This document shows positions 1 to 64,000 of a stretch of 64,000 nt of DNA, one piece after another. The DNA comes from Alphaproteobacteria bacterium (GTDB taxonomy: Bacteria > Pseudomonadota > Alphaproteobacteria > JACAEB01), in contig JACKLE010000007.1 of NCBI GenBank assembly GCA_024236075.1, positions 2,235-66,234 of the forward strand. The letters run 5' to 3'. The notes under the pieces were generated by a model that worked only from the letters and a program-made list of their open reading frames with translations, ran no database searches and was not told the DNA's origin. Both the position numbers and the translations under genes were made by a program. How positions within the stretch are numbered: the first letter of the stretch is position 1; every line of letters starts with the position of its first letter.

Positions 1-863
1 AAGGTCTTGAGGATCTGGTCGGTCTCCTCGAGCGCACGCTCGAGCGCGCTCGCATGGTCGGCGCGGCCCGCCGGCGCGATCAGCGCGCCCTCGATCCGGT
101 TCCGCAGGCGCGTGAGCGGCGTCTTGAGGTCGTGCGCGATGTTGTCGGCGACCTCCCGCATGCCCATCATCAGGCGCTCGATCTGGTCGAGCATGGCGTT
201 GAGATTGTCCGCAAGCTGATCGATCTCGTCGCCGGCGCCCTTGAGGCGCACGCGCTGGGTGAGGTCGCCGGCGATGATGTTGCGGCTCGTGCGCGTGATT
301 GCTTCGAGGCGCTGCATCATGCGCCGGCTGGTGACGACGCCGCCGAACATGCCGAGGCCGATGGTGGCGGCGAGCGCCGCGGCGAGCGCGTTGAGGATGA
401 GGCGCTGCACCTGGCGCATCTGCGAGACGTCGCGCCCGACGAGAAGCTGCACGCCGCCCGAGAGGAGAAAATACTCGCCGCGCGCCGGACGCTTTCCCTG
501 CACGCCGCGCTGGCGGTAGTTGAAGGTGAGGCGGCCGTGCGGGTCGGAGCGCGTGACCGGCCAGCTCTTGAGATTGCCGGCGAGGGCCGAGCCGTCCGAG
601 CGCGCGAGCATGTAGAGCGCGCCGTCGCCGCGATTGGCGCGCGCGGTCACCACCTCGATGAGGCCGGCGAGCTGCCGGCCGCGGTAGATCTCCTCGAGCC
701 CCACCACCTCCGCGGAGAGAATCTCGTCGACCTGGCGCTCGAGGAGCGTCGCGGTCGACCAGTAGATGAAGCCGAGAACGGGAAGGACGGCGACGAGGAA
801 GAGAAGGAGATAGATGACGGCGAGGCGGAAGGTGGTGGTGCGAAAGAGCCTAAGAAACTGCAC
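1..863 (-). CDS. Sensor histidine kinase, N-terminal part (TM, HAMP and H-box); the 3' end runs off the window
   Basis: My minus-strand translation from GTG at 863 reads VQFLRLFRTTTFRLAVIYLLLF...RRMMQRLEAITRTSRNIIAGDLTQRV...MREVADNIAHDLKTPLTRLRNRIE (HAMP followed by an HDLKTPL H-box). It overlaps the stop of the upstream response regulator, a typical RR-HK operon arrangement. Confidence 0.8.
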   Translation of the reverse strand, partial: MQFLRLFRTTTFRLAVIYLLLFLVAVLPVLGFIYWSTATLLERQVDEILSAEVVGLEEIYRGRQLAGLIEVVTARANRGDGALYMLARSDGSALAGNLKSWPVTRSDPHGRLTFNYRQRGVQGKRPARGEYFLLSGGVQLLVGRDVSQMRQVQRLILNALAAALAATIGLGMFGGVVTSRRMMQRLEAITRTSRNIIAGDLTQRVRLKGAGDEIDQLADNLNAMLDQIERLMMGMREVADNIAHDLKTPLTRLRNRIEGALIAPAGRADHASALERALEETDQILKT

Positions 864-1527
864 GTATGGTGTACCCGGCGCCTCGGACCGTGTGCAGGAG
901 CTGCGTGGGGAAGGTCTTGTCGATCTTGGAGCGCAGCCGCGAGATGTGCACGTCGATCACGTTCGTCTGAGGATCGAAGTGATACTCCCAGACATTCTCC
1001 AGGAGCATGGTGCGCGTGACAACCTGGCCGGCATGCTTCATCAGATATTCGAGCAGGCGGAACTCGCGCGGCTGGAGGTCGATGTCGATCTCGCCGCGGC
1101 GGACCTTGCGGGCGAGCAGGTCCATGACGAGATCGCCGACCACGAGCTTGGTCTTGACCTGGTCGGGATTGCGCCGGCGCATCAGTGCGTCGATGCGCGC
1201 GAGAAGCTCGGAGAACGAATAGGGCTTGGGAAGATAGTCGTCGCCCCCTGCCCGGAGGCCGCGCACGCGGTCGTCGACGTCGCCGAGCGCGCTCAGGAAC
1301 AGGACCGGCGTCGTGTCCTTCTCCTCGCGCAGCGCCGAGACGAGCGAGAGCCCGTCGCGCAGCGGCAGCATGCGGTCGACGATGAGGCAGTCATAGGAGC
1401 CCGACAGCGCCATTTCGAGGCCGCGCGCGCCGTCGCCGGCATGGTCGACGACATGGCCGCATTCCTTCAGGCCCTTCACGAGATAGGCGGCGGCTTCCTC
1501 GTCGTCCTCCACCACCAGAATTCGCAT
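850..1527 (-). CDS. OmpR/PhoB-family response regulator (REC plus winged-helix DNA-binding domain)
   Basis: ORF 850..1599. An internal start gives MRILVVEDDEEAAAYL...DCLIVDRMLP...YLPKPYSFSELLARI...LQPREFRLLEYLM...VIDVHISRLRSKID...VRGAGYTI. Confidence 0.9.
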   Translation of the reverse strand: MRILVVEDDEEAAAYLVKGLKECGHVVDHAGDGARGLEMALSGSYDCLIVDRMLPLRDGLSLVSALREEKDTTPVLFLSALGDVDDRVRGLRAGGDDYLPKPYSFSELLARIDALMRRRNPDQVKTKLVVGDLVMDLLARKVRRGEIDIDLQPREFRLLEYLMKHAGQVVTRTMLLENVWEYHFDPQTNVIDVHISRLRSKIDKTFPTQLLHTVRGAGYTIRAVS

Positions 1528-1729
1528 CACGGCGCTCTCCTCGCCCGTTCCCCAATGCCGACGGAGGCCCATGCCGACAGAATCCTGCGCTTCGTGCATA
1601 GGCCGCCTTTCCTGAAGCTAAATAGTCGACGGCGCGTGGGGTTGCGAGTTCGCGTAAAAATTGCGGCGCCAATATGATCACAATGCCCGCCGGCGCATGA
1701 ACGTCCGATGGACGGAATATGAATGAAAA

Positions 1730-2188
1730 TCAATTCCCGGCCGGGCGAGCGCCGCCCGTCTCCTGCCAGCGCCCGGCCTTTTTGAGGGCCGCCGCCACTT
1801 CCGGGGGCATGTATTTCTCGTCGTGGCGCGCGAGCACGGTGTCGGCGCGGAAGACCCCGTCCTCGCCGAGCCGGCCCTGCGCCACGACGCCCTGCCCCTC
1901 GCGGAAGAGATCGGGCAGCGCGCCGCTATAGGTCACGGGCAGGCTCTCGGCGAGGTCGGTGACGGTGAAGCGCACCTCGAGGCCGCCCGGGCGCTCGACG
2001 CTGCCCTGGGCCACGAGCCCGCCGATGCGAATGAGGCGGTCGGGGCCCACATGCCGGGCCGCGAGGTCGCTCGGACTGTAGAAGAAGGAGATGTTGTCGC
2101 GCAGGGCGAACAGCATGACGGCGGCGGCGAGGCCGACCGCGGCGAGGCTCGAGAGGATCAGGACGAGGCGGGCGCGTCTGCGCGTCAT
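1730..2188 (-). CDS. ccmE: Cytochrome c-type biogenesis heme chaperone CcmE
   Basis: 152 aa with an N-terminal membrane anchor and the motifs FFYSPSD, IRIGGLV and ARHDEKYMPPEV (heme-binding His region). Confidence 0.9.
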   Translation of the reverse strand: MTRRRARLVLILSSLAAVGLAAAVMLFALRDNISFFYSPSDLAARHVGPDRLIRIGGLVAQGSVERPGGLEVRFTVTDLAESLPVTYSGALPDLFREGQGVVAQGRLGEDGVFRADTVLARHDEKYMPPEVAAALKKAGRWQETGGARPAGN

Positions 2189-2189
2189 C

Positions 2190-2235
2190 TTGTTTGGGCC
2201 TGCTGGGGGCCGATTGTTTGGGCCTGCTGGGGGCC
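2190..2235. repeat. Perfect 22-bp direct repeat, two copies, 24-bp period
   Basis: TTGTTTGGGCCTGCTGGGGGCC occurs at 2190..2211 and again at 2214..2235, directly upstream of the ccmE start in the divergent intergenic region. Confidence 0.85.
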
Positions 2236-2352
2236 AAGCCGCATCCCGGCGGCGCCGGGCGCCCGGCCCGGAAGACGCCCGCCCGCCTTCCTGCTAGCAT
2301 GAGTTGCTGGCTCGTTCGACAGGCCAATCGCCGCATTCTCGGAGATTTCCCC

Positions 2353-2967
2353 GTGCTCAAGCTTTCCCCGGTCTCGCGCCTCGCGGGCGCGATCCTTGCC
2401 GTGGCCGCGCTGCTCGCCGCATGCGTGCCGACATCCGAGCATCCGATCCTCGTGCCGGGCGCCCCGACGGTCGACCCCGACATCCTCGGAACCTGGCGCG
2501 GCGAGGTCGGCGAGCAGGACAGCATCCTCATCTTCCTGGACTCGCGCGAGGAGGCCGACGCGGGCGGCATGACGCTGCTCCTCGCCGCGCCCGCGGCGCC
2601 GCACGAGGACAGCGATCCGGGCTGGATCTACGCGCTCGCGCTCGCCGCCAAGGTGGGGGATCAGCGCTATCTCAGCATCGAGTGGCGCAGCGACGGCGGG
2701 AAGGCGGTCGAGCCCGACATGCGCGGCTACCACCTCTATCGCTACGAGATCGAGGAGGATGGCGAGATGCATCTCTACGGCGCGAGCGAGGCCGAGCTCA
2801 CGGCCCTGCACGAGCAGGGCAAGCTCGAAGGCACCGTGTCCGGTTCCGGCGTCACCCGAGATCTGCGCATCACCGCCTCCTCGGAGACGCTGGTGAAGCT
2901 CCTCGGCGAGGTCGACCCCGAGGTCGTCTTCAGCGATCTCGCGGGCAAGCTCGCCCGCGTGAAGTGA
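2353..2967 (+). CDS. Hypothetical lipoprotein
   Basis: ORF 2194..2967. A GTG at 2353 gives VLKLSPVSRLAGAILAVAALLAAC (signal peptide plus LAAC lipobox). An alternative ATG lies at 2299. I recognise no family. Confidence 0.55.
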   Translation: MLKLSPVSRLAGAILAVAALLAACVPTSEHPILVPGAPTVDPDILGTWRGEVGEQDSILIFLDSREEADAGGMTLLLAAPAAPHEDSDPGWIYALALAAKVGDQRYLSIEWRSDGGKAVEPDMRGYHLYRYEIEEDGEMHLYGASEAELTALHEQGKLEGTVSGSGVTRDLRITASSETLVKLLGEVDPEVVFSDLAGKLARVK

Positions 2968-3103
2968 CGCGGACGTCCAGACTTAAGGGACCGCTAAGCG
3001 TCGCGCCCTAGCATGGCCGGGCCCTGCGCTCCTCCCGGCGCGCGGCCCTCAGCCAATGCGGGACCGGCCTCGCGCCGGCGCCGCGCCGAAGGATCTCCGG
3101 TCC

Positions 3104-4801
3104 ATGCGCCTGCCCCTCTCCCGCCGCGCCGTCCTGATGGGGCTCGCCGCCGGGCTCGCGCCGCGCTTCGCCCTCGCCGAGGCGCCCGGCGCTGCGGCGG
3201 CGGACGCGGCCTGGTGGGCGGTCGACCTCGCGGGCTATCTGCCGGGCGGCGCGAAGCGCGCCGTGCTTCACGCGGCGAGCGCGCCCGCGAGCGCCGACCT
3301 CGTGAGCCTCGTCGAGGCGGAGAGCGGCGCGCCGGCCGAGGCGGTTCCGAGCCTCGCCGCCCTCGAGGACCCCGTCACGGGCGCCGGCGCCACGGGCGTC
3401 GACTTCTCCTCCCTCGCCGCGCCGGGGCGCTACCGCCTGCGCTACGGCGACGCGCTCTCGCCCGTGTTCGCCGTCGGCCCCGCCTCCTATGACGCGACCG
3501 TCCGCGCGCTGCTGCGAAGCTTCTATCTCGAGCGCTGCGGCGCGGCGCTCAGCGACGCGGAGAACGATCTCTTCCGCCGCCCGTGCCATACGGACGATGC
3601 CGCGCTCGCCGACGAGGCGGGCGTGCGCCGCGACTGCCGCGGCGGCTGGCACGACGGCGCGAGCTACGCCAAGTCGACGGCCCTCGTCGCGGAGGCCACG
3701 CTGCGCCTTCTCGCGCTCGCCGACCTCCTGCCCCGGCTCGGCGCCAATGGCGCGCTCGCGCTGCCCGAGGCGTCGAAGGGCGAGCGCGACATATTGAGCG
3801 AGGCGCGCATCGGGCTCGCCTTCCTCATGCGTATGCAGTCCGAGGCGGGAGCGATGCACGGGGGGGTCGGCGCCGCGCCGCCCTCGCCGCCCGCCGCGCC
3901 GCAGGACGATTTCTCCGCACGCCGACTTTTGCCTCCCGACCGCGCGGCGACGCTCAAATCGGCCGCCGCGCTCGCCATGGGCCAGCGCGCCTTCGCGCCC
4001 GCCGACGAGCTTTTCGCGCGCGCCCTCGCCGACGCGGCCGAGCGGGCGAGGATGGCCCTCGAGCCCCTCGACCGCTCCGCGCTCGCGGGCGGCGAGACCG
4101 ACCGGATGATCGCCGACCTGGAGCTCTGGCGGTCGGGCCTCGGCGGGCTCGACGATGCCGCGGCGGCCGCGGCGCTCGCCGCCATTCCGACCGACGACCG
4201 CCTGGTGAGCTCGGCCCTGCCGCTGACGCTCGCCATGCTCGCGCGGGGAAGCGATGCGCGCGAGGCCGCCCTCGCCGCCCAGGCGCGCGCCAAGCTCGCC
4301 GCCGCCGTCGCCAATCTCGCTCCGTATGTGGATCTTTTTCTCGCGCCCGCATCGGCCGGCGCGAGCGCGCCGCTCGCGCGCGCGGTCGGCCTCGGGCTCC
4401 TCTTCGCCGCGGCCGCGCGGACCTTCTCGCGGCCGGAGCTGCGCGGGCCCGCCCAGCGCGTCGCCGACCACATGCTCGGGGCCAACGCCTTCGCCGTCTC
4501 GCTGGTGAGCACGGGCGGCGCGAAGCCCGAGATGGCCCACGCCGCCGCGCTCGGTAACGGCTTCGCCCTGCCGGGATTCCTCATGGGGGCGCTCGGCGAG
4601 GAGCATCGCGACTGGTATGTGGACGAGGCTTCGGGACGCGCGACCTTCCGCAGCCCGAGCGCCAATCCGGCGACGGCGCCCACGCTCGGCGCCAATGCCG
4701 CGCTCGCGGGCCTCCTCGCCATGCTGGGAGCCGACGAGCCGCGCAGCGAGGAGACGGCGCGCGCCTCAGCTTCCGACGGCCACGAGCCCCTTGCGCCGTA
4801 G
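3104..4801 (+). CDS. Glycoside hydrolase family 9-like protein with an N-terminal Ig-like (CelD_N) domain and a twin-arginine signal; catalytic motifs appear degenerate
   Basis: The N-terminus MRLPLSRRAVLMGLAAGLA is Tat-like. The segment DFSSLAAPGRYRLRYGDALSPVFAVGPASY...FYLERCG...CH...GGWHDGASYAK follows the GH9 pattern, where GGWYDAGDxxK is expected. Confidence 0.7.
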   Translation: MRLPLSRRAVLMGLAAGLAPRFALAEAPGAAAADAAWWAVDLAGYLPGGAKRAVLHAASAPASADLVSLVEAESGAPAEAVPSLAALEDPVTGAGATGVDFSSLAAPGRYRLRYGDALSPVFAVGPASYDATVRALLRSFYLERCGAALSDAENDLFRRPCHTDDAALADEAGVRRDCRGGWHDGASYAKSTALVAEATLRLLALADLLPRLGANGALALPEASKGERDILSEARIGLAFLMRMQSEAGAMHGGVGAAPPSPPAAPQDDFSARRLLPPDRAATLKSAAALAMGQRAFAPADELFARALADAAERARMALEPLDRSALAGGETDRMIADLELWRSGLGGLDDAAAAAALAAIPTDDRLVSSALPLTLAMLARGSDAREAALAAQARAKLAAAVANLAPYVDLFLAPASAGASAPLARAVGLGLLFAAAARTFSRPELRGPAQRVADHMLGANAFAVSLVSTGGAKPEMAHAAALGNGFALPGFLMGALGEEHRDWYVDEASGRATFRSPSANPATAPTLGANAALAGLLAMLGADEPRSEETARASASDGHEPLAP

Positions 4802-6163
4802 AAGCTCGGCCTCCGATTCGCCGGCGACATGGCGCGTGATGGCGATCGTGGCCTCGAGATAGGCGAGCGCGATCGGGCGCAGCTCCTCCTCCTCTTCCCG
4901 CAGCGCCTGCAGGATGGCGGGCGAATATTCCGCGAGCGAGGCGGTGACGGTGTCGAGCGCCTTCGACACCGCCGTGCCGAACGCCATGTCGGAGGCGATG
5001 CCGCGGCAGGCGACGAGGAGCGCGGCCAGGCTCTCGGCGCGCGCCGACCTCTCGGGATCGAGCGCGCGCGAAAGATCCGCGTGCCGCTCATGGCGCCGCT
5101 TGGGGTTGGGGGAGCGCTTGACCGACAGGACCGCTGCGACCTCGCGCGCCGCCTGGTCGATGAGGCGCTCCATCCGGCCGGCGAGGCGCGAGCGGATCTC
5201 GACGAGGCGCTGCCCCCAGGGCCCGTCGCGCCGAATGTCGATCTCGTGGGTGAGGCCCTGCGAGAGCCTCGCGAAGAGCTGGACCTTCTGCGAGATCTCG
5301 TCCGGGTCCATGCGGCTCGGATCGGTCTGCTCGATGTCGTGGGCGAGCGAGTCGAGATCGTGCAGCAGCATGTCCCCGACGATCCGAAGATCGGTCTGGG
5401 ACGCGAGATAGTCGTTGTGCTGGCGGACGATCTTCGCGACGACCCTGAGGATCTCCCAGGGATGCGCGAGGCGGCCGAGAACGATGAGGGGAACGTAGCA
5501 GGCCTGATCGGGATGGCTGGCGGTGACGGCCTCGAAGACGTCGCGCACATGGGCGGCGCATTCGTCGTCGAGCTGCTGCACGAGGCGCGGAAGGGCCATG
5601 CGCATCTCGGCGGTCTCGGCGGCGATGACGAGGCAGGCGGCGATGTCCTGCGCGTCCTCCAGGGCCTCCTTGCCGCCGAGCTTCGCGGCTATGCCGCTGA
5701 GCTCCTTGGGACCGGCGGCGAGGGCCTCGGACATGGCCGCGCCCGCCTCGCTCCACAGGGCGCCGCAGGCCTCGTCGATGGCCTCGGGCTCGCCCTTGCG
5801 CATCGCGCCGGCGAGATCGTCGGCGCGCGCGGCGACCGCGCCGGCGCGCAGCGCGCGCGCCCAGTCCCAGACCGGCTGAATGGAGCTTCGGGCGATGCGG
5901 CCCTTGAGCTTGCCGCGACCATGCGCCGCGACGAGCAGGTCCTCGAACGGCTCGCAGAAGAGTCGCAAGGGCGTCGGAACGCGCCGCCCATCCCCTTCGG
6001 CCGCGCGCAGAACGGGCCTCAAGCCCTCCAGAATGACGTCGTAGGGAAGCGAATTGCGGCCGGCCAGGCGGTCCATCTCCACGGCGGTCGCGAGCGGAAC
6101 GGCGATCGACGGCGGAAGCTGGCCCAGATAGGCCTTGAGCGCCTTTTCCTTGTCCTTGGTCAT
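4766..6163 (-). CDS. Hypothetical protein (about 465 aa), no recognisable domain
   Basis: Long ORF 4766..6292 with an internal start MTKDKEKALKAYLGQLPPS at 6163. Amino-acid composition is coding-like rather than Arg/Pro-rich shadow. Its 3' end overlaps the GH9-like gene convergently by 36 nt. Confidence 0.6.
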   Translation of the reverse strand: MTKDKEKALKAYLGQLPPSIAVPLATAVEMDRLAGRNSLPYDVILEGLRPVLRAAEGDGRRVPTPLRLFCEPFEDLLVAAHGRGKLKGRIARSSIQPVWDWARALRAGAVAARADDLAGAMRKGEPEAIDEACGALWSEAGAAMSEALAAGPKELSGIAAKLGGKEALEDAQDIAACLVIAAETAEMRMALPRLVQQLDDECAAHVRDVFEAVTASHPDQACYVPLIVLGRLAHPWEILRVVAKIVRQHNDYLASQTDLRIVGDMLLHDLDSLAHDIEQTDPSRMDPDEISQKVQLFARLSQGLTHEIDIRRDGPWGQRLVEIRSRLAGRMERLIDQAAREVAAVLSVKRSPNPKRRHERHADLSRALDPERSARAESLAALLVACRGIASDMAFGTAVSKALDTVTASLAEYSPAILQALREEEEELRPIALAYLEATIAITRHVAGESEAELLRRKGLVAVGS

Positions 6164-6471
6164 GCCGCTCTCTTCGCCGGCCGGGTGCGCCCCCCGGCAC
6201 GCATGGACTCCCAATCGAGGGGCCCAGCCTAGTCGTCGAAGATTTAATGCGGCGTTATCCAAGACGAGCTTTGCTCGCGCCCTGGGGAGCACTGACGGAA
6301 ATCCGCCGTGCAGCTTGGCGAGACCGCTCTCGCGCTTTATAAAGCAGCCAGTTGTCGGGGGTAGACTTCACGACGGGGTTGTCGACCGCCTGCTTCCGCC
6401 GGACGGACGGGCGGCTGAACCGGGCTCTAAGGCCCTCGAAGCGTCGAGGGGCGCGGGCGGGCCGGTGGAGG

Positions 6472-6981
6472 ATGCGGGTGAAACCTAGAGATTTCAGGGA
6501 CTGGCGCAAGACGCTGAAGCTGTCCCAGAAGGAAGCCGCGGACGCGCTCGGGCTGAAGCGCCGCGTGGTCCAATATTACGAGAAGGGCGAGAGGAACGGC
6601 GAGGAGGTGAAAATTCCTCGCACGGTTCAGCTCGCCTGCTGGGCCGTCTGGAAGGGCCACACCGGCAATTGGGACGGCCCCAGCCTCGCCGAGCACGGCA
6701 GCGAGGGCAACAAGAAGCGCAAGAAGAAGAAGGACGGCAAGAAGCGCGACAAGGAGCGCGATCTCCAGATCGCGATGGCCGCCAACGGCGCCGAGATGGC
6801 CGTGGCCGCCGAGGAGCCGGTCCGCAAGTCCAAGGTCAAGCACAAGGACAAGTCGGGCAAGAAGACGCGCGCCCCCGAGGAGGCCGTCCTCGACGGCGCG
6901 CGCCGGCGCAAGGCCCGCCAGGGAAGCGGACAGCTCAAGCGCCGCAAGGGCCAGGGCGGCGGCAAAGCCGCCGCCGAATAG
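6472..6981 (+). CDS. Helix-turn-helix (XRE-like) protein with a lysine-rich, disordered C-terminal tail
   Basis: MRVKPRDFRDWRKTLKLSQKEAADALGLKRRVVQYYEKGER (HTH), followed by NKKRKKKKDGKKRDKERD...KSKVKHKDKSGKKTR. Confidence 0.65.
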   Translation: MRVKPRDFRDWRKTLKLSQKEAADALGLKRRVVQYYEKGERNGEEVKIPRTVQLACWAVWKGHTGNWDGPSLAEHGSEGNKKRKKKKDGKKRDKERDLQIAMAANGAEMAVAAEEPVRKSKVKHKDKSGKKTRAPEEAVLDGARRRKARQGSGQLKRRKGQGGGKAAAE

Positions 6982-7059
6982 GGCCGAGCCGGCGGCAAGG
7001 CCGCCGCCGAATAAGGCCAAGCCGGCGGCAAGGCCGCCGCCGAATAGAGCGGAGCCGGC
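6955..7059. repeat. 33-bp tandem repeat, three copies plus a partial fourth, each containing a GC hairpin and an in-frame stop codon
   Basis: Unit GCCGGCGGCAAGGCCGCCGCCGAATARRGCSRA at 6955, 6988 and 7021. Copy 1 forms the last codons and stop of the 6472..6981 gene. Confidence 0.85.
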
Positions 7060-7082
7060 TCCGCACGCCGGGGGAAGGACGC

Positions 7083-7310
7083 TCAGGCGTCGCTTTGGGG
7101 CGCTTTGTCCTTCGCCCGCCCGATGTTGAGCGCGAGCATCTCGATCACGCGGTAGAGCCGGCCGACCCAGCGATCGTCCGCGGGCGTCGGCGTGAGCGCG
7201 GTGACGGCCGAGGCCGCCGTGACGACCGCGAAGGCGAGATTGAGCCAGGCCGGGGTCTGATCGAAGGGCGCAAGGACGAGGTTTGCGAAGGACTCCATCG
7301 CAGTCTCCAT
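7083..7310 (-). CDS. Small membrane protein, possible holin-like partner of the upstream SleB-like hydrolase
   Basis: 75 aa, METAMESFANLVLAPFDQTPAWLNLAFAVVTAASAVTAL..., with one hydrophobic helix and a charged tail. It lies 66 nt downstream of the hydrolase fragment on the same strand. Confidence 0.45.
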   Translation of the reverse strand: METAMESFANLVLAPFDQTPAWLNLAFAVVTAASAVTALTPTPADDRWVGRLYRVIEMLALNIGRAKDKAPQSDA

Positions 7311-7376
7311 GGTGAGGCCGCCGGCGCGAAGGCCGGCGGCGGGTTGAAGCGGAAAATTGGGGGACCGGCGCGCGCT

Positions 7377-7741
7377 CAGCCGCGCGGGTCGCCGCCCGCC
7401 AAAGCGAGGCTCCGGCCGCCCGGCATGCGATAGAAGCAGAGGCGCCCGAGGAGGGCCGTCGCCCGGCACGCATGGGCCCAGGCCGGCTCCTCGGCGTGCG
7501 GATGGTAGCGCGTCGCGCCGTGTGTCGGGTCGGCGAGGTCGCCCGACCAGACGCGGCAGGCGATGGCGACCGCGCGCGCGAAAGCCGGGTCGGCGAGATC
7601 GGGCCGCGGAAGGGCGCCCTCCCGCAGAATGCCCGCGCATGCCTCGCGCAGGCGCGCGATCGGGGGCTTGGCCGGCTCGACGGACAGGAGCTCGTCGAGC
7701 GCCCGATTGCGGATGGTCCAGGCGACGGCGACCTGGCAGAG
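7377..7741 (-). pseudogene. C-terminal fragment of a SleB-family cell-wall hydrolase, 5'-truncated by IS insertion
   Basis: My minus-strand translation reads LCQVAVAWTIRNRALDEL...ADPTHGATRYHPHAEEPAWAHACRATALLGRLCFYRMPG...*, ending at stop 7377..7379. The reading frame runs directly into the IS3 left end at 7742, with no start codon or N-terminal part. Confidence 0.7.
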
Positions 7742-9013
7742 TGCCCTACCCCCTCTGAAGTGGTCCTGGGACTATGATAGTCGGACCCTGAGAGTGGAGG
7801 CTTGTGATGCCGCGATGAAGGCAAACGGCAGAAGAAATATTGGGAAGCTGCGTGAGGTTGAGGTCCGGATCGGCCGGGGCATGACGGTTCAAGTGGTGAT
7901 CCGTGGGATCGGCGTGACCGAGCAGACCTACTACCGCTGGCGCAAAGAATATGGCGGCCTGAAGCTGGATCAGGCCAAACGGTTGAAGGACCTTGAGAGA
8001 GAGAGAGTAGAGAACGCCCGGCTGAAGAAAGCCGTCGCCGATCTGACACTCGACAAGATGATTTTGACTGAGGCCGCCTCGGGAAACTGGCAGGGCCCTC
8101 GCGCCGCCGGAAGTTCATCGACCATGCCTGCGAGAAGCTCGGTGTCTCCGGACGCCGGGCGTGCCAGGCGGTCGGCCAGCATCGCTCGACGCAGTGGCGA
8201 GCGCCGAGGAAGGCCGACGACGGAGACACGCCGACGGCGACGATCATACGCCTCGCGACGCGCTTCGGGCGTTACGGCTAACGACGCATCACGGCGTTGT
8301 TGAGAGCTGAAGGCTGGCGGGTGAACCACAAGCGTGTTGCGCGCATCTGGCGGCGCGAGAGCCTGAAAGTGCCGGCGCGACACAAGAAGCGCGGCCGTCT
8401 CTGGCTCAATGACGGCTCGTGCATTCGCTTGCGGCCAATGCATCGCAACCATGTCTGGGCCTATGACTTCGTCGAGGACAGAACGCGCGACGGGCGCAAG
8501 ATCCGCATGCTCACGGTGATCGACGAGTTCACGCGGGAATGCCTTGCGATCGAAGTGAACCGCCGCCTTAACAGCCAGGACGTTCTCGCAGTTCTGGCGC
8601 GGCTGTTCCTTGCGTGCGGCGTCCCTGGACATATTCGCAGCGACAATGGCTCCGAGTTCACAGCGAAGGCCGTCAGGAAGTGGCTCGCAATCATGAACGC
8701 GAAGACGCTCTACATCGAACCCGGAAGCCCATGGGAGAACGGCTACAATGAATCGTTCAACGGGAAATTGCGCGACGAATGTCTTAACACGGAGCTATTT
8801 TACTCGCTTCGCGAGGCGTAGATCCTCATCGAGGACTGGCGGCGTGAATATAATGCGATCCGACCCCATTCCTCGCTCGGATATCGTCCGCCGGCGCCGG
8901 AAACCTTTCAGCCGGCCAATCCGGCCTGCGCAATCTGAAAGCTCCAACCGGATCAGCCTTCCGCCGAAGCACGCTTTTCTGTTACATAGAACCCGGCTGC
9001 GCATACGGGGGCA
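7742..9013 (+). mobile_element. IS3-family insertion sequence, copy 1, transposase inactivated
   Basis: The left end is TGCCCTACCCCCTCTGAAGTGG and the right end is ...ACGGGGGCA (TG...CA termini). orfA contains GVTEQTYYRWRKEYGG...RLKDLERE...LKKAVADLTLDK. orfB contains [17 protein letters not shown]...[16 protein letters not shown]...[14 protein letters not shown]...IRSDNGSEF...[21 protein letters not shown]...RPHSSLGYRPPAPE. Confidence 0.85.
7815..8938 (+). pseudogene. IS3-family transposase orfAB with premature stops
   Basis: In the orfB frame, GRYG*RRITALL has a TAA near 8278 where GYRRI is expected, and SLREA*ILIEDWRR has a TAG at 8819..8821. Confidence 0.8.
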
Positions 9014-9121
9014 GGTCACTTCCGCCCACCCAACCCAGGGTAGACTTGCGTCGGTTCTTGTGTAGAGTTTCTATCCTGCCTAGACGGAAGCCGATGTTTC
9101 TCACCAAGGTAGCCGGAGATC

Positions 9122-9337
9122 ATGACAACAGAATCAGGCTCGAAAGGTAGCCGCAAAACGAACCTCGTCTACCTGCAACTGCTGGCGCAAGGTGAGGCTT
9201 TGAACCCGAGACACGCGGAAATGCCAAGTTCTGAGGAGGGTCTTGCGCTCGTGAGAGCCTTCTATGGAATTCGACATCGCGCGGATCGAGCGAAGGTCAT
9301 CGAGCTGGCACAAAAGCTTTTGAAGATTGCCAACTGA
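9122..9337 (+). CDS. Small hypothetical protein (71 aa), paralogue of the next ORF
   Basis: AT-richer ORF. It shares the motif EMPSxEEGLxLxRAFxxIRxxxDRxxVxELAxxLL with ORF 9350..9586. Confidence 0.4.
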   Translation: MTTESGSKGSRKTNLVYLQLLAQGEALNPRHAEMPSSEEGLALVRAFYGIRHRADRAKVIELAQKLLKIAN

Positions 9338-9349
9338 CCGCAGGAACAT

Positions 9350-9586
9350 TTGCGACGAAGGCCCTCATCTCGAAGCGAGGTCAATGTGACAGAGGACAAC
9401 GAGAAGGGGCCACGACGTGTTTGGCTTGCATCCGAATTCGACATTGACCCCGCGCCGAACATTGAAATGCCTTCGCCAGAGGAAGGATTGGAACTTCTAC
9501 GAGCGTTCTTCCGTATTAGGACAAAGAAAGATAGGGTTGCCGTCGTCGAACTGGCTCGGTCGCTTTTGGGTGAAAGCACACGTTGA
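9350..9586 (+). CDS. Small hypothetical protein (78 aa or shorter), paralogue of the previous ORF
   Basis: ...IEMPSPEEGLELLRAFFRIRTKKDRVAVVELARSLL aligns with the C-terminal half of ORF 9122..9337. The start codon is uncertain. Confidence 0.4.
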   Translation: MRRRPSSRSEVNVTEDNEKGPRRVWLASEFDIDPAPNIEMPSPEEGLELLRAFFRIRTKKDRVAVVELARSLLGESTR

Positions 9587-9671
9587 CACCAAGAGCGTCA
9601 CATTGGAGGGACTGGTAGTCCTCGACCCTGCTAAGCTGTTCTATCCTCTACAAATTTGCCCGATGCCCAGC

Positions 9672-9905
9672 TCAATTGAGTTTGAGTTTGCTGTCTCCAA
9701 TGTCAGTAACAAGATGAGCGCCATCGCTATCGTCTGTTAGTCTGAGTTCGCGAACGGCCTCTAGCCGCGCCATTTCGAGAAGGTAGGCCAATAGCCCGAG
9801 GTCACACTTTCCCGCTAGTGCTTTCAGAGCAGTGGTGAGTTCGGAAATGTGAACCAAAGCGTTGTGACGTTCGCATTCGTTTTGCCATTCATATTCTGAT
9901 GACAT
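9672..9905 (-). CDS. Small hypothetical protein (77 aa) downstream of the dioxygenase gene
   Basis: ORF on the same strand, 35 nt downstream of the phyH-like stop, with the same AT-richer composition. No recognisable motif. Confidence 0.35.
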   Translation of the reverse strand: MSSEYEWQNECERHNALVHISELTTALKALAGKCDLGLLAYLLEMARLEAVRELRLTDDSDGAHLVTDIGDSKLKLN

Positions 9906-9940
9906 GTTCTCATTCCCTATCTCTATCGGCCCCGCGCGAT

Positions 9941-10840
9941 CTATGCTGCCGCGCGCCCGTCGCTGGGCTTGAGGAAACCGCTGAGAATTCTGTCCATCTC
10001 GGGCGACAGGACGTCGTCTGCGGAGATATCAGCCGATCCCTGCAGCGGCAGTAGGTCCATTGGATCTCGGCATTCAAATAGCCCGAGGTTGGGGCGGTGA
10101 GCGGCATAGCCAATCAACGAGGCTAGTTCCGGTGGCAGATTGCGAGCGACATCAAGAGGCACTGCGAGGTATTGATTTTCATACTGACGGAGCCAGCCCA
10201 GATTGTAGCCCATTACAACTCCGATCCGGGGTTCGTTGGAGTTGTTTGCTCCCGCTCCGTGGACAGTCGAACCAAGATAGAGCAGGGCGCTGCCCGGCTG
10301 CATCTCAGCTGCCACGGGTTCAATATCCCTTTGTGCGTTTGTTGCACTCCATAGGTGGCTTCCCGGGACGACGTGGGTCCCGCCGTTCTCCCTTGTGAAC
10401 TTCGTAAGGGCCCACATCACGTTCACCATGGGCTCGATCGCGGCAGGACAGTACGGATACATCCCGCGGTCCCTATGCAGGACCTGCGCGATTTCGCCTG
10501 GCAACACGGCGATTGCCTGAGTGATGTGCAGCTGAAACCGCTCACATTGCGTGAGAGTCAGCGACATGGTTCTCAGGATCGATGCTTGCAGAGCGAGAAC
10601 GTGCGTAGACGGACTCTTGGCGACGAGTCCGTTTACACGTTTCGTATTTAGTCCAACAAAGATGCCCTGACCTGGCGGAGTCTTCTCCAGTAGAGGCGCT
10701 ATCTCCTTTTCAATGGCGTCCATCTGCGCTGCCGGCGTTAAGCCCTCGACAATGACACAGCCTGATTGGACTAGTTGGGCCCGGATATCCTCGGGCGGCG
10801 CATCGGCGCCGAGGCGAGGAACGCCCTGACTCGCTGTCAT
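9941..10840 (-). CDS. Phytanoyl-CoA dioxygenase (PhyH) family Fe(II)/2-oxoglutarate-dependent oxygenase
   Basis: 299 aa with an HxD motif (QVLHRDRG), a distal His (GSTVHGAGAN) and a general PhyH-like layout (GTHVVPGSHLW). Its ATG at 10838..10840 directly abuts the luxI stop at 10841..10843. Confidence 0.8.
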   Translation of the reverse strand: MTASQGVPRLGADAPPEDIRAQLVQSGCVIVEGLTPAAQMDAIEKEIAPLLEKTPPGQGIFVGLNTKRVNGLVAKSPSTHVLALQASILRTMSLTLTQCERFQLHITQAIAVLPGEIAQVLHRDRGMYPYCPAAIEPMVNVMWALTKFTRENGGTHVVPGSHLWSATNAQRDIEPVAAEMQPGSALLYLGSTVHGAGANNSNEPRIGVVMGYNLGWLRQYENQYLAVPLDVARNLPPELASLIGYAAHRPNLGLFECRDPMDLLPLQGSADISADDVLSPEMDRILSGFLKPSDGRAAA

Positions 10841-11515
10841 CTAGGCCGCCCGCTGCTGGTGCTTCTTGAGGACGTCGGCATGAACGGTGCGCGCGGCAAT
10901 GATGCCTTCCGCCGATACGATGGGTTCCTTCAAGCCCAGGAATGCTCGAACGGACTCAAGGCTGAGGTCTTCAAAGTCGACTTTGACGCCTATGACCTCC
11001 AGGTCACCCATGGTCACGGGAAGACCCATCGCGGTTGCCTTGAAGCCGGTCGCCACCATTCTCTGAAAGCGCCAGAGCTCGACCACGGCTGTCACGCCCT
11101 TCAATCCGAGTGCGCAGGCGGTTTCCAGCCACCCGATGTGAATTTCGATCGTGACCGGGTTGGGTCGGCCGAGCTTCTTTGTCTCCGGCGCAACGACGAT
11201 ACGGCTGACGTCATAGATCTCCGGATCGCTGGGAACTCCATAGCGATCAAAAAGGTTCGGAAAATGCTTGGCTGACAGCGTCGTCAGATTTGACGCAGCG
11301 AGTCGAACGCAACCGACAACTCCATCGCATTCGGCACGCGTGCTGACAACGTAGATTGTGTGTGCGTGGTCACTTTCGTCAATGTCGCGGCCATCGGGCT
11401 TGTAGACCTCTTCCCAACCCATCTGTTCAAAGAGGACTCGATGACGAAGGCGAAACATCTGGTCGAATTTGACTTCGTGTTCATGACGGTTGCCGCTCGT
11501 TAGGATTGTGATCAT
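10841..11515 (-). CDS. luxI: Acyl-homoserine-lactone synthase (LuxI family)
   Basis: MITILTSGNRHEHEVKFDQMFRLRHRVLFEQMGWEEVYKPDGRDIDESDHAHTIYVV...VSRIVVAP matches the autoinducer-synthase signature RxRxxVFxxxxGW...E.D.(F/S)D. A GGAGGG Shine-Dalgarno precedes the ATG at 11515. Confidence 0.9.
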   Translation of the reverse strand: MITILTSGNRHEHEVKFDQMFRLRHRVLFEQMGWEEVYKPDGRDIDESDHAHTIYVVSTRAECDGVVGCVRLAASNLTTLSAKHFPNLFDRYGVPSDPEIYDVSRIVVAPETKKLGRPNPVTIEIHIGWLETACALGLKGVTAVVELWRFQRMVATGFKATAMGLPVTMGDLEVIGVKVDFEDLSLESVRAFLGLKEPIVSAEGIIAARTVHADVLKKHQQRAA

Positions 11516-11599
11516 CAAACCCTCCATGAATTGTAGACGGAGGGAATTGGACGCGAACCGATGGCGTTCGGCCATTCTCTGAACGGAGGTAATTTGTGT

Positions 11600-12322
11600 T
11601 CAGATTCGGAGGAGGCGATGCCTCAACGCCTCGATCACCGCGGATATTCGTCGCTTTGCGCCGAGCTTTCGCTTCGCGTTCTCGACGTGCATATGGACAG
11701 TGGTCTCGCTAATCGTAAGAATTTCTCCGATCTCGGAATCTGATCGCCCTGTTGCAACCCAAGCTAAGATTTCGCGCTCGCGTCCGGTTAGGTTTGGTGC
11801 CTGCTCAATCAACGGATTTGCGAGGCTCAGGATTCGTGCATGTGTGTAGACACCGAGCAAACGGAGTATTTGCGAAACAGATGGGTCGTCATCGACGCGT
11901 GGGCCCGCAAATGCCGCTGCAGCGAAGTAGCCGTTAGGCCCTAGAATTGGAAATGCGTAGCCATCCGAGAGGCCAAACTCCTTCCCCTCGTTCAATATCT
12001 GCCATCCCTTGGTCCTTGGCCTTGTCTTTTCACGAATTTCTTTCCACGGGATACCACCCCCCCCTTCCATCAATGTCGTAACTACTGGATCAAAATATCT
12101 ATATTTATTTACGAAATACCTATTTCTCCATTCTAAATCATAGTTCAACATCCACCCGTGATCGCGTGATACTAGTCCTGCAAGGGGGCATACGACAAAA
12201 TATTCTATACCGAACGCATTTAAATTTTTTTCGATCAACGCCTTAAGTTCTGTTTCTGTCGTGGCACCTTCCATGTTCTCAAGAAGATCGAAGAATTTCT
12301 TTTTTGCGGTCGCGTCTGACAT
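11600..12322 (-). CDS. luxR: LuxR-family quorum-sensing transcriptional regulator (autoinducer-binding domain plus GerE HTH)
   Basis: 240 aa. The N-terminal domain carries the conserved W...Y...DP...W...G pattern (EWRNRYFVNKYRYFDPV, GIPW). The C-terminus reads LTGREREILAWVATGRSDSEIGEILTISETTVHMHVENAKRKLGA. Confidence 0.9.
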   Translation of the reverse strand: MSDATAKKKFFDLLENMEGATTETELKALIEKNLNAFGIEYFVVCPLAGLVSRDHGWMLNYDLEWRNRYFVNKYRYFDPVVTTLMEGGGGIPWKEIREKTRPRTKGWQILNEGKEFGLSDGYAFPILGPNGYFAAAAFAGPRVDDDPSVSQILRLLGVYTHARILSLANPLIEQAPNLTGREREILAWVATGRSDSEIGEILTISETTVHMHVENAKRKLGAKRRISAVIEALRHRLLRI

Positions 12323-12408
12323 TGTGTTCTCGATCTTGCCTGGCCCAGCTTGAACATCATCGTATTGATGCGCATCCTGCGTGCCTGGGCAACAGGGGTC
12401 GAATTGTA

Positions 12409-12440
12409 AGTCCGTATGATGAACGTTTACATGACGGACT
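12409..12440. promoter_or_regulatory. Imperfect 32-bp palindrome upstream of luxR, candidate operator
   Basis: AGTCCGTATGATGAACGTTTACATGACGGACT has half-sites AGTCCGT / ACGGACT and lies about 90 nt upstream of the luxR start. Confidence 0.3.
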
Positions 12441-12471
12441 GTCCTAGTTGATCGCCATTTCGGACTGGCTA

Positions 12472-13317
12472 GGTAGGGGACTCATTTGATCCACGCGACG
12501 ACGATGGCTGCGAGAGCGATTGCGGAGATGTAGTTTTGCGCGAGACGGTCATATCGCGTTGCGATGCGCCGCCAGTTTTTGAGCTTGCAGAACAGTCTCT
12601 CCACGACGTTGCGTCGTTTGTAGGCCGTTTCGTCGAGCGGATAGGGGACGGTGCGGGAGGCCGTTGAGGGAATGACGGCCTTGATCGTTCTGCTCTTGAG
12701 GTAGGAGCGAAAATGCTCCGCGTCATAGGCTCTATCGGCAAGCAGCCGCTTTGGGGCCAGGACCGCGTCGACGAGCGGCTTGGCCATGGTGATGTCGGCG
12801 ACATTGCCCGGCGTCAGGGCGAAGGCGACCGGCCTGCCGCAATCATCGGCCAGACAGTGGATTTTGCTTGTTCTGCCGCCGCGCGAGCGCCCAATCGCTT
12901 GCGCTTCCTCCCCCTTTTTCCGCCTGCGGCGGAGCGGTGGGCTTTGACATGGCTGCTATCGAGCGACAGCTCTTCGGGGACAGGTCCTGCGGCCGCCATT
13001 TTGGCGAACAGGCGTTGCCAGACCCCTCGGGCAGACCATCGATTGTAGCGGTTGTAGATCGTCGTATAGGGTCCGTACTCGGACGGACAATCCCGCCACC
13101 GGCATCCGGTCTTGAGAACATGCAGGATGCCGCTCATCACGCGCCGGTCATCCACACGCGGCTTGCCCGGCTTTCCGCGCGGCAGATGCGGGTCGATGAG
13201 AGCCCAGGCTTCGTCGGACAGCCAAAACAGATGCGACATCTCGGTCTCCTCGGGTAGTCGAACCCAAAAGGAAACTGATTTGCACAAAGAATCAATGCTT
13301 TGTATGAGTTCCCAACC
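12472..13317 (-). mobile_element. IS5-family (IS427-group-like) insertion sequence, apparently intact
   Basis: The terminal inverted repeats are GGTAGGGGACTCAT (left) and, as the reverse complement of the right end, GGTTGGGAACTCAT. The flanks are cTA and TAg, consistent with insertion into CTAG with TA duplication. It encodes a two-frame transposase. Confidence 0.85.
12482..13239 (-). CDS. IS5-family transposase (orfA-orfB joined by a putative programmed -1 frameshift)
   Basis: orfA reads MSHLFWLSDEAWALIDPHLPRGKPGKPRVDDRRVMSGILHVLKTGCRWRDCP...HVKAHRSAAGGK. At GGAAAAAGGGGG the other frame continues ...QAIGRSRGGRTSKIHCLADDCGRPVAFALTPGNVADITMAKPLV...LFCKLKNWRRIATRYDRL. Confidence 0.8.
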
Positions 13318-13576
13318 TAGGGCGTACTTCGCAATTGTTGCTGCGTTCGGCGGGTTCATTTGGTCCGTGAGGGTGGTGCAGATGGGACAGGTTGAGACCC
13401 GTGAGCGCAGCTGGCGATTGACGCGCACGTCGAGCATACCCATTCGCATGCCGCCGCTCGGGTGGTCGCGCTTCAGCGGGTCGACGACGAGGAGGGTGCA
13501 GTCGTTTGGACGCGCATCCTAAGAGCGACTGTTTGGCTTTCAGATGGCAGCGATCACGGCGAATTGCAGCGACTGT

Positions 13577-13870
13577 TCAAAGCTGAACATCGTGCGTCGT
13601 CAGGAATCGCGTCAACTCTCCGAGCGACACGATTGTCGGGCTCAAGTTCTGAAGTGACCCGAGCTGACCGTCGTCAGGCAAAGTACCCGTCAGCACACCG
13701 GCGACATGGCCAGTGTCCAGATCCACAATGGGTCCGCCGAAGAACGAACCGACATTCTCGCCACTGTCTATAGTGGGCCATTCCTTGATTGCCCATCGCC
13801 CTCGCTTTGCCTCCAGCCTTCCAGCGATCGTGACGATTGACGGAACGGGGCGGTTTTTCCTTGAGACGCC
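13577..13870 (-). pseudogene. Possible C-terminal fragment of a trypsin-like peptidase, 5'-truncated by IS3 copy 2
   Basis: My minus-strand translation reads ...IVTIAGRLEAKRGRWAIKEWPTIDSGENVGSFFGGPIVDLDTGHVAGVLTG...HDVQL*. This resembles a GxSGGP...G.V.G serine-protease C-terminus with a degenerate active-site box. The frame runs into the IS end at 13871. Confidence 0.3.
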
Positions 13871-15167
13871 TGCCCTACCCCTTCTGAAGTGGTCCTGGGA
13901 CTATGATAGTCGGACCCTGAGAGAGGAGGCTTGTGATGCCGCGATGAAGGCATACGGCAGAAGAAATTATTGGGAAGCTGCGTGAGGTTGAGGTCCGGAT
14001 CGGCCGGGGCATGACGGTTCAAGTGGTGATCCGTGGGATCGGCGTGACCGAGCAGACCTACTACCGCTGGCGCAAAGAATATGGCGGCCCGAAGCTGGAT
14101 CAGGTCAAGCGGCTGAAGGACCTTGAGAGAGAGAACAGTCGGCTGAAGCGGGCTGTTGCCGATCTCACGCTCTATGCTCTGATCCTGAAAGAAGCCGAAA
14201 AGGGAAACTTCTAAGCCCCGCGCGTCGCCGGCGAGCGATCCGGTATGTCCGCGAGACCATCTGCGTATCGGAGCGTCGGGCATGCCGGGTATTCGGTCAG
14301 CATTGCGCGACCCAACGTAAGATCGCCAGGACGCCTGACGATGAAGACGCCTTGGCGGGCGACATCATCGAGCTGGCGAAGACCTATGGACGCAATGGCT
14401 ACCGTCGGATCACGGCCCTACTCAAAGAGGCGGGCTGGGCCGTGAACCACAAGCGGGTCGAACGGATCTGGCGGCGTGAGGGGCTAAGAGCGCCTGCGAG
14501 ACAGCGCAAACGGGGTCGGCTCTGGCTCGACGATGGGTCTTGCCTCCGGCTGAGACCGGAATGCCGCAACCACGTTTGGACGTATGATCTTGTCGAGGAC
14601 CGCACCCAAGAGGGAAAGAAGATCCGCATGCTCACCGTCATCGATTCGTTCAGCCACACATGCCTGGCTATCACCGTCGAACGGTGCCTGAACAGCGGCA
14701 ACGTGCTCGACACCTTCGCGGATCTCTTCCTCGAGCATGGGCCGCCCAAGCACATTCGTCCGGACAACGGCCTAGAGTTCATTGCGACCGCCGTGCGGAA
14801 TGGCTCGCCCATATCGGCGTGAAGACGCTCTACATCGAACCGGGCTCACCTTGGGAGAACGGGTACAACGAGTCCTTCAACGGGAAGACTCCGCGATGAG
14901 CTGCTGAGCGGAGAGATCTTCTCGACGCTGAAAGAGGCCCAGACCCTGATCGAAGCATGGCGCCGTCACTACAACACCGTCAGGCCTCACAGCGCCTTGG
15001 GATACAGCCCGCCCGCGCCAGGGGCCTTCGCTCCCATGATCTTCCCAACAGCTCGACCCAAGGAGCTGGGTCTCCTGTCCGTCCTTGAGGTCGTAGAGGT
15101 CGAGCATCTCGCCGATCTCGGGATGGCCATGCCGAGCGTTCCCAACCAAGTTTCAACATGGGGGGCA
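13871..15167 (+). mobile_element. IS3-family insertion sequence, copy 2, transposase inactivated by several frameshifts
   Basis: The left end is TGCCCTACCCCTTCTGAAGTGG and the right end is ...CATGGGGGGCA. Transposase similarity is spread over at least 4 ORF fragments (13944.., 14011..14214, 14352..14822, 14660..14899, 14997..) in different frames. A 1-bp insertion (AAATTATTGGG versus AAATATTGGG in copy 1) truncates orfA after 13 codons. Confidence 0.85.
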
Positions 15168-15365
15168 GATCAACGCCGAGCTTTCCCGTCGAGCGCCGGT
15201 CCCCTCATCCTGTCCTTCTCCCGAGGGAGAAGGAACCCGGGCGGCAGCGCCGCGCGGGAGAGCGGCGTCCGCGCAGCGTCCGCCTGGCGTCCCCGCATCG
15301 TCCGGACGCAGTTCGTCAGATAGCGCCCAGATGGTTTCGAGCGTCACGCTCGTCAAGAGGCGATT

Positions 15366-15899
15366 TTACGGATTGCGTGAATTTTCGCGCGCGCGCCGCC
15401 AGCGGCCGGCGAATTTGGCGCGGTCGACGCGGCGCGGCCAGGCGACGACGCGGTCGGGCCATTTCGCCTCCGGGACGGCGGTCTCGCAGACGACGCGCCC
15501 GCGCACGGAGCAGCCCGCCGCCGCGACGCTGCCCTTGTCGCCCGTCACGAGCGGATGCCAGTCGGGCAGCGCCCGCCCCTCGTGGAGGCGGCGATAGGCG
15601 CAGCTCGGTGGCATCCAGGGCGCGGCCTCCGCGATCGTCTCCGGCGTCAGGCGCACGCAGCCCGGCACGCGCGCCGAGCGGTTGGGATAGTCCGAGCAGC
15701 GGCAGCTCGCCTCGTCGAGCAGCTGGCAGACGATGTCGGTGTAGGAGGTCGCGCCCGTGTCCTCGTCCTCGAGCTTGATGAGGCAGCAGAGCGCGCAGCC
15801 GTCGCAGAGCGCCTCCCATTCGGCGGGCGTCATCTCCGAGAGGCTCTTCTCCTCCCAGAAGCGTCCTTCGGCGATCTTTTCCCGCGATGACGGTTTCAT
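15366..15899 (-). CDS. YcgN/UPF0260-family cysteine-cluster protein
   Basis: MKPSSREKIAEGRFWEEKSLSEMTPAEWEALCDGCALCCLIKLEDEDTG...CQLLDEASCRCSDYPNR...GC. Confidence 0.85.
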   Translation of the reverse strand: MKPSSREKIAEGRFWEEKSLSEMTPAEWEALCDGCALCCLIKLEDEDTGATSYTDIVCQLLDEASCRCSDYPNRSARVPGCVRLTPETIAEAAPWMPPSCAYRRLHEGRALPDWHPLVTGDKGSVAAAGCSVRGRVVCETAVPEAKWPDRVVAWPRRVDRAKFAGRWRRARENSRNP

Positions 15900-15995
15900 G
15901 AATCGGGCCCGGCGAGGTCGCACTTGCGCCCCATTTGGCGCCATGCTCCACGATGGGCTAGCAGATGGAGACCCGGGCGGTCGAGAGGGGCAGGC

Positions 15996-17981
15996 ATGAG
16001 CGAGCACGAGGACGGACCGCGGCGGCGCTTTCCCTGGCGGCCCCTCGGCCTTGTCGCCGCGGGCCTCGTCGTCGGGCTCCTCGCCGGCGGCGCCTGGGCC
16101 TATCTCTGGCTGAAGCCGAACTTCCCGGACCTGCGCACCGCCTGGGACGCGGGCAAGATCCCGAGCCTCGTCTTTCTCGACAAGGACGGAAAGCGCATCG
16201 CGACGCGCGGCGCCATCCGCGAGCAGCCCGTGCCGGCGGGCGAGCTGCCCAAGATGCTGATCGACGCCTTCCTCGCGACCGAGGACCGGCGCTTCTGGAC
16301 CCATCCGGGCGTCGACTGGCGCGGCGTCACGCGCGCCGTCTTCGTGAACCTCAGGGCCGGGCGCTTCGTGCAGGGCGGCTCGACCATCACGCAGCAGGTG
16401 GCCAAGAACCTCTTCCTCACCAATGAGCGCTCGATGCGGCGCAAGCTCCAGGAGGCGCTGCTCGCGGTCTGGCTCGAGCGCCACATGAGCAAGAACGAGA
16501 TCCTGACGCTCTATCTCAACCGCATCTATTTCGGCGCCGGCACCTACGGCATCGAGGCGGCGGCCGAGACCTATTTCGGCCATTCGGCGCGCGAGGTGAG
16601 CCTTGCCGAGGCGGCGATGCTCGCGGGGCTTCCGCAGGCGCCCTCCAAATATGCGCCGACCTCGGATCTTGCCGCCGCGCAGGCGCGGGCGGGCGACGTC
16701 CTGCGGAACATGGTGGAGGCGCATTTCCTCCGGGAGGCGGACATCGCCCCCGCGCTCGCCGAGCCCGCGACGCCGCGCCCCCAGCTCGAGGCGCAGGGCG
16801 CCGCCTATTTTCTCGACTACGCGGTCGCCGAGCTCGAGCGCCTCAAGGGCCGCGACGCGCTCGACCTCGACCTCGTCGTGACGACGACGCTGGACCCGCG
16901 CCTCCAGAAGATCGCCGAGGAGGCGGTGGCGACCCGCATGGCCGCCGAGGCCGACGCGGCCGGCGCCAAGGAGGCCGCGCTCGTCATGCTCTCGCCGGAC
17001 GGCTCGGTGCGCGCCATGGTGGGCGGGCGCAGCTATGCCGACAGCCAGTTCAACCGCGCCGTCCAGGCGAAGCGCCAGCCCGGCTCCGCCTTCAAGCCGT
17101 TCGTGTACCTCACCGCGCTGGAGGCGGGCCTGACGCCCCAGACCGTGCGCGAGGACGCGCCGATCACCGTCGACGACTGGTCCCCGGAGAATTACGGGCG
17201 CACCTATCGCGGCTACGTCACCCTGCGCGAGGCGGTCGCGAACTCGCTCAACACGGTCGCGGTGCGCGTGTCGGAGGAGGTCGGGCGCGCCAATGTGGTG
17301 GCGACGGCGCAGCGGCTCGGCATCCGCTCGAGCCTCCTCGCCAGCCCCTCGATCGCGCTCGGCACGTCGGAGGTGAGCCTCCTCGAGCTGACGGACGCCT
17401 ATCTGCCCTTCGCGACGCTGGGCCTCGCCGAGCCCCCGCGCGTCATCGAGCGCATCGCGACGCCCGAGGGCGGCACGCTGTGGGAGGCCCCGCCCGTGGA
17501 GCCGCGGCGCGTGATGTCGCACGAGACCGCCGCCGAGATGAACGGCATGCTGCACGAGGTGCTGGTCTCGGGAACGGCGAAGAACGCGGACCTCACCCCC
17601 CGCCCCGCCGCCGCCAAGACGGGCACCAGCCAGGACTGGCGCGACGCCTGGATCGTGGGCTACACGGCCGATCTCGTCACCGGCGTCTGGGTCGGCAACG
17701 ACGATGCCTCGCCGATGAACCGCGTCACGGGCGGCGGGCTGCCCGCGCGCATCTGGAAGGACGCGATGGAGAACGCCCATGCGGGCTGGGCCGTCGCCGA
17801 TCTCGAGGGCGCCACCACCGACTACGCCTACCCGACGCTCGCCGCGAACGATCCGTCCTCGGACTTTTACGACCGCCTCTCGGCGAGCTTCTCCGGCGTG
17901 CGCCACAACCGCACCCTCGCCCGCTCCGAGCCCCGCCGCGACAATGCGGGCTGGAAGTCGATCCTTCCCTGGAACTGGTGA
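15996..17981 (+). CDS. Bifunctional class A penicillin-binding protein (glycosyltransferase/transpeptidase, PBP1A family)
   Basis: Contains FLATEDRRFWTHPGVDWRGV, GGSTITQQVAKN, RKLQEA, QPGSAFKPFVY, SLNT and KTGTS motifs. Confidence 0.9.
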   Translation: MSEHEDGPRRRFPWRPLGLVAAGLVVGLLAGGAWAYLWLKPNFPDLRTAWDAGKIPSLVFLDKDGKRIATRGAIREQPVPAGELPKMLIDAFLATEDRRFWTHPGVDWRGVTRAVFVNLRAGRFVQGGSTITQQVAKNLFLTNERSMRRKLQEALLAVWLERHMSKNEILTLYLNRIYFGAGTYGIEAAAETYFGHSAREVSLAEAAMLAGLPQAPSKYAPTSDLAAAQARAGDVLRNMVEAHFLREADIAPALAEPATPRPQLEAQGAAYFLDYAVAELERLKGRDALDLDLVVTTTLDPRLQKIAEEAVATRMAAEADAAGAKEAALVMLSPDGSVRAMVGGRSYADSQFNRAVQAKRQPGSAFKPFVYLTALEAGLTPQTVREDAPITVDDWSPENYGRTYRGYVTLREAVANSLNTVAVRVSEEVGRANVVATAQRLGIRSSLLASPSIALGTSEVSLLELTDAYLPFATLGLAEPPRVIERIATPEGGTLWEAPPVEPRRVMSHETAAEMNGMLHEVLVSGTAKNADLTPRPAAAKTGTSQDWRDAWIVGYTADLVTGVWVGNDDASPMNRVTGGGLPARIWKDAMENAHAGWAVADLEGATTDYAYPTLAANDPSSDFYDRLSASFSGVRHNRTLARSEPRRDNAGWKSILPWNW

Positions 17982-18496
17982 GGCGCGTGCGGGCGGGGGC
18001 TGGATTCTGTTTGAAGCGTCCCACAATCGTGACGTCATCCCGCGCTTCAGGCGCGGGACCCATACTCCCGGCGTTTGTGGTCGTGCGTTCCGCGGTCGAG
18101 CCGCAGCACGACTGCCGCAGTCGGGCGATCAGAATTGATCGCGACACGCTCCAGGTCCGGTCATGACTTCTTGAACAGGTCCTGTTGTCTGCCTTGTGCT
18201 TCGCGCTTCGCCTTCTTGAACGGCGTGGTGTCGATCCAAGGCATAGGCGGGCGCTTGCCCTCGAATAGATCCTCAATAGTCAGAATTCGGATCCTTGAGA
18301 ACTGACCATACTCGGTTTCATAGTAACCAGCAGAAATCGCTTCCTTCCGCATCGGCGCCGTCGGCTCGGTCAACGTGAGGAAGATTCCAAGTTTTGCTTT
18401 CTCGCGCTCTACCGTTGCGATGAGGGGGACCTATATACGAGCTTGACCCAGCCGCCGTGACATCCTATATTCTGAGGGTGGCAATGGAGAGGCGCG

Positions 18497-19411
18497 ATGA
18501 CCAAGCAATTCGACAGCCTGATTGAGCTGATGGAAGCGCTCCCGGATGAGCAGTCCGCGATTGACCACTTCACCGCCATACGTTGGAAGGATGGGGCTTT
18601 CTGCCCCCATTGCGGCTCGACCAAGATCTATCACTTCAGCGACAAGCGTTCGCACAAGTGTGGGGCCTGCCGAGCGCGCTTCTCAATCAAAGTCGGAACG
18701 ATCTTCGAGGACACGAAGATCCCATTGCGCAAGTGGATGATGGCTATTTGGCTTATCACGTCGCACAAGAAAGGCATCGCGAGCACGCAACTGGCTAAGG
18801 ACATCAAGGTCACTCAGAAGACCGCATGGTTTATGCTCCACCGCCTTCGCCATGCCGCGATGACGAAATCCTTCAGCGCGCCTCTCAAGGGTACCGTCGA
18901 AGCTGACGAGACCTATGTTGGCGGTAAGGCCAAGAACAAGCACGCATCCAAGCGTGAGAAGGGTACGCAAGGTGGAAGGGGCAAGGTGATTGTCTTTGGG
19001 ATGCTGGAGCGCGAGGGCCAGCTTCGCACGCTGCATATCAGCAATCTAAAGGCGCACAACGTACACGGCATTATCTCCGACCATGTCGAGCCCGGCGCCA
19101 ACATCATGACAGACGAACATGTTTCGTTTGTGGGGCTTCAAGGGCGCTATCACCATCACACCGTCAACCACTCAGCCGGCGAGTACGTGCGCCATTTCTT
19201 CGCCCACACGAACGGAATTGAGAGCGTCTGGGCGCTTCTGAAGCGTCAAATTATTGGGATACATCATTGGGTTAGCCAAAAGCACCTTTCACGCTATCTC
19301 GGAGAGATGGCATGGCGCTACAATCGTCGGAACTTGGAGGAAGGCGACCGTTTGAACGCCTTGCTTTCGTCAACAGATGGGCGGCTCACCTATCGAGCCT
19401 TGGTTGCATGA
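18497..19411 (+). CDS. IS1595-family transposase (N-terminal zinc ribbon plus DDE domain)
   Basis: 304 aa, with FTAIRWKDGAFCPHCGSTKIYHFSDKRSHKCGACRARFSIKVGTIFEDTKIPLRKWMMAIWLITSHKKGIASTQLAKDIKVTQKTAWFMLHRLR...EADETYVGG... Confidence 0.9.
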   Translation: MTKQFDSLIELMEALPDEQSAIDHFTAIRWKDGAFCPHCGSTKIYHFSDKRSHKCGACRARFSIKVGTIFEDTKIPLRKWMMAIWLITSHKKGIASTQLAKDIKVTQKTAWFMLHRLRHAAMTKSFSAPLKGTVEADETYVGGKAKNKHASKREKGTQGGRGKVIVFGMLEREGQLRTLHISNLKAHNVHGIISDHVEPGANIMTDEHVSFVGLQGRYHHHTVNHSAGEYVRHFFAHTNGIESVWALLKRQIIGIHHWVSQKHLSRYLGEMAWRYNRRNLEEGDRLNALLSSTDGRLTYRALVA

Positions 19412-19659
19412 CAATGCGAAAGAAGCAGTCACAGAAAAAGCAGACAAAAAAGGAGTTGGTCGGGATGCCTTTTGATGAGGCATTGGAACGCTTTATCCTA
19501 ACCGACCCGGATGAATTGTCCGAGGCGCTGCAATCCTATGACGCCTTGAAAGAGGAACATGATCGCTTGTCTGACGATGTTGATGCCGATCAGGACCGAG
19601 TTATTCGCCGAATGAGGGGGAAGGCAGCCGATGGCAAAGTCAAAAAAAGAACAGACTGA
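19408..19659 (+). CDS. Passenger ORF 1: small, highly charged hypothetical protein (83 aa)
   Basis: Its ATG overlaps the transposase stop (ATGA). The sequence MTMRKKQSQKKQTKKELVGMPFDEALERFILTDPDELSEALQSYDALKEEHDRLSDDVDADQDRV... has a basic N-terminus and an acidic helical middle. Confidence 0.5.
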   Translation: MTMRKKQSQKKQTKKELVGMPFDEALERFILTDPDELSEALQSYDALKEEHDRLSDDVDADQDRVIRRMRGKAADGKVKKRTD

Positions 19660-20485
19660 ACAATCGGTTTTGGATTTCCTTTATGTCGATGCAGTTCGTG
19701 TACGATCCTTTATTTCGCAGCTTGGTGAGATAGGTGTTCTTGACGGGGTGACAGAAACGGACGCATTGGACGCATCCAAGGCAACCACCTTTTCAGGGTC
19801 AATTGGTGGCGAACCTATCATTGGTTCGGGCGTCGAGAGGACAAGCGAGCGAGCCACATCAGAATCACAATCGCGAACCTACGATGTGCAGCACCGGCTT
19901 CCGGTTAGTCTCCTCAATTTGCTAGAAACGCAAAACTTAATTCAACGAAAAATTGTCGATGCCGCGATAGGTGACTTAGTTGTCTGCTCTGGAACATTAT
20001 CGATAATCGATACTTCATTCCATCGTGAGCTTTATTCGTCAGCTAAGATGAAGGAACTTTCTGTTCGGCGATCAGAGGAAAGACTCAAAAAAGAGGGGCA
20101 GACGTATGACCTGGAAAGTCTGCACATCGAACTTGATATGATCCGCATGATCCCGCCCTTTGTGCAGGCCCTAGTAGATACTGGCAATGTTGCCGTATGG
20201 CTTACCTTGCGACCGGAGAGCCTCACAACGCCTCCTCACGAGATCAACATGAAACACGGGGTTGTGCTTCAAGGTAGTTGGACATTGCTTGGTATCAAAG
20301 ACTCTACTCCTTCTCTTGCGCCCGAAATTTTGCAGGATGCAACTCGACTCAAGGGCCGATTTGAAAACCAATCAATGATCGCTGAGATGATCGATGTGCT
20401 CACTGCATTGCGCGGGTATGTGGGACGACCGCCATCCTCATATGGGGTGACACCGCTTCTAATTTACAGAGAAGCTAACACCTAG
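19631..20485 (+). CDS. Passenger ORF 2: hypothetical protein (284 aa), no family recognised
   Basis: It overlaps ORF 1 by 29 nt and its stop (20483..20485) lies in the partial extension of the right inverted repeat (...TGACC), 8 nt before the core repeat at 20494. The N-terminus is MAKSKKEQTEQSVLDFLYVDAVRVRSFISQLGEIGVLDG... AT-richer codon usage is continuous with the transposase. Confidence 0.65.
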   Translation: MAKSKKEQTEQSVLDFLYVDAVRVRSFISQLGEIGVLDGVTETDALDASKATTFSGSIGGEPIIGSGVERTSERATSESQSRTYDVQHRLPVSLLNLLETQNLIQRKIVDAAIGDLVVCSGTLSIIDTSFHRELYSSAKMKELSVRRSEERLKKEGQTYDLESLHIELDMIRMIPPFVQALVDTGNVAVWLTLRPESLTTPPHEINMKHGVVLQGSWTLLGIKDSTPSLAPEILQDATRLKGRFENQSMIAEMIDVLTALRGYVGRPPSSYGVTPLLIYREANT

Positions 20486-20837
20486 GTCACACACGTATAT
20501 AGGCCCCCGATGAGGTCACGGATCATCCCTACTCCAACGTTCTCGCCGCCCTTCACGGATACCACTGCCTTCTCCGTCACCTTCCCGTCAGGCTTGAAAA
20601 AGCACGTTGTAGGAGGCGTTCGAGTTGAAGGGCGGGTCGAGATAGACGAGGTCGACGGATTCGTCGGCAATGTGCCCACGGAGAATGTCGAGATTGTCGC
20701 CATAGTATAGCTTGTTCGTCATCCGCCCCGCCCTGCCCGATCCGCCGTCGCGACTTGGTGGCTCAAGATTCCGCTTGCGCGGAAATTTCTATTGGCGCAT
20801 TGTGTTCTTGTTTTGTTCGATTCGCAAGGAGGCCTCG

Positions 20838-21014
20838 ATGGCAACGAATCCGCCGCCCGGCGACGGCCACCGCAAGGGTGCGGTGCGCGATCGCTCCCAG
20901 GTCTACAATCCGCAGAACGAGAAATGGACGAAGCGCGACAAGGGCACGGGGCAGTTCATGGACCAGAAAGCCGATTCCAAGCCGTTCAAAGGGGTTCGCA
21001 AAGAGCGCCCCTAA
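20838..21014 (+). CDS. Small hypothetical protein (58 aa)
   Basis: An AGGAGG Shine-Dalgarno lies 5 nt upstream of the ATG. The sequence is MATNPPPGDGHRKGAVRDRSQVYNPQNEKWTKRDKGTGQFMDQKADSKPFKGVRKERP. Confidence 0.5.
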   Translation: MATNPPPGDGHRKGAVRDRSQVYNPQNEKWTKRDKGTGQFMDQKADSKPFKGVRKERP

Positions 21015-21075
21015 CGACCGCGCGACCTGCTCCCGTTAAGACGAGATTCCTCGGCAAGCGGACGATATGCCGTCA

Positions 21076-21588
21076 TCACTCCTCCTCGCCGAACTGGGCG
21101 GCGAGGCCGTCGAGCGTGCGGCGGATTTGCGGGGGCTCCGGCGCGGCGGGGGGCGCGTAGATCATGGCGTCGAGGCGGCTCACCTGCTCGTAGAGCTTGC
21201 GGCTGCCCTCGAGGAGCTCGAGAAGCTTCGTGGGCAGAAGGTCGGCGGCCATCATCGGCGCGCCTTCGCACACTTCGCGGCTGCCCAGGCGATAGCGCTC
21301 CTGCGCCGCCTCCTCGGCCTTCATCTCGCCCTGCCGCACGGCGCGCTGGACGAGAAGCCAGGAGACGACCTGCATCAGGCGGGTGGTGAGGCGCATGCTC
21401 TCGCCGGCATAGGCGAGCGCGACCTTGCGGGGAAGGATCTTCGACTCCTCCCGCCCCGGCCCGTCGAGATAGGCGGCGGTCGCCTCCACGAGGCTCATCC
21501 CTTCGGCGAAGGTCTTCTCGATCACCTCGGCCGAGACCTGAGGCAGCTGGGAGAAAGGCGGGCGCTCGTGATGTGCCATGATACGCAT
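21076..21588 (-). CDS. DUF1465-family protein (RcdA-like regulator of CtrA degradation)
   Basis: 170 aa, with ...EGMSLVEATAAYLDGPGREESK...ALAYAGESMRLTTRLMQVVSWLLVQRAV..., recalled as the alphaproteobacterial DUF1465 pattern. Confidence 0.7.
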   Translation of the reverse strand: MRIMAHHERPPFSQLPQVSAEVIEKTFAEGMSLVEATAAYLDGPGREESKILPRKVALAYAGESMRLTTRLMQVVSWLLVQRAVRQGEMKAEEAAQERYRLGSREVCEGAPMMAADLLPTKLLELLEGSRKLYEQVSRLDAMIYAPPAAPEPPQIRRTLDGLAAQFGEEE

Positions 21589-21729
21589 GCTTCACCTTCT
21601 TTGGCGCCGGACCGTCCCGGCTTGCGGCGCGGAAGGGCGCGAAGTCGTCCCGCGCCGGCATCGGGCGCCGCCGACCCTCCCACGACGGCAAGAACCGTGC
21701 CTTTGCCGCCCGGAGGCCGCGGCGCGGGC

Positions 21730-21915
21730 CTATCCGCGGCGGAAGACCGCCTCGGCGCTCGAGAGCGCGCCCTGCTTCGAGGCGATGATCTCGCGGCAGC
21801 GGCGGGCCTCGGCCTCCAGGGCGAGGATGCGCGCCTCGAGCTCCTCGATCGAGAGCAGCGCGAGGTCGAGCCTGGGCTTCACCAAGGGGCTCGGCTCGTC
21901 GTCCTTGTCCACCAT
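21730..21915 (-). CDS. DUF1192-family small protein
   Basis: MVDKDDEPSPLVKPRLDLALLSIEELEARILALEAEARRCREIIASKQ. Confidence 0.65.
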   Translation of the reverse strand: MVDKDDEPSPLVKPRLDLALLSIEELEARILALEAEARRCREIIASKQGALSSAEAVFRRG

Positions 21916-22004
21916 GCCACGTCTCCGCGCGTCTTGCCTTCGCTCGCCCAATTCTGCGAAACCGGGCGCGAGGCCGCAACAATCCGAAGCCCGAGGAGAC
22001 GCCG

Positions 22005-23018
22005 ATGGCCGCGCCCGACCTGCCCGAGACGATGACCGCGATCGCCGTCGCGCGCCCCGGAGGGCCGGACGTGCTCGAGCCCGTCGCGCTTCCCGTGCCG
22101 AGGCCGGCGACGGGACAGGTGCTGATCGAGGTCGCCGCGGCGGGCGTGAACCGGCCCGACGTGTTCCAGCGCCTCGGCCTCTATCCCCCGCCCCCCGGCG
22201 CGCCGGCGACGCCGGGGCTCGAGGTCGCAGGGACGGTCGTCGCCGTGGGCGACGGCGTCGCGACGCCGGGCCTCGGCGCGCGCGCGACCGCGCTCGTCGC
22301 GGGCGGCGGCTATGCCGAATATTGCCTCGCGGACGCGGCCCACACCCTGCCCGCGCCGGAGGGCCTCACGCTTCTCGAAGCCGCGAGCCTGCCCGAGACG
22401 GTCTTCACCGTGTGGTCGAACCTCTTCGACCGCGCGCGGCTGAAGGGGGGCGAGAGCCTGCTCGTCCACGGCGGCACCAGCGGCATCGGCGTGACGGCGA
22501 TCCAGATCGCCCGCGCCATGGGCGCGACGGTCTTCGCGACCTGCGGCAGCGCGGAGAAATGCCGCGTCGCCGAGGAGCTCGGCGCGGCGCGCGCCATCGA
22601 CTACACGCGGGAGGACTTCGCCGCCATCGTGAAGGCGCAGACGAGCGGGCGCGGCGTCGACGTGGTGCTCGACATGGTCGGCGGCGGCTACATCGCGCGC
22701 AACCTCGCCTCGCTCGCGCCCGAGGGCCGGCACGTCAGCATCGCCTTCCTGCAGGGCTCGAAAGTCGAGATCGATCTCATGCCCGTGATGCTGAAGCGCC
22801 TCACGCTCACCGGCTCGACGCTGCGCGCGCGCGAGAGCGCCTTCAAGGCCGCGCTCGCGAGCGCCGTCGCGGACAAGGTCTGGCCGCTCTTTTCGAGCGG
22901 CGAGATCCGGCCCGTCATCGACAGCGTCTTTCCCCTGCGCGAGGCCGCCAAGGCCCATGCCCGCATCGAGGCGGCGGACCATATCGGCAAGGTTATGCTC
23001 GCGGTGCGCGAGGAATAA
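22005..23018 (+). CDS. qor: NAD(P)H:quinone oxidoreductase (medium-chain dehydrogenase/reductase, zeta-crystallin/PIG3 type)
   Basis: 337 aa, with ...GVNRPDVFQRLGLYPPPPGAP..PGLEVAG.V...GESLLVHGGTSGIGVTAIQIARAMGA...HIGKVML. Confidence 0.9.
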   Translation: MAAPDLPETMTAIAVARPGGPDVLEPVALPVPRPATGQVLIEVAAAGVNRPDVFQRLGLYPPPPGAPATPGLEVAGTVVAVGDGVATPGLGARATALVAGGGYAEYCLADAAHTLPAPEGLTLLEAASLPETVFTVWSNLFDRARLKGGESLLVHGGTSGIGVTAIQIARAMGATVFATCGSAEKCRVAEELGAARAIDYTREDFAAIVKAQTSGRGVDVVLDMVGGGYIARNLASLAPEGRHVSIAFLQGSKVEIDLMPVMLKRLTLTGSTLRARESAFKAALASAVADKVWPLFSSGEIRPVIDSVFPLREAAKAHARIEAADHIGKVMLAVREE

Positions 23019-23266
23019 GGGCGCACGCGCACCCTCCGAAGGCCGGTTCGGCCGGCGCGCGCGCGCCGCGCCGACGGGCGGGGCCCGCGAGTTTGGGGTT
23101 TTCATCTCGCGCGGGCCGGCCTATATACGTGGGCATCCACGTCAATTCCGTCTACGCGCATCGGCGCATGGGACGGCGCTCCGGACCGGAGCGGCCCTCC
23201 TCGGCCCCTAGGGCCATGCAGCCTGAGGTTGCGAGACCGGCGACAGACCAACAGGAGGCGCAGCCC

Positions 23267-23905
23267 ATGTCACGTCCGCTCATGCCCAAGGCCACGGCCG
23301 TCTGGCTCGTCGACAACACGACGCTCAGCTTCGATCAGATCGCGGATTTCTGCGGCCTCCATCCGCTGGAGGTCAAAGGCATCGCCGACGGCGACGTCGC
23401 GCAGGGAATCAAGGGCATGGACCCGGTGGCGAACGGCCAACTTATGCGCCAGGAGATCGAGCGCTGCGAGGCCGATCCCGCCGCCCGGCTCGCGATCATC
23501 AAGAACGCCCTCGTCACGCCGGACAAGAAGCGCAAGGGCCCGCGCTACACGCCGGTCTCGCGCCGCCAGGACCGGCCCGACGCCATCGCCTGGCTCCTGC
23601 GCAATCACCCCGAGCTCTCGGACGCGCAGGTCGGCCGGCTCGTCGGCACGACCAAGCCCACGATCCAGTCCATCCGTGATCGGACGCACTGGAACTCGTC
23701 GAACATCAAGCCGGTGGACCCGGTGACGCTCGGCCTGTGCACGCAGATCGAGCTCGACGAGGCGGTGCGCAAGGCGAACACCTCGAAGGAGCGCTCGGCC
23801 GAAGGCAAGGCGACGCCGCAGATCCTGAAGCCGGTGCGCGTCTCGCTCGAGGAAGGCGCCGCGCCGATGCCCGAAGCGAGCGAGCACGAGACCCCCGCCT
23901 CCTGA
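23267..23905 (+). CDS. DUF1013-family protein (TrcR-like cell-cycle regulator)
   Basis: MSRPLMPKATAVWLVDNTTLSFDQIADFCGLHPLEVKGIADGDVAQGIKG.DP...TKPTIQSIRDRTHWN. Confidence 0.75.
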   Translation: MSRPLMPKATAVWLVDNTTLSFDQIADFCGLHPLEVKGIADGDVAQGIKGMDPVANGQLMRQEIERCEADPAARLAIIKNALVTPDKKRKGPRYTPVSRRQDRPDAIAWLLRNHPELSDAQVGRLVGTTKPTIQSIRDRTHWNSSNIKPVDPVTLGLCTQIELDEAVRKANTSKERSAEGKATPQILKPVRVSLEEGAAPMPEASEHETPAS

Positions 23906-23997
23906 AGGCGGGGTTCGTCCGCGGGCGGAGCCTTTTTCGCCGGCTGGGATCGCCCCTACCCCTTCCCCTTGGAGGGAAAGAGGAAGCGACGGGCGCG

Positions 23998-24288
23998 TCA
24001 GCCGACCTTTTCGAGATTGACGATCTCGGGCGCGGCCGCGAGCGTCGGGGCGAGCTTGGCGCCCGCCGCGCGGAAATGGTCCGACTTCATATGGGCGTCG
24101 GCCGACGCCTTGTCGGTGTACTGCTCCTGCACGTAGTAGGTGCCGGCCTCGCCCGCCTTGCGGAAGAGGTCGTAGAGCTTGCAGCCGGGCTCGTTCTTGC
24201 GGACCGCCGCGGCGAGCTCCTGGAAGGCGGCCTCGAAGGCGGCTTCCGAACCGGGCTTGACCTTGAGCTTGGCGACGATGCCGATCAT
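23998..24288 (-). CDS. Antibiotic-biosynthesis-monooxygenase (ABM) domain protein
   Basis: 96 aa, MIGIVAKLKVKPGSEAAFEAAFQELAAAVRKNEPGCKLYDLFR...YYVQEQYTDKASADAHMKSDHF. Confidence 0.8.
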   Translation of the reverse strand: MIGIVAKLKVKPGSEAAFEAAFQELAAAVRKNEPGCKLYDLFRKAGEAGTYYVQEQYTDKASADAHMKSDHFRAAGAKLAPTLAAAPEIVNLEKVG

Positions 24289-24381
24289 CGAGTGTTCCTC
24301 CTTGGCGTCGATGCATCTTGGGACGGCGGACTTTAGGCGTCCGGCCGTGCCGAGCCAAGGCCCGGATCGTAGCCCCGGAGG

Positions 24382-24798
24382 CTATTCGTCGCGATAGACG
24401 CGCTCGCGGCGCTCGTGGCGCTCCTGCGCCTCGAGGCTCAGCGTCGCGATGGGGCGCGCGTCGAGGCGCTTCACGCCGATGGGGTCGCCCGTCTCCTCGC
24501 AATAGCCGTAGGTGCCGTCCTCGATTCGGCGCAGCGCGGCGTCGATCTTCGAGATGAGCTTCCTTTGCCGGTCGCGGGCGCGCAGCTCCAGCGCGTGGTC
24601 GGTCTCGCTCGAGGCGCGGTCGGTGAGATCGGGATGCTGCTTGTCGCTCGCCTGCATCCCGATGATGGTTTCCTTGCTTTCCTTGAGGATGTCGGACTTC
24701 CAGGTTTCGAGCTTGCGCCGGAAATATTCCCGCTGCTGCTCGTTCATGAACGGCTCGTCATCCGTGGGCCGGTAGTCTTCCGACAGTTCGATCGCCAT
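24382..24798 (-). CDS. dksA: RNA polymerase-binding transcription factor DksA
   Basis: MAIELSEDYRPTDDEPFMNEQQREYFRRKL...DRASSETDHALELRARDRQRKLISKIDAALRRIEDGTYGYCEETGDPIG.KRL.ARP.A. Confidence 0.9.
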   Translation of the reverse strand: MAIELSEDYRPTDDEPFMNEQQREYFRRKLETWKSDILKESKETIIGMQASDKQHPDLTDRASSETDHALELRARDRQRKLISKIDAALRRIEDGTYGYCEETGDPIGVKRLDARPIATLSLEAQERHERRERVYRDE

Positions 24799-24952
24799 GA
24801 TCGCAGTCCCCTTCGCACCTCCGGCCGCGTCGAGCGGGGCGGAGTATAGGCAGGCCGACGCGAATCGCAACGCTTAAGGAACACGCCTTAAGCCCCTCCA
24901 TGCGTTCGCCTTTTGCGGGTAGCGCCTTCAAGAACGAGGCCAGAGGCCCCGC

Positions 24953-25378
24953 TCAGGCCGCGAGGATGCGGCCATGCTTGGCGAGCTCGACGCGCGCGCG
25001 CAGATCGATCTCGGCGAGGATCGCCTCCAGGCGCGGATCCTCGAGGCCCTCGAGGCGCTGCTCGACGAGGCCCGTGAGGCGCTCGAGCCGCGCATACGAG
25101 AGGCCGCCTTCCAGAAGCTCGATCTTGATCTCCTCGAGGACGTCGAGAAGCTCGACCCCTTGGGCGACGGCGCGCCGGCGGCGCGCGCCGGGCTCCTCGC
25201 CCTGGAGCGCGAGCAGCGCGTCGACGGAGACGAGGCTCTGCACGCTCGCGACCGGCACGGCATGGGAGGTAGCCCCCACCGCGGCCGTTTCCGGCGCAAA
25301 GGCGGCGCCGGTCCCGCGGCGCTCCTTGCCGCGCACCTTGGCGGCATCCCGAATCCGTTCGGGGGCATTGATCTGCAT
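24953..25378 (-). CDS. fliX: Flagellar assembly regulator FliX
   Basis: 141 aa, divergent from flgI as in Caulobacter. Contains ...[43 protein letters not shown]...LEAILAEIDLRARVELAK. Confidence 0.75.
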   Translation of the reverse strand: MQINAPERIRDAAKVRGKERRGTGAAFAPETAAVGATSHAVPVASVQSLVSVDALLALQGEEPGARRRRAVAQGVELLDVLEEIKIELLEGGLSYARLERLTGLVEQRLEGLEDPRLEAILAEIDLRARVELAKHGRILAA

Positions 25379-25620
25379 AGGCAACCGGTCCCGAGCTTCT
25401 GCCACGGCGGCGCCGTAGGCCTTGGGAAAGCCTCGACCGCGCGGGGTTAAGGCAGGGCTAATGCGCCGGCAAGAATTGCCGGCCGGCGCGGCGGGCGATG
25501 GGGCAAGCCCTGCCGGGCGGCGCAGCCGCGCCCGCGAGCCTGCCTCGCAACCCATTGATTTCATTGACACGGATCGCACGGCCGACTGGCACGGCTCTCG
25601 CGAGCGCCCATACGGCATCG

Positions 25621-26802
25621 ATGCGAGGTTTCCGGTCCATGGTTCTCTCCCAACGCGCGCGCGTCTCGCGCATCGCCCGCACCGCGGCGAGCTTCGCAAT
25701 CGGCTTCGCCGTTCTGGTGATGATCCTCGTCGCGAGCCTGACGGGGCCGGCGGACGCCCTCTCGCGCATCAAGGACATCGCCGACGTCGAGGGCGTGCGC
25801 GAGAACCCGCTCGTCGGCTACGGCCTCGTGGTGGGCCTCGACGGCACCGGGGACTCGCTGCGCAACTCGCCCTTCACGCGCCAGAGCCTCACGGCGATGC
25901 TCGAGCGCCTCGGCGTCAACACGCGCGGCGAGACGCTCAACACCAAGAACGTCGCGGCGGTGATGGTGACAGCCAAGCTGCCGCCCTTCGTCTCCCAGGG
26001 CACCACGGTCGACGTCATCATCAGCGCCATCGGTGACGCGACGAATCTCGCGGGCGGCATGCTGCTGGTTACGCCGCTGATGGCGGCCGACGGCGAGGTC
26101 TACGCGGTGGCGCAGGGCCCCGTCGCGGTCGGCGGCTTCTCGGCGCAGGGCCAGGCCGGCTCGGTGAAGCAGGGCGTGCCCACGAGCGGGCGCATCGCCA
26201 ACGGCGCCGTCGTCGAGCGCGAGATCCCCTACACCCTCGCCGCCGAGCGCTCGCTGCGCCTCTTCCTGAAGAACCCGGACCTCACCACGGCGCGCCGCGT
26301 CGCGGAGGCCGTCAACACCTTCCTCAACGCGCCCGCCGCGGTCCCGACGGACCCCTCGACGGTCGCGCTCGCCCTGCCCTCCGGCTATCCGGGCAATATC
26401 GTCTCCCTGCTGACGGATATCGAGCAGCTGCGCGTCGATCCCGACCTCGCGGCCCGCGTCATCATCGACGAGCAATCGGGCATCATCGTCATGGGCCAGC
26501 AGGTGCGCGTGAACACCATCGCCATCGCGCAGGGCAACCTCACGATCAGCGTCACCGAGACGCCCCAGGTGAGCCAGCCGAGCCCGCTCTCGAACGCCGG
26601 CACGACGCAGGTCGTTCCGCGCACAGAGATCGGCGTCGACGACGGCTCGGACCGGCGGATCGCCGTGCTGCAGACCGGCGTCACGTTGCAGGAGCTCGTG
26701 GACGGGCTCAACGCGCTCGGCGTCGGCCCGCGCGACCTCATCTCGATCCTCCAGGCGATCAAGGCTTCGGGGGCGCTGCAGGCCGAGCTCGAGGTGATGT
26801 GA
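25621..26802 (+). CDS. flgI: Flagellar basal-body P-ring protein FlgI
   Basis: A signal peptide is followed by RIKDIADVEGVRENPLVGYGLVVGLDGTGDSLRNSPFTRQSL.AML.RLGVN...LNTKNVAAVMVTA.LP. An alternative start lies at 25639. Confidence 0.9.
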   Translation: MRGFRSMVLSQRARVSRIARTAASFAIGFAVLVMILVASLTGPADALSRIKDIADVEGVRENPLVGYGLVVGLDGTGDSLRNSPFTRQSLTAMLERLGVNTRGETLNTKNVAAVMVTAKLPPFVSQGTTVDVIISAIGDATNLAGGMLLVTPLMAADGEVYAVAQGPVAVGGFSAQGQAGSVKQGVPTSGRIANGAVVEREIPYTLAAERSLRLFLKNPDLTTARRVAEAVNTFLNAPAAVPTDPSTVALALPSGYPGNIVSLLTDIEQLRVDPDLAARVIIDEQSGIIVMGQQVRVNTIAIAQGNLTISVTETPQVSQPSPLSNAGTTQVVPRTEIGVDDGSDRRIAVLQTGVTLQELVDGLNALGVGPRDLISILQAIKASGALQAELEVM

Positions 26803-27137
26803 GCAGCGCCATGGATGCCATGCAGGACATCGCCTCCGCCTCGCTCGCTGCCCTCGCCGGGCGGCAGGACCCCGAGCGCCTCGCGCGGGGCGCCGCGGCG
26901 GGCGGCGACATCGCCAAGGTCGCGCAGGATTTCGAGGCGATGGCGATCGGCGAGCTTTTGCGGCCGATGTTCGAGGGACTCTCGACAGACGGCCCGTTCG
27001 GCGGCGGCCAGGGCGAGGCGGTGTTCCGCTCTCTGCTCACGGACGAATACGCCAAAGCCATCGCGAAGGCAGGAGGCATCGGCCTTGCCGAGCCCGTCGC
27101 GCGCGAGCTTCTCGCCATTCAGGAGCAACGCAGATGA
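26799..27137 (+). CDS. Rod-binding protein (FlgJ N-terminal domain / CheL-like)
   Basis: 112 aa, with AQDFEAMAIGELLRPMFEGL...GGGQGEAVFRSLLTDEYAKAIAKAGGIGLA. Its start overlaps the flgI stop. Confidence 0.8.
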   Translation: MSSAMDAMQDIASASLAALAGRQDPERLARGAAAGGDIAKVAQDFEAMAIGELLRPMFEGLSTDGPFGGGQGEAVFRSLLTDEYAKAIAKAGGIGLAEPVARELLAIQEQRR

Positions 27138-27577
27138 GCTCAAGCGAAGCGACCGCCCGCGTGGAGGAAATGTTGACGCTCACCGAGCGCCTCATGGGTA
27201 TTCTCGCGCGCGAGAGCGAGGCGCTGCGCGCGCGCCGGCCGCGCGACCTGGAGGAGACCGCCGAGGAGAAGACCGAGCTCTCGACGCTTTATGCGCGCCG
27301 GATGGACGCGGTGGCGAAGGATCGCGCCCTCATCGCGGGCGCGGACAAAGGCCTCCTCGCCAGGCTCAAGTCGCTCACCACCGCGTTCCGCGCCGCTCTC
27401 GACGAGCACGGCGCCCTCCTAGAGCGCGCGCGGTGGTTGAGCGAGGGCCTCATCCACGCGATCGGCGAGGAGGTGGGCGCCAGGCGGCGCACGGTCACGG
27501 GCTATGGGCGCAACGCCGCGGTCAGGACCTACGGCGCGGTCGGCGCGGCGAGCCTCGCGCTCAACCGGACGGTCTGA
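27134..27577 (+). CDS. Flagellar protein, FlbY/FlgN-like
   Basis: 147 aa helical protein whose start overlaps the stop of the rod-binding protein. Its position matches flgI-cheL-flbY in Caulobacter. The assignment rests on synteny rather than motifs. Confidence 0.55.
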   Translation: MSSSEATARVEEMLTLTERLMGILARESEALRARRPRDLEETAEEKTELSTLYARRMDAVAKDRALIAGADKGLLARLKSLTTAFRAALDEHGALLERARWLSEGLIHAIGEEVGARRRTVTGYGRNAAVRTYGAVGAASLALNRTV

Positions 27578-27596
27578 CGAGGGGCGCGCATGCCGC

Positions 27597-29393
27597 TCAG
27601 GTCCGCTCGGCCCTGCCGCGGGGAGCCGGCGCGATCTCGCTGAGGCCCGCGCGAAGCTCCGCCATATCGATCGGTTTCGTCAGATGGCGGACGTTCCTGA
27701 ATATGGGCGGCGTCCGGCGTTCGTCGAATCCCGATACCGCGACGAAGGGAATGGCCCGCGTGACGAGCTCGCGTGCGACCTCCTCGGAGGTCTCCAGGCC
27801 GAGATCGACGTCGAGAACCGCGAGATCGCAGGGATATTCGGCGAGGTAGCCCAGCGCCTCGGCGACCGTCGCGGCGGGGCCGACGACCTTGTAGCCCGCA
27901 TCCTCGATCGCGCCCGCGATGTCAAGCGCGATCACCGCATCGTCCTCCACGACCAGCGCGAGCGCGGTGCCCTCGGCGCCCTTCCGGCCGGCGACGCGGC
28001 CTCGCGCCGCCTCCTTGTAAGTCTCTGCACTCTCGAGCGCCCTACCGTCCCGACAGGTGAGCCGCCAAACGAGCCCCTCGGGACGGAAATCGACCTCCAC
28101 GCGCGCGCCCAAGGAAAGCTTCGACATCCAGTCGATCACCGATAGGCCGAAGCCGCGCCGCTCGGGGGCCTTGACCGCGGGTCCCCCGCTCTCGGCCCAT
28201 TCGATCGAGAATCGCCGGCCCTTGTCCCTGTCGGCCAGCACCCGCCAGGAGATCCGCACGCTGCCCTTTCTGTTCGAGAGCGCTCCGTATTTTCCGGCGT
28301 TCGTCGAGAGCTCGTGCAGGGCCAGGCCCAGCGCCTGGGCCGCCTGCGGGGTGAGCGTGGCCGGTGGCCCCTCGATCGAGATGCGCGTGCCGATGAGATC
28401 GCCGAAATGGGCGAGCTGCGATTTGATCAGCGCCTGCGCGTCGGCGCCGCGCCAGCCGCTGCTCACGAGCACGTCCTGGCTCGCCGTCATCGCCTGCAGC
28501 CGCGCGCAGAGGCGCCGGGTGAACTCCTTCTCGTGCGGGCCCGCGGCCTGGCGCGCGATGGCCTGCACGACCGCCAGCATGTTCTTCGAGCGGTGATTGA
28601 GCTCGCCGAGAAGGAGCTCGATACGCTCCTCGCGCTCCTTGAGCTCGGTGATGTCCGTGTTCGAACCGAACCAGCGCACGATTGCGCCGCTGTCGTCCCG
28701 GATGGGCAAGGCGCGCGACAGAAACCATCTGTAGGCGCCGTCGGCGCCGCGCAGGGGAAAGGTGTCCTCCCAAATCTCGCCAGTGTCCCACGAGCGCTGG
28801 ATGCGCGCGACCACCCGTTCGACATGGTCGGGGTGATGGACCTTTCGCCAGCCCCAGCCTCTCACCTCGTCCAAGGTCGTGCCGGTGAATTCGTACCAGC
28901 GCCGATTGTACCAGAAGACATATCCCTCCCGATCCGCCATCCAGGCGAGCTGCGAGATGTTGTCGGCCAGCGTGCGAAAGCGCTCCTCGCTTTCGCGCAG
29001 CTTCTGGACCATCGCCATCTGGTCGGAGATGTCTCGCGCGATCTTGGACGCGCCGACCACGACGCCGGCCTCGTTGACGATCGGCGAAACGGTGACCGAG
29101 ACGGGAAAGACGCGCCCGCTCTTGTGCTGGCGCATCGTCGCGAAGTTCTTCACGTCCTGGCCGCGCGAAATGCGCGCGAGGATGTCATCCTCTTCCTGCT
29201 GACGGTCGGGCGGGATGATCGTGCGGATCGACCTGCCGATCATCTCCTCGGCGGAATAGCCGAACATGCGTTCGGCCGCCGCGTTCCAGGACTGCACCAC
29301 GCCTTCTGTCGTCTTGCCGACGATGGCGTCGTTCGAAGAGGTGACGATGGCCGCCAAATGGGCCAGCGCCACGTCCGATGGCCTGGTGCTCAT
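27597..29393 (-). CDS. Hybrid PAS-PAS HWE/HisKA_2-type histidine kinase with a C-terminal receiver domain
   Basis: Has PAS signatures (AIVTSSNDAIVGKT..G.V.SWN.AAERMFGY...; WMADREGYVFWYN.RW), an H-box LLGELNHRSKNMLAVVQAIARQ, and a C-terminal REC (ALVVEDDAVIALDI...LDVDL...). Confidence 0.85.
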   Translation of the reverse strand: MSTRPSDVALAHLAAIVTSSNDAIVGKTTEGVVQSWNAAAERMFGYSAEEMIGRSIRTIIPPDRQQEEDDILARISRGQDVKNFATMRQHKSGRVFPVSVTVSPIVNEAGVVVGASKIARDISDQMAMVQKLRESEERFRTLADNISQLAWMADREGYVFWYNRRWYEFTGTTLDEVRGWGWRKVHHPDHVERVVARIQRSWDTGEIWEDTFPLRGADGAYRWFLSRALPIRDDSGAIVRWFGSNTDITELKEREERIELLLGELNHRSKNMLAVVQAIARQAAGPHEKEFTRRLCARLQAMTASQDVLVSSGWRGADAQALIKSQLAHFGDLIGTRISIEGPPATLTPQAAQALGLALHELSTNAGKYGALSNRKGSVRISWRVLADRDKGRRFSIEWAESGGPAVKAPERRGFGLSVIDWMSKLSLGARVEVDFRPEGLVWRLTCRDGRALESAETYKEAARGRVAGRKGAEGTALALVVEDDAVIALDIAGAIEDAGYKVVGPAATVAEALGYLAEYPCDLAVLDVDLGLETSEEVARELVTRAIPFVAVSGFDERRTPPIFRNVRHLTKPIDMAELRAGLSEIAPAPRGRAERT

Positions 29394-29633
29394 GCGACTC
29401 CCTGACGACGAACGCATGAGTGCCGGGTGCGGCACAGATCTCAATCCATCGCGTTTTAGAAGACTGACAGGTTAACACGCGCGAGTCGAGCCGAGGCCCT
29501 TTGACTCGCGTGGCAGCGGCATGGCGCGAGCGCTGCTCGCGAGGACACTGTCAATACCAGTCGCACGGCAGCAGGGCTTCGATCCGCCCACGAAGAACCA
29601 AAGGCGCGACCTGCCGGCGGTCCCAATTGCGGC

Positions 29634-31334
29634 CTAGATTGCGCTCAGGCTTTCGGGACAGGTGCTTCGCGGCTCCGCCTCAAGATATCCCGCAAACTGC
29701 TTCACGATGCCCTGATCGACGAAGATGTGATCCTCGAGCCAGAAGATGAGCGTGCGCAGGCCTCGGTCCCCGTAGTAGGTGCACACGAGTACCCTCGTGC
29801 CCGTATTGTAGACGGCGCCTGCCGCCTCGAGGAGATGGTTCGTCTGTCCGAGGTGCCTGGTATTGCCCAGGGCCGGGATCACCGCCGACGTCACTTCATA
29901 TTGCTTGAGCGCTCCGGCCACCCGCGTTCCCGTCACCAGCGTCGCCTCAACGACCAGCGTTTCCTTCGATATCGAGATCTTGGGCGCCTTGTCGGGCGGC
30001 ATGAAGGCGTAGAGCCGTTGCTCAAAACCGCGGCCCTCTGTCACGCGGGCCGGGTACTTGTCGCCGTCGATCTTCTGCGGCACCCCCGAGATGTGATCGT
30101 GGACCGTCTGCATGAACGCCTCGCCGACCGGCTTGCAGGCGTTGAGCCGGAGGAACTCCCTGAGGTCCACGGAGAATTTGTTGACCTCTCTGATCTTGGC
30201 GTAGAGATAGCCGACCATGTCGCGGTCGATTGTGCCCTCGCCGCCATATTGATAGTGCGCAAGAATGGTGGGGATGAACGAGGTGTACCTCTCGCGGTAG
30301 AGCGCGGCGTATCTTCTGTTGAGCGTCAGGGTCTTGCCCTCGACCTGCTTGTAGTAGTTTGTCTGGAAATCGACCGGATAGGTGTGACTCCGCTCGGAGC
30401 CGACATATTTGTTGTATACGGGTGTGAAGGTTGTCGCCTCGCCGGCGCCGATTGACGCGCCGCAGACGTCGCTATAGGCCTCGACGATGCTGGGATAGGC
30501 GAGGCTCAGGAATTCTTTGACGTCCCTCTCCTTGTCGTACGTATCGAACTGAAATTTCGCTTGGGATCCGTAGGCCATCGCCAGAAAGGTCGGCGCGAAT
30601 TCAGACGCGGCCGTCTTGACCTGCACCTTTCCGTAAAGGCTGCCCGGCGGATAGAGGTTCTCATACCGCACCGTCGGCGGCGGTGCCGGCTTCATGAGAT
30701 CGGGCACCTCGAAGGCCGGGAACTCGGTCGTCACGACGAGCGCATCGTCCGCATACGCCCGGCGCGCGAACAGGATTTGCACCGTCGCGGGATTCGTCTG
30801 CTGCTTGAGCAGCGACAGCTTGCGAAGGAAATCGATCTTGCCGTAGACGCCGTCGTCCCCGAGGCTCTTCAGGATGTCGCCGGGCTGCACGCCATAGGTC
30901 GCCATCTTGCCGCCCGGAACGAGGCTTTTCACGAATAGGGCGTTGAATTCGTTCGGTGGCGGCGTCCCGTACTTCTGCAGCCGGCTGTTGAAGTGTTCCT
31001 CGTCGCGCGTCGCCGGGTTCGGAATGGGTGTCGTGCGCTGGCCTCCATACATGTTGACGCGGCCTTCGCCGAATTCGACGCCCCACGCCGCTTCGACCGC
31101 TCTCAGCTCCTTGCCGGTCTCGGCCTCGTATTGCAGGGGCTTGATCTCCGCCCTGCGGTCGATCGTGCGGTTCGCGGGTAGCGTCGCGGCCCCGGGTCCG
31201 ACGGCCTGCGGCAGCGCCGCGGCACCGCCGGTGCGCCGCGGCAGGCTGTCGGCCTGGGCCATAGCCTCGAAAGGCAGAAAGCCAATAGACACGGCCAATG
31301 CAAAAAGAATCGCCCCTCCGTACACGTCGCGCAT
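29634..31334 (-). CDS. Hypothetical secreted protein (about 566 aa) with a short PDZ-like stretch
   Basis: Signal-like N-terminus MRDVYGGAILFALAVSIGFLPFEAMAQA. The segment VKSLVPGGKMATYGVQPGDILKSLGD resembles a PDZ carboxylate-binding region. The rest is unrecognised. Composition looks somewhat AT-richer than the neighbours. Confidence 0.6.
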   Translation of the reverse strand: MRDVYGGAILFALAVSIGFLPFEAMAQADSLPRRTGGAAALPQAVGPGAATLPANRTIDRRAEIKPLQYEAETGKELRAVEAAWGVEFGEGRVNMYGGQRTTPIPNPATRDEEHFNSRLQKYGTPPPNEFNALFVKSLVPGGKMATYGVQPGDILKSLGDDGVYGKIDFLRKLSLLKQQTNPATVQILFARRAYADDALVVTTEFPAFEVPDLMKPAPPPTVRYENLYPPGSLYGKVQVKTAASEFAPTFLAMAYGSQAKFQFDTYDKERDVKEFLSLAYPSIVEAYSDVCGASIGAGEATTFTPVYNKYVGSERSHTYPVDFQTNYYKQVEGKTLTLNRRYAALYRERYTSFIPTILAHYQYGGEGTIDRDMVGYLYAKIREVNKFSVDLREFLRLNACKPVGEAFMQTVHDHISGVPQKIDGDKYPARVTEGRGFEQRLYAFMPPDKAPKISISKETLVVEATLVTGTRVAGALKQYEVTSAVIPALGNTRHLGQTNHLLEAAGAVYNTGTRVLVCTYYGDRGLRTLIFWLEDHIFVDQGIVKQFAGYLEAEPRSTCPESLSAI

Positions 31335-31667
31335 GATATTATTTTCCTTCCGTACAATCATCGATGCATTCCGTTGGGAAACTCGGCAAGGGAATTCCCC
31401 CGGAACGACGAAAATGTCGAAGCCAACCGTCATGCTAACGGAAATCGGATGGATTGATATAGAAGCCTAGCCTCGGCCGTCGGAGCCGGTATTGCCCACG
31501 AACACCGTGGCTTCCGTCTGTCCTGCCGAGCTCGTGGGCCCCGCATACGGCGGGAGCGGGCCGATCCTCTCGCGCCGGCGTCAGGCCGGCCGGCTCCGGT
31601 CCGGAGGATTGGCCTCATCGGCCGCGCCGGGCTATGAATCGATCTAATTTCATTCGTTGGAGCGAAT

Positions 31668-32675
31668 ATGATCGTCTGTTTCGGCGAGATGCTGGTGCGT
31701 CTTTCGGCGCCCGTGGGCGAGGGCCTCCTCCAGTCGGCGCGCCTCGCGGCGCATATGGGCGGCGCCGAGGCCAATGTCGCCGTCTCGCTCGCCCGGCTCG
31801 GGACCGGCGCCAGAATGGTCAGCGTGCTGCCGGACAACGCCCTCGGGCACGCGGCGCGCGCCGAGCTGCGCCGGCACGGCGTCGACGTCTCGGGCCTCGT
31901 CGCGGGTCCGGGCCGCATGGGGCTCTATTTCCTGATGCCCGCGGCCTCGCTGCGGCCCGCGCAGGTTCTCTACGACCGCGCGCAGTCGGCATTCGCGCGC
32001 GCCGACTTCGCCCGGATCGATTGGCCGGCCGCGCTCGCCGGAGCGCGCTGGCTCCATCTCTCGGGCATCACGCCGGCGCTCGGCGAGGGGCCGGCCGAGG
32101 CCGCGCTCGCCGCGGCGCGTGAGGCGCATCGCCAGGGCGTCGCCGTTTCGTTCGACGGCAATTTCCGCGCGGCGCTCTGGGCCGAGCGGCGCGCCGACCC
32201 GGCCACCACGCTGCGCCCCTTCTTCGAGGCGGCCGATCTTCTGTTCGTGGACGAACGGGATGTCGCGCTCGTGCTCGGACGCGAGGTCTCCGGCGAGTGC
32301 CCGGCCGAGCGCCATCTCAACGCGGCGGCGGCCGCCTTCGAGATGCTGCCGCGCCTCGCCCGCGTCGCCGCCACGGTGCGCGTTCAGCACAGCACGGACG
32401 ACCAGGAGCTCGGCGCCGTGATGGCGACGCGCGAGCGGCGCCTCGTCGCGCGGCCGCGCCGGCTTTCCGGCATCGTCGACCGCATCGGCGCCGGCGACGC
32501 CTTCGCGGCGGGCCTCCTGCACGGGCTCGTGCGCGAGGGAAGCGACGCGGCGCGCCTTGACTTCGCCCTCGCCGCCTGCTGCCTCAAGCACGCGATTGCG
32601 GGCGATGCCAATCTCGCGGGCGAGGCCGAGATCGCGGCGCTCGCGGCGGGTGGGGGGCTCGACGTGCGCAGATGA
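31668..32675 (+). CDS. kdgK: 2-dehydro-3-deoxygluconokinase (PfkB-family sugar kinase)
   Basis: MIVCFGEMLVRLSAP....L.......HMGGAEANVAVSLARLG...DRIGAGDAFAAGLLHG. It is coupled to the downstream eda. Confidence 0.85.
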   Translation: MIVCFGEMLVRLSAPVGEGLLQSARLAAHMGGAEANVAVSLARLGTGARMVSVLPDNALGHAARAELRRHGVDVSGLVAGPGRMGLYFLMPAASLRPAQVLYDRAQSAFARADFARIDWPAALAGARWLHLSGITPALGEGPAEAALAAAREAHRQGVAVSFDGNFRAALWAERRADPATTLRPFFEAADLLFVDERDVALVLGREVSGECPAERHLNAAAAAFEMLPRLARVAATVRVQHSTDDQELGAVMATRERRLVARPRRLSGIVDRIGAGDAFAAGLLHGLVREGSDAARLDFALAACCLKHAIAGDANLAGEAEIAALAAGGGLDVRR

Positions 32676-33319
32676 GGATCGAAATGACGCTTGCGGAGAT
32701 TCTCTCGCTCTCGCCGATCGTGCCGGTGGTGACCCTCGCGGATCCGCGGCGGGCCGAGCCCCTGGCGCGCGCGCTCGTCGCGGGCGGCGTGCCGGCGATC
32801 GAAATCACGCTGCGCACGCCCGCGGCGCTCGAGGCGATCGCCGCGGCGGCAGGCGTGCCGGGTGCGGTGATCGGGGCGGGCACGGTTCGCGGCGGGGCCG
32901 ACATCGAGGCGGCGGCGAAGGCCGGCGCGCGGTTCGCCGTCTCGCCGGGCGCCACGCCGGCGCTGATCGAGGCGAGCGCGGGCGCTCCCGTTCCGCTTCT
33001 GCCGGGCGTCGCGACGGCGTCCGAGATGATGGCATGGCTCGAGCGGGGGCAGACGCTGCTCAAATTCTTTCCCGCCGAGATCCTCGGCGGCGCCGCCGCG
33101 CTCAAGGCCTATGCGGGGCCCTTTCCGGGCCTGCGCTTCTGCCCGACGGGCGGGCTTAGCCTGGCGAGCGCGCCCTCCTATCTCGCGCTCGCGAACGTGA
33201 TCTGCGTCGGCGGGTCGTGGCTCACTCCCGAGGATCTCCTTGCCCGGAACGACTGGGCCGGCATCGAGGCGCTCGCGCGCGCAACCACCGCGCGCCTCGC
33301 GCGGCCCGCGCTGCCCTGA
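32672..33319 (+). CDS. eda: 2-dehydro-3-deoxy-phosphogluconate (KDPG) aldolase
   Basis: ...PIVPVVTLADPRRAEPLARALVAGGVPAIEITLRTPAALEAI...GAGTV...PG..T.SE...A...G...LKFFPAE..GG...LKA...PFP...FCPTGG. Confidence 0.9.
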   Translation: MRIEMTLAEILSLSPIVPVVTLADPRRAEPLARALVAGGVPAIEITLRTPAALEAIAAAAGVPGAVIGAGTVRGGADIEAAAKAGARFAVSPGATPALIEASAGAPVPLLPGVATASEMMAWLERGQTLLKFFPAEILGGAAALKAYAGPFPGLRFCPTGGLSLASAPSYLALANVICVGGSWLTPEDLLARNDWAGIEALARATTARLARPALP

Positions 33320-33325
33320 AACGAA

Positions 33326-33356
33326 AACGGACCGAAGCGCAGGGCTTCGATCCGTT
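33326..33356. terminator. Candidate bidirectional hairpin terminator between the convergent eda and degP genes
   Basis: AACGGACCGAAGC-GCAGG-GCTTCGATCCGTT forms a 13-bp stem with 1 mismatch. The flanking U-tract is weak. Confidence 0.4.
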
Positions 33357-33395
33357 CACGGAGGGCTTCGGGCCCGCTCGCGCGGGCCGCGACCG

Positions 33396-34862
33396 TCAGT
33401 CGTTGCGCGAGTTCTCCACCCGCACGCCGACGAAGAGCATGCTGCCGCCGCGATCGAGCAGGATGAGGACGGGTTTGTTCGCCTTGTCCTTCGTCTCGGA
33501 CTCCATGCGGTCGAAGACGTCCTTGGGCTTGGCAACCTCTTTCTGCGCGACCTCGACGATAACGTCGCCCGGATGGACGTCGTTCGCGATGGGGCTGTCG
33601 GGATCGACGTCGGTGACCAGGACGCCGTTCGCGTCCTCGGGCAGGTTGAAGCGCTCGCGCAGCTTCGGCGTCAGCTCGGACAGGGTGAGGCCGTAGCCCT
33701 TCTCGCCGCCCGAGAACTTCTTCAGGTCCGGCGTGCCGGAGGCGTCGGAGACCTTCTCCTCCTCGAGCTGGCCGACGGTGACCTTGATGGTCTTCGACTT
33801 GCCTTCGCGGACGATCTCGACGGGCACGGCGGCGCCGATCTTGGTGTCCGCGACGACCCGCACGAGGGTGCGGATGTCCGCGACCTCCCTGCCGTCGAAC
33901 TTGACGATGATGTCGCCGCGCTCCATGCCGGCCTCGCGCGCCGGGCTCTTGTCGGCGAAGCCCGAGACCATGGCGCCGCGCGGCTTGTCGAGGCCCGCAA
34001 TCTCGGCGATCTCCGGCGTCACCTCCTGGATCGTCACGCCGAGCCAGCCGCGCCGCGTCTCGCCAAACTCCATGATCTGGTCGACGACGCGCTTCACGAG
34101 ATTGGAGGGCACCGCGAAGCCGATGCCGATCGAGCCGCCGGTCTGCGAGAAGATCGCCGTGTTGACGCCGATCACTTCGCCTTCGAGGTTGAAGAGCGGT
34201 CCGCCGGAATTGCCCCGATTGATGGAGGCGTCGGTCTGGATGTAGTCGTCGTAGCGCCCACCGATCTCGCGGTTGCGCGCGGAAATGATGCCCGCTGTGA
34301 CGGTGCCCCCCAGGTTGAAGGGATTGCCGATCGCGACGACCCAGTCGCCGACGCGCGCGCCGTCCGAATTGCCGAGCTTCACGTAGGGAAGCTGGCGCTT
34401 GGACTGGACGCGCAGGACGGCGATGTCGGTCGAGACGTCGCGGCCGATGATCTCGGCGGGAAGCTTCTCGCCGTGGTCCAGCGTGACGGTGATCTCGTCG
34501 GCCTTGTCGATCACGTGATTGTTCGTGACGATGATGCCTTTCGGATCGATGACGAAGCCCGAGCCGAGCGAGGTACGCTTCGCCTCGCCGGGCGGCAGGA
34601 GATCACGGAAGAGCTCGTCGAGCTCCTCCATGCCGCCGCGGGCCATCGGTACGGTCTGCGTGGTGGAGACGTGGACGACGGCGGGCGTCAGCGTCTGGAC
34701 GATGTCGGCGAAGCTGTCGGGCGCCGCGCGCGCCATGGCCGGCGCGGCCGAAAGGCCCGCCAGCGCCATCGCCACGAGGCCCGCGCGCGCGAGCCGCGCC
34801 GTCCGGCCGAACGCGGCACGTCCCACCCTGTCTTCCCCTGCGATGGATGTCTCACCGATCAC
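33396..34862 (-). CDS. degP: Periplasmic serine endoprotease, DegP/DegQ (HtrA) family, with two PDZ domains
   Basis: Contains GSGFVIDPKGIIVTNNHVI, DIAVLRV, IQTDASINRGNSGGPLFNLEGEVIGVNTAI and PDZ regions. Confidence 0.9.
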   Translation of the reverse strand: MIGETSIAGEDRVGRAAFGRTARLARAGLVAMALAGLSAAPAMARAAPDSFADIVQTLTPAVVHVSTTQTVPMARGGMEELDELFRDLLPPGEAKRTSLGSGFVIDPKGIIVTNNHVIDKADEITVTLDHGEKLPAEIIGRDVSTDIAVLRVQSKRQLPYVKLGNSDGARVGDWVVAIGNPFNLGGTVTAGIISARNREIGGRYDDYIQTDASINRGNSGGPLFNLEGEVIGVNTAIFSQTGGSIGIGFAVPSNLVKRVVDQIMEFGETRRGWLGVTIQEVTPEIAEIAGLDKPRGAMVSGFADKSPAREAGMERGDIIVKFDGREVADIRTLVRVVADTKIGAAVPVEIVREGKSKTIKVTVGQLEEEKVSDASGTPDLKKFSGGEKGYGLTLSELTPKLRERFNLPEDANGVLVTDVDPDSPIANDVHPGDVIVEVAQKEVAKPKDVFDRMESETKDKANKPVLILLDRGGSMLFVGVRVENSRND

Positions 34863-35108
34863 GCTCTTGTCTCCTTTCGAGCACTATCGAAGCCGACCTC
34901 CAGGCACAGCCGGCGCGCAAGGCGCCGAAGGAGGCCGGATCCCTTTCGTCGACCAGCCGAAAACCAAAAAAACCCGCCACACCCGTCCCTTCGGACCGCG
35001 AGCCCATTCGGCATGGAGCGCGCCCAATATGGAAGAAGTGTGGTGCGACGGCGGAGCCTTTGCGACGCCCCGCCCGCCCCGCCCCGAGGCGTGCGCAGTG
35101 TCCACCCT

Positions 35109-35303
35109 TCAGGCTCCGCGCACAAGCCATACGACCACGAGCCCGACCGTCGCCGTGAGGAGCCCGGCGAAGCGGACGCTGCCCTCGGGCTGGTCGAGAA
35201 GCCGTGCCAGCACCCAGCGCAGGCCCGTCGGAAAGGCGGCGTAGAGCAGCCCCTCGATCACGAGCAGGAGGCCCAGGGCATCGAAGAGATCGCTCCAGTT
35301 CAT
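35109..35303 (-). CDS. DUF2065-family small membrane protein
   Basis: MNWSDLFDALGLLLVIEGLLYAAFP...LRFAGLLTATVGLVVVWLVR, in the usual position downstream of hflKC. Confidence 0.7.
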   Translation of the reverse strand: MNWSDLFDALGLLLVIEGLLYAAFPTGLRWVLARLLDQPEGSVRFAGLLTATVGLVVVWLVRGA

Positions 35304-35365
35304 CGGCCCATGCCTGCTGTCGCTGCGCCGAACGGTTCCCGTTCGCCAGCCTCCTTGCGAGCCGT

Positions 35366-36238
35366 TCAGTTCCGCGGCGTCTGCGCGCCGAAATAGCGGA
35401 AGAACGAGCTGTTGGGGCTCAGGACCATGGTCGTGTCGCCCGCGCCGAGAGCCTGCTCATAGGCCCGCATCGAGCGGTAGAAGGCGAAGAACTCGGGGTC
35501 GCGGCTGTAGGCCTGCGCGAAGATGCGGTTGCGCTCCGCGTCGCCGTCGCCGCGGATCTTTTCCGCCTCGCTCCTGGCCTCGGCGACGAGGACGGTCCGC
35601 TCGCGCTCGGCCTCGGCGCGGATCTTCAAGGCAGCCTCCTGGCCGCGGGCGCGGAACTCGTTCGCCTCGCGCTGGCGTTCGGTCTTCATGCGCCCGTAGA
35701 TGGCCTCGGAGTTCTCCTGCGGCAGGTCGGCGCGCTTGATGCGCACGTCGACGACCTCGATGCCGAGCTCCTCGGTCTTGCGGCGCATGTCGGCGCCGAT
35801 CTCGCCCATCACCGCGACCCGCTTGTCGGAGAGGATGGCGTTGAGATCCTGCTTGGCCATGGTCTCGCGCAAGGACGCGTCGAGCTGCGCGGCGAGGCGG
35901 TTCCGGGCGTTGAGGTCGTTCGAAAGCGTGCGGTAGTAGCGCAAGGGATCGACGATCCGGTAGCGCATGAAGGCGTCGACGATGAAGCGCTTGCGGTCGG
36001 CGACGTTGATCTCCTGCGCATCGCCGTCGAGCAGCTTGAGGCGCTTGTCGATAAAGACGGCCTGATCGACGAAGGGCAGCTTCATCTTGATCCCGGGCTC
36101 GGTGATCGGATTGCCGATGAGCTCGCCGAAGCGCAGCACGAGCGCCTGCTGGCGCTCCGTCACGATGAAGAAGGTGTTGGACAGCACGCCGCCGGCGATG
36201 ACGAGGAGGACGACGAGCCCGAAGACGAAGCGGTTCAT
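35366..36238 (-). CDS. hflC: Protease modulator HflC
   Basis: 290 aa SPFH/band-7 protein directly downstream of hflK, with FIVTERQQALVLRFGE... Confidence 0.9.
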   Translation of the reverse strand: MNRFVFGLVVLLVIAGGVLSNTFFIVTERQQALVLRFGELIGNPITEPGIKMKLPFVDQAVFIDKRLKLLDGDAQEINVADRKRFIVDAFMRYRIVDPLRYYRTLSNDLNARNRLAAQLDASLRETMAKQDLNAILSDKRVAVMGEIGADMRRKTEELGIEVVDVRIKRADLPQENSEAIYGRMKTERQREANEFRARGQEAALKIRAEAERERTVLVAEARSEAEKIRGDGDAERNRIFAQAYSRDPEFFAFYRSMRAYEQALGAGDTTMVLSPNSSFFRYFGAQTPRN

Positions 36239-36241
36239 GGC

Positions 36242-37369
36242 TCACTGCCCCCCATTCTGCGCAGGATGCGTGGTCCGTTTCGGCTCGATCTCGGGCAGCG
36301 GCAGATAGGGCACGACGCCCTGCGTGCCGGCGCCTTCCTCGATGATGATCTTGTTCGTGCCACCCAGGACCTTCTCGAGCGTCTCGAGATACATGCGCTG
36401 GCGCGTGACGTCCTTGGCCTTGACGTACTCGTTGTAGATCTTGGTGAAGCGCTCGGCCTGGCCGGAGGCCTCCGCAATCGTCTGATCGCGATAGGCCTGC
36501 GCCTCCTGGAGGATCTGCTGGGCCTGGCCGCGCGCCTCCGGCACGATCTTGTTGCGGTAGGCCTCGGCCTCGTTCTGCACGCGCTCCTGGTCGGTGCGCG
36601 CGCGCTGGACGTCGCGATAGTCCTCGATCACCGCCCCGGGCGGATCGACCTTGGCCATGTTCACGAGCACGATCCGGACGCCCGACTTGTATTCGTCGAG
36701 CACGGCCTGCATCGCCGCGCGAACCTCTTCCTCGATGGGCCCGCGCTCGTTGAGGACCGACTGGAAGGTCGTGCGTCCGACCACCTCGCGCATGACGCTT
36801 TCGGCGACTGCGAGCACAGTGTCGTCGGGGTCCTCGACATTGAAGACATAGGCTGCCGGATCGGCGACCTGCCATTGGACGTTGAAGTCCATGTCGACGA
36901 TGTTCTCGTCGCCGGTCAGCATGAGGCTGTCGCTGGGGACGGAGCCCCGCCGGCCCGCGCCGACATCGGTGATCTCGACCTTGTTGATCTCGTTGACGTT
37001 GACCTTCTGGACCGCCTGGACGGGCCAGGGAATGTGATAGTGCAGCCCCGGCTCGGTGAGCGTGCCGGTGTAGTCGCCGAAGGTCGTCTCGACGCCGCGC
37101 TCGGCCGTGCCGACGAGATACCAGCCCGTCATCGCCCAGCCGAACACCGCGGCGAGCAGGATGAAGAGGAAGGCGAGCGGGCCGAGCCCGCCGCGCGGCA
37201 TGGCGCGGCGGAAGCGGTCCTGGCTGCGGCGCAGAAGCTCCTCGAGGTCGGGCCCGCTATTGTCGTTGCCGGAGCCGCCGCCCCCGGTTCCCCCGCCGCC
37301 GCCGTCGCGTCCCCAGGGACCGCGGCCGCTGCCCTGCCAGCCGCCGCCCCCTTGCTGCTTCCAAGGCAT
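36242..37369 (-). CDS. hflK: FtsH protease activity modulator HflK
   Basis: 375 aa with a Gly-rich N-terminus (GGGGWQGSGRGPWG) and an SPFH domain. Confidence 0.9.
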   Translation of the reverse strand: MPWKQQGGGGWQGSGRGPWGRDGGGGGTGGGGSGNDNSGPDLEELLRRSQDRFRRAMPRGGLGPLAFLFILLAAVFGWAMTGWYLVGTAERGVETTFGDYTGTLTEPGLHYHIPWPVQAVQKVNVNEINKVEITDVGAGRRGSVPSDSLMLTGDENIVDMDFNVQWQVADPAAYVFNVEDPDDTVLAVAESVMREVVGRTTFQSVLNERGPIEEEVRAAMQAVLDEYKSGVRIVLVNMAKVDPPGAVIEDYRDVQRARTDQERVQNEAEAYRNKIVPEARGQAQQILQEAQAYRDQTIAEASGQAERFTKIYNEYVKAKDVTRQRMYLETLEKVLGGTNKIIIEEGAGTQGVVPYLPLPEIEPKRTTHPAQNGGQ

Positions 37370-37561
37370 GGATGCCTCCTTCGTGACCCGCGTGCCGGGG
37401 CGGCTCTAGTAGTAGCGTTGTGAGGGGCCGATTCAAGGGTCTGGCGGCCGGGCGTTGCCGGTCTTCTCGCCTTTCCGCTCGCCCCGGGCGGCAATTCGAC
37501 CCACCTATGATAGCAAGGCGGCCTTGCCCGCCGCTTAATCGGATGCAGGGAGAGGAGACCC

Positions 37562-38695
37562 ATGGCCGACACCGCCGAGGAGAAGGTGCTCGCGGCGCTG
37601 CGCGGCGTCGTCGACGAGCGCGCCGGGCGCGACATAGTGAGCCTCGGCCGGGTGAAGGGCCTCGTGGTGCGCGGAGCCCATGTCGGCTTCGCGATCGAGC
37701 TGCCGCCCGGCGAGGGCGCGGAGCGCGAGCCCTTGCGCAAGGCCGCCGAGGCCGCCGTCGCCAAGGTGCCGGGCGTCCTTTCCGTCACCGCCGTCCTCAC
37801 CTCGCACAGCGCACCCGCCGGCGGCGCGGCGCCCCACGCCCATCGCGCGGCTCCCCGCAGGGCCGCGCCGCAGCAGGCGGGCGAAAGGCCCTCCGTGCCC
37901 GGCGTCGGCGCCATTCTCGCGGTGGCGAGCGGCAAGGGCGGCGTCGGCAAGTCGACGGTCGCGGTCAATCTCGCCCTCGCCCTCGCGCGCCTCGGCCTCA
38001 AGGTCGGGCTGCTCGACGCGGACATCTACGGCCCCTCGGTGCCGCGCCTCCTCGGCCTCACGGGCAAGCCGGAGACCGACGGCGAGAAGCTGAGGCCGCA
38101 CGAGGCCTTCGGCATCAAGGCCATGTCGATCGGCCTCCTCGTCGGCGAGGACCAGCCGATGATCTGGCGCGGACCCATGGTGATGACGGCGCTGACGCAG
38201 CTCCTGAACGATGTCGCCTGGGCGCCGCTCGACGTCCTCCTCGTCGACATGCCGCCGGGCACGGGCGATGCGCAATTGACGCTCGCCCAGCGCGTACCCG
38301 TGACGGGCGCCGTCATCGTCTCGACGCCACAGGAGATCGCGCTCACCGATGCGCGCAAGGGCCTCGCAATGTTCCGCCAGACCCATGTGCCGGTCTTCGG
38401 CATCGTCGAGAACATGGCCTATTTCGTCGCGCCGACGGGCGAGCGCATCTTCATCTTCGGCGAGGGCGGCGCGCGGCGCACGGCCGGCACGCTCGACTGC
38501 GACTTCCTGGGCGAAATTCCGCTCACGGTGCGTGTGCGCGAGACCTCGGACGCGGGCACGCCCATCGTCGCCATCGCGCCGCATGCGGAGGAATCCGCCC
38601 CCTTCCTCGCCATCGCCGAGAAGGTCGCCGCCAAGCTCGCCGAGGCGACGGGCGAAGGCGCGCGCAAGCCGCCGAAGATCTCCTACGTGGATTGA
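37562..38695 (+). CDS. apbC: Fe-S cluster carrier ATPase, Mrp/ApbC/NBP35 family
   Basis: Has an N-terminal DUF59-like region, the Walker A variant ILAVASGKGGVGKSTVAVNLA, and MPPGTGDAQLT. Confidence 0.9.
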   Translation: MADTAEEKVLAALRGVVDERAGRDIVSLGRVKGLVVRGAHVGFAIELPPGEGAEREPLRKAAEAAVAKVPGVLSVTAVLTSHSAPAGGAAPHAHRAAPRRAAPQQAGERPSVPGVGAILAVASGKGGVGKSTVAVNLALALARLGLKVGLLDADIYGPSVPRLLGLTGKPETDGEKLRPHEAFGIKAMSIGLLVGEDQPMIWRGPMVMTALTQLLNDVAWAPLDVLLVDMPPGTGDAQLTLAQRVPVTGAVIVSTPQEIALTDARKGLAMFRQTHVPVFGIVENMAYFVAPTGERIFIFGEGGARRTAGTLDCDFLGEIPLTVRVRETSDAGTPIVAIAPHAEESAPFLAIAEKVAAKLAEATGEGARKPPKISYVD

Positions 38696-38837
38696 GGGCG
38701 GCGCGGCGCGGTCGGCCCCTTGCCGCGGGCAGCGGCAGCAGGAGCGCGGGACCGACCGTCACCGCGACGCCTCATTGGCAAATTGGCCGAAATGCCGGAT
38801 TTTGCCTTCAATGAAGGCGCTTCATTGAAGGCAAATC

Positions 38838-39074
38838 ATGGCCCAGCTCACCGTTCGCAACGTCAACGACCGGATCGTGTCCGCGCTCAGGCAACGGGCC
38901 GCCGCCCATGGGCGCTCTGCCGAGGCGAAGCACCGGGAAATTCTTCGAGAGGCCCTTCTCGAAGGGGAGGCGGATTTCGCCGCCCGCGCGCGGGACCTCC
39001 GCCGCCGCCTCCGTTCCACTATCGACAGCAGCGAGGTCATTCGCGCGGACCGCGATCGCGACACGGCGCCGTGA
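38838..39074 (+). CDS. vapB: Type II antitoxin (FitA/VapB-like ribbon-helix-helix)
   Basis: MAQLTVRNVNDRIVSALRQRAAAHGRSAEAKHREILREAL. Its stop overlaps the PIN gene start (GTGA). Confidence 0.8.
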   Translation: MAQLTVRNVNDRIVSALRQRAAAHGRSAEAKHREILREALLEGEADFAARARDLRRRLRSTIDSSEVIRADRDRDTAP

Positions 39075-39505
39075 GCGGCTATGTCGTCGACGCCAGCGTG
39101 GCGGTGAAATGGCTGGTCGACGAGCCGTTTTCCGACGAGGCGGCGAGGCTCCTCGACGACGGCATCGCGCTCGTCGCCCCCGAGCTCGTCTATGTGGAGT
39201 CCGCCAACGCCCTCTGGGCCATGCACCGGCGCGGCGATATCGGCCTTTCCGATTTCACCGAAGCGCTCAGCGTGCTGAAGGCGGCTCCGGTCGCGGTCCC
39301 CGCATCCATGCGCCAGCTCGCCGCGCCCGCCGGACGGCTCGCCGTCGACCTGGGCCATCCCGTCTACGATTGTGTGTACCTGGCGCTCGCCTTGCAGGAG
39401 CAATGTCCCGTCGTCACGGCGGACCCGCGGCTATACGACGTCGTGCGCGCGCATCCCTACCTGTCCGACAGGATCCTCCATTTGAAGGACCTGCCGGAGC
39501 GCTGA
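39071..39505 (+). CDS. vapC: Type II toxin, PIN-domain ribonuclease VapC
   Basis: The GTG start gives VSGYVVDASVAVKWLVDEP...APELVYVESANALW...HPVYDCVYLALA....VVTAD (PIN acidic residues). Confidence 0.85.
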   Translation: MSGYVVDASVAVKWLVDEPFSDEAARLLDDGIALVAPELVYVESANALWAMHRRGDIGLSDFTEALSVLKAAPVAVPASMRQLAAPAGRLAVDLGHPVYDCVYLALALQEQCPVVTADPRLYDVVRAHPYLSDRILHLKDLPER

Positions 39506-39513
39506 CGGATACC

Positions 39514-40038
39514 TCACCCGTGCCGCTCAAGCGTCACGAAGCTGCAATCGTGGGTGGCCGCATCCTCCTTGAGCGGATGGATGCGCTCGACCTCGCGCCA
39601 GTGGCGCGCATCGACCGGCGGGAAGAAGGTGTCGCCCGCGACCTCGCCCGCGACCTCCGTCAGATGGAGGCGCCGCGCGAGGGGCAGTGCCTCGGCATAG
39701 ATTTGCGCCCCGCCGATCGCCATGACCTCGTCCGCGCCGGTCGCGCGCGCGACATGGACCGCGATGTCGACGGCCTCGAGGAAGCTCAGGGCGACGCGCA
39801 CGCCTTCCGCGGACCAGGCGGGATCGCGCGTGACGACGATGTTCTCGCGCCCCGGCAGCGGCTTGCCGATGGAGGCGAAGGTCTTCCGCCCCATGATGAC
39901 CGGCTTGCCCATGGTGAGCGCCTTGAAGCGCCTCATGTCGACGGGAATCTTCCAGGGGAGCCTTCCGTCGCGCCCGATGACCCCGTTCGCCGCCACCGCG
40001 GCGACGAGGGCGATGGGAGGCGCGCCCTCCCCGCTCAC
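39514..40038 (-). CDS. folA: Dihydrofolate reductase
   Basis: [63 protein letters not shown]. Confidence 0.9.
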
Positions 40039-40829
40039 ACCGCCACCTTGGCCTTGATCGGCGGATGGGCCTCGTAGCCCTCGAAGCGTATGTCGGAGCC
40101 GAGAAAATCGTCGATGTCGCGCACGTCCGGATTGAGGACGAGGCGCGGCAGGGGAAAGGGCTTACGAGAAAGCTGCTCGCGGGCCTGGGGCAGATGGTTC
40201 GTGTAGAGATGGACGTCCCCGAAGGAGTGCACGAACTCACCGGGCTCGAGGTCGCAGACCTGCGCCACCATATGCGTCAGGAGCGCATAGGAGGCGATGT
40301 TGAACGGCACGCCGAGGAAGAGGTCGGCCGAGCGCTGATAGAGCTGGCAGGAGAGCCTGCCTCCCGCCACGTAGAACTGGAAGAGCACGTGGCAGGGCGG
40401 CAGCGCCATCGCCCCGATGTCGCCGACGTTCCAGGCGCTGACGAGGAGGCGGCGCGAATCGGGGTTCTTGCCGATCTCGGCGATGACGGACGAGATCTGG
40501 TCGACGACACGCCCGTCCGCCGTCTCCCAGGCGCGCCACTGTTTGCCGTAGACGGGCCCGAGCTCGCCCGCCTCGTCCGCCCATTCGTCCCAGATCGAGA
40601 CGCCGGCCGCCTTCAGCGGACGCACATTGGTCTCGCCGCGGAGGAACCACAAAAGCTCCTCCACGATCGAGCGCAGATGGAGCTTCTTCGTGGTGACGAG
40701 CGGGAAGCCGGCCGAAAGGTCGAAGCGGAGCTGCGCGCCGAAAAGGCTCAGCGTGCCGGTTCCGGTGCGGTCGCCCTTCAGCGCCCCCCGCTCCAGCACG
40801 TCGCGCATCAGATCGAGATATTGCTTCAT
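40035..40829 (-). CDS. thyA: Thymidylate synthase
   Basis: [41 protein letters not shown]...[36 protein letters not shown]. Confidence 0.95.
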
Positions 40830-40934
40830 GGCCCGCCGATGGCCTCCAAACGCCGAAGGGGCGCGATGATCGCCGATTCTCGCCGGCGCGCCCGCCTTCA
40901 GCCTTTCGTTGAGGCGGCGCGCTTCCTATATTGC

Positions 40935-41290
40935 TCCTGTCGGCTCGCGCCGACTATGGCGATAAACGGACGCGTAATAAGCGGTTCGGACCCGGGGGCA
41001 GTACCCGGCGCCTCCACCATATCCTCCCTCGCGGCCGTCGGGCCGGGGGGACGGCCTCGAGGCTCGAGGCCAGGCCATGGGGGCGAACCAGGATCGACGG
41101 ACGTGTAAAGGTGCTCTTTTCGCCCGGGATGGTACCGCCGTTAACGGACCGCCAGAATAGTTGCCAATGACAACTATGCTGAGGTGCGTCTCGCCGCCTA
41201 AGGCGGTCGGACAAACCGACTTGAAGCCCTAGGCCTTCAGCGGGTCTAGGCGGGGTCCGGAGGGCACCTGGCAACAGAAGCCCTCCACCT
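40935..41290 (+). ncRNA. ssrA: tmRNA (ssrA), circularly permuted two-piece alphaproteobacterial type; boundaries approximate
   Basis: The tag reading frame GCC AAT GAC AAC TAT GCT GAG GTG CGT CTC GCC GCC TAA (41163..41201) encodes ANDNYAEVRLAA. The acceptor 3' strand CGCCTCCACCA ends at 41019, upstream of the 5' strand GGGGGCGAACCAGGATCGACGG (from 41079). These pair with a G:U at position 3. Confidence 0.8.
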
Positions 41291-41355
41291 TCCCTCGCCT
41301 TCCGCCATGTCTCCGCCACGAACGGGCCCTCGCCGTGCCATTTTGAAACGGTGGC

Positions 41356-41937
41356 ATGGGCGTTGCTGTTACGGGGAACAGTGCGTTTGTACGAGGGGAT
41401 TGTCCCGTGCCGAGCCGCGTTCTCTTTGCCGGACTGACGCTATTTGCCGCCCTCGCCCTGATGGGCCTCACCGCGCGCGCCGCCGAGCCGCCGCACATCA
41501 TGGCGTTCCTGGAGCCCTGGCTCGAAAGCGTCGCGAGCCTCGAGACGACCACCGAGGCGCATCTGAACAGCCTTTCCGGCGCGCCGAAGGACTGGCGCCG
41601 CCTCGCGCTCCTCGACGGCGGCTACGCCGCGCGGCTCGAGCGCTTCACCTACGAGACCGACACGCTCTCGGCCGCGCTCAGGGACGAGCCCGCGGGCAGC
41701 GAGCCTGCCTGCATCTTGAAGGGACTCGCGCTCGACCTCACCGAAAAGTCGAAGACGCTGCGGGAGGCCGGCGACGCGACGGCCGCGCGCGAGGCGCTCG
41801 CCGCCATCGCCCAGCTCCTCAGGGAGCCCCGGCTCATCTTCGCGGGCGAGACGGCCTTCCTGGCGCCGCGCCTCGTCCTTGCGGCCGACGTCCAGGAGCC
41901 CTGCCCGAATTTCGGGGACGACGGCGGTCGCGCCTGA
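41356..41937 (+). CDS. Hypothetical exported protein
   Basis: ORF with signal-like LFAGLTLFAALALMGLTARAAEP. The real start may be the GTG at about 41407. No family recognised. Confidence 0.5.
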   Translation: MGVAVTGNSAFVRGDCPVPSRVLFAGLTLFAALALMGLTARAAEPPHIMAFLEPWLESVASLETTTEAHLNSLSGAPKDWRRLALLDGGYAARLERFTYETDTLSAALRDEPAGSEPACILKGLALDLTEKSKTLREAGDATAAREALAAIAQLLREPRLIFAGETAFLAPRLVLAADVQEPCPNFGDDGGRA

Positions 41938-42070
41938 GGCCGCCTCAAGGTCTTCGTTACCACTCTGTGCGAAGCTTTCCCGTCGCCGCCGCGCTTCCTC
42001 GTCGCGCGGCGATTGACTCGCCCGGTTTCGGCGGTAGCTTCGTTCGGACCTGCCGCAGCCGAGGATCGAC

Positions 42071-42583
42071 ATGACGGACGAGCCGCCGAAGGACGAGCCT
42101 ATGGGCCGCGATCTGATGCGCTACGACCTCCTCACGCAGGACGCCATGCGCGGCGTGGTGCGCGAGACGCTTTCGCGCATCGTGCGCGACGGGCTTCCCG
42201 GCTCGCATCATTTTTTCATCGCCTTCCAGACCGGCTATCCCGGCGTCGAGCTCTCGGACGCGCTGCGCGCGCGCTATCCCGACGAGATGACGATCGTCCT
42301 GCAGCATCAGTTCTGGGATCTGAAGGTCGCGCAGGACCGCTTCTCGGTGAGCCTCTCCTTCAACGGCATCATCGAGCGCCTCGGCGTGCCCTTCGCGGCG
42401 ATAAAGAGCTTCTTCGACCCGAGCGTCCCCTTCGGCCTCCAGTTCCACCCCTCGCTCCCCGAGGAGGTCGAGGACCGCGCCGTCCAGAGCGGCGGCCAGG
42501 GCCCCGCGCGCGCCCCCGCGGCCATGCCCGCCGAGCGCCAGGCCGGCGACGTGGTCAGCCTCGACGCGTTCCGCAAGAAGTGA
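42071..42583 (+). CDS. sspB: SspB-alpha-like ClpXP adaptor (stringent starvation protein B family)
   Basis: ...MRYDLLTQDAMRGVVRETLSRIVRDGLPGSHHFFIAFQTGYPGVELSDALRARYPDEMTIVLQHQFWDLKV..D.FSV.LSF.G..E.L.VPF.AI..FFDPSV.FGLQF. Confidence 0.8.
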   Translation: MTDEPPKDEPMGRDLMRYDLLTQDAMRGVVRETLSRIVRDGLPGSHHFFIAFQTGYPGVELSDALRARYPDEMTIVLQHQFWDLKVAQDRFSVSLSFNGIIERLGVPFAAIKSFFDPSVPFGLQFHPSLPEEVEDRAVQSGGQGPARAPAAMPAERQAGDVVSLDAFRKK

Positions 42584-42633
42584 ACGGCGTGAGCAGCGAA
42601 TAGGGAATTGGGCGGAGCGGACCGTCTCCTCAC

Positions 42634-42661
42634 TCCCTACTCCCTACTCCCTACTCCCTAC
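42634..42661. repeat. Heptanucleotide tandem repeat (TCCCTAC) x4 with degenerate flanking copies; G3N4 runs on the minus strand
   Basis: CACTCCCTACTCCCTACTCCCTACTCCCTACTCCCCATTC at 42631..42670, lying between the sspB stop and the fumC start. Confidence 0.85.
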
Positions 42662-42751
42662 TCCCCATTCGCCTCGCACCGCGCTCCCCTCGCCACGCCT
42701 CCCCCCCCATGCTAGAGACCCCGCGGCATCCATGACCGCATTGGGGCTCCC

Positions 42752-44146
42752 ATGACCAAGACCCGCACCGAGACCGACAGCTTCGGCGCCCTCGAGGTGC
42801 CGGCGGACCGATATTGGGGCGCGCAGACGCAGCGCTCGCTGCAGAATTTCCGCATCGGCGGCGAGAGGATGCCGCTGCCGCTGGTGCGCGCGCTCGGCAC
42901 GATCAAGCGCGCGGCCGCGAGCGTGAACATGGCGCTCGGCGCGCTCGACGCGAAGCTCGGCAAGGCGATCGTCGCGGCCGCCACCGAGGTCATGGACGGC
43001 AAGCACAACGAGGATTTTCCGCTCGTGGTCTGGCAGACCGGCTCGGGTACGCAGACCAACATGAACGCGAACGAGGTGATCTCGAACCGTGCCATCGAGA
43101 TGCTCGGCGGCACGATGGGCTCCAAGAAGCCCGTGCACCCGAACGATCACGTCAACATGGGCCAGTCCTCGAACGACACCTTTCCGACCGCGATGCACAT
43201 CGCCGCGGCGGAGGAGATCGCCAAGCGCCTTGTGCCCGCGCTCGACCATCTGCGCAAGGCGCTCGCCGAGAAGAGCGCGGCCTGGGGCGACATCATCAAG
43301 ATCGGGCGCACGCATCTGCAGGACGCGACGCCCCTGACGCTGGGCCAGGAATTCTCCGGCTACGTCATGCAGCTCGAAAACGCCGTCGCGCGCGTCGAGG
43401 ACACGCTGCCGCGCCTTCTCCTCCTCGCCCAGGGCGGCACAGCGGTCGGCACCGGCCTCAACGCCCGCATCGGCTTCGCGGAGGGCTTCGCCGCCGAAGT
43501 CGCGGCGATCACTGGCATGGCCTTCGCGACCGCGCCGAACAAGTTCGAGGCGCTCGCCGCGCACGACGCCCTCGTCGAGGCCTCCGGCGCGCTCAACACC
43601 GTGGCCGCGAGCCTCTTCAAGATCGCGAGCGACATCCGCCTCCTGGGGTCCGGCCCGCGCTCGGGCCTCGGCGAACTGCTGCTGCCCGAGAACGAGCCGG
43701 GCTCCTCGATCATGCCGGGCAAGGTGAACCCCACCCAGTGCGAGGCGCTGACGCAGGTCTGCGTGCAGGTCTTCGGCAATCACGCTGCCGTCACCTTCGC
43801 CGGCGCGAGCGGGCACATGGAGCTCAACGTCTTCAAGCCGGTCATAGTCTACAACGTGCTGCAGTCGGTGCGCCTCCTCGCCGACGCCTGCGTCAGCTTC
43901 GCCGACAACTGCGTCGCCGGCATCGTGCCGAACCGCGCGCACATCAAGGAGCTCATGGAGCGCTCGCTGATGCTCGTGACCGCGCTCGCGCCCAAGATCG
44001 GCTACGACAGGGCGACGGAGGTCGCGAAGGCCGCGCACAAGAACGGCACCACTCTGCGCGAGGAAGCGCTACGTCTGGGTTACGTCACCGAAGCCGAGTT
44101 CGACGCCCTGGTGCGGCCCGAGGACATGATCGGCCCCAAGCCGTGA
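42752..44146 (+). CDS. fumC: Class II fumarate hydratase
   Basis: 464 aa with [12 protein letters not shown]...[18 protein letters not shown] and [16 protein letters not shown]. Confidence 0.95.
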
Positions 44147-44201
44147 CGCTCGCCCCCTCAGGGCACGGACGGACCGGCACGCGGGCGGCAGGCATTTCGT
44201 C

Positions 44202-44444
44202 ATGGCGCACGGGCAGAAGCGCTCGCTGAGGATCGCGGGCCACGCGACCTCGGTCGCGCTCGAGCCCGAATTCTGGCGCGCGCTCGAGGAGATCGCGGCG
44301 GCGCGCGGGATCGCGCTCGCCGCCCTGGTCGCCGAGGTCGACGGTGCGCGCGCCGAGACGCGCCCGTCGCAGGGCCTCGCCAGCGCGCTGCGCGTTCACG
44401 CGCTCGAGTGGCGCCGCGCGGGTCTTGCGGCGAAGCGCGGATGA
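44202..44444 (+). CDS. Ribbon-helix-helix domain protein
   Basis: 80 aa, KRSLRIAGHATSVALEPEFWRALEEIAAARGIALAALVAEVD. Confidence 0.6.
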   Translation: MAHGQKRSLRIAGHATSVALEPEFWRALEEIAAARGIALAALVAEVDGARAETRPSQGLASALRVHALEWRRAGLAAKRG

Positions 44445-44643
44445 GCTAATCTCATATGAGAAGCGCCATGAGGCACGGAAACGAGAAAGCGTCCTCCGTC
44501 CTCGTCGCCGCGATGCGGCGAGCGTGGCCGTGCGATGCCAGAAGGCGAACCGGCGCCTTGCGGCGGATGCAGCCAAGCGCCTCGTGACCTTCGAGGGGTC
44601 GCTCCGCCTCATGTGCGAGGCGGGAGACGGAAGGGATCGAGTC

Positions 44644-44868
44644 ATGGGCGACGTCATCAATCTCACTGCCTATCGCAAGGCGCGCGCCCGCAAGGAGCGC
44701 GCGCGCGGCGCGGCGACGAGCCGGCTGAAGCACGGAACCGCGCCCGTCCTCCTCAATCGCGAAGCCGATGCACGCGCGCGGCTCGAGCGCATGCTCGATC
44801 ATGCGCGCCTCGCGGACGAGGCCGAGCCGCCGCCGCCTGCGCCGACCGACAAGCCCAAGGGCGTCTGA
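44644..44868 (+). CDS. DUF4169-like small protein
   Basis: MGDVINLTAYRKARARKERARGAATSRLKHG.... Confidence 0.55.
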   Translation: MGDVINLTAYRKARARKERARGAATSRLKHGTAPVLLNREADARARLERMLDHARLADEAEPPPPAPTDKPKGV

Positions 44869-44881
44869 ACCCGACCCCATC

Positions 44882-46057
44882 ATGGCAGTCGCGCCAGAGA
44901 CAGCGGGCGGACCGCTCGCCGGCATTCTCGTCCTCGACCTGACGCGCGTCCTCGCCGGCCCCTTCGCCGCGATGCAGCTCCTCGACCTCGGCGCACGCGT
45001 CGTCAAGATCGAGCGGCCGGGAACGGGCGACGACGCCCGCCACATCGGACCGTTCGTGGACGGAGCGTCCGTCTATTTCGCCTCCGTCAACCGCGGCAAG
45101 GAATCGATCGCGCTCGACCTTAAGGACCCGCGCGATCTCGCCCTCTTTGAGCGCCTGCTCGCGAAGGCGGACGTGCTCCTCGAGAACTATCGCGGCGGCA
45201 CGATGGAGAAGCTTGGCCTCGGCTGGGACGTCCTCGCGCGGCGCCACCCGCGCCTCGTCTACGCGGCGGTGAGCGGCTTTGGCCATAGCGGCCCCTATGC
45301 GCAGAAGCCCGCCTACGACATGGTGGTTCAGGCCATGGGCGGGATCATGAGCCTCACGGGCCATCCGGGGGGGCCGGCGACGCGCGTCGGCACCTCGATC
45401 GGCGATCTCGCCGCCGGCCTCTTCTGCGCCACCGGCATCCTCGCCGCGCTCTACGATCGCAAGAGCACGGGACGCGGCCAGAAGGTCGACGTCTCCATGC
45501 TCGACTGCCAGGTCGCCTTCCTGGAGAACGCCATCGCCCGCTATTTCGCGACCGGCACGGTGCCGGGGCCGCTCGGCTCCCGCCATCCCTCGATCGCGCC
45601 CTTCGCCGCCTTCCGCGCCGGCGACGGCGCCCTCGTCATCGCGGCGGGAAACGACGAGCTCTTCCGCCGGCTGACGGAGATCCTCGCCCTGCCCGAGGCG
45701 GCGGCCGATCCCCGCTTCGTCTCGAACGCATCGCGCACGGAGCATGCCGAGGCCCTAGCCGAGATCCTCGAGCGCGCGCTCGCGCGCGGCACCGTCGCCG
45801 ACTGGCTCGCGCGCCTCGAGGCCGCGGGCATTCCCTGCGGCCCCATCAACAGCGTCGCCGATGTCGTCGCCGACCCGCAGGTCCGCGCGCGCAACATGAT
45901 CGTGACCGCAGACGGCGGCCCGCTCGGCCCTTTTCCGGTCGCCGGCAATCCGATGAAGCTCTCCGCCCACGCGGACCCCGCGACGCGCGGCCGCGTGCCC
46001 GCGCTCGATGCCGACCGGGCCCGCATCCTTGCCGAGCTCGGCATATCCGGGGAATGA
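44882..46057 (+). CDS. Class III (CaiB/BaiF family) CoA-transferase
   Basis: PLAGILVLDLTRVLAGPFAAMQLLDLGARVVKIERPGTGDDAR...YFASVNRGKESIALDLK...YDMVVQAMGG.MS.TG. Confidence 0.85.
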   Translation: MAVAPETAGGPLAGILVLDLTRVLAGPFAAMQLLDLGARVVKIERPGTGDDARHIGPFVDGASVYFASVNRGKESIALDLKDPRDLALFERLLAKADVLLENYRGGTMEKLGLGWDVLARRHPRLVYAAVSGFGHSGPYAQKPAYDMVVQAMGGIMSLTGHPGGPATRVGTSIGDLAAGLFCATGILAALYDRKSTGRGQKVDVSMLDCQVAFLENAIARYFATGTVPGPLGSRHPSIAPFAAFRAGDGALVIAAGNDELFRRLTEILALPEAAADPRFVSNASRTEHAEALAEILERALARGTVADWLARLEAAGIPCGPINSVADVVADPQVRARNMIVTADGGPLGPFPVAGNPMKLSAHADPATRGRVPALDADRARILAELGISGE

Positions 46058-46178
46058 GCGCGGCCGCGGCGATGCGGGCCCTCGCGCGGTTCCGCCGCGT
46101 CATCTTGTGCGTGCGGAATGCGCCGTCCATACTCCGGCGTCCGCCGGACGCCACGCAGCCTGCCGAAGGAGGCGCTCC

Positions 46179-47570
46179 ATGACGCAAGACCGTCTCGAAA
46201 CGGACTATCTCGTCGTCGGCGCCGGCGCGGCCGGCCTCGCCTTCGCGGATTCGCTGCTCGCCGAGAGCGGCGCGCGGATCGCCATCGTGGACGAGCGGGC
46301 GCGCCCCGGCGGCCATTGGAACGACGCCTACCGCTTCGTGCGCCTGCATCAGCCCTCGATCAATTACGGGGTCAACTCGATGCCCCTCGGCTCGGGCGCG
46401 CTCGACGCCGCGGGGCCCAATGCTGGCTGCCACGAGCTCGCGACCGGCATGCAGGTCTGCGCCTATTTCGAGGAGGTGATGGAGCGCGCGCTTCTGCCCA
46501 CGGGGCGCGTCGACTACCTGCCCCTGAGCCGGTATGAGGAAGGCGGGCGCATCGTCTCGCTGGTGACAGGGGAGGCCCGCTCCGTGCACGTGCGCAGGAG
46601 GATCGTGGACACGACCTATGTCGCGGGCACCGTCCCCTCGCGCCACGTGCCGGGCTATCGCATCGCGGAAGGCGTGCGCCACATCGCGGTGAACGGTCTC
46701 GCCATGCTCGAGGAGCCCGCCGGGCGCTACGTCGTCATCGGCGGCGGCAAGACCGGCATGGACGCCTGCCTCTTTCTCCTGGAGCGCGGGCTCGATCCCG
46801 ACGCGATCGTCTGGATCGTACCGCAGGACGCCTGGCTCGTGGACCGCGCGACGATCCAACCCGGCGAGGAGTTCTACGACCGGACCGTCGGCAACCTCAT
46901 CGCGCAGATGGAGGCGGCCGCCGCCGCGACCTCGGTCGACGACCTCTTCCTCAGGCTCGAGGCGGCCGGCGCGCTCTTCCGTCTCGATCCGGCCGTGATG
47001 CCGACGGCCTATCGCTGCGCCACGATCAACGCCTTCGAGCTCGCGCAATTGCGCCGTATTCGGAACGTCGTGCGCCTGGGCCGCGTCGCGGCGATCGAGA
47101 AGGACAGGATCCGTCTGGCGCGCGGCGAGATCGCGACCGACCCCGGCACGATCCATGTCGACTGCTCGGCGAAGGGAATCGCGCCGCGCCCGGCGAGGCC
47201 CATCTTCGCGGGCGAGCGCATCACCATGCAGTTCGTGCGCACCTGCCAGCCTACCTTCAGCGCCGCCTTCATCGCCTTCGTCGAGGCCCATTTCGAGGAC
47301 GAGGCGAGGAAGAACGAGCTCTGCGGCGTGATCCGAAGCCCAGAGAGCGTCCTCGACTGGCTCACCATGACGCTGGGCAATGCGGCAAACAGCTACAAAT
47401 GGTCGAGGGAAGCCAAGCTCCAGCCCTGGCTTCTTGCCTCGCGCCTCAACGGCTTCAAGGTGCTCATGGCGGACGAGAGCGCGCTTTCGCCGCCCCACGC
47501 GCAATTGCGCGCGCGCCTCTCGAAATCCATCGCCGGCGCGATGGCCAACCTCCAGCGCCTCGCGGCGTAG
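46179..47570 (+). CDS. FAD/NAD(P)-binding oxidoreductase (flavin monooxygenase-like)
   Basis: MTQDRLETDYLVVGAGAAGLAFADSLL (GxGxxG), with a second dinucleotide motif YVVIGGGKTGMDA. Confidence 0.7.
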   Translation: MTQDRLETDYLVVGAGAAGLAFADSLLAESGARIAIVDERARPGGHWNDAYRFVRLHQPSINYGVNSMPLGSGALDAAGPNAGCHELATGMQVCAYFEEVMERALLPTGRVDYLPLSRYEEGGRIVSLVTGEARSVHVRRRIVDTTYVAGTVPSRHVPGYRIAEGVRHIAVNGLAMLEEPAGRYVVIGGGKTGMDACLFLLERGLDPDAIVWIVPQDAWLVDRATIQPGEEFYDRTVGNLIAQMEAAAAATSVDDLFLRLEAAGALFRLDPAVMPTAYRCATINAFELAQLRRIRNVVRLGRVAAIEKDRIRLARGEIATDPGTIHVDCSAKGIAPRPARPIFAGERITMQFVRTCQPTFSAAFIAFVEAHFEDEARKNELCGVIRSPESVLDWLTMTLGNAANSYKWSREAKLQPWLLASRLNGFKVLMADESALSPPHAQLRARLSKSIAGAMANLQRLAA

Positions 47571-47639
47571 AGGTCCCTGCGGCCTCCCCTTCCTTCCCCC
47601 TCCCCGCACGGGCAGGGCGAAGGCATTCGGGCAGGTGGC

Positions 47640-50543
47640 CTAAGCCGCCTCGTTCGAGCGCAGCGAGTGGACGGTGTCGTGGCCGGAGACGATGGCGCGG
47701 TAATGCGTCATCACGCGCTCGGCATAGCCCTTGGCGAGCGGCACGACGGCGCGGAAGTCGGCGACGCCCGCCGCCCCCGCGATGAGCTCGGCGAGGCGCG
47801 CGGCGGGCGGGGCGCGCTTCAGGTCCACGTCTCCCGAGACGGAGAGCATCGTCTTGAGGCGGACATAGAAGCGCAGGGACTGCGAGAGCTCCTCCGCCGT
47901 GTCGGGTTCGAGGCATTTGGCGCGCGCCATGGCCTCGAAGGCGTCGAGCGGGCCCGTCGAGAGAATGTAGGGATGCTCGGCGCCGTGCTTCAGGCGCAGC
48001 CCCTCGACGATGAAGGAGAGGTCGTTGAGCCCTCCGTGCATGCGCTCGATGTCGCCGAGCGAGCCGATCTGGTCGGGGCGCGGCAGCGTCGCGCGGGCGC
48101 GGTCGGCGTCCTGCAGCACGCGTTGCGCCTTGCGCGGGCGCGTGATGAGGTCGGCGAGCGCGGCGCGCAGGCGCTCCGTCAGGGCCTTCGGCCCGCAGAC
48201 GATGCGCGCATTCGAGAGCGAGAGCAGCTCGAGCGCGCCGACCTCGCCCACATAGTGGTTGCGGAAGACGCGCAGGGAGGCCGCGATGTCGCCCGAGGCG
48301 CCGCCCGGTCCCGCGCTCGTGTCCACCGCGAAGAGCGGCGGCGCGCCGTCCGGCCCCGGCGTCGAAAGGCTGCGCGCGATCGCGCGGGAGAGCTCGCTGT
48401 AATATTGGAGCGAATCCGCGGTCGGGCCTTCCTCGCCGTCGGGATCGAAGACGAAGGTGAGCTTCAACGTGCCGCCGAGCGAGGGCAGGCCGGCGCCGTA
48501 TTCGCCGAGGGCGAGGACCGCGAGACCGCGTCCGGGCTCGGCGCGGCCCGAGCGGTGCTCGGCCGAGACCGTGTCGACGACCGCGCGCACCGCCTCGTCG
48601 GTGAGGTCGGCGAGCAGAGGCGGAAGGTCGAGCACGGAGAGATCGCCGCGCAGGAGCCCCATGGCGAGGCGCGCGCGGTTCTCCGAGAGCCAGGGCGCGA
48701 GGCGCTGGCGCAGATCCTCGAAGCGCGGCGCGGCGAGCGGCGGGGAGAAACGTTCGAGCCAGCGCTCGCGCGTCGTCGGGTACGGGGCGCCGGTCTCGAA
48801 GAGCTCGGCAATGAGGAGCGGGTCCTTCGCGATGACGTCGCGCGCATGGACGCCGTTGCCGAAGAGGTCGGCGAGGAAGGTGATGAGCCGGGGCTCGTCG
48901 CGCACGCGCATCAAGGGATCGACCGAGGGCGGAGCGTTGCGCAGGACCTCGTCGAGGCGGCGGATCGCGATGTCCGGGTCGCGCGTGCGGCCGACGGCCG
49001 TGAGCAGCCCCGGCGCGATCTCCGAGAGGCGCTTGGGCGCGCCGCCCTTGGAGCGCTCGAAGCGGTGCGAGAGCCAGCCGTCGACCGTGGTACCGACATC
49101 ACCGCCGTCCTGGAAGCCGATGCGCTCGAGCGTGCCCTGCGTCTCGCTGACCTCGCCGTCAGCCCGAAGGCCGCTCGCGGCGCCCAGCCGCGCGCGCGGG
49201 CCCTCGCTCATGAGGCTCAGCCAATATTGCCGCGTCTCGGCGATGGCGCCCTCGATCACCGTCTCGAAGAGATCGGTCTGCGAGAAGGCGCAAAGCGCCG
49301 CGAGCGAGGCGAGCTCGCCGCCTTGCGCCGGCTCGGGAGAGGCATGGCCGCGCACGAGCTGCAGCCGATCCTCGACGCGCCGCGCGAAATGCAGAAGGCC
49401 CAGGAGACGCTCCACGCTGTAGGCGTCGAGCGCGCCGAGGCGCTCGGCCTCGTGCAGCACGTCGCGCGCGGAGCCCTCGCGGAAGGCGAGGTCCGCGCCG
49501 CCGAGCGCGAGACGGCACACGTCGACGATCTGCTGCAGGCCCATCGAGAGCGCGGCAAGGCCCGTCTCGGTCTCCTCGCTCGGCGGGCGCTCGGGCGCGA
49601 CCGCGCGGCGAATGTCCTCGACCGTCAGCGTGCGGGCGAAGAGCTGCTCCTGCGCGAGCCCCAGGAAGCGCGTGCCGGCCTCCAGATCGCCCGCGAGCAC
49701 CGTGGCGTTGACGAGGAAGGCGCGCACTTCGGGCGCGTCGTCGCCGGTGAGCGCCGCCATCACCTCCTCCGTCGAGACGACGAGCGAGGTCGCGCGCGTG
49801 CCGAGCCGGCGGGCGGTCGTTAGGCGGAAGATCTGCGGGACGTCCTTGAGCCCGCCGAGGCTGTCGCAGAGATCGCCCGCGAGGCGCTCGAAGGCGCGGT
49901 CGGCCGCGCGCAGGCGCAGCGAGCGGAGCCGCTCCTGGTCCGTGACGCAGAGAATGTCGATGGGGCCGCAATAGCCTGGCTCGCCGGCCGCGAAGCTCTT
50001 GCCCGCGAGGACGAAGAAGCCCGGCAGCGTCGAGGGCGTGCCGTCCTCGTCGACCTTGAGCTCGCCGTGCCGGAAGGCAAGGCGCACGAGCCAGGCGAGG
50101 CTCGTCTCCACGACGCGCCGGCCGAGGCGCGCAAGGGCCTCGCCCACGCGCTCGCATTCCCAAAGGCCGGAGAGGTCGGAGAAGGCGATGGCGACGGCCG
50201 CGCGCTCCTTGAGCGGGCTCACCGCGCGCGAGAGCGCGGGAACGGGGCCGGTGACACGGTCAAGCGCGCCGAGATCGCCCTCGACCTGCGCGATCACCGC
50301 ATCGGCGCGCCCCGAGAGCGCGTCGATCACGGCGTCGGGATGCTGTAGCGAGAGATCGCTGAGGTGCGGCGCGTGCTCGAAGACCGAGAGGAGAACCGCC
50401 TCGCGGCGCGGATCGTCGAGGATCGCCTGGATGGCGGCGGCCTGCGCGACGCCGGCGCGCCGGCGCCAATGCTCCAGCCGCGCCATGACCTCGGCCGAGG
50501 CCTTGCGGCTCGTGGCATCGTCGCTCGCTGTCGTGCTCGCCAT
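47640..50543 (-). CDS. glnE: Bifunctional glutamine synthetase adenylyltransferase/adenylyl-removing enzyme
   Basis: 967 aa with the two-nucleotidyltransferase-domain architecture (GLAVLALGEYGAGLPSLGGTLKLTFVFD; FFVLAGKSFAAGEPGYCGPIDILCV). Confidence 0.85.
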   Translation of the reverse strand: MASTTASDDATSRKASAEVMARLEHWRRRAGVAQAAAIQAILDDPRREAVLLSVFEHAPHLSDLSLQHPDAVIDALSGRADAVIAQVEGDLGALDRVTGPVPALSRAVSPLKERAAVAIAFSDLSGLWECERVGEALARLGRRVVETSLAWLVRLAFRHGELKVDEDGTPSTLPGFFVLAGKSFAAGEPGYCGPIDILCVTDQERLRSLRLRAADRAFERLAGDLCDSLGGLKDVPQIFRLTTARRLGTRATSLVVSTEEVMAALTGDDAPEVRAFLVNATVLAGDLEAGTRFLGLAQEQLFARTLTVEDIRRAVAPERPPSEETETGLAALSMGLQQIVDVCRLALGGADLAFREGSARDVLHEAERLGALDAYSVERLLGLLHFARRVEDRLQLVRGHASPEPAQGGELASLAALCAFSQTDLFETVIEGAIAETRQYWLSLMSEGPRARLGAASGLRADGEVSETQGTLERIGFQDGGDVGTTVDGWLSHRFERSKGGAPKRLSEIAPGLLTAVGRTRDPDIAIRRLDEVLRNAPPSVDPLMRVRDEPRLITFLADLFGNGVHARDVIAKDPLLIAELFETGAPYPTTRERWLERFSPPLAAPRFEDLRQRLAPWLSENRARLAMGLLRGDLSVLDLPPLLADLTDEAVRAVVDTVSAEHRSGRAEPGRGLAVLALGEYGAGLPSLGGTLKLTFVFDPDGEEGPTADSLQYYSELSRAIARSLSTPGPDGAPPLFAVDTSAGPGGASGDIAASLRVFRNHYVGEVGALELLSLSNARIVCGPKALTERLRAALADLITRPRKAQRVLQDADRARATLPRPDQIGSLGDIERMHGGLNDLSFIVEGLRLKHGAEHPYILSTGPLDAFEAMARAKCLEPDTAEELSQSLRFYVRLKTMLSVSGDVDLKRAPPAARLAELIAGAAGVADFRAVVPLAKGYAERVMTHYRAIVSGHDTVHSLRSNEAA

Positions 50544-50639
50544 GAAGGGCTCCGTCGAAAAGGGGCTGCTCGACGGGCACTTTTGCGCAAACGTCGTTAA
50601 CGGCCGGTTTGCTCGGCGGCCGGATGCTTAGGGAACGCT

Positions 50640-52868
<2,229 letters not shown>

Positions 52869-54572
52869 CTACCCCGCGGCCCTCGCGCGGGAGCGCTTCG
52901 TTCCCGCACGGAGGAGCCGGGCCGCGGCGGCGCGGGCCTCGTCCGTCACCTCCGCGCCCGCCAGCATGCGCGCGACCTCCTCGCGCCGCTCGTCCTCGCC
53001 GAGCTCCGCGAGGCGCGTGACGGTGCCGCCCGCGCCGGCTCCCTTCTCGACCTTGAGATGGACGCGCCCGCGCGCGGCGACCTGCGGCGCGTGAGTGACG
53101 ACGAAGACCTGGCCGGAGGCGCCAGCCAGGCGCGCGAGGCGCTCGCCCACGGCATCGGCGACGGCGCCCCCGACGCCATTGTCGACCTCGTCGAAGACGA
53201 GCGTGCGCGCGGGCGCGCCGGCCTCCAGCGCCACCTTCAGCGCGAGCGCGAAGCGCGCGAGCTCGCCCCCGGACGCGATGGCGTCGATGGGCCCGAAGGG
53301 ATGGCCCGCATTCGTCGCGACCTCGAAGCGCACCGCGTCGAGGCCGTGCGCGGCGCCCTCGTCCTCGCCGAGCGCGTCGATCCGCGTGCGGAAGCGCGCC
53401 CCGCCGAGCTTCAGGGGAGAAAGCTCGCTCGCCACGGCAGCATCCAGCGCCGCGGCCGCGAGCGCCCGCCGCGCGCTCAGGGCCCGCGCCGCGACAAGAT
53501 AGGCCTCGCGCGCGGCCCCGGTCTCGCGCTCGAGCCTTCGGAGATCCTCCTCCATGGTCGCGAGCGAGCCCCGGTCCGCCCGCAGACGATCGCCGAGCGC
53601 GCTCAGGGCGTCGGGCGTCACGCGATGCTTGCGCGCGACGGCCCGCAGCGCGAAGAGGCGCTCCTCGGCCCGCTCGAGCGCGCCGGCATCGAAGCTCGAC
53701 CGCGCGGCCGCCTCGGCGAGGCGGGCCTCCGCCTCCCGCGCCTCGATGAGCGCGCGCTCGAGCGCCGCGATGGGCTCGCGCAGCGATCCCGGCGCTTCGG
53801 CCTCAAGGCGCTCGAGCCGGCGCAGGACCCCGTTGAGACGCTTGTCGAGGCCGGCATCCTCGCCGAGAGTCTTCAGCGCGTCGGCGAGCTCGGCCGCCAC
53901 GCGCTCGGCCCGGCTCTGACCCGCGCGCAGGGCGACGAGCGCGGTCTCCTCGCCGGGCTCGGGCTTCAATGCCTCGATCTCCGCGAGGCTCGCATCGAGG
54001 TGGGCGAGCTCGGCTTCGCGCTCCGCCATTTGCGCGCGAAGCGTGTCGAGGCGCTCCCGCGTGCCGCGCCAGCGCGCGAATGCCCCGCTCACCTCGCCGG
54101 CAAGCGGCTCGAGAGCCCCGCAGGCATCTAGGGCGGCGCGATGGCGCGCCGGCTTGAGAAGCGCGAGGTTGGCGCGCTGGCCGTGAATCTCGAGAAGCCC
54201 CTCGCCGAGGGCCTCCAGAAAGGCGAGGCTCACGAGCTCGTCGTTGACGAAGGCGCGCGTGCGACCGTCGGCGCCGAGCTGGCGGCGCAGGATGATCTCC
54301 CCGGCCTCGCCGGCATCGAGTCCCTGCTCGGCCAGAAGGGCGCGCGCGGGATGGCCGCGCGGGACCGTGAAGAGCGCGCTGACCTGCGCCCGTTCGCCCC
54401 AGGGTCCGATGAGCGCGCGGTCGCCGCGCGCGCCCACGGCAAGTCCCAGAGCATCGAGCAGCAGCGACTTGCCGGCGCCCGTCTCTCCCGTCAGCACGTG
54501 CAGGCCGGGTCCGAATTCGAGGTCCAGCGCCTCGATCAGCACGACATTCCGCACCGAGAGGGCCGCCAGCAT
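52869..54572 (-). CDS. recN: DNA repair protein RecN
   Basis: MLAALSVRNVVLIEALDLEFGPGLHVLTGETGAGKSLLLDALGL, a coiled-coil, and SGGELARFALALKV...LVFDEVD. Confidence 0.95.
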   Translation of the reverse strand: MLAALSVRNVVLIEALDLEFGPGLHVLTGETGAGKSLLLDALGLAVGARGDRALIGPWGERAQVSALFTVPRGHPARALLAEQGLDAGEAGEIILRRQLGADGRTRAFVNDELVSLAFLEALGEGLLEIHGQRANLALLKPARHRAALDACGALEPLAGEVSGAFARWRGTRERLDTLRAQMAEREAELAHLDASLAEIEALKPEPGEETALVALRAGQSRAERVAAELADALKTLGEDAGLDKRLNGVLRRLERLEAEAPGSLREPIAALERALIEAREAEARLAEAAARSSFDAGALERAEERLFALRAVARKHRVTPDALSALGDRLRADRGSLATMEEDLRRLERETGAAREAYLVAARALSARRALAAAALDAAVASELSPLKLGGARFRTRIDALGEDEGAAHGLDAVRFEVATNAGHPFGPIDAIASGGELARFALALKVALEAGAPARTLVFDEVDNGVGGAVADAVGERLARLAGASGQVFVVTHAPQVAARGRVHLKVEKGAGAGGTVTRLAELGEDERREEVARMLAGAEVTDEARAAAARLLRAGTKRSRARAAG

Positions 54573-54648
54573 GGCCTAGCCTTCCCGGCCGATGGCGAGC
54601 GCGGCGTCCGAGGGGACCGCCGCGCGCCCGGAGCGCGGGGAGCGAACC

Positions 54649-55470
54649 TCAGAACACCGAGTTCCAGGCCCTCGAGATCCAGGAATCCTTGTTCTCTTCC
54701 GGCCTGAGGTTGCTCTTGGTGAGAAGCTCATAGGAGTCCGCATACCACTCGCTGCCAGGATAGTTGTAGCCGAGCACCGCCGCGGCCGTCTGGGCCTCCT
54801 GCGTCACGCCGAGCGAGAGATAGGCCTCGACGAGGCGGTGCAGCGCCTCGGGCGTGTGGGTCGTGGTCTGGTATTTCTCGATCACGTTGCGGAAGCGATT
54901 GATGGCGGCGACGAGCTGATTGCGCCTCAGATAGTAGCGGCCGATCTCCATCTCCTTGCCCGCGAGATGGTCGCGCGTCATGTCGATCTTGAGGCGGGCG
55001 TCGCGCGCATATTCGCTGTTGGGAAAGCGGCGCACGACCTCGTTCAGCGCGTCGAGCGCCTGCTGCGTCATGCGCTGGTCGCGGCCGACATCGGTGATCT
55101 GCTCGTAATAGCAGACACCCTTCAGATAATACGCATAGGGAGCGTCGCGATTGCCGGGATGCAGCGTGATGAAGCGGTCGGCCGCGAGGATCGCCTCGTC
55201 GTACTTGTTGGACTGATAGTACGAAAAGGCGGACATGAGCATCGCGCGGCGCGCCCAGATCGAATAGGGATGCTGGCGCTCGACCTCGTCGAAGCGCACC
55301 GCGGCGTCGAGATAGAGACCGTCGGTCATCTTCTCCACGGCGGCGTTGTACAGCTCCTCGACGGGCTGCTCCTGATAGGCGAGGTCGGGCTTGTCGTCCG
55401 ACGAGCAGCCCGCGAGCGCGGCCGAAACGACGAGGCTGCCGGCGAGGAGGAGAAGCGCGCGTTTCTTCAC
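54649..55470 (-). CDS. bamD: Outer-membrane protein assembly factor BamD
   Basis: The GTG start at 55470 gives VKKRALLLLAGSLVVSAALAGCSS (lipobox), followed by TPR-like repeats (...YYLKGVCYYEQI...RFPNSEYARDA...). The ORF track extends to 55596. Confidence 0.85.
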   Translation of the reverse strand: MKKRALLLLAGSLVVSAALAGCSSDDKPDLAYQEQPVEELYNAAVEKMTDGLYLDAAVRFDEVERQHPYSIWARRAMLMSAFSYYQSNKYDEAILAADRFITLHPGNRDAPYAYYLKGVCYYEQITDVGRDQRMTQQALDALNEVVRRFPNSEYARDARLKIDMTRDHLAGKEMEIGRYYLRRNQLVAAINRFRNVIEKYQTTTHTPEALHRLVEAYLSLGVTQEAQTAAAVLGYNYPGSEWYADSYELLTKSNLRPEENKDSWISRAWNSVF

Positions 55471-55774
55471 AACGGGTCCCTTGGCTCTTGCTGGCGGCCT
55501 CGCCGCGCGGGTGCGTGCGCCCGGGATCATGGGTGAGGCGACGACGCACTGCAAGCCTCCGCCATGCCGCGCGCCGGGGCGGCGGCGAATTCGCATGACG
55601 GAAACGTTGCCGAATATTTATGCGGATATTTGTCCGCATTGCCCCTTGCCTTGCGCGAGCCGCGCGCAAACTTCCGGTGGTCTGCCCTTGCGTCAGCTTG
55701 GGCGCTCCCGCCTTGACGGCATCAGGGCCGCGTTTAAGGTGACGCCGGTCATCTTCCAACTAAGGATGTGAAAC

Positions 55775-56206
55775 GTGGACAATGTTTCGAGTCGCGGCCT
55801 GCGCCTCGCGCGCAAGGTCGACGAGTTTGTCGGTGAACGAATTCGGCATCGCAGAACGATGATGGGGCTCACGCAGGAGCAGCTCGCCGCCGCGCTCAAC
55901 ATTTCCTATCAGCAGGTTCAGAAATACGAGACGGGCGCCAACCGGGTGAGCGCTGGACGGCTCTACGAGATCTCCCGCAAGCTTGAGGTCGATGTCGGCT
56001 TCTTCTTCGAGGGCCTCGATCCCGATCCGAGCGCGGGGCCGATGCCGCACGGGGGACGCAACAGGGCGATGATCGAGCTCGTGCGCAATTTCTCGGAAAT
56101 TCAGGATGCGCATATCCGCAGCGCGGTCTCCAGCCTCGTGAAGAGCCTTTCGCCGCGCCGCGCGCGCGCTAACGGCGAAGACGAAGCGGTCGCCGTCCCG
56201 GAATAG
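55775..56206 (+). CDS. XRE-family helix-turn-helix transcriptional regulator
   Basis: VGERIRHRRTMMGLTQEQLAAALNISYQQVQKYETGANRVSAGRLYEISRKLEV. Confidence 0.8.
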   Translation: MDNVSSRGLRLARKVDEFVGERIRHRRTMMGLTQEQLAAALNISYQQVQKYETGANRVSAGRLYEISRKLEVDVGFFFEGLDPDPSAGPMPHGGRNRAMIELVRNFSEIQDAHIRSAVSSLVKSLSPRRARANGEDEAVAVPE

Positions 56207-56219
56207 GTCCGAAGGTCTA

Positions 56220-57140
56220 TCAGGCGAGCGCCGCGACCGGCGCCGTCCGCGCGCCCGCGAAGGCAGGCTCGCGCGCATGCCCGGGCTCCGTCCAGTCGAA
56301 CGCGTCGGAGCAGGCGAAGAGCGTCCTCAGAAGGCGGTTGTTCAGCGCGTGGCCGCCGCGCACGCTGCGGAAATGGCCGAGGATCGGTCCGCCCGCGAGC
56401 GCCAGGTCCCCGATCGCGTCCAGAATCTTGTGACGCACGAACTCATCGGGCGTACGCAAACCTTCCGGGTTGAGGACGGCGTCACCTTCGAGGACGACGG
56501 CGTTGTCGAGCGAGCCGCCGCGGGCGAGGCCGGACGCGCGGAGCAGGTCGATCTCCTCCGCGAAGCCGAAGGTGCGGGCCTCGGCGAGAAGCGCGACATA
56601 GTCGCGCGACGTTCCCGAGAAATAGCGGTGCTGCCGGCCGACCGCGCGAGAGGCGAAGGCGATCTCGCATTCGAAGGCCGGCGCGTCCGCGGGCGCCAGC
56701 ATGGCGAGCTTGTCGCCGTCGCGCACGACGACGGGACGGCGAATGCGCAGCATACGGCGCGGGGCTGCCTGCTCCTCGATGCCGGCGCGCTCGACAAGGC
56801 CGACGAAGGGCGCGGCGCTGCCGTCCATGATCGGCACCTCGCCCGCGGTCAGCTCGATGACGGCATTGTCGACCTCGAGGCCCGCGAGCGCGGACATCAC
56901 GTGCTCGACGGTCGCGATCTTCACGCCCTGACGATTGGCGATCGTGGTGCCGAGACGGGTGTCGACGACATTGTCGAAGCGGGCCGGCACCCGGCCCGAA
57001 GAAACGTCCAGGCGCTCGAAGACGATGCCGGTTCCCGGGAGCGCGGGCCGCATCGTGAGGCGCACGGGCGCGCCCGAATGCAGGCCCACCCCCTCGCACG
57101 AAACCGGCTTTGAGATGGTTGCCTGCCTGGATCGCATCAA
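56220..57140 (-). CDS. lpxC: UDP-3-O-acyl-N-acetylglucosamine deacetylase
   Basis: RQATISKPVSCEGVGLHSG..V.LT..PA..GTGIVF.R......TVEHVMSAL.G...DN...EL...E.PIMDGSA.PF...HK.LD.IGDL.L. Confidence 0.95.
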   Translation of the reverse strand: MMRSRQATISKPVSCEGVGLHSGAPVRLTMRPALPGTGIVFERLDVSSGRVPARFDNVVDTRLGTTIANRQGVKIATVEHVMSALAGLEVDNAVIELTAGEVPIMDGSAAPFVGLVERAGIEEQAAPRRMLRIRRPVVVRDGDKLAMLAPADAPAFECEIAFASRAVGRQHRYFSGTSRDYVALLAEARTFGFAEEIDLLRASGLARGGSLDNAVVLEGDAVLNPEGLRTPDEFVRHKILDAIGDLALAGGPILGHFRSVRGGHALNNRLLRTLFACSDAFDWTEPGHAREPAFAGARTAPVAALA

Positions 57141-57404
57141 ACTCGCCCCGCCCGCTCGACCGGATCCGTGGGATTGCCGCCGCCCCCCGGCCGGCGCGCG
57201 AAGGCCCCCGGCCTGCGCATCCCTCCGTCTAGGTAGCAGCGGCCCCGGCGGGCGACAAATGACGATTTATTGCCCGATGTTACCGGCGGAAATCCAAGGA
57301 CTCCGCGGCTTTCGGGCGGGATCCGTCCCCCTCCGCCGGGGCGGGCGCGACGGTGCGGAGCCCCGTGCTCGGCGGGACTGCGCGTCGGCGTTCGGAACGG
57401 CCGC

Positions 57405-58922
57405 TCAGTTCGCCTGGCGGCGCAGGAAGGCCGGAATGTCGAGCTGCGCCTCGCCGGGCTCGCCCTTCGCCCGCTCCTCGGGCGTCGGCGGGGCCATGGG
57501 CGGGCGTGGCGCCTGGGGCCGCGGCGCCGCGGCCTGGGGCCTTTGCGGCTGGGCCGGGGCCCGGCGCGGCTCGGCCTGCGGCGCCTCGCCCGGACCCTTA
57601 GCCGGACGCTCGCCGGCCATGCGGTCGAGGAAGCCGATCGACATCTTCTTCACGCTGCGCGCGAAGCTCAGATCCGCGTCGGCGCCGAGCTCGGGCCGCT
57701 CGCCGATGTGAGGCCTCGCGGGACCGCCCGCCGGGCGCCCGCCATGGCCCGCCGCGACCTCGGGCCGCTCAAAGGGCATTTCCGCGGGCCGGGGCTGGAG
57801 ATCGGCTTTCGGCGCGTCGGGCAGCGGGGCGGCCGCGAAGCCGCCGCCATGTTCGCCGCGCTCGGCCGCGCGCGGGGGACCGGGCGCCCGCCAGCCCTGC
57901 ACGGGCCGGCCGGCTCCCGAGACGGCGCGCTCGGCGGCCGCGGCGATCGCGGCCTGCTCGCCCTCGATGCCGGTCGCGACGACCGAAACGCGCATGCGCC
58001 CTTCCATCGACTCGTTGAAGGTCGAGCCGACGATGATGTTCGCGTCCGGATCGACCTCGGCGCGGATGCGGTTCGCCGCCTCGTCGACCTCGTAGAGCGT
58101 GAGATCCATGCCGCCGGTGATGTTGATGAGGACGCCCTTCGCGCCCTTCATCGACACCTCGTCGAGCAGCGGATTGTTGATGGCGGCCTCGGCGGCGTCG
58201 ATCGCGCGCGTCTCGCCCTCCGCCTCGCCCGTGCCCATCATGGCCTTGCCCATCTCGTTCATCACGGTACGGACGTCGGCGAAGTCGAGATTGATGAGGC
58301 CGGGCATCACCATGAGGTCGGTGATGCCGCGCACGCCCGAATGGAGCACCTCGTCGGCCATGGCGAAGGCGGCCGCAAAGGTCGTCTTCTCGTTGGCGAT
58401 GCGGAAGAGATTCTGGTTCGGGATGACGATCAGCGTGTCGGCATATTTCTGAAGCTCGGCGATGCCGGCCTCGGCGATGCGCATGCGCCGCGCGCCCTCG
58501 AAGTGGAACGGCTTCGTCACGACGCCGACGGTGAGGATCTGCATGTCGCGCGCCTCGCGCGCGATGACGGGCGCGGCTCCGGTGCCCGTGCCGCCGCCCA
58601 TGCCGGCGGTGATGAAGACCATGTGCGAGCCCTGGAGATTATCGCGGATCTCGCTGATCGACTCCTCGGCGGCGGCGCAGCCGATCTCGGGGCGCGAACC
58701 CGCGCCGAGGCCCTCGGTGACGCCGGTGCCCATCTGGATGCGCCGCTCGGCCTTCGATTGCGCGAGCGCCTGCGCGTCGGTGTTGGCGATCACGAACTCG
58801 ACGCCCTCGAGCTTGGCGTCGATCATGTTCGAGACGGCGTTGCCCCCTGCTCCGCCCACGCCGAAAACCGTGATCCTCGGCTTGAGCTCGGTGATCGTCG
58901 GCACTCTCAGATTGATAGTCAT
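57405..58922 (-). CDS. ftsZ: Cell division protein FtsZ
   Basis: [36 protein letters not shown], a long Pro/Ala-rich linker and the C-terminal peptide [12 protein letters not shown]. Confidence 0.95.
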
Positions 58923-59115
58923 GAATCCCTCCAGGTCGAGAGCCCACGTCGCGGCCCCCTCGCCACACTTGTTCCGAGCCCCGAGAGATCACCGCCACAC
59001 CGCCGCGAGACTTGGGCTCTTCTTTGGAGCCGACCATGTTGGTACATGTGCAAGTCTCTCGTTAACGAACTGTAAACCTGCTTCGTCCGCCGGCAAATGC
59101 TCGCAAGGGCCGCAT

Positions 59116-60420
59116 CTACCAGCCCGACGCCTTGAGCCATCGGCTCATCCTGTCGAGCGGCGCAAGCAGGCTCAGACGTCCTTGAATACCATCTCCGCGC
59201 GGCGCCTCAAAGGGCGCGCACAGCGGAAATGCCAGAAGTCCGGCCGCGGCGGCGAAGGCGGGACCGCCCGTCGCCTCGGCGAGGCCGGCGACACCGGCGG
59301 GCCGGCCGATGCGCACCTGGCGGCCGAGAATGTGCTCGGCGAGCTCCTTGACGCCGTTGAGCTGGGAGGCGCCTCCGGTCATGACCATCCGCCGGCCGAC
59401 CATATGGGCGAAGCCGCTGGCCTCCAGGCGGTCGCGCACCAGCTCCAGCGTTTCCTCGATGCGCGGGCGGATGATGCCGGTGAGGATCGAGCGCGGCACC
59501 TGCACGGCGCTCTCGCGCTCGTCCTCGCCCGCCTGGGGCACGCTCACCGGCTCGCGATCGTCCGTGGGGCTGCGCAGCGCGCTGCCGCACAGGGTCTTGA
59601 GCCGCTCCGCGTGGGAGAGCGTCGTCGAGAGGCCGCGCGCGAGATCCATGGTCACGTGCTGCCCGCCGACGGGCAGGCAGGCGACATATTGCAGCCGCCC
59701 CTCGGCCATGATGGCGAGCGAGGTGGTGCCGCCGCCCATGTCGAGGAGCAGGGTGCCGAGCTCGCACTCGTCCTCGATGAGGGTCGAGATGGCGCTCGCA
59801 TAGGGCGTGGCGATGAGGCCCGCGATCTCGAGATGGCAGCGCTCGACGGCATGGGTGAGGTTGCGCGCCGGGGCGTGGGCGACGGTCACGACGTTGACGT
59901 CCGCCGAGATCTCGCCCGCGAACATGCCGGCCGGCTCGCGAATGCCGGTCGTTCCGTCCACCGTGTAGCGCGCCGGCACCGCGTGCAGGATCGCTCCGTC
60001 GCCCGAGGGGGCCCGCGAGCGCGCCATGGCGAGGACGCGCGTAACGTCCGCCTCCGTCAGATCGCGCTCGCCGATGACGAGGCCGGCGCCGACGTGAACG
60101 CTGGCGAGCGTCGGGCAGGTGACGCCGAGAAAGACGCGGTGGATGAGCGCGCCGGCCATGTGCTCGGCGGTCTCGACGGTGCGCCGGATCGCCTCCTCGG
60201 CCTCGCCGAGATCGGTGACCTGGCCCGCCTTGAGCCCGCGCGAGACTTGATGGCCGATGCCGACGATGCGCAAGGACGGACCGCCCGCCTCGCGGGGCGG
60301 CTCCGGGCGCGCGATGAAGCAGGTGATCTTCGTCGAGCCGACGTCGAGCGCGGCGATGAGGCCCTGGCGGCCCAGGGCCTGGAGCCGCTCGCGGCGCGTC
60401 ATGTCGGATCTCTTCAGCAT
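59116..60420 (-). CDS. ftsA: Cell division protein FtsA
   Basis: 434 aa actin-like ATPase, with LDVGSTKITCFIA, LLDMGGGTTSLAI and MTGGASQLNG. Confidence 0.95.
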   Translation of the reverse strand: MLKRSDMTRRERLQALGRQGLIAALDVGSTKITCFIARPEPPREAGGPSLRIVGIGHQVSRGLKAGQVTDLGEAEEAIRRTVETAEHMAGALIHRVFLGVTCPTLASVHVGAGLVIGERDLTEADVTRVLAMARSRAPSGDGAILHAVPARYTVDGTTGIREPAGMFAGEISADVNVVTVAHAPARNLTHAVERCHLEIAGLIATPYASAISTLIEDECELGTLLLDMGGGTTSLAIMAEGRLQYVACLPVGGQHVTMDLARGLSTTLSHAERLKTLCGSALRSPTDDREPVSVPQAGEDERESAVQVPRSILTGIIRPRIEETLELVRDRLEASGFAHMVGRRMVMTGGASQLNGVKELAEHILGRQVRIGRPAGVAGLAEATGGPAFAAAAGLLAFPLCAPFEAPRGDGIQGRLSLLAPLDRMSRWLKASGW

Positions 60421-60421
60421 G

Positions 60422-61369
60422 CTACAGATTCATCCCCCGGCCCGCGACGCCGCTCGCTCCGTCCCGGGATGGCCCGGACGCGGAGTCGAGCGTCTCGATC
60501 GACGGCTTGATGACATAGCGGTCCGGAAACCTCAGATCGATGCTCTCAATCTCCCGCCCGAGGACGCGATGCTTGGTGTCCAGCTCGACGAGCTCGCGAA
60601 TCGCTCCTTCGACATCCGTGTCAGGTAAATACACGACAATCCCGTTGTCGAGGCGCAAGTCCCAGCGCCGCTCGCCGACACGGATCGCCGCCCGCAGGCG
60701 CGACTTGAGAAGCGGCTCGCGGTCGAGGACGGAGATGAGCTCGCCCGCCGCGTCCGCCGCGCCGGGCCCCACCACGGAGGGCAGGCCCGCGAAACGCTCC
60801 AGGCGCTCGCGCGTGATGACATGCCCCTTGCGGTCGATCAGCGCATCGCCCTCGCGCATGCGCCAGACGGCGAAGGGCCGGCGCTCGACGACCTCGATAT
60901 GGAGCGTGTCCGGAAGAAGGCGCATCACGGTCGCCTCCTCGATCCACTCGAGCTTCTCGAGGCGCTCGCGCGCCGCCGCGAGGTCGATCTGCAGGATCGA
61001 TTGGCCGAGCTCCAGCCCCAGCGCCTCGACGATCGAGCCGTTCTCGGCGTTGATGCGCCCGCGGACCGTGATCTTGGCGAGCGAGAAGCCCGCGTCGACG
61101 AGAACCCTTTCGAGCGCGGCCTGCCCTCCCGCGGCGGCCCGCGCCAGGGACCCGCTCGCCCAGGCCCAGACGGCGAGGATGGTGACGCCGGCGAGCCCCG
61201 CGAAGAGCGCGACCGGAAAGAGGCGCTGCACGTCGCGCCGCCAGTTGCGGATGCGCCGCGCCGCGGTCTCGACTGTCCGGCTCAGCGCCGATTCGCTGCG
61301 GGCCGGCCTGCCGCGCTTCCTTCCGCGCGCCGCCGGCTTCGCCTTGGCTTTCGTGCGTCCCCGCGCCAT
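60422..61369 (-). CDS. ftsQ: Cell division protein FtsQ
   Basis: 315 aa with a basic N-terminus, a TM helix (LFPVALFAGLAGVTILAVWAW), and POTRA/FtsQ-like domains. Located between murB and ftsA. Confidence 0.85.
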   Translation of the reverse strand: MARGRTKAKAKPAARGRKRGRPARSESALSRTVETAARRIRNWRRDVQRLFPVALFAGLAGVTILAVWAWASGSLARAAAGGQAALERVLVDAGFSLAKITVRGRINAENGSIVEALGLELGQSILQIDLAAARERLEKLEWIEEATVMRLLPDTLHIEVVERRPFAVWRMREGDALIDRKGHVITRERLERFAGLPSVVGPGAADAAGELISVLDREPLLKSRLRAAIRVGERRWDLRLDNGIVVYLPDTDVEGAIRELVELDTKHRVLGREIESIDLRFPDRYVIKPSIETLDSASGPSRDGASGVAGRGMNL

Positions 61370-61372
61370 CGC

Positions 61373-62323
61373 CTACTCCGTCGCCGCCTGAGGCTGGCCG
61401 CCGGCAACCGGCCGGCCCAGCCGCTTGATCTCCCATTCCAGCTCGATTCCCGTCTCCTCGCGCACCCGCGCGCGCACCGTCTCGCCGAGGCGCTCGAGAT
61501 CGGCCGCCGACGCATTGCCGCGATTGATGAGGAAGTTGCAGTGCTTCTCCGACACCGTCGCATCGCCTACGACGAGCCCGCGGCAGCCCGCGCGGTCGAT
61601 GAGCTGCCAGGCCTTGAGGCCGTCCGAGCGCGCCGGATTGGGATTCTTGAAGGTGGACCCGCCCGTTCGTGTGCGGATGGGCTGGCTCGCCTCCCGCGAC
61701 TGCATGATGTCCTCGATGCGCGCGGCGATGTCGGCCGGGGCTCCCGGCATGCCCTGAAGCACCGCCTCGACGAAGATGTAGTCCTCCGGCGCCCCCGAAT
61801 GGCGGTAGGTCATGTCGAGGTCGTCGACCGCCAGGACATGGCGGGCGCCGGCGCGGTCGAGCGCCACCGCCTCGACGAGCACGTCCTTGATCTCGCGGCC
61901 ATAGGCGCCCGCATTCATCCGCAGCGCGCCGCCGATCGTGCCCGGAATGCCGGCGAGGAACTCGAGGCCCGCGACGCCGGCATCGCGCGCCGCGCGCGCG
62001 ACCTGCGCGTCGAGCGCGGCGGCGCCCGCGCGGATGCGCATGCCCTCGACGCGGATGCGGGCGAACTCCGGCGAGAGACGGATGACGAGGCCCGAGAGCC
62101 CGCCGTCGCGCACGAGGAGGTTCGAGCCCACGCCGATGACGCAGACCGGAACCTCGGCGGGCAGCGTGGCCAGAAGCTGCGCGAGATCGGTCTCGTCCGC
62201 GGGCAGAACGAGCACCTCCGCCGGCCCGCCGACGCGGAACCAGGTGTAGCGCGAGAGCGGCACCTCCTTCATCAGGGTTCCGCGCAGGCGGGGGATGCGA
62301 TCGGCGAGCGCGCTGGCCGGCAT
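61373..62323 (-). CDS. murB: UDP-N-acetylmuramate dehydrogenase
   Basis: [17 protein letters not shown]........L.......[18 protein letters not shown]...GGSTFKNP. Confidence 0.9.
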
Positions 62324-63744
62324 CAGCCGCTCCCTCCCGCGGGCAGGGCGGCGAGATCCTCGGGCAGCTTCTGCGCCCAGTTGGTGATGCTGCCGGCCCC
62401 GAGGCAGACCACGAGGTCGCCTTCCCCGACAAGGCCCGCGAGAAGGGGCGCGAGCGCCTCCGGTCCCTCGAGCGGCAGCACGTGGCGGTGGCCGTGCTCC
62501 TTGAGGCCGGCCACGAGATGGTCGCGGTCGATGCCCTCGATGGGGCTCTCGCCGGCCGGGTAGACGTCGGCGACGATCACCGTGTCGGCGTCGTTGAAGC
62601 AGGTGCAGAAGGCGTCGAAGAGGTCGCGCAGCCGGGTGTAGCGGTGCGGCTGCACGATGGCGAAGACGCGCTTCCTGGCCACCGCGCGCGCCGCCTTCAG
62701 GACCGCGGCGATCTCGACCGGATGGTGCCCATAGTCGTCGATGACGCGCACGCCGCGCGCCGTGCCGGTGGTGGTGAAGCGCCGCTTCACCCCGCCGAAG
62801 CTCTTTAGCGCGTCGCGCGCCTTCTCGAGCGGGATGCGCAGCTCGCGCGCCACCGCGAGGGTGCCGAGCGCGTTCAGCACGTTGTGCTGGCCCGGCATGG
62901 GCAGGCCGGCCCCGGAGAGGCGCTCCTCCTTCTGGCTCACGCGGTCGCGCAGGAGGACGTCAAAGCGCGGCAGCCCGTCCTCGAGGCGCAGATCCACCGC
63001 CCGCACATCCGCCTGCGGAGAGAGCCCGTAGGTCACCATGCGCCGGTCCGAGATGCGGCCCATCATGGCCTGCACCTCGGGATGGTCGATGCACAGCACC
63101 CCGCAGCCGTAGAAGGGCACGTTCTCGACGAAGGTCTTGAACGCCTCCCGCATGCGGTCGAAGGTGCCGTAATGGTCGAGATGCTCCGGGTCCATGTTGG
63201 TCACGAGCGCCACGGTCGCGGGCAGCTTCAGGAAGCTGCCGTCGCTCTCGTCGGCCTCGACCACCATCCATTCGCCCTTGCCCAGGCGCGCATTGGTGCC
63301 GTAGGCGTTGATGATGCCGCCGTTGATGACGGTGGGATCGAGCCCGCCCGCGTCGAGCACCGCCGCCACCATGGACGTGGTCGTGGTCTTGCCGTGCGTG
63401 CCGCCGACCGCGACGGACCATTTGAGGCGCATGAGCTCGGCGAGCATCTCGGCCCGGCGCACGATGGGGATGAGGCGCTCGCGCGCCGCGACGATCTCGG
63501 GATTGTCGCGCTTCACCGCCGAGGAATAGACGACGACGCGCGCCTCGCCGAGATGCTCCGCCGAATGACCGATGCCGACCGCGATGCCGAGCGCCTTGAG
63601 GCGCTTCACATTGGCGCTCTCGGCCTGGTCCGTGCCCTGCACGCGGTAGCCGAGATTGTGCAGCACCTCGGCGATGCCGCTCATGCCGATCCCGCCTATG
63701 CCGACGAAATGGATGGCGCCGATGTCGAACGGCAGCGCGCCCAT
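62323..63744 (-). CDS. murC: UDP-N-acetylmuramate--L-alanine ligase
   Basis: [43 protein letters not shown] and [10 protein letters not shown]. Confidence 0.95.
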
Positions 63745-64000
63745 CAGGATGCCCTCCTGGCCTGTGTTGCGGAGCCGGACGCGCGCGACGCCTCCTCCAC
63801 GAGATTTGCAAGACGCTCGGTGGCGTCCGTTTGTCCAAGTCCCCTCGCCGCCTCGGCCGCCCCGGCGAGACGCTCGGGCGCCGCGGCGAGATCGGCGAGG
63901 CGGCCCGCGAGCTCGCCGGGCGTGAAGGCCGCCTCGGCGAGAAGGAAGCCTGCGCCCGCATCCGCGAGCACGCGGGCGTTCACCGTCTGGTGGTCGTCCA
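63744..64000 (-). CDS. murG: MurG glycosyltransferase, C-terminal part (the 5' end lies outside the window)
   Basis: The ORF is open to the window edge. ...[35 protein letters not shown] matches the MurG C-terminus, and the position upstream of murC fits. Confidence 0.75.

Follow-up and report, generated by a model that had tools for sequence, protein, structure and literature searches.

The segment 7742-15172 of the window, as we call the whole stretch of 64,000 nucleotides analysed here, is real foreign DNA of lower G+C content, and it carries an intact-looking luxR-luxI-phyH operon. We judge it probable that this segment is a genuine and recently acquired accessory island, assembled piecemeal by the activity of insertion sequences and not moved as one composite transposon.

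Composition and flanks of the island

Over its 7.4 kb, the island has a G+C content of 57.5%, against 71.1% in the left flank and 71.5% in the right. Every 2-kb subwindow from 7501 to 15500 is flagged by tetranucleotide distance, and the mean G+C per 60-nt line is 34.5/60 in the island and 42.0/60 in the backbone. Third-codon G+C lies between 0.46 and 0.67 for the cargo genes, versus 0.88 to 0.95 for the backbone genes. An earlier note on this DNA had described the cargo as less GC-rich than the backbone, quoting 25/60 G+C in line 12121, inside luxR: the recount is exact, and the sliding G+C, the tetranucleotides and the third codon positions all agree with the description. The genes that it listed are all present, Pfam profiles matching the IS3, PhyH, LuxI, LuxR and IS5 pieces, and the flanking letters that it quoted, GGCAGAG on the left and GATCAAC on the right, are correct.

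The first backbone gene on the right is ycgN (15366..15899, minus strand; CxxCxxCC domain), assigned by Pfam and synteny. The closest available relative, contig L001, has no island at this place: it is collinear with the window up to the stop codon of ycgN, where the synteny ends. No close relative was found in either of the two collections, the best YcgN identity being 65-66%, and an empty site could therefore not be demonstrated. Judged by composition only, the island would be an insertion relative to an ancestor.

The quorum-sensing operon and its neighbours

The operon is apparently intact and reads luxR, luxI, phyH and orf77, in this order, on the minus strand. The product of luxR (11600..12322) is a predicted LuxR-type receptor/regulator of 240 aa (Pfam Autoind_bind 3.4e-24, GerE 5.5e-17) that is full length and aligns to RhlR over its full length. 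The gene luxI (10841..11515) encodes a predicted LuxI-type acyl-homoserine-lactone synthase of 224 aa, as in public record P0001, with an open frame that reaches upstream to 11575; its match to Pfam Autoind_synth (6.3e-17) scores 62 bits, the cutoff being 24. The ATG of phyH (9941..10840) comes directly after the stop codon of luxI (TAGATG). Its product, a PhyH-family Fe(II)/2-oxoglutarate dioxygenase (Pfam PhyH 4.1e-27) with relatives TlxJ, AusE and PrhA in PDB, has the HxD motif (H122, D124) and the downstream histidine of VHGAG. The 77-aa orf77 (9672..9905, minus strand), 35 nt downstream of phyH, is a gene call in the independent Logan contig L081, and has no family match in Pfam and other searches. 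No lux-box-like palindrome was found.

Two small tandem ORFs on the plus strand are convergent with the operon. The first (9122..9337; 71 aa, hypothetical protein H6923_08000 in a public MAG) belongs to an unnamed family of small proteins with the motif PSxEEGLxLxRAF...DRxxVIELAxxL, for which a profile search yields 34 representatives at E<=1e-3. The second (9350..9586), of 78 aa if translated from a TTG and of 66-69 aa if from the GTG at 9377, is a true paralog of the first (45% identity, E 5e-16).

The nearest PDB matches of LuxI are BjaI (5w8a; E 4.6e-24, 88 bits) and RpaI (6wn0; E 5.6e-23, 85 bits): the likeness is distant at these scores, and still far ahead of TofI (4.5e-8) and LasI (2.2e-5). 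The systems BjaI/BjaR of Bradyrhizobium, which uses isovaleryl-HSL, and RpaI/RpaR of Rhodopseudomonas, which uses p-coumaroyl-HSL, have LuxI enzymes with acyl-CoA substrates; neither has, to our knowledge, been described with a phyH partner. Since the LuxI of the window is closest to these two, the acyl-homoserine lactone that it is predicted to make would probably derive from an acyl-CoA. The dioxygenase may then oxidise an acyl chain, either that of the precursor or that of the signal itself, and LuxR would sense the product of LuxI and PhyH.

The order luxR-luxI-phyH is already known from Sphingomonadaceae, often plasmid-borne and beside transposases. The novR-novI-phyH synteny was published for this family by Gan et al. 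in 2013, 2015 and 2016 (PMC3704786, PMC4288048, PMC5012321), and mobile elements near these loci were noted there; the copies on sphingomonad plasmids include those of Blastomonas pBSY18_2 and Sphingopyxis pMC4. Gene order and strand are the same as in the window, the end of luxI touches or overlaps phyH, and the proteins are 43-44% identical to the PhyH of the window and 27-28% identical to its LuxR. However, the window LuxI shares only about 22% of its residues with a NovI-type synthase, the single sphingomonad one compared, and is nearer to BjaI and RpaI. The window also lacks a gntR gene after phyH, having orf77 and the two convergent small genes instead, and its host, an unclassified alphaproteobacterial MAG of high G+C, lies outside the sphingomonads. 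The closest homologs of the window PhyH (51% identity) also sit after luxR-luxI, on an unrelated 908-kb contig and beside a TrwC relaxase.

Three insertion sequences

The left margin lies in a gene for a SleB-like (Hydrolase_2) phage-type cell-wall hydrolase, of which the C-terminal 122 codons are left (7376..7741, minus strand). This fragment, named as the left flank in the earlier note and recovered here, matches profile positions 52-100 only of Pfam Hydrolase_2 (E 9.7e-5), has weak PHROG endolysin matches, and has the composition of the backbone, with a third-codon G+C of 0.90. It is severed exactly at 7741/7742 by IS_L (7742..9018, plus strand), a decayed IS3-family element with Pfam HTH_Tnp_1 and rve matches and a TG...CA pair of inverted repeats. 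Two narrow searches of the 64 kb for the N-terminal part of the endolysin, by tblastn with one homolog and by motif regexes, found none. No direct repeat flanks IS_L: GCAGAG stands on its left and CTTCCG on its right.

At the right margin, IS_R (13871..15172, plus strand) is an IS3-family element of 1302 bp with both inverted repeats and a decayed transposase, delimited by Pfam HTH_Tnp_1 and rve matches and by alignment of relatives. Its left end adjoins an ORF fragment (13577..13870, minus strand), a C-terminal part containing GSFFGGPIVD, with island-like G+C and with no Pfam match and no plasmid tblastn match. The two IS3 elements had been thought to end at 9013 and 15167, but the terminal inverted repeats of five plasmid relatives place both ends 5 nt further right, at 9018 and 15172. 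Inspection of the junctions after this correction makes visible a 5-bp direct repeat, ACGCC, at 13866..13870 and 15173..15177; the chance rate of such a flanking repeat in the window is 0.24%, and the repeat indicates that IS_R inserted on its own. The earlier report of no matching target duplication thus holds for the whole unit and for IS_L, but not for IS_R alone. The compositional switch falls at the insertion site of IS_R, a coincidence that one would not quite expect if a simple insertion had landed at random.

As had been proposed, both IS3 transposases are dead: codon 4 of the ancestral OrfA is a TGA in IS_L and IS_R alike, and OrfB has two in-frame stops in IS_L and, in IS_R, an out-of-frame block with a stop that spans an 11-residue region. 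A 5' patch of 258 nt (7742..7999 in IS_L, 13871-14128 in IS_R) is 97% identical, with 8 differing positions; past a (GA)n run near 8000, the identity falls sharply to about 62%. By this alignment, IS_L and IS_R are different elements, and not copies of one IS. Their relatives are mostly found on alphaproteobacterial plasmids. The “ISMex5 family” elements of Methylorubrum and the unnamed IS3 elements of sphingomonad, Afipia and Sulfitobacter plasmids have the same OrfA (HTH)/OrfB (rve) arrangement with a -1 frame, the same inverted repeats TG....CCCCC..TGAAGTGGTCC, the same size of about 1.25-1.3 kb and, in some cases, short duplications. Their nucleotide identity to the window elements is only about 70%; the window copies differ from them by being decayed, and the duplication of IS_R is 5 bp long, not 4 bp as in two of its relatives.

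The third element, of the IS5 family (12472..13317, minus strand; 846 bp), lies 149 nt upstream of luxR. It has the inverted repeats GGTTGGGAACTCAT and GGTAGGGGACTCAT, is flanked by TA/TA in a CTAG context, and gives Pfam matches to DUF4096 and DDE_Tnp_1_2 at 12482-13449(-). Apart from the frameshift in OrfB, the reading frames of OrfA and OrfB are free of lesions, and the element looks intact.

Formation of the island

Under the assembly by insertion sequences that we favour, the IS5-family element would have inserted upstream of luxR, duplicating TA, and ordinary transposition would have brought IS_R to the right margin and produced its 5-bp duplication. IS_L would form the left junction, cutting the resident endolysin gene: the cut gene and the missing duplication suggest that the foreign DNA became joined to the backbone through a deletion mediated by an IS or through recombination between two ISs. 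The 258-nt patch would be a tract of conversion or recombination between IS copies.

Classical composite transposons of the Tn9, Tn10 and Tn5 type have two copies of one IS around a cargo, and a duplication at the outer ends. The earlier note saw a resemblance to such a structure here: on this reading the two IS3 elements, in the same orientation, could once have moved the cargo with their outermost ends, the left one of IS_L and the right one of IS_R, and have lost the duplication and the transposase function by later decay. The two elements, of one family and around accessory genes, do have nearly identical left inverted repeats and right ends with a terminal GGGGGCAG-TCA in common; the composition of the cargo is foreign, and transposases were reported near sphingomonad luxR-luxI-phyH loci. 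However, the resemblance does not survive comparison: outside the patch the elements are too different to be mutual copies, no repeat brackets the whole unit, and the immediate repeat of IS_R is not expected from a composite move. The other half of the gene truncated on the left is not on the right side either, and the unit formed by IS_L, cargo and IS_R was found nowhere else. We hold this origin to be very improbable.

A rather unlikely possibility is that no cell contains the left junction, or even the cargo at this place, because the metagenome assembler passed through near-identical IS sequences and so linked the cargo to the backbone or left out DNA between them. The window is part of a MAG contig 117 kb long. 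IS_L lacks a duplication, the N-terminal part of the endolysin gene was not found, and the sharp mosaicism of IS_L coincides exactly with its stretch of 97% identity to IS_R. Independent short-read Logan contigs break at 8734, 12496 and 15205, L081 stopping 25 nt inside the IS5-family element; none spans an IS, and the left junction consequently has no independent assembly confirmation. Yet ACGCC on both sides of IS_R ties the low-GC DNA on its left to the DNA of ycgN on its right, the 8 differences mark the patch of IS_L as a distinct copy, and the unique 3' 285 nt of IS_L are contiguous with the cargo in L081.

Finally, a replicon with IS_L-type DNA and the quorum-sensing module may have recombined with an IS3 copy in the endolysin gene, yielding a hybrid IS_L, the rest of the plasmid or ICE being later deleted. 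Such a remnant would account for a hybrid without duplication, and it fits a module that is elsewhere plasmid-borne or beside a relaxase, and IS3 elements with plasmid relatives. We still consider it unlikely: nothing left in the island encodes replication, partition or conjugation functions or an integrase, a reciprocal hybrid IS would be expected but is absent, IS_R having its own duplication, and the search for the cargo between other IS copies or on plasmids, which the earlier note had proposed, gave no DNA-level match anywhere, plasmid records matching IS sequence only.

The note had concluded that the module was horizontally acquired and is now immobilised. Foreign composition argues for the acquisition, as does the occurrence of the module on plasmids, or near relaxase and transposase genes, elsewhere; the two dead IS3 transposases are consistent with immobility, but the internal IS5-family element looks intact. 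Patched from three separate insertion sequences and not a composite transposon, the segment would thus be a fairly ordinary accessory island.

Composition and genes of the island

The region 7742-15167, which the earlier note had described as an AT-richer island, contrasts strongly with its surroundings: its G+C content is 57.5%, against 71.1% on its left and 71.5% on its right. The cargo alone is at 55.8%, and each of the two IS3-family elements that bracket it, IS_L on the left and IS_R on the right, is at about 61%. The count of 25 G+C in the 60 nucleotides of line 12121 agrees exactly with our recount. The tetranucleotide distance exceeds a threshold, derived from the remainder of the window, in every 2-kb segment from 7501 to 15500. 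Third-codon G+C ranges from 0.46 to 0.67 in luxR, luxI, phyH and the small ORFs, and from 0.88 to 0.95 in PBP1A, ycgN, the endolysin fragment and further backbone genes.

Pfam bears out the gene list drawn up from the sequence alone. Both flanking elements, on the plus strand, contain IS3-type OrfA and OrfB pieces (HTH_Tnp_1, rve and rve_3). The quorum-sensing genes are all on the minus strand: PhyH (9941-10840), LuxI (Autoind_synth; open frame 10841-11575, gene 10841-11515) and LuxR (Autoind_bind and GerE; 11600-12322). The luxI product in the public record has 224 amino acids and starts with MITILT. An IS5-type domain pair spans 12482-13449, and the two tiny ORFs are indeed paralogs, with 45% identity (E 5e-16). 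Scans of the cargo ORFs with PADLOC and PHROG gave no matches, and an Rfam scan found nothing inside the island.

A classical genomic island, linked to a tRNA and carried by an integrase, was considered and rejected: Pfam detects no integrase domain in any ORF of the island, and no tRNA lies within or beside it. The sole hit for such genes is a tmRNA at 40.9 kb. This is an alphaproteobacterial permuted (two-piece) tmRNA gene, at 40900-41292, with tag peptide ANDNYAEVRLAA.

The window has two other regions of lower G+C content. A second low-GC island (18000-21000, 53.7% G+C) lies across the PBP1A-ycgN pair from the first, and contains an IS1595-family transposase (18497-19411), a DUF6414 / phrog_9699 protein (19631-20485) and a 100-aa ORF (20712-21014) whose C-terminal 57 amino acids match the PADLOC candidate PDC-S38 (E 2.4e-32). 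The interval from PBP1A to DUF1465 is 3.1 kb in the window, versus about 590 nt in L001, the closest relative locus among the matches listed; L001 is thus an empty site for this second island. A third, milder dip (about 62%) coincides with a minus-strand ORF of 599 aa, at 29634-31433.

The insertion sequences

The ends of the two IS3-family elements were set by aligning both with five plasmid relatives, at about 70% identity each, whose inverted repeats are TGAGCTGCCCCCTTCTGAGTGGTCC... and ...GGACCAC..GGGGGCTGCTCA. In the resulting alignment, the terminal inverted repeats of IS_L and IS_R start with TG and end with CA: TGCCCTACCCC... and ...GGGGGCAG(G/A)TCA. The left ends proposed in the earlier note, 7742 and 13871, are kept; the true right ends are 5 nt further right, at 9018 for IS_L (...GGGGGCAGGTCA) and at 15172 for IS_R (...GGGGGGCAGATCA). 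A tblastn comparison with the OrfA and OrfB of a relative places OrfA (HTH) and OrfB (rve) in a -1 frame arrangement in both elements. Judging by domains, frame arrangement and TG...CA inverted repeats, IS_L and IS_R both appear to belong to the IS3 family.

Comparison with the OrfA and OrfB of an intact relative reveals lesions in each element, so both transposases are dead, as had been claimed. A TGA at OrfA codon 4 is common to IS_L and IS_R; the OrfB of IS_L has two in-frame stops, and that of IS_R has an out-of-frame block of about 90 nt, with a stop, over a conserved stretch of 11 residues.

Close resemblance between IS_L and IS_R is confined to their 5' ends. They are 97% identical across the first 258 nt only (7742-7999 versus 13871-14128, with 8 differences); past a (GA)n run, identity falls abruptly to about 62%, and the right ends have only the terminal 12 nt or so in common. 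Their surroundings also differ. The motif ACGCC is found immediately on both sides of IS_R, at 13866-13870 and 15173-15177; in this window, 0.24% of positions show two identical 5-nt flanks around a segment as long as IS_R. Two of the plasmid relatives have 4-bp duplications, CGAC and GATC, so that a short duplication is expected in this IS3 group, and that of IS_R is one base longer. There is no direct repeat around IS_L: with the corrected ends, GCAGAG precedes the element and CTTCCG follows it.

The IS5-family element extends from 12472 to 13317, with inverted repeats matching at 12 of 14 positions, TA/TA flanks and a CTAG context. Its OrfA-frameshift-OrfB reads through cleanly, and the reconstructed product of 252 amino acids matches DUF4096 at 8.2e-29 and DDE_Tnp_1 at 1.4e-20. 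Sequences about 73% identical to it carry the annotation IS5 family transposase; plasmids gave no near match. An independent short-read contig stops 25 nt inside the element, which suggests that the sample holds several copies of it.

Junctions and origin of the island

On its left, the island begins where IS_L truncates a Hydrolase_2 (SleB-like) gene of backbone composition, of which the C-terminal 122 codons remain. Beside this endolysin fragment lie the genes of an HTH regulator and of a small membrane protein with a match to a phage protein family; the fragment would thus belong to an old phage-like lysis cassette. The N-terminal part of the endolysin was found neither in the right flank, in the joined sequence, nor across the 64 kb, using tblastn with one homolog and motif regular expressions. 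The whole segment 6352-7741, including the truncated endolysin, looks like an old remnant of phage-type lysis and regulation, with backbone composition: its HTH_3 protein has a lysine/arginine-rich tail, its 75-aa membrane protein matches phrog_9685, and three 33-nt tandem repeats, at 6949-7059, overlap the end of the HTH gene and extend just past it.

At the right junction, an ORF fragment (13577-13870) lies to the left of IS_R, and 193 nt separate the element from ycgN on its right. The fragment has no Pfam match and no plasmid match; a protease-like identity was dropped, one motif being its sole support. The ACGCC repeat implies that the low-GC DNA on the left of IS_R was formerly continuous with the DNA on its right, and argues that the cargo truly adjoins ycgN.

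Scans with YcgN yielded no close relative among the matches listed, the best being at 66% in species-representative genomes and at 65% in metagenome contigs, and no clean empty site for the island. The collinearity of L001 with the window starts at 23848 and stretches leftward no further than the ycgN stop; past that stop, L001 has no sequence in common with the window and no low-GC DNA. The right edge of the island is thus where synteny stops.

The two IS3-type elements in the same orientation had suggested a composite transposon. Such an origin is unlikely: IS_L and IS_R are not copies of one IS, their identity dropping from 97% to about 62% after 258 nt; IS_R bears its own ACGCC repeat; and, as the earlier note had already observed, the unit as a whole has no target duplication, which still holds with the corrected ends (GCAGAG on the left, ACGCCG on the right). 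Neither element, moreover, has a working transposase. Nor is the unit seen elsewhere. The same cargo did not turn up between other IS copies or on plasmids: a megablast of the whole island against 72,556 plasmids returned only IS matches, at about 71%, with no DNA match beyond IS sequence, and the exact LuxI and PhyH proteins turned up nowhere but in this MAG and in Logan contigs of the runs behind it (2 samples, among them SRR12358676).

The most likely scenario is a piecemeal assembly. Its components would be a foreign core, the IS5-family element inserted upstream of luxR, and IS_R, which would have arrived by simple insertion. The left junction could come from a deletion associated with IS_L or from recombination between ISs, the 258-nt patch being perhaps the trace of an exchange between IS3 copies. 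Less probably, the MAG contig was misjoined, or a segment skipped, at the mosaic IS_L. Exact-protein look-ups return only short Logan contigs, which are independent short-read assemblies, from runs SRR12358675 and SRR12358676; all break at or near IS elements, with ends at 8734, 12496 and 15205, and since none crosses an IS, an artefact of this kind is possible. Against it, the repeat of IS_R ties the cargo to the ycgN side. Two of these contigs, from different runs, both stop at 15205, that is, 33 nt outside IS_R and not some 30 nt inside it; this break may reflect a strain polymorphism or the true border of the island, in which case the sample may also contain a haplotype that lacks it.

Of the earlier reading, the foreign island and the dead IS3 transposases are retained, and the composite transposon is set aside in favour of piecemeal assembly. 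The island is an ordinary, IS-riddled accessory island with a luxR-luxI-phyH module of known type; the corrected IS ends, the duplication of IS_R and the mosaic IS_L are mildly new. The lesson for annotation is that the ends, the copy-to-copy identity and the duplications of each element should be checked before the term "composite transposon" is used.

The luxR-luxI-phyH module

The three genes lie on one strand in the order luxR-luxI-phyH, and the TAG of luxI directly precedes the ATG of phyH. LuxI scores 62.2 bits against Autoind_synth, for a cutoff of 24, and aligns over its full length with BjaI; LuxR scores 85.5 bits for Autoind_bind and 61.6 bits for GerE, and its residues 11-230 align with RhlR; PhyH keeps the HxD motif and the downstream His. 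From the alignment of LuxR, the motifs of PhyH and the junction between luxI and phyH, we infer that the circuit works; PhyH would act in it by oxidising the signal or its acyl precursor. Upstream of luxI or luxR, no palindrome of at least 7 bases that could be a lux box was found, with one mismatch allowed, and scans for promoters and terminators remained at chance level.

Apart from LuxI itself, a search of a word-indexed collection of 5.8 billion proteins found relatives of at most 35% identity. Its closest PDB matches are BjaI (E 4.6e-24) and RpaI (E 5.6e-23), with TofI and LasI far behind. The donors of BjaI and RpaI are acyl-CoAs, and the LuxI of the window would probably use an acyl-CoA as well. 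Among the PhyH homologs whose context was checked, the two closest, both at 51% identity, come directly after luxR-luxI: one in L097, a 908-kb metagenome contig whose LuxI and LuxR are respectively 45% and 39% identical to those of the window, the other in L098, where the module adjoins a TrwC relaxase, HipA and an IS3 fragment. The same gene order is found in the sphingomonad plasmid loci L101 and L102. The PhyH of the window thus belongs to a luxI-linked group of PhyH proteins. The 77-aa ORF of the island has no similarity to the small ORF that follows phyH in L097. In L098, a second, very divergent LuxI-like gene (5915-6577, 220 aa, no recorded Pfam match) comes after phyH.

The luxR-luxI-phyH synteny has been published for Sphingomonadaceae, where nearby transposases were already remarked (PMC3704786, PMC4288048, PMC5012321). 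The sphingomonad plasmid loci share the gene order of the window, with a PhyH that is 43-44% identical and also comes after luxI, but in them phyH is followed by gntR. The synthases differ more deeply: the window LuxI is only about 22% identical, over 170 amino acids, to the Blastomonas plasmid synthase, the sole sphingomonad one compared, and BjaI and RpaI are much closer to it. These comparisons, together with the 45% identity to the synthase of L097, led us to reject the sphingomonad NovI lineage for this LuxI. The LuxI partners of PhyH appear to fall into two very different lineages, one of the sphingomonad NovI type and the other, found in the window, L097 and L098, resembling BjaI and RpaI. 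The mildly new element is that the luxI-phyH linkage appears to reach a BjaI/RpaI-like synthase outside the sphingomonads.

The paralogous tiny ORFs (9122-9586) are a further lead. A search of 1.84 billion proteins with a profile of the pair retrieves 34 representatives (E<=1e-3). Every one is small (46-121 aa) and has the motif PSxEEGLxLxRAF...DRxxVIELAxxL; those present in the named collection are unnamed or hypothetical. Among three members whose contexts were obtained, two are alone and one is beside luxI-luxR: in L188, an uncultured Bradyrhizobium contig, the member at 3547-3735 is convergent to luxI-luxR and adjoins it, as in the window. A profile search of the other fetched luxI loci found no further member, so that only two loci tie these proteins to quorum sensing. 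The profile also has a weak match (E 9e-4) in a frame far from the island, at 55772-56203, probably by chance.

It would be a bold conjecture, and we think it improbable, that PhyH is a dedicated signal-tailoring enzyme across two LuxI lineages and that the PSxEEGLxLxRAF proteins are a new accessory regulator. If it were true, PhyH and a CoA-type LuxI could together give an acyl- or aryl-homoserine lactone of an undescribed kind, oxidised by, for example, hydroxylation. The use of the module for biology is modest: the published synteny is neither restricted to sphingomonads nor to a single LuxI lineage, this wider spread strengthens the case for a bacterial PhyH reaction tied to signal chemistry, and the module of the window, with its three genes, is compact enough for the role of PhyH to be tested by expression.

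Follow-up and report, generated by a model that had tools for sequence, protein, structure and literature searches.

The diversity among signals of the acyl-homoserine lactone (AHL) type is thought to stem almost entirely from LuxI's choice of acyl donor. Hao and co-workers reportedly described, in 2010, metagenomic clones with a luxI-phyH arrangement. Synteny of novR, novI and phyH has been published for Sphingomonadaceae, where it is documented in N. subterraneum (PMC5012321), and for metagenomic clones, in a literature that spans 2010-2016 (Gan et al., 2013, 2015, "topology T", and 2016; PMC3704786, PMC4288048, PMC5012321). In this literature the reaction of the PhyH enzyme is "yet to be described", and our full-text search for a reaction assigned to a luxI-linked PhyH found no paper. 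It has been speculated that phyH may be regulated by quorum sensing, an idea that PMC3704786 and PMC5012321 cite from Hao et al. (2010). With A. tumefaciens or E. coli as expression host, NovI alone gives the dominant AHLs of wild type Novosphingobium, namely 3-OH-C8, 3-OH-C10 and C8 (PMC5012321, PMC11674143), and thus the 3-OH group needs no dioxygenase. These analyses targeted standard AHLs, and the native host, Novosphingobium sp. Rr2-17, which may or may not carry phyH, showed two further TraR-active spots.

The linkage of luxI and phyH has been an unexplained footnote of sphingomonad genomics for about 15 years. Here we report a divergent example and add a diagnostic sequence signature in the luxI-linked dioxygenases, a linkage that reaches well beyond the Sphingomonadaceae, cassette versions that include a P450 and an exporter, and cultured, tractable carriers of the cassette, among them N. 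subterraneum DSM 12447, Sphingobium indicum UT26S (pCHQ1), Blastomonas sp. RAC04, Caenispirillum salinarum AK4 and Rhodothalassium salexigens DSM 2132. The novelty of the gene pair itself, implied by a first-pass annotation of the locus, was overstated in view of the published synteny (PMC3704786, PMC4288048, PMC5012321).

Layout of the locus

The window, a stretch of 64,000 nucleotides, carries luxR, luxI and a dioxygenase gene in a row on its minus strand. luxR (11600..12322) encodes an AHL-receptor transcription factor of 240 aa, with Pfam matches to Autoind_bind (85 bits) and GerE (62 bits). It is followed by an 84-nt spacer (11516..11599, minus strand), in which the luxI Shine-Dalgarno sequence, GGAGGG, was read directly, and by luxI (10841..11515), encoding an AHL synthase of 224 aa. 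The luxI ORF as listed spans 10841-11575; the shorter start at 11515 has GGAGGG 5 nt upstream of it, and the resulting product matches, with full identity, a 224-aa protein deposited at NCBI (P0121). The third gene (9941..10840) encodes a PhyH-fold Fe(II)/2-oxoglutarate dioxygenase of 299 aa that belongs to the luxI-linked clade described below. Direct reading of the minus strand at the junction (10838..10843), ...ggcggccTAG ATGacagcga, bore out the earlier report that the stop codon of luxI (TAG, 10843-10841) abuts the start codon of the dioxygenase gene (ATG, 10840-10838), with a spacer of 0 nt.

The zero spacer and the lack of any terminator-like site between the two genes are indirect evidence for a single operon, and the co-transcription and probable translational coupling proposed for luxI and the dioxygenase gene fit these data. 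At the same junction relatives have either an ATGA overlap (L087, L088, L089) or a spacer of 11-76 nt. No terminator-like site was found between luxR and luxI either; the two such sites detected both lie within coding sequence, their number being at chance level, and promoter-like and terminator-like sites occur in the region at chance frequency. A search of the 84-nt spacer for an inverted repeat found none, and a search for a lux box found no convincing one. The sole palindrome upstream of luxR, AGTCCGT-N18-ACGGACT (12409..12440, about 90-120 nt upstream of the gene), is imperfect and is a candidate operator only. The ORF list also includes a 77-aa ORF (9672..9905, minus strand), 35 nt 3′ of the dioxygenase gene, with which the operon may end. 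Its membership in the cassette is uncertain: it contains no Pfam family, and a comparison with small ORFs located after the cassette at other loci detected no similarity.

The cassette lies in a low-GC island, with 47-60% GC between two IS3-family copies versus 70-77% outside. Copy A (7742..8821, plus strand; HTH_Tnp_1 and rve/rve_3) forms the left boundary of the island and copy B (13871..14899, plus strand) the right one. The transposase ORF of copy B is apparently split, since HTH_Tnp_1, HTH_21, rve and rve_3 fall on separate ORFs. The two copies are a direct repeat, 97% identical across the first ~265 nt, and the direct repeat families D1, D2 and D4 all give a spacing of 6.13 kb from copy A to copy B. 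Directly upstream of luxR lies an IS5/IS4-family element (12482..13449, minus strand; Pfam DUF4096 and DDE_Tnp_1_2) that consists of two ORFs with an apparent frameshift.

Conservation of the luxI-dioxygenase pair

When the genomic context of the best homologues of the dioxygenase (identity 44-52%) was looked up, luxR, luxI and the dioxygenase gene stood together in ten cases out of ten, in unrelated samples and with unrelated flanks, where a small ORF or a P450 gene may separate luxI from the dioxygenase gene. Blastomonas, Sphingobium and Variovorax have the same arrangement on plasmids, and it was also found in Caenispirillum salinarum and Rhodothalassium salexigens. The cassette is mobile, occurring on plasmids and between IS elements across loci. 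A layout like that of the window, with luxR upstream of a co-directional luxI-dioxygenase pair, was seen at L001, L002, L006, L087, L089 and L178-L184. The proximity of luxI and the dioxygenase gene is kept despite rearrangement, as the two are found in co-directional overlapping, divergent (L022, L028, L092, L111) and P450-interrupted (L093, L096, L179) forms. In a set of about 25 loci whose flanks are unrelated, the only constant genes were luxR, luxI and the dioxygenase gene. Among the small ORFs found downstream of these cassettes, homology was undetectable except between L111 and L028 and between L174 and L175.

When the scanned loci were grouped by a neighbor-joining (NJ) tree, 18 of the 20 testable clade members were linked to luxI, as against none of the 106 others (Fisher p = 7e-20); these fractions are not prevalence estimates, because many linked members lack the peptide WLRQxENQY (the sphingomonad ones have WLKPYE) with which the genome and metagenome scans were seeded, and the 160 loci over-sample unlinked clades. 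The clade is marked by the motif GY-xx-H-x-P-x-LG, which in the window dioxygenase reads YAAHRPNLG (residues 245-253). The motif was present in 18 linked and three unlinked loci and absent from 0 linked and 105 unlinked ones, a table that is partly post hoc, as the motif was initially defined too strictly (H[RK]P[NH]LG) and was relaxed later. Three proteins taken as motif-negative controls (P0003, P0010, P0021) proved to be luxI-linked, bearing HRPQLG, HEPNLG or HSPNLG. The three motif-positive loci counted as unlinked (L008, L011, L060) have no luxI in the available flank.

The adjacency of luxI and the dioxygenase gene is thus real, conserved and far beyond chance, and the doubt left by the first-pass annotation, that the pair might be absent from every other genome, was decisively removed. 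The luxI-linked dioxygenases are a distinct PhyH-fold group, located next to luxI almost always where the context was examined. The NJ bootstrap for the monophyly of all linked dioxygenases is weak (0.19), and only subclades are robust; the window dioxygenase and that of L001 form a separate sub-branch (0.87). Distances among LuxI, LuxR and the dioxygenase co-vary (Mantel r 0.65-0.66, p 2e-4), mostly at shallow depth, with r = 0.21 for deep pairs. Of the three proteins the dioxygenase varies least, with a mean p-distance of 0.57 versus 0.73. Its conservation, together with the co-variation of distances, would fit an enzyme that recognises some invariant portion of the AHL scaffold.

Encoded proteins and possible roles of the dioxygenase

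By its sequence, the luxI product is a LuxI-type acyl-HSL synthase, its match to Autoind_synth (PF00765) scoring 62.2 bits, where the cut-off is 24. We examined the residues that in common numbering are R24, F28, W34, D45/D48, R68 and S103-R104. In our alignment (A2) R24, W34, D46, D49, R71 and R105 are invariant, and a minor deviation from F28 was seen, with Leu at position 28 and Phe at 29. Among PDB proteins the closest matches are BjaI (1.5e-23) and RpaI (6e-23), ahead of TofI (4e-8), LasI (2e-5) and EsaI (0.03). The acyl-CoA preference of BjaI-type synthases is described as resting on a Trp-Trp "indole platform", W142/W143 in BjaI and W146/W147 in RpaI (PMC8188788), and at this site the window LuxI has W-R (ELWRF), keeping the first Trp and replacing the second by Arg. 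The suggestion of a BjaI/RpaI-like synthase therefore stands as regards overall sequence but only by half as regards the platform. Other linked LuxIs have K-Y, R-F, H-F or G-W there; WW was found only in BjaI-like sequences, and those with WW (P0126, P0130) lack a neighbouring dioxygenase gene. A CoA-derived acyl group of an unusual kind, as had been envisaged, does not serve as the common denominator of these systems, as linked LuxIs are spread over much of the family and include NovI, which makes ordinary AHLs. The deep resolution of the LuxI NJ tree is too weak to judge the monophyly of the linked LuxIs. The canonical residues of the ligand domain (W, Y, D-P, W, G) are kept across 12 aligned cassette LuxRs; the LuxRs of the window and of L001 are 39% identical.

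The dioxygenase matches PhyH (PF05721) with 96 bits, where the cut-off is 22. It has the HxD...H iron triad, the 2-oxoglutarate-anchoring Arg and the double-stranded beta-helix fold, and H122, D124, H194 and R205 are invariant across an alignment of 89 sequences. The assignment as a hydroxylase type, made already in the first reading, is thus supported by the residues, and a SyrB2-like Fe(II)/2-oxoglutarate halogenase (HxA/G) was rejected, as D124 is present and invariant. The AF2 model (pLDDT 93.9) gave TM-scores of 0.74-0.81 against TlxJ, PrhA and AsqJ, and up to 0.81 against PrhA and AndA. The 42 PDB matches with E <= 0.01 consist of tailoring dioxygenases of fungal type and of oxygenases without a name; an orthologue of phytanoyl-CoA 2-hydroxylase or of ectoine hydroxylase was rejected, as none of these matches is so named. 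Genes found near dioxygenases of the unlinked sister clades encode enoyl-CoA hydratase (15 loci), AMP-ligase (acyl-CoA synthetase; nine loci) and acyl-CoA dehydrogenase (seven loci), and L008 adjoins a CoA-transferase gene.

A cytochrome P450 gene follows luxI in four loci, one of which, L179, also has a gene for an EamA exporter, in the order luxI, P450, dioxygenase, EamA. The P450 copies are orthologous, with 33-39% identity to each other, and show a distant relationship to CYP102, at E of about 1e-36 to 1e-39. Judged from gene content, P450, EamA exporter and dioxygenase together with luxI have the layout of a small biosynthetic operon.

The best-supported reading, to which we give a probability of roughly 45%, is that the genes form a self-contained, mobile quorum sensing cassette in which the dioxygenase would oxidise the acyl-HSL or its acyl precursor. 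AHL-bound LuxR would drive the luxI-dioxygenase operon, and each round of LuxI translation would be followed by translation of the oxygenase. With O2 and 2-oxoglutarate the latter would oxidise the LuxI-made acyl-HSL, with hydroxylation as the likeliest reaction and desaturation as a possible one, or, less likely, the acyl-thioester precursor, to give an oxidised AHL congener. This congener may be the cognate ligand of the adjacent LuxR or a modulated version of the signal. In some relatives the P450 would add a second oxidation and the EamA-type permease may export the product. Such tailoring is supported by the conserved linkage to luxI, by the nearest solved structures, all of which tailor free small molecules (TlxJ, PrhA, AusE, AsqJ, AndA, SptF, FtmOx1), and by the resemblance of the loci with P450 and exporter to a biosynthetic operon. 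It is weakened by the sphingomonad NovI, which makes the wild type dominant AHLs alone, and by the weakly supported monophyly of the linked group together with the three motif-positive loci without luxI. The acyl-CoA metabolism genes near the unlinked sister clades would favour an acyl-CoA substrate over the finished AHL.

A broader proposal is tentative, and we think it somewhat doubtful as a whole: oxygenases of luxI operons, PhyH-type and sometimes joined by P450 and EamA, may turn ordinary AHLs into undescribed oxidised ones that are the true ligands of the co-encoded LuxRs. Maturation of the signal would then depend on O2, Fe(II) and 2-oxoglutarate, and the module would be spreading on plasmids and IS-bounded islands in Alpha- and Betaproteobacteria. 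Hydroxylation or desaturation at sites other than C3, or hydroxylation of the lactone ring, would give the candidate products. If tailoring is true, a conserved luxI-joined oxygenase would add post-synthetic modification as a second source of signal specificity, and quorum sensing could become conditional on oxygen, iron and central-carbon status.

Alternatively, the dioxygenase could be a quorum sensing-controlled output enzyme, the first regulon gene on an autoinduced luxI transcript, acting at high cell density on a compound that has nothing to do with the signal, such as an environmental lipid or a fatty acyl-CoA of branched or unusual structure. We consider this possible but rather improbable. 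It would agree with the speculation on phyH regulation quoted in the sphingomonad papers, with the sufficiency of NovI for the dominant AHLs, with the acyl-CoA metabolism genes beside unlinked relatives and with the CoA-transferase next to the motif-positive, luxI-free L008. However, no substrate-supplying or product-using gene accompanies the cassette, in which luxR and luxI are the sole constant partners, and the enzymes form a dedicated clade with signature residues that is almost always found beside luxI. Moreover, the stop/start overlap with luxI implies stoichiometric co-production, and the P450 and exporter, where present, sit between or after luxI and the dioxygenase gene, in a pathway-like manner.

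An unlikely explanation is built-in signal turnover, in which oxidation by the dioxygenase would leave the AHL less active or more labile, as negative feedback or reset, with the AHL half-life set by O2, Fe and 2-oxoglutarate. The genomic coupling to luxI is equally strong for turnover as for tailoring, and N. pentaromativorans US6-1 degrades AHLs, reportedly on entering stationary phase (PMC6163740). Translational coupling of a synthase to the inactivator of its own product would nevertheless be a futile cycle, and two oxygenases and an exporter in one operon look biosynthetic. P450 BM-3 (CYP102) can hydroxylate the AHL acyl chain, AHLs oxidised in this way signal less, and this action is regarded as quorum quenching, which would speak for turnover given the distant kinship of the luxI-linked P450s. 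Against it, the known quorum-quenching enzymes, lactonases and acylases, are to our knowledge not encoded within luxI operons. CYP102 itself is not known to be encoded together with luxI. Finally, a chance juxtaposition by IS scrambling in a mobile island, with no functional link, might be suspected from the two IS3 copies, the IS5-family element abutting luxR and the low GC content, but it is refuted, with virtually no probability left, by the conservation of the pair in all ten closest homologues looked up and its recurrence on plasmids and in genomes of several orders.

Relation to described systems

The fungal PhyH-fold dioxygenases TlxJ, AusE, PrhA, AndA, AsqJ, SptF, FtmOx1 and OkaE are the closest to the window enzyme by sequence (E 1e-30 to 1e-16) as well as the nearest by predicted fold, and share with it the HxD...H triad. 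They tailor free small molecules inside biosynthetic gene clusters, but are only 24-32% identical to it, act on meroterpenoids and alkaloids and have no link to acyl-HSLs. Human peroxisomal phytanoyl-CoA 2-hydroxylase, PHYH, has the Pfam family (PF05721) and the cofactor chemistry in common with the window dioxygenase, for which "phytanoyl-CoA dioxygenase" is a family label and not a functional assignment. P450 BM-3 is related, distantly, to the P450s of other cassettes, and the window itself has no P450. As for the synthase, the "ETWW" region of BjaI, which makes isovaleryl-HSL, and of RpaI, which makes p-coumaroyl-HSL, aligns with the ELWRF of the window LuxI, whose second Trp is Arg.

The closest described system is novR-novI-phyH of the sphingomonads. 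Gene order and orientation are as in the window, with the stop and start codons of luxI and the dioxygenase gene overlapping or abutting, and both types of cassette are often accompanied by plasmids and transposases (PMC4288048, PMC5012321). The window dioxygenase is homologous over its full length to the sphingomonad-type luxI-linked PhyH proteins (40-44% identity, a range that holds for the proteins of Blastomonas, Sphingobium, Variovorax and Methylocystis), and the H-x-P-x-LG motif is common to both. The hosts differ, an unclassified high-GC alphaproteobacterial MAG on the one hand and sphingomonads on the other, and the LuxIs are only 22-25% identical; that of the window is far nearer to BjaI and RpaI than to TofI, whereas the Blastomonas LuxI is as near to TofI as to RpaI. 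From these sequence comparisons, the window cassette is a divergent member of the novR-novI-phyH group.

The luxI-dioxygenase junction and its mobile setting

The luxR gene of the window (11600-12322; Pfam Autoind_bind and GerE) lies on the minus strand directly upstream of luxI (10841-11515; Autoind_synth, 62 bits), which is followed on the same strand by a gene for a PhyH-family Fe(II)/2OG dioxygenase (9941-10840; PhyH, 96 bits). The first-pass annotation had reported that no spacer separates the last two genes, and a direct read of the minus strand (...GGCGGCCTAG continuing into ATGACAGCGA) confirmed this: the luxI stop codon TAG (10843-10841) directly abuts the dioxygenase ATG (10840-10838). 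GGAGGG precedes the luxI start at 11515, from which luxI encodes the 224-aa protein deposited from a 117-kb contig of an 'Alphaproteobacteria bacterium' MAG; the dioxygenase is also identical to a deposited protein. Scanning the intervening sequence revealed no terminator-like sites between the three genes.

The cassette occupies a segment of about 6 kb with 47-60% GC within DNA of 70-77% GC. The segment is bounded by directly repeated IS3-family elements (about 7742-8821 and 13871-14899), the second with an apparently split transposase; the two share 97% identity across the initial ~265 nt but differ more strongly after that. The setting is composite-transposon-like. An IS5/IS4-family element (12482-13449, minus strand; DUF4096 and DDE_Tnp_1_2 in two ORFs with an apparent frameshift) adjoins luxR directly upstream and may have displaced its native promoter region. 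On the plus strand, a short way downstream of the cassette, lie two tandem paralogous ORFs of 71 and 78 aa (9122-9337 and 9350-9586), which have the common motif MPS-EEGL-L-RAF-IR-DR-V-ELA-LL and match no Pfam family. Three tandem copies of a GC-rich repeat with a 33-nt period (6949-7059) were seen at and just past the end of an HTH_3-containing ORF (6352-6981).

A conserved module with a specialised dioxygenase clade

The genes luxR, luxI and the dioxygenase form a conserved, mobile three-gene module. Ten of the closest dioxygenase homologues (44-52% identity) were viewed in their genomic context, and every one showed the order luxR-luxI-dioxygenase, in some cases interrupted by a small ORF or a P450; these loci came from unrelated samples and had unrelated flanks. 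A tblastn search against plasmids returned 90 records, mostly from Sphingobium, Sphingomonas and Novosphingobium; luxI and the dioxygenase gene overlap by 4 nt (ATGA) on Blastomonas pBSY18_2, Sphingobium indicum pCHQ1 and a Variovorax plasmid. On the Methylocystis iwaonis plasmid pSS37A-Re-2 (locus L090, 3468-4933) an IS21 insertion has eliminated luxR and truncated luxI from its 5' end; the intact dioxygenase behind the luxI remnant is a natural 'orphan' copy. Scans of a one-genome-per-species set and JGI metagenomes added further linked loci (those with a neighbouring luxI in the examinable flank), including the cultured Caenispirillum salinarum and Rhodothalassium salexigens DSM 2132. Several (L022, L028, L092, L111) are divergently oriented, so that proximity is kept even without conserved order.

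The linked enzymes represent a specialised oxygenase clade physically coupled to luxI; usually the two reading frames overlap or abut. All linked enzymes fell in one basal group of the best NJ tree, which covered 166 family members. The group's strict monophyly is weakly supported (bootstrap 0.19) although its subclades are solid. Linkage was found for 18 of the 20 testable members of this group and for 0/106 elsewhere (p = 7e-20). Independently of the tree, a motif in the C-terminal region, GY-xx-H-x-P-x-LG (YAAHRPNLG in the window; G-x-Y-A-L-G in the other clades), separates the two sets: motif-positive loci comprise 18 linked and 3 unlinked, motif-negative loci 0 linked and 105 unlinked, a table that is partly post hoc, as the motif was relaxed once three intended negative controls proved linked. 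For LuxI, LuxR and dioxygenase, pairwise distances correlate across 17 cassettes (Mantel r 0.65-0.66, p = 2e-4), a signal that is mostly shallow. Of the three, the dioxygenase varies least (mean p-distance 0.57 vs 0.73 for LuxI and LuxR). Its associated LuxIs are very diverse, the window LuxI being 45% identical to that of L001 and just 22-29% to other linked LuxIs.

Only luxR, luxI and the dioxygenase gene are constant across loci. Additional genes include a GntR or MarR regulator (L087, L088, L180) and a cytochrome P450 directly after luxI (L093 2529-3983; L096 1607-3010; L022 2407-3795, minus strand; L179 2067-3491). All four P450s also adjoin the dioxygenase; those of L093, L096 and L022 match Pfam at 1e-79 to 1e-89 and show 33-39% mutual identity. 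The L179 operon runs luxR, luxI, small ORF, P450, dioxygenase, EamA-family permease, with overlapping gene ends, the permease overlapping the dioxygenase stop codon. In L002 (6915-7577; also L003-L005) a highly divergent 220-aa LuxI-like ORF lies directly downstream of the dioxygenase (luxR-luxI-dioxygenase-luxI2); it scored 71 bits against the LuxI profile built in this analysis and had no Pfam match. In the sphingomonad-type L180 (5087-7876), after luxR-luxI-dioxygenase-GntR come three lasso-peptide precursor genes of subterisin type together with their maturation genes (Transglut_core3, Asn_synthase). The divergent loci L111 (1111-1425, minus strand) and L028 (2936-3241, minus strand) carry after luxI an ORF of ~100 aa, 33% identical between them, with LHYLE-E---GL-E---ILK and no Pfam family.

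Candidate substrates of the dioxygenase

The hydroxylase-type 2-His-1-carboxylate triad noted in the first pass held up, since H122-R-D124, H194 and R205 do not vary among 89 homologues. AlphaFold gave a confident model (pLDDT 93.9), and the solved proteins nearest in sequence and fold (TlxJ, PrhA, AusE, AsqJ, AndA, SptF, OkaE and FtmOx1; TM 0.74-0.81) are fungal enzymes of the Fe(II)/2OG class that tailor free small molecules. Phytanoyl-CoA and ectoine hydroxylases were absent from its sequence matches to solved structures, so 'PhyH' is a family label, not a function.

Placement of LuxI between acyl-ACP and acyl-CoA synthases gave a divided answer. In a PDB sequence search it was much closer to the CoA-dependent BjaI (E 1.5e-23) and RpaI (6e-23) than to the ACP-dependent TofI (4e-8), LasI (2e-5) and EsaI (0.03). 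However, acyl-CoA preference has been attributed to a Trp-Trp 'indole platform' (PMC8188788), which is W-R in the window LuxI and missing from other linked LuxIs; the Blastomonas LuxI is equally close to TofI and RpaI, and no dioxygenase was found near genuine BjaI-like LuxIs with WW. We therefore set aside a CoA-type assignment. In each of those WW loci an 82-aa ORF overlaps the luxI stop (L174 3220-3468; L175 4632-4880; L176 2312-2560; L177 1059-1307); it matches no Pfam family, and its copies in L174 and L175 share 63% identity. The window LuxI ends in -RAA (10844-10849), with -AA in 11 of 13 aligned LuxIs and -A in one more; this terminus resembles the end of the ssrA degradation tag and may mark synthases for proteolysis. 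LuxR retains canonical ligand-domain residues, so its ligand is expected to keep the HSL-amide core.

We favor the possibility, at a probability of about 0.45, that the dioxygenase takes the AHL or its precursor as substrate. LuxR-AHL would autoinduce a single transcript, ribosomes finishing luxI would reinitiate on the dioxygenase, and the enzyme would oxidise the LuxI-made AHL or, less probably, the acyl-thioester donor. The signal is suggested as substrate by the minimal, self-contained module, by the tailoring enzymes among the structural kin, by the second oxygenase and exporter in some operons, and by a dioxygenase that varies less than LuxI and LuxR, which determine specificity, as if the enzyme read a constant part of the scaffold. 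That the oxidised product is the cognate signal, as first proposed, is a narrower form of this reading and less probable than the reading as a whole.

Two observations run counter to AHL tailoring. The major standard sphingomonad AHLs are made without the dioxygenase: NovI, the LuxI of the sphingomonad novR-novI-phyH synteny, makes C8, C10, C12 and 3-OH-C8 to C14 AHLs without phyH. For strain Rr2-17, novI alone in E. coli gave the same dominant species as wild type, and the native host showed two TraR-active spots without assigned identity; mass spectrometry in these studies was targeted to standard AHLs (PMC5012321, PMC11674143). Secondly, unlinked sister clades (including SAR86, Actinomycetes, Binatia and Caulobacterales) recurrently neighbour enoyl-CoA hydratase, acyl-CoA synthetase, acyl-CoA dehydrogenase, alpha/beta-hydrolases and TetR regulators, which point towards acyl-CoA substrates and hint at fatty-acyl substrates for the wider family. 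An output enzyme under quorum-sensing control seems less likely to us than action on the AHL or its precursor, and built-in signal turnover improbable. Chance juxtaposition is excluded by the conservation of the pair in other genomes and its restriction to one group; the pairing is more than chance.

Relation to published luxI-phyH loci

Linkage of luxI and phyH was described for 4/5 novI/novR pairs in Novosphingobium (PMC3704786), then reported under the name 'topology T' (luxR-luxR-luxI-phyH-X-virB) from Sphingomonas, Sphingopyxis and Sphingobium as well (PMC4288048), and found at three N. subterraneum novI loci (PMC5012321). All three papers credit Hao et al. (2010) with metagenomic clones and, as they relate it, with the idea of a quorum-sensing-regulated phyH. 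The PhyH reaction was termed 'yet-to-be described' in 2016 (PMC5012321), and we found no functional assignment of luxI-linked PhyH in later literature. The luxI-phyH observation is thus real and its synteny type already published, and the window cassette adds a divergent new case to a known arrangement whose function is unsolved. Its composite-transposon-like setting agrees with published accounts that place sphingomonad novI loci on plasmids and close to transposases (PMC4288048, PMC5012321). To this picture our analysis adds a clade signature of the linked dioxygenases, P450 and EamA variants of the cassette, a list of culturable carriers, and a spread past Sphingomonadaceae to Rhodospirillales, unclassified Alphaproteobacteria and betaproteobacterial plasmids.

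Follow-up and report, generated by a model that had tools for sequence, protein, structure and literature searches.

A 2,082-bp segment at positions 18426-20507 of the window (the whole 64-kb stretch of DNA that was analysed) is very probably a single insertion sequence (IS) of the IS1595 family that moved as one unit and carries separable cargo. The apparently intact element consists of a transposase gene (tnp) and two passenger genes, encoding the 83-aa ORF2 and the 284-aa ORF3, enclosed between terminal inverted repeats. The first-pass annotation of this DNA had proposed that the whole 2,082 bp constitute one transposition unit, and four lines of evidence agree with this proposal: the repeats, the target duplication, 10 further elements with the same three genes, and a gap-free alignment of the sequence obtained by excision of the element. 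The features on which the analysis is based are the following.

18161..18425, minus strand: methyltransferase remnant, distal C-terminal part (ATVEREKAKLGIF...KKS-stop), aligning to residues about 455-511 of a 574-aa Mesorhizobium methyltransferase
18418..18425, no strand: target-site duplication, left copy CGATGAGG, abutting the left terminus
18426..18452, plus strand: left terminal inverted repeat, core GGGACCTATATACG at 18426-18439, extended arm to about 18451
18443..18471, plus strand: promoter-like site TTGACC-17 nt-TATATT, 10/12 consensus matches, a consensus match only
18497..19411, plus strand: IS1595-family transposase, 304 aa, 915 nt, N-terminal zinc ribbon and DDE domain, apparently intact, full-length profile matches
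19408..19659, plus strand: ORF2, 83 aa, coupled to tnp by an ATGA overlap, N-terminal motif MPFDEALERFILTDPDEL
19631..20485, plus strand: ORF3, 284 aa, partial DUF6414 match (residues 15-133) and full-length phrog_9699 match, intact, with all family-invariant residues kept
20482..20507, minus strand: right terminal inverted repeat, core GGGGCCTATATACG, extended arm overlapping the ORF3 stop codon
20508..20515, no strand: target-site duplication, right copy CGATGAGG, identical to the left copy
20508..20722, minus strand: methyltransferase remnant, proximal pieces, namely a 44-aa N-terminus at 20588-20722 and a stretch in another frame, ...KAVVSVKGGENVGVGMIRDLI, at about 20509-20571, continuing across the IS

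Boundaries, transposase and target of the element

The two termini differ at a single position, as originally read from the letters: the left core matches the reverse complement of 20494-20507 at 13/14 positions, and in a repeat search the arms reach 27 nt at 81% complementarity (18425-18451 / 20482-20508). The terminal motif occurs three times in the 64-kb window with at most two mismatches, compared with 0.14 occurrences expected, and its only exact copies are the two element termini, in inverted orientation. Identical copies of the octamer CGATGAGG lie directly outside both ends. This octamer is found 13 times in the window, so that the chance placement of two copies exactly at both termini is negligible. 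Within the window, there is a single tnp, a single pair of terminal repeats and no second IS copy, that is, the element is not a composite transposon. The AT-rich composition that had been pointed out (24/60 G+C in the line 19921-19980) extends to the element as a whole, which has 52% GC compared with 70-74% in the flanking core genes; by part, GC content is 55% in tnp and 48% in the passenger genes.

The transposase matches PF12762 over the full length of the profile (positions 1-153 of 153, E 1.9e-44), PF12760 (E 2e-11) and NCBIfam NF033547 (E 5.5e-62). More than 100 homologues share 70-77% identity with it, and the number of homologues at E<=1e-60 exceeds 5,500. The combination of the DDE_Tnp_IS1595 domain and a zinc ribbon with short terminal repeats and an 8-bp duplication assigns the element to the IS1595 family. 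The ISNwi1 subgroup of this family has ggnnatTAT as its terminal consensus and a catalytic motif of the DDEK type (ISfinder family table). The termini of the window element, GGnnnyTAT, resemble this consensus. The terminal sequences GGGACCTAT, GGGAATTAT, GGGATTTAT and GGCAGTTAT are compatible with it, the comparison being with the consensus only, and the third acidic residue of the transposase appears to be E (NGIES...K in the translation).

The passenger genes are packed against tnp as first described, via an ATGA stop/start overlap between tnp and ORF2 and then a 29-nt overlap between ORF2 and ORF3, and the last stop codon, the TAG of ORF3, lies inside the extended right repeat. At the other end of the element, the promoter-like site is located 26 nt upstream of the tnp ATG, with its -35 hexamer within the extended left repeat; CTTGACC and TATA(T/A)T blocks are also kept in the sister element L001. 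The three genes probably form one operon that would be expressed from a promoter with its -35 hexamer in the left repeat, and the ATGA and 29-nt overlaps may couple their translation.

When the element is removed together with one octamer, ...GMIRDLI and ATVEREKAKLGIF... come to be fused within a single reading frame, as had been claimed. The excised sequence aligns across the junction to intact methylases without a gap, and therefore, the uninterrupted allele has one octamer, not two. Thus, the methylase stands as the target, but it was not an intact host gene broken by the IS alone: it is itself a deletion remnant, in which 44 codons from the start of the gene are followed, in a different frame, by about 115 codons from its C-terminal end. 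Compared with the 574-aa Mesorhizobium homologue, about 385 codons are absent between the 44-aa N-terminus and the ...KAVVSVKGGENVGVGMIRDLI stretch. The target either was already a pseudogene or became one later, independently of the insertion. The remnant is low in GC (53-55%) and is thus foreign DNA as well.

No empty-site allele of the methylase remnant was found. An exact 20-mer spanning the left flank and the octamer matched two metagenome contigs (L060 and L061) that have nothing else in common with the window, and both were rejected as empty-site or second-site alleles and attributed to chance. Likewise, no copy of the exact element was found beyond that in the window, so that a single copy is known. 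When plasmids were searched at the nucleotide level with the whole element, the only match was to the transposase part of a degenerate relative carried by a Methylocystis rosea plasmid (L062); this relative keeps the left repeat, tnp and a truncated ORF2 and lacks ORF3 and the right repeat.

Sister elements and the segment downstream of the transposase

The same three-gene unit was expected to occur elsewhere at different target sites, and this is indeed the case. We identified 10 further complete tnp-ORF2-ORF3 elements in other organisms, each with homologous termini, a right repeat just after ORF3 and its own perfect 8-bp duplication: CTGTTTAA in L001, TTCGAATT in L005, ATTTGAAT in L009 (Reyranella), CTTTTAAT in L027 (Nitratireductor alexandrii), AAACAAAT in L030, CATTCGAA in L048, CAAAAAAA in L064, TACAATTT in L070, ATAAATTT in L072 and CTATTCAC in L073. 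Together with the window copy, there are 11 such elements at 11 different sites, each flanked by its own duplication. No different right boundary was encountered: in every case with tnp present, the element stops at the repeat that directly follows ORF3. The element is, accordingly, a transporter IS, with non-transposition genes that lie inside the terminal repeats and are mobilised as one unit. Some sister IS copies adjoin restriction-modification/Dnd genes and a TIR-NTPase gene.

Four additional sister elements with homologous ends carry other cargo. In L069, the cargo is P63C plus a Panacea antitoxin pair, in L076, a 305-aa ORF followed by PemK/MazF, and in L065 and L074, genes without assigned function; a PADLOC scan of nine alternative cargo proteins yielded no credible defence match. 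The 8-bp duplication is perfect in three of the four and contains one mismatch in L074, so that across all sister elements it is perfect in 13/14 and has a single mismatch in 1/14. The terminus GGnnnyTATATAC and GTGCTTGACCCA are kept at both ends of all 14. Nucleotide identity between elements is 80-93% up to the 3' end of tnp, where it drops to noise, and the identities of the transposases and of the ORF3 proteins are uncorrelated (r = 0.02); for example, L001 and L072 encode transposases that are 91% identical and ORF3 proteins that are 33% identical. Given these divergent ORF3 alleles and unrelated cargo on closely related transposases, the stretch that separates the tnp stop codon from the right repeat behaves like an exchangeable cargo slot in this IS1595 clade.

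The ORF2-ORF3 cassette and its possible functions

ORF2 has no match in Pfam, NCBIfam or PADLOC. Its N-terminal motif is present in all sister IS irrespective of their cargo, and hence, part of ORF2 may be IS backbone and not cargo. The window ORF2 lacks the canonical C-terminal GARxTKHRFRL tail of its family, and the nearest relative of the window ORF3 (P0005, 40% identity, locus L063) is encoded without any ORF2. Because of these two observations, the two-gene logic may not hold for the window copy.

The family of ORF3 comprises about 890 clusters at 50% identity. Residues 15-133 match Pfam DUF6414 with 33 bits versus a cutoff of 25, a weak match that covers the N-terminal half only; among ORF3-family members, 40/74 match this domain above the cutoff. 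The AlphaFold2 model of ORF3 (pLDDT 89, pTM 0.81) retrieved nothing from PDB and BFVD at E<=0.001 in a Foldseek search, with TM of at most 0.22, and a profile search of PDB sequences gave nothing below E 0.88. The PADLOC defence models produced no credible match to the three window proteins and no convincing match to the 74 ORF3-family members at E<=0.01. No known toxin or antitoxin domain was detected in ORF2 or ORF3 using Pfam, NCBIfam and PADLOC and, for ORF3, phrog.

Outside the IS, the ORF2-ORF3 cassette is widespread in Proteobacteria, Acidobacteria and Bacteroidota. A genome scan with a 10-sequence ORF3 alignment identified 53 loci with an ORF3 relative, with a full transposase directly upstream in five and a truncated one in one; in about 47/53 loci, as well as in phages, ORF2-ORF3 occurs without any transposase. 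The partner of ORF3 across loci is an overlapping ORF of 60-85 aa, found upstream of ORF3 in about 47/56 loci listed (40 loci were grouped by BLAST clustering alone), and no other conserved neighbour of ORF3 was detected in the 53 loci. The phage copies come from Moraxella Mcat13/17, Acinetobacter qsb1 and Bordetella IFTN phages, where the cassettes have tail genes on one side and the tape-measure gene on the other (Moraxella Mcat17 and Acinetobacter qsb1) or lie beside the integrase (Bordetella IFTN2). These are moron (accessory-gene) positions, not conserved core positions. Free-standing bacterial copies are often found near genes for CI-like phage repressors or anti-repressors. ORF2-ORF3 is, then, a self-contained accessory cassette, not transposition machinery. 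In a neighbour-joining tree of ORF3 relatives, which is unreliable at 25-40% identity, the IS-borne copies all fall into one of the two major branches, interleaved with free-standing ones. The TATATAC core is found downstream of ORF3 in IS-associated loci; a search for hidden repeats or MITE-like derivatives around free-standing cassettes recovered one isolated one-mismatch match to this core (L019), with no upstream partner.

It is quite plausible, if somewhat short of probable, that the cassette takes part in the conflicts of mobile elements with phages, through phage exclusion, abortive infection or addiction. We infer such a role from three hints: the DUF6414 match, the repressor and anti-repressor neighbours, and the defence-gene neighbours of sister IS. 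A conflict function of the cassette would give the IS a selectable benefit.

Alternatively, ORF2-ORF3 could be an accessory pair of phage origin that serves neither defence nor addiction but a purpose such as lysogenic conversion or host physiology, and that the IS merely hitch-hiked. Such an origin is in line with the full-length match of ORF3 to phrog_9699, a family without assigned function, with the copies within phage structural or immunity regions, and with the lack of both a defence-model match and a PDB or BFVD match, that is, a novel fold. We nevertheless consider this possibility fairly unlikely because the phage positions are classic moron sites beside repressors, anti-repressors or integrase, and because the exchange of extremely divergent alleles between backbones and the presence of toxin-antitoxin genes in the same slot are both more typical of conflict genes.

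The same slot occupancy, by PemK/MazF (L076) and the Panacea antitoxin pair (L069), could instead indicate an addiction module similar to toxin-antitoxin pairs, in which a small antitoxin precedes a larger toxin and which mainly stabilises the IS or the surrounding DNA rather than stopping phages. The operon layout, in which a small upstream gene overlaps a larger downstream gene, is typical of such modules and compatible with those of type II. However, both proteins lack known domains of toxins or antitoxins, the size of ORF3 is unusually great for a type II toxin, and neither the solo ORF3 of L063 (P0005) nor the tail-less window ORF2 fits a constitutively lethal ORF3, which makes an addiction module of this kind unlikely.

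It appears highly improbable that the two passenger proteins are not cargo but assist transposition, whether as regulators, target selectors or immunity factors. Although the gene order and the ATGA coupling are kept across transposases that are only 43-77% identical to that of the window, and the ORF2 N-terminal motif accompanies tnp in every sister, even those without ORF3, the cassette exists without a transposase in most of the loci scanned (about 47/53) and in phages, ORF3 alleles and transposases do not co-diverge, and the sisters without ORF3 have clean 8-bp duplications and have thus transposed without it. Finally, the insertion of a minimal, roughly 1.1-kb IS1595 next to two resident genes, with a coincidental right repeat and octamer after ORF3, is effectively refuted: minimal IS1595 members of 0.7-1.1 kb do exist and ORF2-ORF3 homologues are free-standing in most genomes, but no repeat-like sequence separates tnp from ORF2, the genes overlapping by ATGA, the sole second exact copy of the terminus sits after ORF3, the 10 other three-gene copies have the same end point and their own 8-bp duplications, excision of 2,082 bp plus one octamer brings back the methylase frame without a gap, and tnp-only elements account for 0/8 of the close transposase homologues examined.

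Relation to known systems and implications

The reading that we favour, an IS1595-family element that moves a separable cassette, has precedent in the 'transporter IS' of this family with passenger genes (Siguier, Gagnevin & Chandler 2009, Res Microbiol 160:232, as cited in PMC3129680). The window element resembles these in its single DDE transposase with a zinc ribbon (PF12760 and PF12762), short repeats and 8-bp duplications, and in having passenger genes that are enclosed by the repeats and mobilised together with the transposase. In the searchable papers, we found no description of an ORF2 and DUF6414-like ORF3 cargo on IS1595, none of cargo exchange between nearly identical IS1595 backbones, and no paper linking IS1595 with anti-phage cargo; DUF6414 came up in a single review.

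The DUF6414 domain is part of the Dodola anti-phage system, which consists of DolA, containing DUF6414, and the ClpB-like DolB (Millman et al. 2022, as summarised in bioRxiv 10.1101/2024.10.26.620412, PMC11514479). ORF3 shares this domain, above the curated cutoff, but only in its N-terminal half, and matches no PADLOC Dodola model; furthermore, no ClpB-like DolB partner is encoded inside the element or in the 53 loci, the place of the partner being taken by the 60-85-aa overlapping ORF. With the DolA model unmatched and DolB absent, identification of ORF2-ORF3 as a Dodola system was rejected.

The homologous cassettes near tail, tape-measure or integrase genes are reminiscent of the morons and superinfection-exclusion or defence genes of temperate phages, the difference being that the window cassette rides on an IS and not in a phage. 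Larger transposons, such as Tn7-like elements, carry defence and toxin-antitoxin cargo (bioRxiv 10.1101/2021.08.23.457393). The IS1595 clade shares with these the arrangement of variable cargo next to a conserved transposition module and the presence of conflict-type genes in that cargo (PemK/MazF and the Panacea antitoxin in the sisters). Unlike the Tn7-like elements, with their multi-gene machinery and tens of kilobases of cargo, the elements described here are single-transposase IS of 2-3.4 kb that carry one to three cargo genes.

In the broadest scenario, which is possible but doubtful as a whole, this IS1595 clade would comprise minimal shuttles with an exchangeable slot, the commonest cargo of which, ORF2-ORF3, would be a two-gene anti-phage or exclusion system that spreads by transposition into AT-rich, horizontally acquired DNA.

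As an IS annotation, the element is routine, and its annotation should cover the 2,082 bp as one unit instead of listing a transposase and two 'hypothetical proteins'. Beyond annotation, the phrog_9699 / partial-DUF6414 family is tied to three vehicles, namely IS elements, prophages and free-standing islands, and its alleles have been swapped as cargo between almost identical transposase backbones, with toxin-antitoxin genes in the same slot of sister elements. For screens of defence or addiction functions, the cassette is a cheap and well-defined candidate, and the IS clade offers a compact model of cargo gain and exchange by the smallest transposons.

A three-gene IS1595 element that moves as one unit

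The 2,082-bp element (18426-20507) consists of three plus-strand genes, the transposase gene tnp and the cargo genes ORF2 and ORF3, which occupy the interval between the inverted terminal repeats.

Features of the element in the window
18418-18425 and 20508-20515: target duplication (octamer) CGATGAGG, touching both termini
18426-18439, plus strand: left terminal repeat core GGGACCTATATACG, read from the sequence
18497-19411, plus strand: tnp
19408-19659, plus strand: ORF2 (83 aa), ATGA overlap with tnp
19631-20485, plus strand: ORF3 (284 aa), 29-nt overlap with ORF2; stop codon within the extended right repeat
20494-20507, minus strand: right terminal repeat core, reverse complement GGGGCCTATATACG

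The terminal repeats, the octamer outside both ends and the packing of the passengers against tnp are all as described in the first-pass annotation. The termini, inverted to each other, are the only exact copies of the terminal motif in 64 kb (3 copies with at most 2 mismatches vs 0.14 expected), and a repeat search extends them to 27 nt with 81% complementarity. The element is indeed AT-richer than its host, with a GC content of 52% (48% in the passengers) against 70-74% in the chromosome. Profile matches identify the transposase as an IS1595 protein over its full length, and both this protein and ORF3 appear intact. Transcription would proceed from TTGACC-17 nt-TATATT, a consensus match that overlaps the left repeat, and translation is probably coupled from tnp through ORF2 to ORF3.

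An ORF3 word-index search matched an identical MAG protein and one relative at 32% identity, and nothing else. The metagenome contig that encodes this relative (2,033 bp) combines tnp and ORF3 with a small ORF, shows the same ATGA coupling, has homologous repeats of 26 nt and carries a separate duplication, CTGTTTAA. When GTDB species genomes were scanned with a profile, 53 ORF3 loci were obtained, five with a full IS1595 transposase directly upstream and one with a truncated transposase; further elements were gained by looking up eight close transposase homologues. In total, 11 complete tnp-ORF2-ORF3 elements, the window copy included, were delimited, all of 1,992-2,128 bp except L070, which reaches 3,293 bp because of a nested IS3. 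The same unit with its repeats is thus found at eleven target sites, each with a perfect 8-bp duplication of its own, all different, so that the earlier claim of a single transposition event holds: the whole 2,082 bp is a single IS that was transposed in one piece, whether by cut-and-paste or by copying, and the cargo lies within its repeats. Decayed copies are represented by L004 and by L062, on a Methylocystis plasmid.

Several individual copies have features of their own. In L070 (2141-5433), the IS3-family element lies between the left repeat and tnp, and the copy adjoins a TIR-nSTAND NTPase gene; L064 (2933-4924) is flanked by an MT-A70/BglII restriction-modification pair and IS3, and by a DndB gene on the opposite side; in L030 (5920-6918), a frameshift splits ORF3.

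The ISNwi1 subgroup includes transporter elements that span 1.75-4.75 kb and end in ggnnatTAT, a consensus that the termini of the window element fit. Passenger-carrying members of the IS1595 family were described as ‘transporter IS’ in 2009 (cited in PMC3129680), and the element is therefore of an already known type.

The interrupted gene and its surroundings

In silico excision of the element with one octamer joins ...GMIRDLI to ATVEREKAKLGIF..., and the fused peptide aligns without gaps over the junction with plasmid-borne DNA methyltransferases, for example, with positions 431-511 of a Mesorhizobium enzyme (574 aa); the pre-insertion allele therefore held a single octamer. The rejoined methylase frame noted in the first-pass annotation is accordingly upheld, but the interrupted gene is itself an internally deleted remnant.

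18161-18425 and 20508-20722, minus strand: methyltransferase remnant, first 44 and last ~115 codons, in different frames
20588-20722, minus strand: first 44 codons, in a frame other than that of the C-terminal part

Compared with the roughly 574-aa enzyme, ~385 codons are absent. The junction of this deletion, at about 20571-20590, is separate from the IS end, and the deletion was thus independent of the insertion. Because the remnant itself has 53-55% GC, the IS lies in a ~3 kb patch of foreign DNA, bordered by a PBP1A-type gene on one side and DUF1465/DUF1192 genes on the other. A small ORF, MATNPPPGDGHRKGAVRDRSQVYNPQNEKWTKRDKGTGQFMDQKADSKPFKGVRKERP, at the right edge of the patch (20838-21014, plus strand) has a corresponding gene call at 3767-3943 of the Logan contig L002.

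The duplications of fifteen insertions, namely, those of 11 ORF3-carrying elements and 4 with other cargo (L001, L005, L009, L027, L030, L048, L064, L065, L069, L070, L072, L073, L074, L076 and the window), have 23% GC when taken together (ATAATTTT, TAAAAAAA and ATTTGAAT are among them), and the surrounding kilobase has 44-66%. This composition suggests that the IS clade favours AT-rich targets, a preference that, if real, would explain landing in foreign, horizontally acquired DNA.

Elsewhere in the window, a second low-GC island (7563-14822, 53-61% GC) looks like a composite-transposon-like quorum-sensing island, with gene identities taken from reading of the translations.

7563-8821 and 14352-14822: IS3-family transposase fragments at both island edges
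9941-10840, minus strand: PhyH-like dioxygenase
10841-11575, minus strand: luxI-type AHL synthase
11600-12322, minus strand: luxR-type regulator
12814-13449, minus strand: IS5-like transposase

The two-piece (permuted) tmRNA gene at 40900-41289 (plus strand; tag peptide ANDNYAEVRLAA; Rfam RF01849, 267 bits; ARAGORN) is of the alphaproteobacterial type, which confirms an alphaproteobacterial host.

Apparent cargo replacement and the ORF2-ORF3 families

Across ten elements that carry ORF3, transposase identity, at 42-91%, shows no correlation with ORF3 identity, at 26-43% (r = 0.02). The transposases of L001 and L072 share 91% of their residues vs 33% for ORF3; at the nucleotide level, these elements are 80-93% identical from the left repeat through tnp, identity collapses at the tnp 3' end, and it recovers only over the last ~90 nt. 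Four close relatives (transposase identity 72-76%) show the same termini and different cargo, with a perfect 8-bp duplication in three and one mismatch in L074.

L069 (Allosphingosinicella vermicomposti), 2926-5963: P63C-domain protein ATGA-coupled to tnp, 141-aa ORF, SocA/Panacea-domain antitoxin
L076, 3429-6852: 305-aa ORF and PemK/MazF toxin
L065 and L074: genes without assigned function

No bare-transposase element was found among the eight homologues sampled. Recombination with one breakpoint in the conserved tnp 3' end or ORF2 5' motif and the other at the right end would account for cargo exchange.

A 60-85-aa ORF overlaps the ORF3 start from upstream at ~47 of the 56 listed loci, and BLAST clustering by itself groups 40 loci. 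The ORF2 family has a conserved C-terminal tail, GARxTKHRFRL, and its stop codon is embedded in the codons of the ORF3 motif SV(Y/F)DF. The window ORF2 lacks the canonical tail, stopping 15 nt early at TGA, and the stop normally embedded at this point is lost because ORF3 has SVLDF there; P0005, the closest ORF3 relative (40% identity), has no accompanying ORF2. A small tnp-coupled ORF is retained irrespective of the cargo and has the N-terminal motif ...PL.LD(M/I)PF.EAL.RF..TDP.EL (window 19408-19500; L001, L004, L005, L027, L048, L062, L064, L065, L072, L074, L076), even in sister elements without ORF3. Some free-standing ORF2 genes also contain it (L010, L018, L054), the small ORF of L009 and L030 has a different N-terminus, and the P63C protein of L069 has a basic, PL.LD-type start. 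The motif may belong to the IS backbone, or it may be the stump of an ancestral ORF2 that survived when the cargo was replaced.

An exhaustive ORF3 profile search recovered 892 clusters (50% identity) at E<=1e-3 and 276 at E<=1e-30; almost all relatives among 150 clusters listed are ~250-330 aa long. The invariant residues include D15, Y18, D20, G215, W217, D224, G265 and R280. The whole protein matches phrog_9699 (function unassigned; E 2e-51), and its AlphaFold2 model has high confidence (pLDDT 89, pTM 0.81). Neither a structural analogue in PDB and BFVD nor a sequence relative in PDB was detected.

Contexts and possible role of the cassette

Besides ORF2, ORF3 has no further conserved neighbour among the loci scanned. 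Free-standing cassettes occur in mixed contexts, many of them prophage-like, with six repressor matches to phrog_4, several anti-repressors, Peptidase_S24, terminase and tape-measure genes nearby. In temperate phages, the pair occupies accessory-gene positions.

Moraxella Mcat17 and Acinetobacter qsb1: between tail genes and the tape-measure gene
Bordetella IFTN2: beside the integrase

A match to Pfam DUF6414 covers ORF3 residues 15-133 (33 bits, cutoff 25) and is shared by 40 of 74 ORF3 relatives; this domain is reported for DolA, a component of the Dodola anti-phage system (PMC11514479). Unlike Dodola, ORF3 has no ClpB-like partner and no PADLOC model match, and we therefore reject the identification of ORF2-ORF3 as a Dodola system. 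It is possible, if somewhat doubtful, that the cassette acts in phage/mobile-element conflict, through exclusion, abortive infection or addiction. The moron-like phage positions, the partial DUF6414 relationship, the extreme allelic divergence and the toxin-antitoxin genes that fill the same slot in sister elements point in this direction, whereas the cassette matches no known defence model in PADLOC, which counts against such a role.

In the literature searched, no paper joins the cassette, its IS/phage sharing and the exchangeable slot. The interest of the element lies in the findings that support an exchangeable cargo slot in this IS1595 clade and in the ORF2-ORF3 cassette itself, which is widespread, uncharacterised and common to IS elements and phages.

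Follow-up and report, generated by a model that had tools for sequence, protein, structure and literature searches.

A conserved overlapping gene pair in IS1595-family elements and phages, a candidate anti-phage module

In this study, we asked what two overlapping genes downstream of a transposase gene might do for the element that carries them. The genes lie in the window, a 64,000-nt stretch of alphaproteobacterial DNA, and an earlier note on this DNA had described them as ORFs of 83 and 284 aa that are coupled to each other and to the transposase. Both ORFs are present as described there. The ATG of ORF1 overlaps the TGA of the transposase gene as ATGA (19408-19411), and ORF1 and ORF2 overlap by 29 nt, with ORF2 in the +1 frame. 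The element and its parts are the following.

18418..18425, no strand: left 8-bp target-site duplication CGATGAGG, identical to the octamer at 20508-20515 and directly outside the inverted repeats
18426-20507: complete IS1595-family element, 2082 bp, with an inverted repeat at either end and flanked by a perfect target duplication of 8 bp
18426..18448, plus strand: left terminal inverted repeat GGGACCTATATACGAGCTTGACC (pattern search)
18443..18471, plus strand: promoter-like site TTGACC-17-TATATT, the best consensus match of the region (10/12)
18497..19411, plus strand: IS1595-family DDE transposase of 304 aa with an N-terminal zinc ribbon (Pfam and NCBIfam matches)
19408..19659, plus strand: ORF1, the 83-aa helical, highly charged small partner (ORF call)
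19631..20485, plus strand: ORF2, alpha/beta protein (284 aa) that belongs to PHROG 9699 and is distantly related to DUF6414 (profile matches)
20485..20507, minus strand: right terminal inverted repeat GGGGCCTATATACGTGTGTGACC (pattern search and repeat finder)
20508..20515, no strand: right 8-bp target-site duplication CGATGAGG, the same octamer as the left copy

In our reading, this element is an intact, recently acquired IS1595-family transposon from a conserved three-gene lineage. Its family membership is established by the type of transposase, the zinc ribbon, the inverted repeats and the 8-bp duplication. The transposase covers the whole DDE_Tnp_IS1595 profile (PF12762, 1.9e-44), contains Zn_ribbon_IS1595 in residues 16-60 (PF12760, 2e-11, 44 bits with a cut-off of 25.4) and matches the NCBIfam IS1595 model NF033547 (5.5e-62, 209 bits with a cut-off of 75). 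The inverted-repeat pattern has exactly two matches in the window, where 0 are expected, and none of 100 shuffles gave any match; according to the repeat finder, the repeats form a pair of 27 nt with 81% complementarity. The final base of the ORF2 stop codon is also the first base of the right repeat, and the three overlapping genes for the transposase, ORF1 and ORF2 are the genes of the element, which has a GC content of 51.9% as compared with 68.4% for the remaining window. The promoter-like site, whose -35 hexamer lies within the left repeat, is located 25 nt upstream of the transposase ATG, and a consensus scan of the region revealed no comparable site upstream of ORF1. TTGACC-17-TATATT is probably the promoter of a three-gene operon.

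The note had also placed the insertion sequence (IS) within a restriction-modification remnant, and this is borne out by the flanks, in which two parts of one decayed gene can be recognized.

18161..18425, minus strand: C-terminal portion of the gene into which the IS inserted, a methyltransferase / restriction-endonuclease-like gene that had already decayed
20516..20722, minus strand: upstream part of the same methyltransferase remnant (DPPF motif)

Judged by the DPPF motif and by Pfam matches below threshold, the flanks are a DNA methyltransferase remnant with a restriction-endonuclease-like C terminus. The upstream part encodes a 44-aa methyltransferase N terminus with DPPF, followed by a stop and an out-of-frame continuation into the C-terminal fragment; the same 44-aa N terminus has been called as a gene on a Logan contig (L002). 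The C-terminal fragment gives weak, sub-threshold matches to Mrr_cat and NA-iREase1. When the IS and one copy of the duplication are excised in silico, a continuous reading frame results (...GMIRDLI|ATVEREK...).

It had been proposed that the pair is a passenger, and it does ride on the IS; however, this understates the association, as the transposase-small-large layout recurs in a conserved lineage of at least 14 elements, 11 of them with a full-length transposase match. In a species-level genome scan, for which loci were recovered with a tighter family alignment, an IS1595 transposase is located directly upstream of the pair in 13 of 49 loci (3 degraded), and locus L088 represents a further case. 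Five sister elements (L001, L022, L027, L035 and L046) have their three genes bounded by inverted repeats and 8-bp duplications, and the left-repeat sequence is conserved in L001, L022, L035 and L046. Every intact sister element carries its right repeat downstream of the large gene, within about 30 nt of the stop codon and mostly directly behind it; the non-IS copies of the pair lack this repeat. L001 is a complete sister element of 1992 bp, the transposase of which is 74% identical to that of the window, whereas identity to ORF1 and ORF2 drops to 31-37%, depending on the alignment, for its small and large proteins. The window transposase is 50-74% identical to those of the sister elements, and the transposases of the at least 14 diverged elements are 50-82% identical. 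A comparison of 36 pairs showed higher conservation for the transposase than for the large protein in every case (mean 62% versus 39%), and the divergence of the two is uncorrelated, a pattern that suggests a fast or modular evolution of the cargo. Copies borne on the IS are scattered across a neighbour-joining tree whose deep branches are poorly resolved, and we no longer favour one capture event, although the IS may have acquired its cargo only once. Literature searches on IS1595 passenger genes gave no description of this cargo.

The two genes form a self-contained module, which is also found without any transposase. The earlier note had left it to be seen whether they occur together outside this element, and they do so in dozens of other loci. 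At 76 loci (69 unique sequences), a gene for a small helical protein lies ahead of the ORF2 homologue in the same arrangement, with the large gene in the +1 frame and the stop codon of the small gene overlapping the Asp codon of a DFLY motif in the large protein. The overlap measures between 29 and 77 nt across loci, and its entropy is 2.33 bits in the small frame versus 3.02 bits in the large frame; the small frame is thus the better conserved of the two, which shows that the small ORF is a real protein-coding gene. The canonical small protein ends in a conserved basic tail, RGARRxxKRFRL, whose coding sequence lies within the first part of the large gene. ORF1 of the window lacks the canonical RFRL tail and ORF2 deviates at 3 of about 24 near-invariant columns, so that this copy of the pair is atypical and could be decaying. 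A Pfam census of 112 neighbouring ORFs revealed no recurrent third partner, and many of these neighbours are housekeeping genes.

With regard to the small protein, ORF1 has, as had been noted before, a basic N terminus (pI 10.7) and an acidic centre (pI 4.05), to which a basic tail can be added (pI 11.6). It is helical in an AlphaFold model (pLDDT 77), with one helix at residues 22-32 and a single long helix at 34-82. The suggested antitoxin, anti-sigma or adaptor label is no more than a guess from composition, to which no family match corresponds. ORF1 has no match in Pfam, NCBIfam, PADLOC, PHROG or PDB, a word-indexed protein search with it returned nothing besides the query itself, and profile searches with 48 small partners gave neither a family match nor a recognizable DNA-binding domain.

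The large protein had been thought to contain no assignable motif, and here our results differ. ORF2 matches Pfam DUF6414 (PF19952) with 33.4 bits (E 5e-8), above the gathering cut-off of 25, although the match is limited to the N-terminal half (residues 15-133, profile positions 3-128 of 283). It also matches phrog_9699 over its full length (E 2.1e-51, residues 5-282, profile positions 3-268 of 270), a profile that is matched by the prophage relatives as well; we found no literature for PF19952, IPR045633 or phrog_9699. A word-indexed protein search with ORF2 returned the query and one relative, and an exhaustive profile search was required to recover the family: 892 representative clusters (50% identity) match the ORF2 profile and, among the matches listed, they do so over nearly the full length. 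The absence of transmembrane segments, claimed previously, was confirmed, in that no transmembrane helix was found and the sole hydrophobic peak is modelled as a buried beta-strand. A Gly/Ser/Thr-rich, low-confidence loop (residues 38-83) was considered as a membrane-inserting hairpin and discarded, as the segment is mostly polar across the family. Profile and structure searches had been recommended; apart from the Pfam match, they yielded no PDB match with ORF2 or the small partner in a sequence profile search, and no structural relative of the ORF2 AlphaFold model (pLDDT 75, pTM 0.70) in Foldseek, where the best E values were 0.13 (PDB) and 0.11 (BFVD), with TM-scores of about 0.2. A few weak Foldseek matches to the model are OB-fold-like and are not trusted. 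ORF2 matches no housekeeping or transposition-accessory family; such a match had been named as speaking against a defence role, and its absence, like the co-occurrence of the two genes elsewhere, counts in favour of the earlier reading. It has no recognizable catalytic or pore motif either and, together with the lack of a structural relative, this means that nothing points to toxicity.

What speaks for a defence or addiction cargo, as the note had proposed, is the company that the pair keeps. In an island of Agrobacterium rhizogenes it is found with AbiTii, SIR2-nSTAND (SIR2-STAND) and a PIN toxin-antitoxin pair, and one copy adjoins a GmrSD / HEC-05 gene. In a lambdoid prophage of Klebsiella, the pair is located directly downstream of, and in the same orientation as, an S24 cI-like repressor gene, and on the P0159 contig a cI-like HTH gene lies upstream of it. 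It is a moron in the tail module of Moraxella and Acinetobacter phages and is situated about 780 nt downstream of the integrase in Bordetella phages. IMG/VR contains 21 proviruses with the pair, which is in several cases within about 1-2 kb of the contig end. Canonical copies include those at 1194482-1195459 of Klebsiella CP125156 and at 12293-13274 of Moraxella phage Mcat13, as well as the one on the Agrobacterium rhizogenes contig JAAMDO010000005. No transposase is nearby in 36 of 49 genome loci, in 21 of 21 viral loci and in all of the cultured phages. These prophage and defence-gene contexts, and in particular the prophage moron slots, support the defence or addiction reading, as does the distant DUF6414 link. 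On the other hand, the PADLOC run that had been suggested was negative: none of 5027 system models, presumably including one for Dodola/DolA, matches ORF1 or ORF2, and among 82 relatives the only match is a spurious one.

We propose that the module, aboard an intact three-gene IS1595 lineage, acts against phages by exclusion or abortive infection, in the manner of a toxin-antitoxin system, and we would put equal weight on this being right or wrong. According to this proposal, a promoter located partly in the left inverted repeat would drive the transposase gene, ORF1 and ORF2 as a single operon, giving rise to the transposase, a helical charged protein of roughly 70-83 aa and an alpha/beta protein of roughly 280 aa. 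The large protein, a distant member of the DUF6414/DolA superfamily, would be the effector, and the small helical protein would be a co-translated regulator or neutralizer of it. In this way, the IS would benefit from a cargo that is selectable or addictive, and the cargo would be able to spread by transposition. In a more far-reaching version, which we put forward tentatively, the pair may be a new and widespread anti-phage system acting by abortive infection or exclusion, with a new fold and a dual-coding junction, and the element may be an autonomous 'defence transposon' of ~2 kb, in which the pair is a permanent part of one IS1595 lineage and exchange or diversification of the cassette does not depend on the transposase.

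It seems unlikely, though worth serious consideration, that the pair is purely an addiction (toxin-antitoxin) module without an anti-phage role, which stabilizes the IS, the prophage or the island through the killing or arrest of cells that lose it. The pair is almost exclusively found on mobile elements and evolves fast relative to the transposase, and a small upstream gene that encodes a highly charged protein and overlaps a larger downstream gene is typical of type II toxin-antitoxin pairs. In these, the overlap is usually 1-4 nt. Here, in contrast, it amounts to 29-77 nt, the large protein is far bigger than classical toxins, and the small protein is modelled as a single long helix and lacks an HTH, RHH, AbrB or similar DNA-binding domain. 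Neither ORF1 nor ORF2 matches a toxin or antitoxin family in Pfam, NCBIfam or PADLOC, and post-segregational killing would be of doubtful use to a chromosomal IS. As many toxin-antitoxin systems also act in defence, the addiction and defence readings are hard to separate.

We regard it as rather improbable that the pair is an accessory that benefits the phage or element through an anti-defence, lysogeny or host-takeover function, and that it was merely picked up by the IS lineage. This would be consistent with its presence in cultured Moraxella, Bordetella and Acinetobacter phages and in the 21 IMG/VR proviruses, and with the full-length match of ORF2 to PHROG 9699, a phage orthologous group. 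This group carries no function and is silent on the small partner and on the IS-borne form. The positions of the pair fit lysogen-expressed conversion or exclusion genes and not early lytic anti-defence genes, and the pair is also present in chromosomal defence islands and ISs, where anti-defence gives the host no benefit.

There is very little to recommend the view that the two proteins are transposition accessories of the IS1595 lineage, such as a regulator or a target-immunity or target-selection factor. The strictly conserved three-gene layout, the ATGA coupling to the transposase and the right repeat, which in at least 10 elements directly adjoins the stop codon of the large gene, would agree with such a role. 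However, the divergence of the module does not follow that of the transposase, neither protein matches a DNA-binding or ATPase domain and most family members have no transposase nearby; through these transposase-free copies, the accessory reading is already largely refuted. Just as little credence can be given to the idea that ORF1 and ORF2 are one gene, from which a fusion protein would arise when ribosomes change frame in a programmed manner, or the transcript slips, at the A7 run (19643-19649). The ORFs do overlap and the window copy has AAAAAAA inside the overlap, but only 13 of 77 unique overlaps contain a homopolymer of at least 6. Moreover, both the C-terminal motif and the stop position of the small ORF are conserved, ORF2 starts at an ATG of its own that is preceded by a purine-rich ribosome-binding site (the run GAGGGGGAAGG just 5' of it), and the +1 frame of ORF2 in nearly all loci does not fit standard -1 frameshifting.

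If the defence or addiction reading is correct, the pair adds an uncharacterized family of about 900 clusters (50% identity), which is outside PADLOC v2 and has no fold relative. Most descriptions of defence cargo have so far concerned prophages, satellites and large transposons of the Tn7-like kind, and it would follow that a plain 2-kb insertion sequence is able to keep defence-type cargo as a stable, conserved part. The fixed junction, with the small stop codon within the DFLY motif, provides a simple sequence signature for finding further copies, and the cultured phages and the Klebsiella prophage are ready experimental material.

Among known systems, the module resembles RexA/RexB of phage lambda in consisting of two genes, and the Klebsiella copy occupies the rexAB slot, with a similar arrangement on P0159. 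RexB is a membrane channel, however, whereas ORF1 and ORF2 have no membrane helix, and the small gene comes first, which is the opposite order of sizes; we saw no similarity to Rex, and no PADLOC model matched. With respect to the carrier, Siguier, Gagnevin & Chandler reportedly described in 2009 IS1595-family ISs with passenger genes under the term 'transporter IS'. The element studied here shares with these the DDE_Tnp_IS1595 domain and zinc ribbon, short repeats, an 8-bp duplication and extra genes inside, but its cargo is the same module in at least 14 elements and also occurs independently in phages and islands.

The comparison that bears most directly on ORF2 is with the anti-phage system Dodola, which consists of DolA and DolB, the latter being a ClpB-like AAA+ ATPase of 362-391 aa (Millman et al. 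2022, bioRxiv 10.1101/2022.05.11.491447). No DolB is present here: the IS holds three genes only, and there is no recurrent ClpB-like AAA+ protein among the 112 neighbouring ORFs, 2 of which match AAA_24. The ClpB neighbour at locus L007 is a full-length, convergent 867-aa protein with Clp_N and therefore most likely a housekeeping chaperone. In the place of DolB, a helical partner of about 70 aa is encoded by an overlapping gene upstream, and the hosts are mainly Proteobacteria as opposed to the Firmicutes of Dodola. Direct similarity between the family profile and the validated DolA of Bacillus cereus FM1 was not detected (hhalign probability 0.2%, hmmsearch -2 bits), and the two are linked solely through an intermediate DUF6414 protein, P0164, which is itself unmatched in PADLOC. 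The validated DolA spans DUF6414 from end to end, and the same family is matched by ORF2, over its N-terminal half only, and by 44 of the 82 relatives, about half of them. DolA and ORF2 are both roughly 260-290 aa in size, both appear, on reading the sequences by eye, to contain a Gly/Ser/Thr-rich segment after a conserved strand motif at the N terminus, and in both cases two genes are found on mobile or variable DNA. If the pair does act in defence or addiction, it would represent a second, ATPase-free architecture for the poorly understood DUF6414/Dodola superfamily.

The two overlapping ORFs that the earlier note had placed next to a transposase, ORF1 (83 aa) and ORF2 (284 aa), are confirmed, and with the transposase they form three overlapping plus-strand genes within a 2082-bp element (18426-20507) that has imperfect inverted repeats at both ends:

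18426-18448: left inverted repeat, GGGACCTATATACGAGCTTGACC
18443-18471: best promoter-like site found, TTGACC-17-TATATT, with the -35 hexamer within the left repeat
18497-19411, plus strand: transposase, 304 aa (DDE_Tnp_IS1595, 1.9e-44; IS1595 zinc ribbon, 2e-11; NCBIfam IS1595, 5.5e-62)
19408-19659, plus strand: ORF1, its ATG shared with the transposase TGA as ATGA
19631-20485, plus strand: ORF2, overlapping ORF1 by 29 nt in the +1 frame, with a purine-rich ribosome-binding site
20485-20507, minus strand: right inverted repeat, partner of the left repeat and touched by the ORF2 stop codon

A degenerate pattern for the element ends has exactly two occurrences in the 64-kb window, against zero expected from shuffles, and a repeat finder returned the same pair of inverted repeats. 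The octamer CGATGAGG abuts the element on the outer side of both ends as a perfect target duplication, which, together with a GC content of 51.9% versus 68.4% in the remainder of the window, indicates that the element was acquired recently. It has every defining feature of the IS1595 family that was examined; derivatives of this family with passenger genes were reportedly described by Siguier et al. (2009). Since the -35 hexamer of the promoter-like site lies in the left repeat, a single operon of transposase, ORF1 and ORF2 is the simplest reading. Transposase residues 98-140 weakly match the PADLOC candidate system HEC-08 (E 1.4e-4, 19 bits), probably through a common helix-turn-helix or transposase-like segment.

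Excision of the element together with one duplication copy restores a continuous minus-strand frame. The interrupted gene consists of a 44-aa methyltransferase N-terminus with a DPPF motif, followed by a stop, and an out-of-frame C-terminal fragment with weak, sub-threshold similarity to Mrr_cat and NA-iREase1; the description of this site as a restriction-modification remnant was therefore accurate, and the target gene was already decayed before insertion. At ~13770-15000 on the plus strand, about 4 kb from the IS1595 element, fragments resembling, by eye only, a decayed IS3-family element look like a second mobile-element scar:

14011-14214, plus strand: OrfA-like 67-aa ORF, putative IS3-family remnant
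14352-14822 and 14660-14899, plus strand: split integrase-core-like ORFs, putative IS3-family remnant

The window also contains, at 40900-41292 (plus strand), a two-piece (permuted) tmRNA gene with the ARAGORN tag peptide ANDNYAEVRLAA, an ordinary housekeeping gene whose match to Rfam alpha_tmRNA (267 bits) confirms an alphaproteobacterial host.

A word-indexed search with ORF2 returned only the MAG's own protein and one relative (32% identical); an exhaustive profile search returned 892 clusters (50% identity) at E <= 1e-3 and 276 at E <= 1e-30, and among the matches listed nearly all are 260-330 aa and aligned over almost their full length. From contig look-ups, phage and plasmid BLAST searches and scans of genome, viral and metagenome collections we assembled 91 loci, 76 of which (69 unique sequences) have a small ORF upstream of the large gene, always in the same arrangement: the large gene is read in the +1 frame, and the small-ORF stop overlaps the Asp codon in the conserved DFLY motif of the large protein. 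Column entropy in the overlap averages 2.33 bits in the small frame and 3.02 bits in the large frame; the small frame is thus the more conserved of the two, and the small ORF is therefore a real gene under protein-level selection. The small proteins have in common a basic N-terminus, a charged helix, a basic tail with the consensus RGARRxxKRFRL and a motif resembling FDEALARFIQTDPKEL, which is clearest in IS-borne copies. ORF1 of the window is atypical in that it stops 14 nt upstream of the usual position and lacks the RFRL ending; its N-terminal motif clearly places it in this family. No third partner recurs in a Pfam census of 112 neighbouring ORFs. In one locus (L011, 237-1004, plus strand) a 255-aa ORF without a Pfam or PADLOC match overlaps the small-gene start by 4 nt and occupies the position of the transposase in IS-borne copies; it may represent a decayed gene, or else a third partner specific to this lineage.

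In ORF1 an acidic middle (pI 4.05) separates a basic head (10.7) from a basic tail (11.6), and the protein's single-sequence AlphaFold model (pLDDT 77) consists of a short helix (22-32) and one long helix (34-82); it has no match in Pfam, NCBIfam, PADLOC, PHROGs or PDB. ORF2, which contains no transmembrane helix, matches PHROG 9699 (unknown function) over its full length (2.1e-51) and Pfam DUF6414 above the gathering score (33.4 bits) over residues 15-133 only. Its AlphaFold model, built from a 17-sequence alignment and of moderate confidence (pLDDT 75, pTM 0.70), combines an alpha/beta core with a Gly/Ser/Thr-rich segment (38-83) of low confidence. With this model Foldseek found no relative in PDB (best E 0.13) or BFVD (0.11), TM-scores being ~0.2, and a sequence profile search of PDB also returned nothing.

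An IS1595 transposase (50-73% identical) lies directly upstream in 13 of the 49 loci of a species-level genome scan, three of the 13 being degraded, and in one further locus (L088). In five loci (L001, L022, L027, L035 and L046) all three genes lie within inverted repeats and 8-bp duplications, and only in IS-borne copies does the right repeat follow the large-gene stop within ~30 nt, directly in most elements. The 1992-bp sister element L001 is complete, with the same layout and the target duplication CTGTTTAA; its transposase shares 74% identity with that of the window, against only 31-37% (the value varies with the alignment) for the small and large proteins. Among nine IS-borne elements, mean identity is 62% for transposases, 44% for small proteins and 39% for large proteins, and the transposase is more conserved than the large protein in all 36 pairs. 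The two divergences are uncorrelated, and IS-borne copies are scattered among the others in a neighbour-joining tree with poorly resolved deep branches, which suggests that the cargo either evolves fast, to saturation, or is exchanged as a cassette. In L022 (Nitratireductor alexandrii) a second, divergent IS1595-type transposase (8770-9696, minus strand; 38% identical to that of the window) lies ~2 kb downstream of the IS-borne module.

The pair is also found in temperate phages, as a moron in the tail module of Moraxella phages Mcat13 and Mcat17 and Acinetobacter phage qsb1, and ~780 nt downstream of the integrase in Bordetella avium phages. In a lambdoid prophage of Klebsiella it directly follows an S24 cI-like repressor, in the rexAB slot, and the arrangement on the P0159 contig is similar. 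The pair is present in 21 IMG/VR proviruses, in several within about 1-2 kb of the contig end. In chromosomal islands it adjoins AbiTii, SIR2-nSTAND and a PIN toxin-antitoxin pair (Agrobacterium rhizogenes), a split GmrSD gene (PADLOC HEC-05), or a 4072-aa LPD3/ParB/SNF2 protein of a type associated with conjugative elements, and some copies are surrounded by housekeeping genes. In L064 (7004-7839 in Klebsiella pneumoniae CP125156, a record of 5.37 Mb that is labelled a plasmid but is clearly a chromosome) the annotation divides the large gene into two CDSs (7004-7516 and 7498-7839), which means that this prophage copy has a frameshift or a sequencing error.

The pair behaves like cargo kept by mobile elements for being selectable or addictive. 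Because it is self-contained and fast-evolving, occupies prophage slots of lysogen expression, adjoins defence genes and is distantly tied to a validated defence protein, we favour, at about even chances, a module of the toxin-antitoxin type that acts against phages by exclusion or abortive infection, with the large protein as putative effector and the small helical one, co-translated with it, as putative regulator. The defence or addiction role proposed in the earlier note is thus supported in part and sharpened by genomic context and the distant DUF6414 tie, the roles of effector and regulator being ones that we infer. That the pair serves addiction alone is doubtful, and some other function beneficial to phages is rather improbable. 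A transposition accessory is very unlikely, being largely excluded by the many transposase-free copies. Equally improbable is a frameshift fusion of ORF1 and ORF2: an A7 run (19643-19649) in their overlap could permit slippage joining the frames, but the offset is +1 and the small ORF retains its own conserved stop. Of 77 related overlaps only 13 contain a homopolymer of at least 6, which makes the run probably incidental.

DUF6414 is the DolA domain of the two-gene anti-phage system Dodola. Among the DolA and DolB sequences in the Millman et al. supplement (bioRxiv 10.1101/2022.05.11.491447), the validated B. cereus FM1 DolA spans DUF6414 end to end (1.2e-21). We rejected an identity with Dodola, because DolB, a 362-391-aa ClpB-like AAA+ ATPase, is absent from the present module, no PADLOC model matches the ORF2 family, and the family profile shows no direct similarity to DolA. 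The Pfam model and P0164, an intermediate protein, are the only links to DolA, and ORF2 is therefore treated as a distant member of the DUF6414 superfamily with a different partner. In L007 (6979-9582, minus strand) a full-length 867-aa ClpB is convergent to one family member; the Dodola partner is also ClpB-like, but this protein carries Clp_N and two AAA modules, as the housekeeping chaperone does, and most likely is that chaperone; the pairing occurs in no other locus. A two-gene module with a dual-coding junction, absent from defence databases, without a fold relative and stably resident in a 2-kb IS lineage is a worthwhile experimental target. The finding is not categorically new: IS1595 elements that bear cargo are a known kind, and so are defence proteins with DUF6414.
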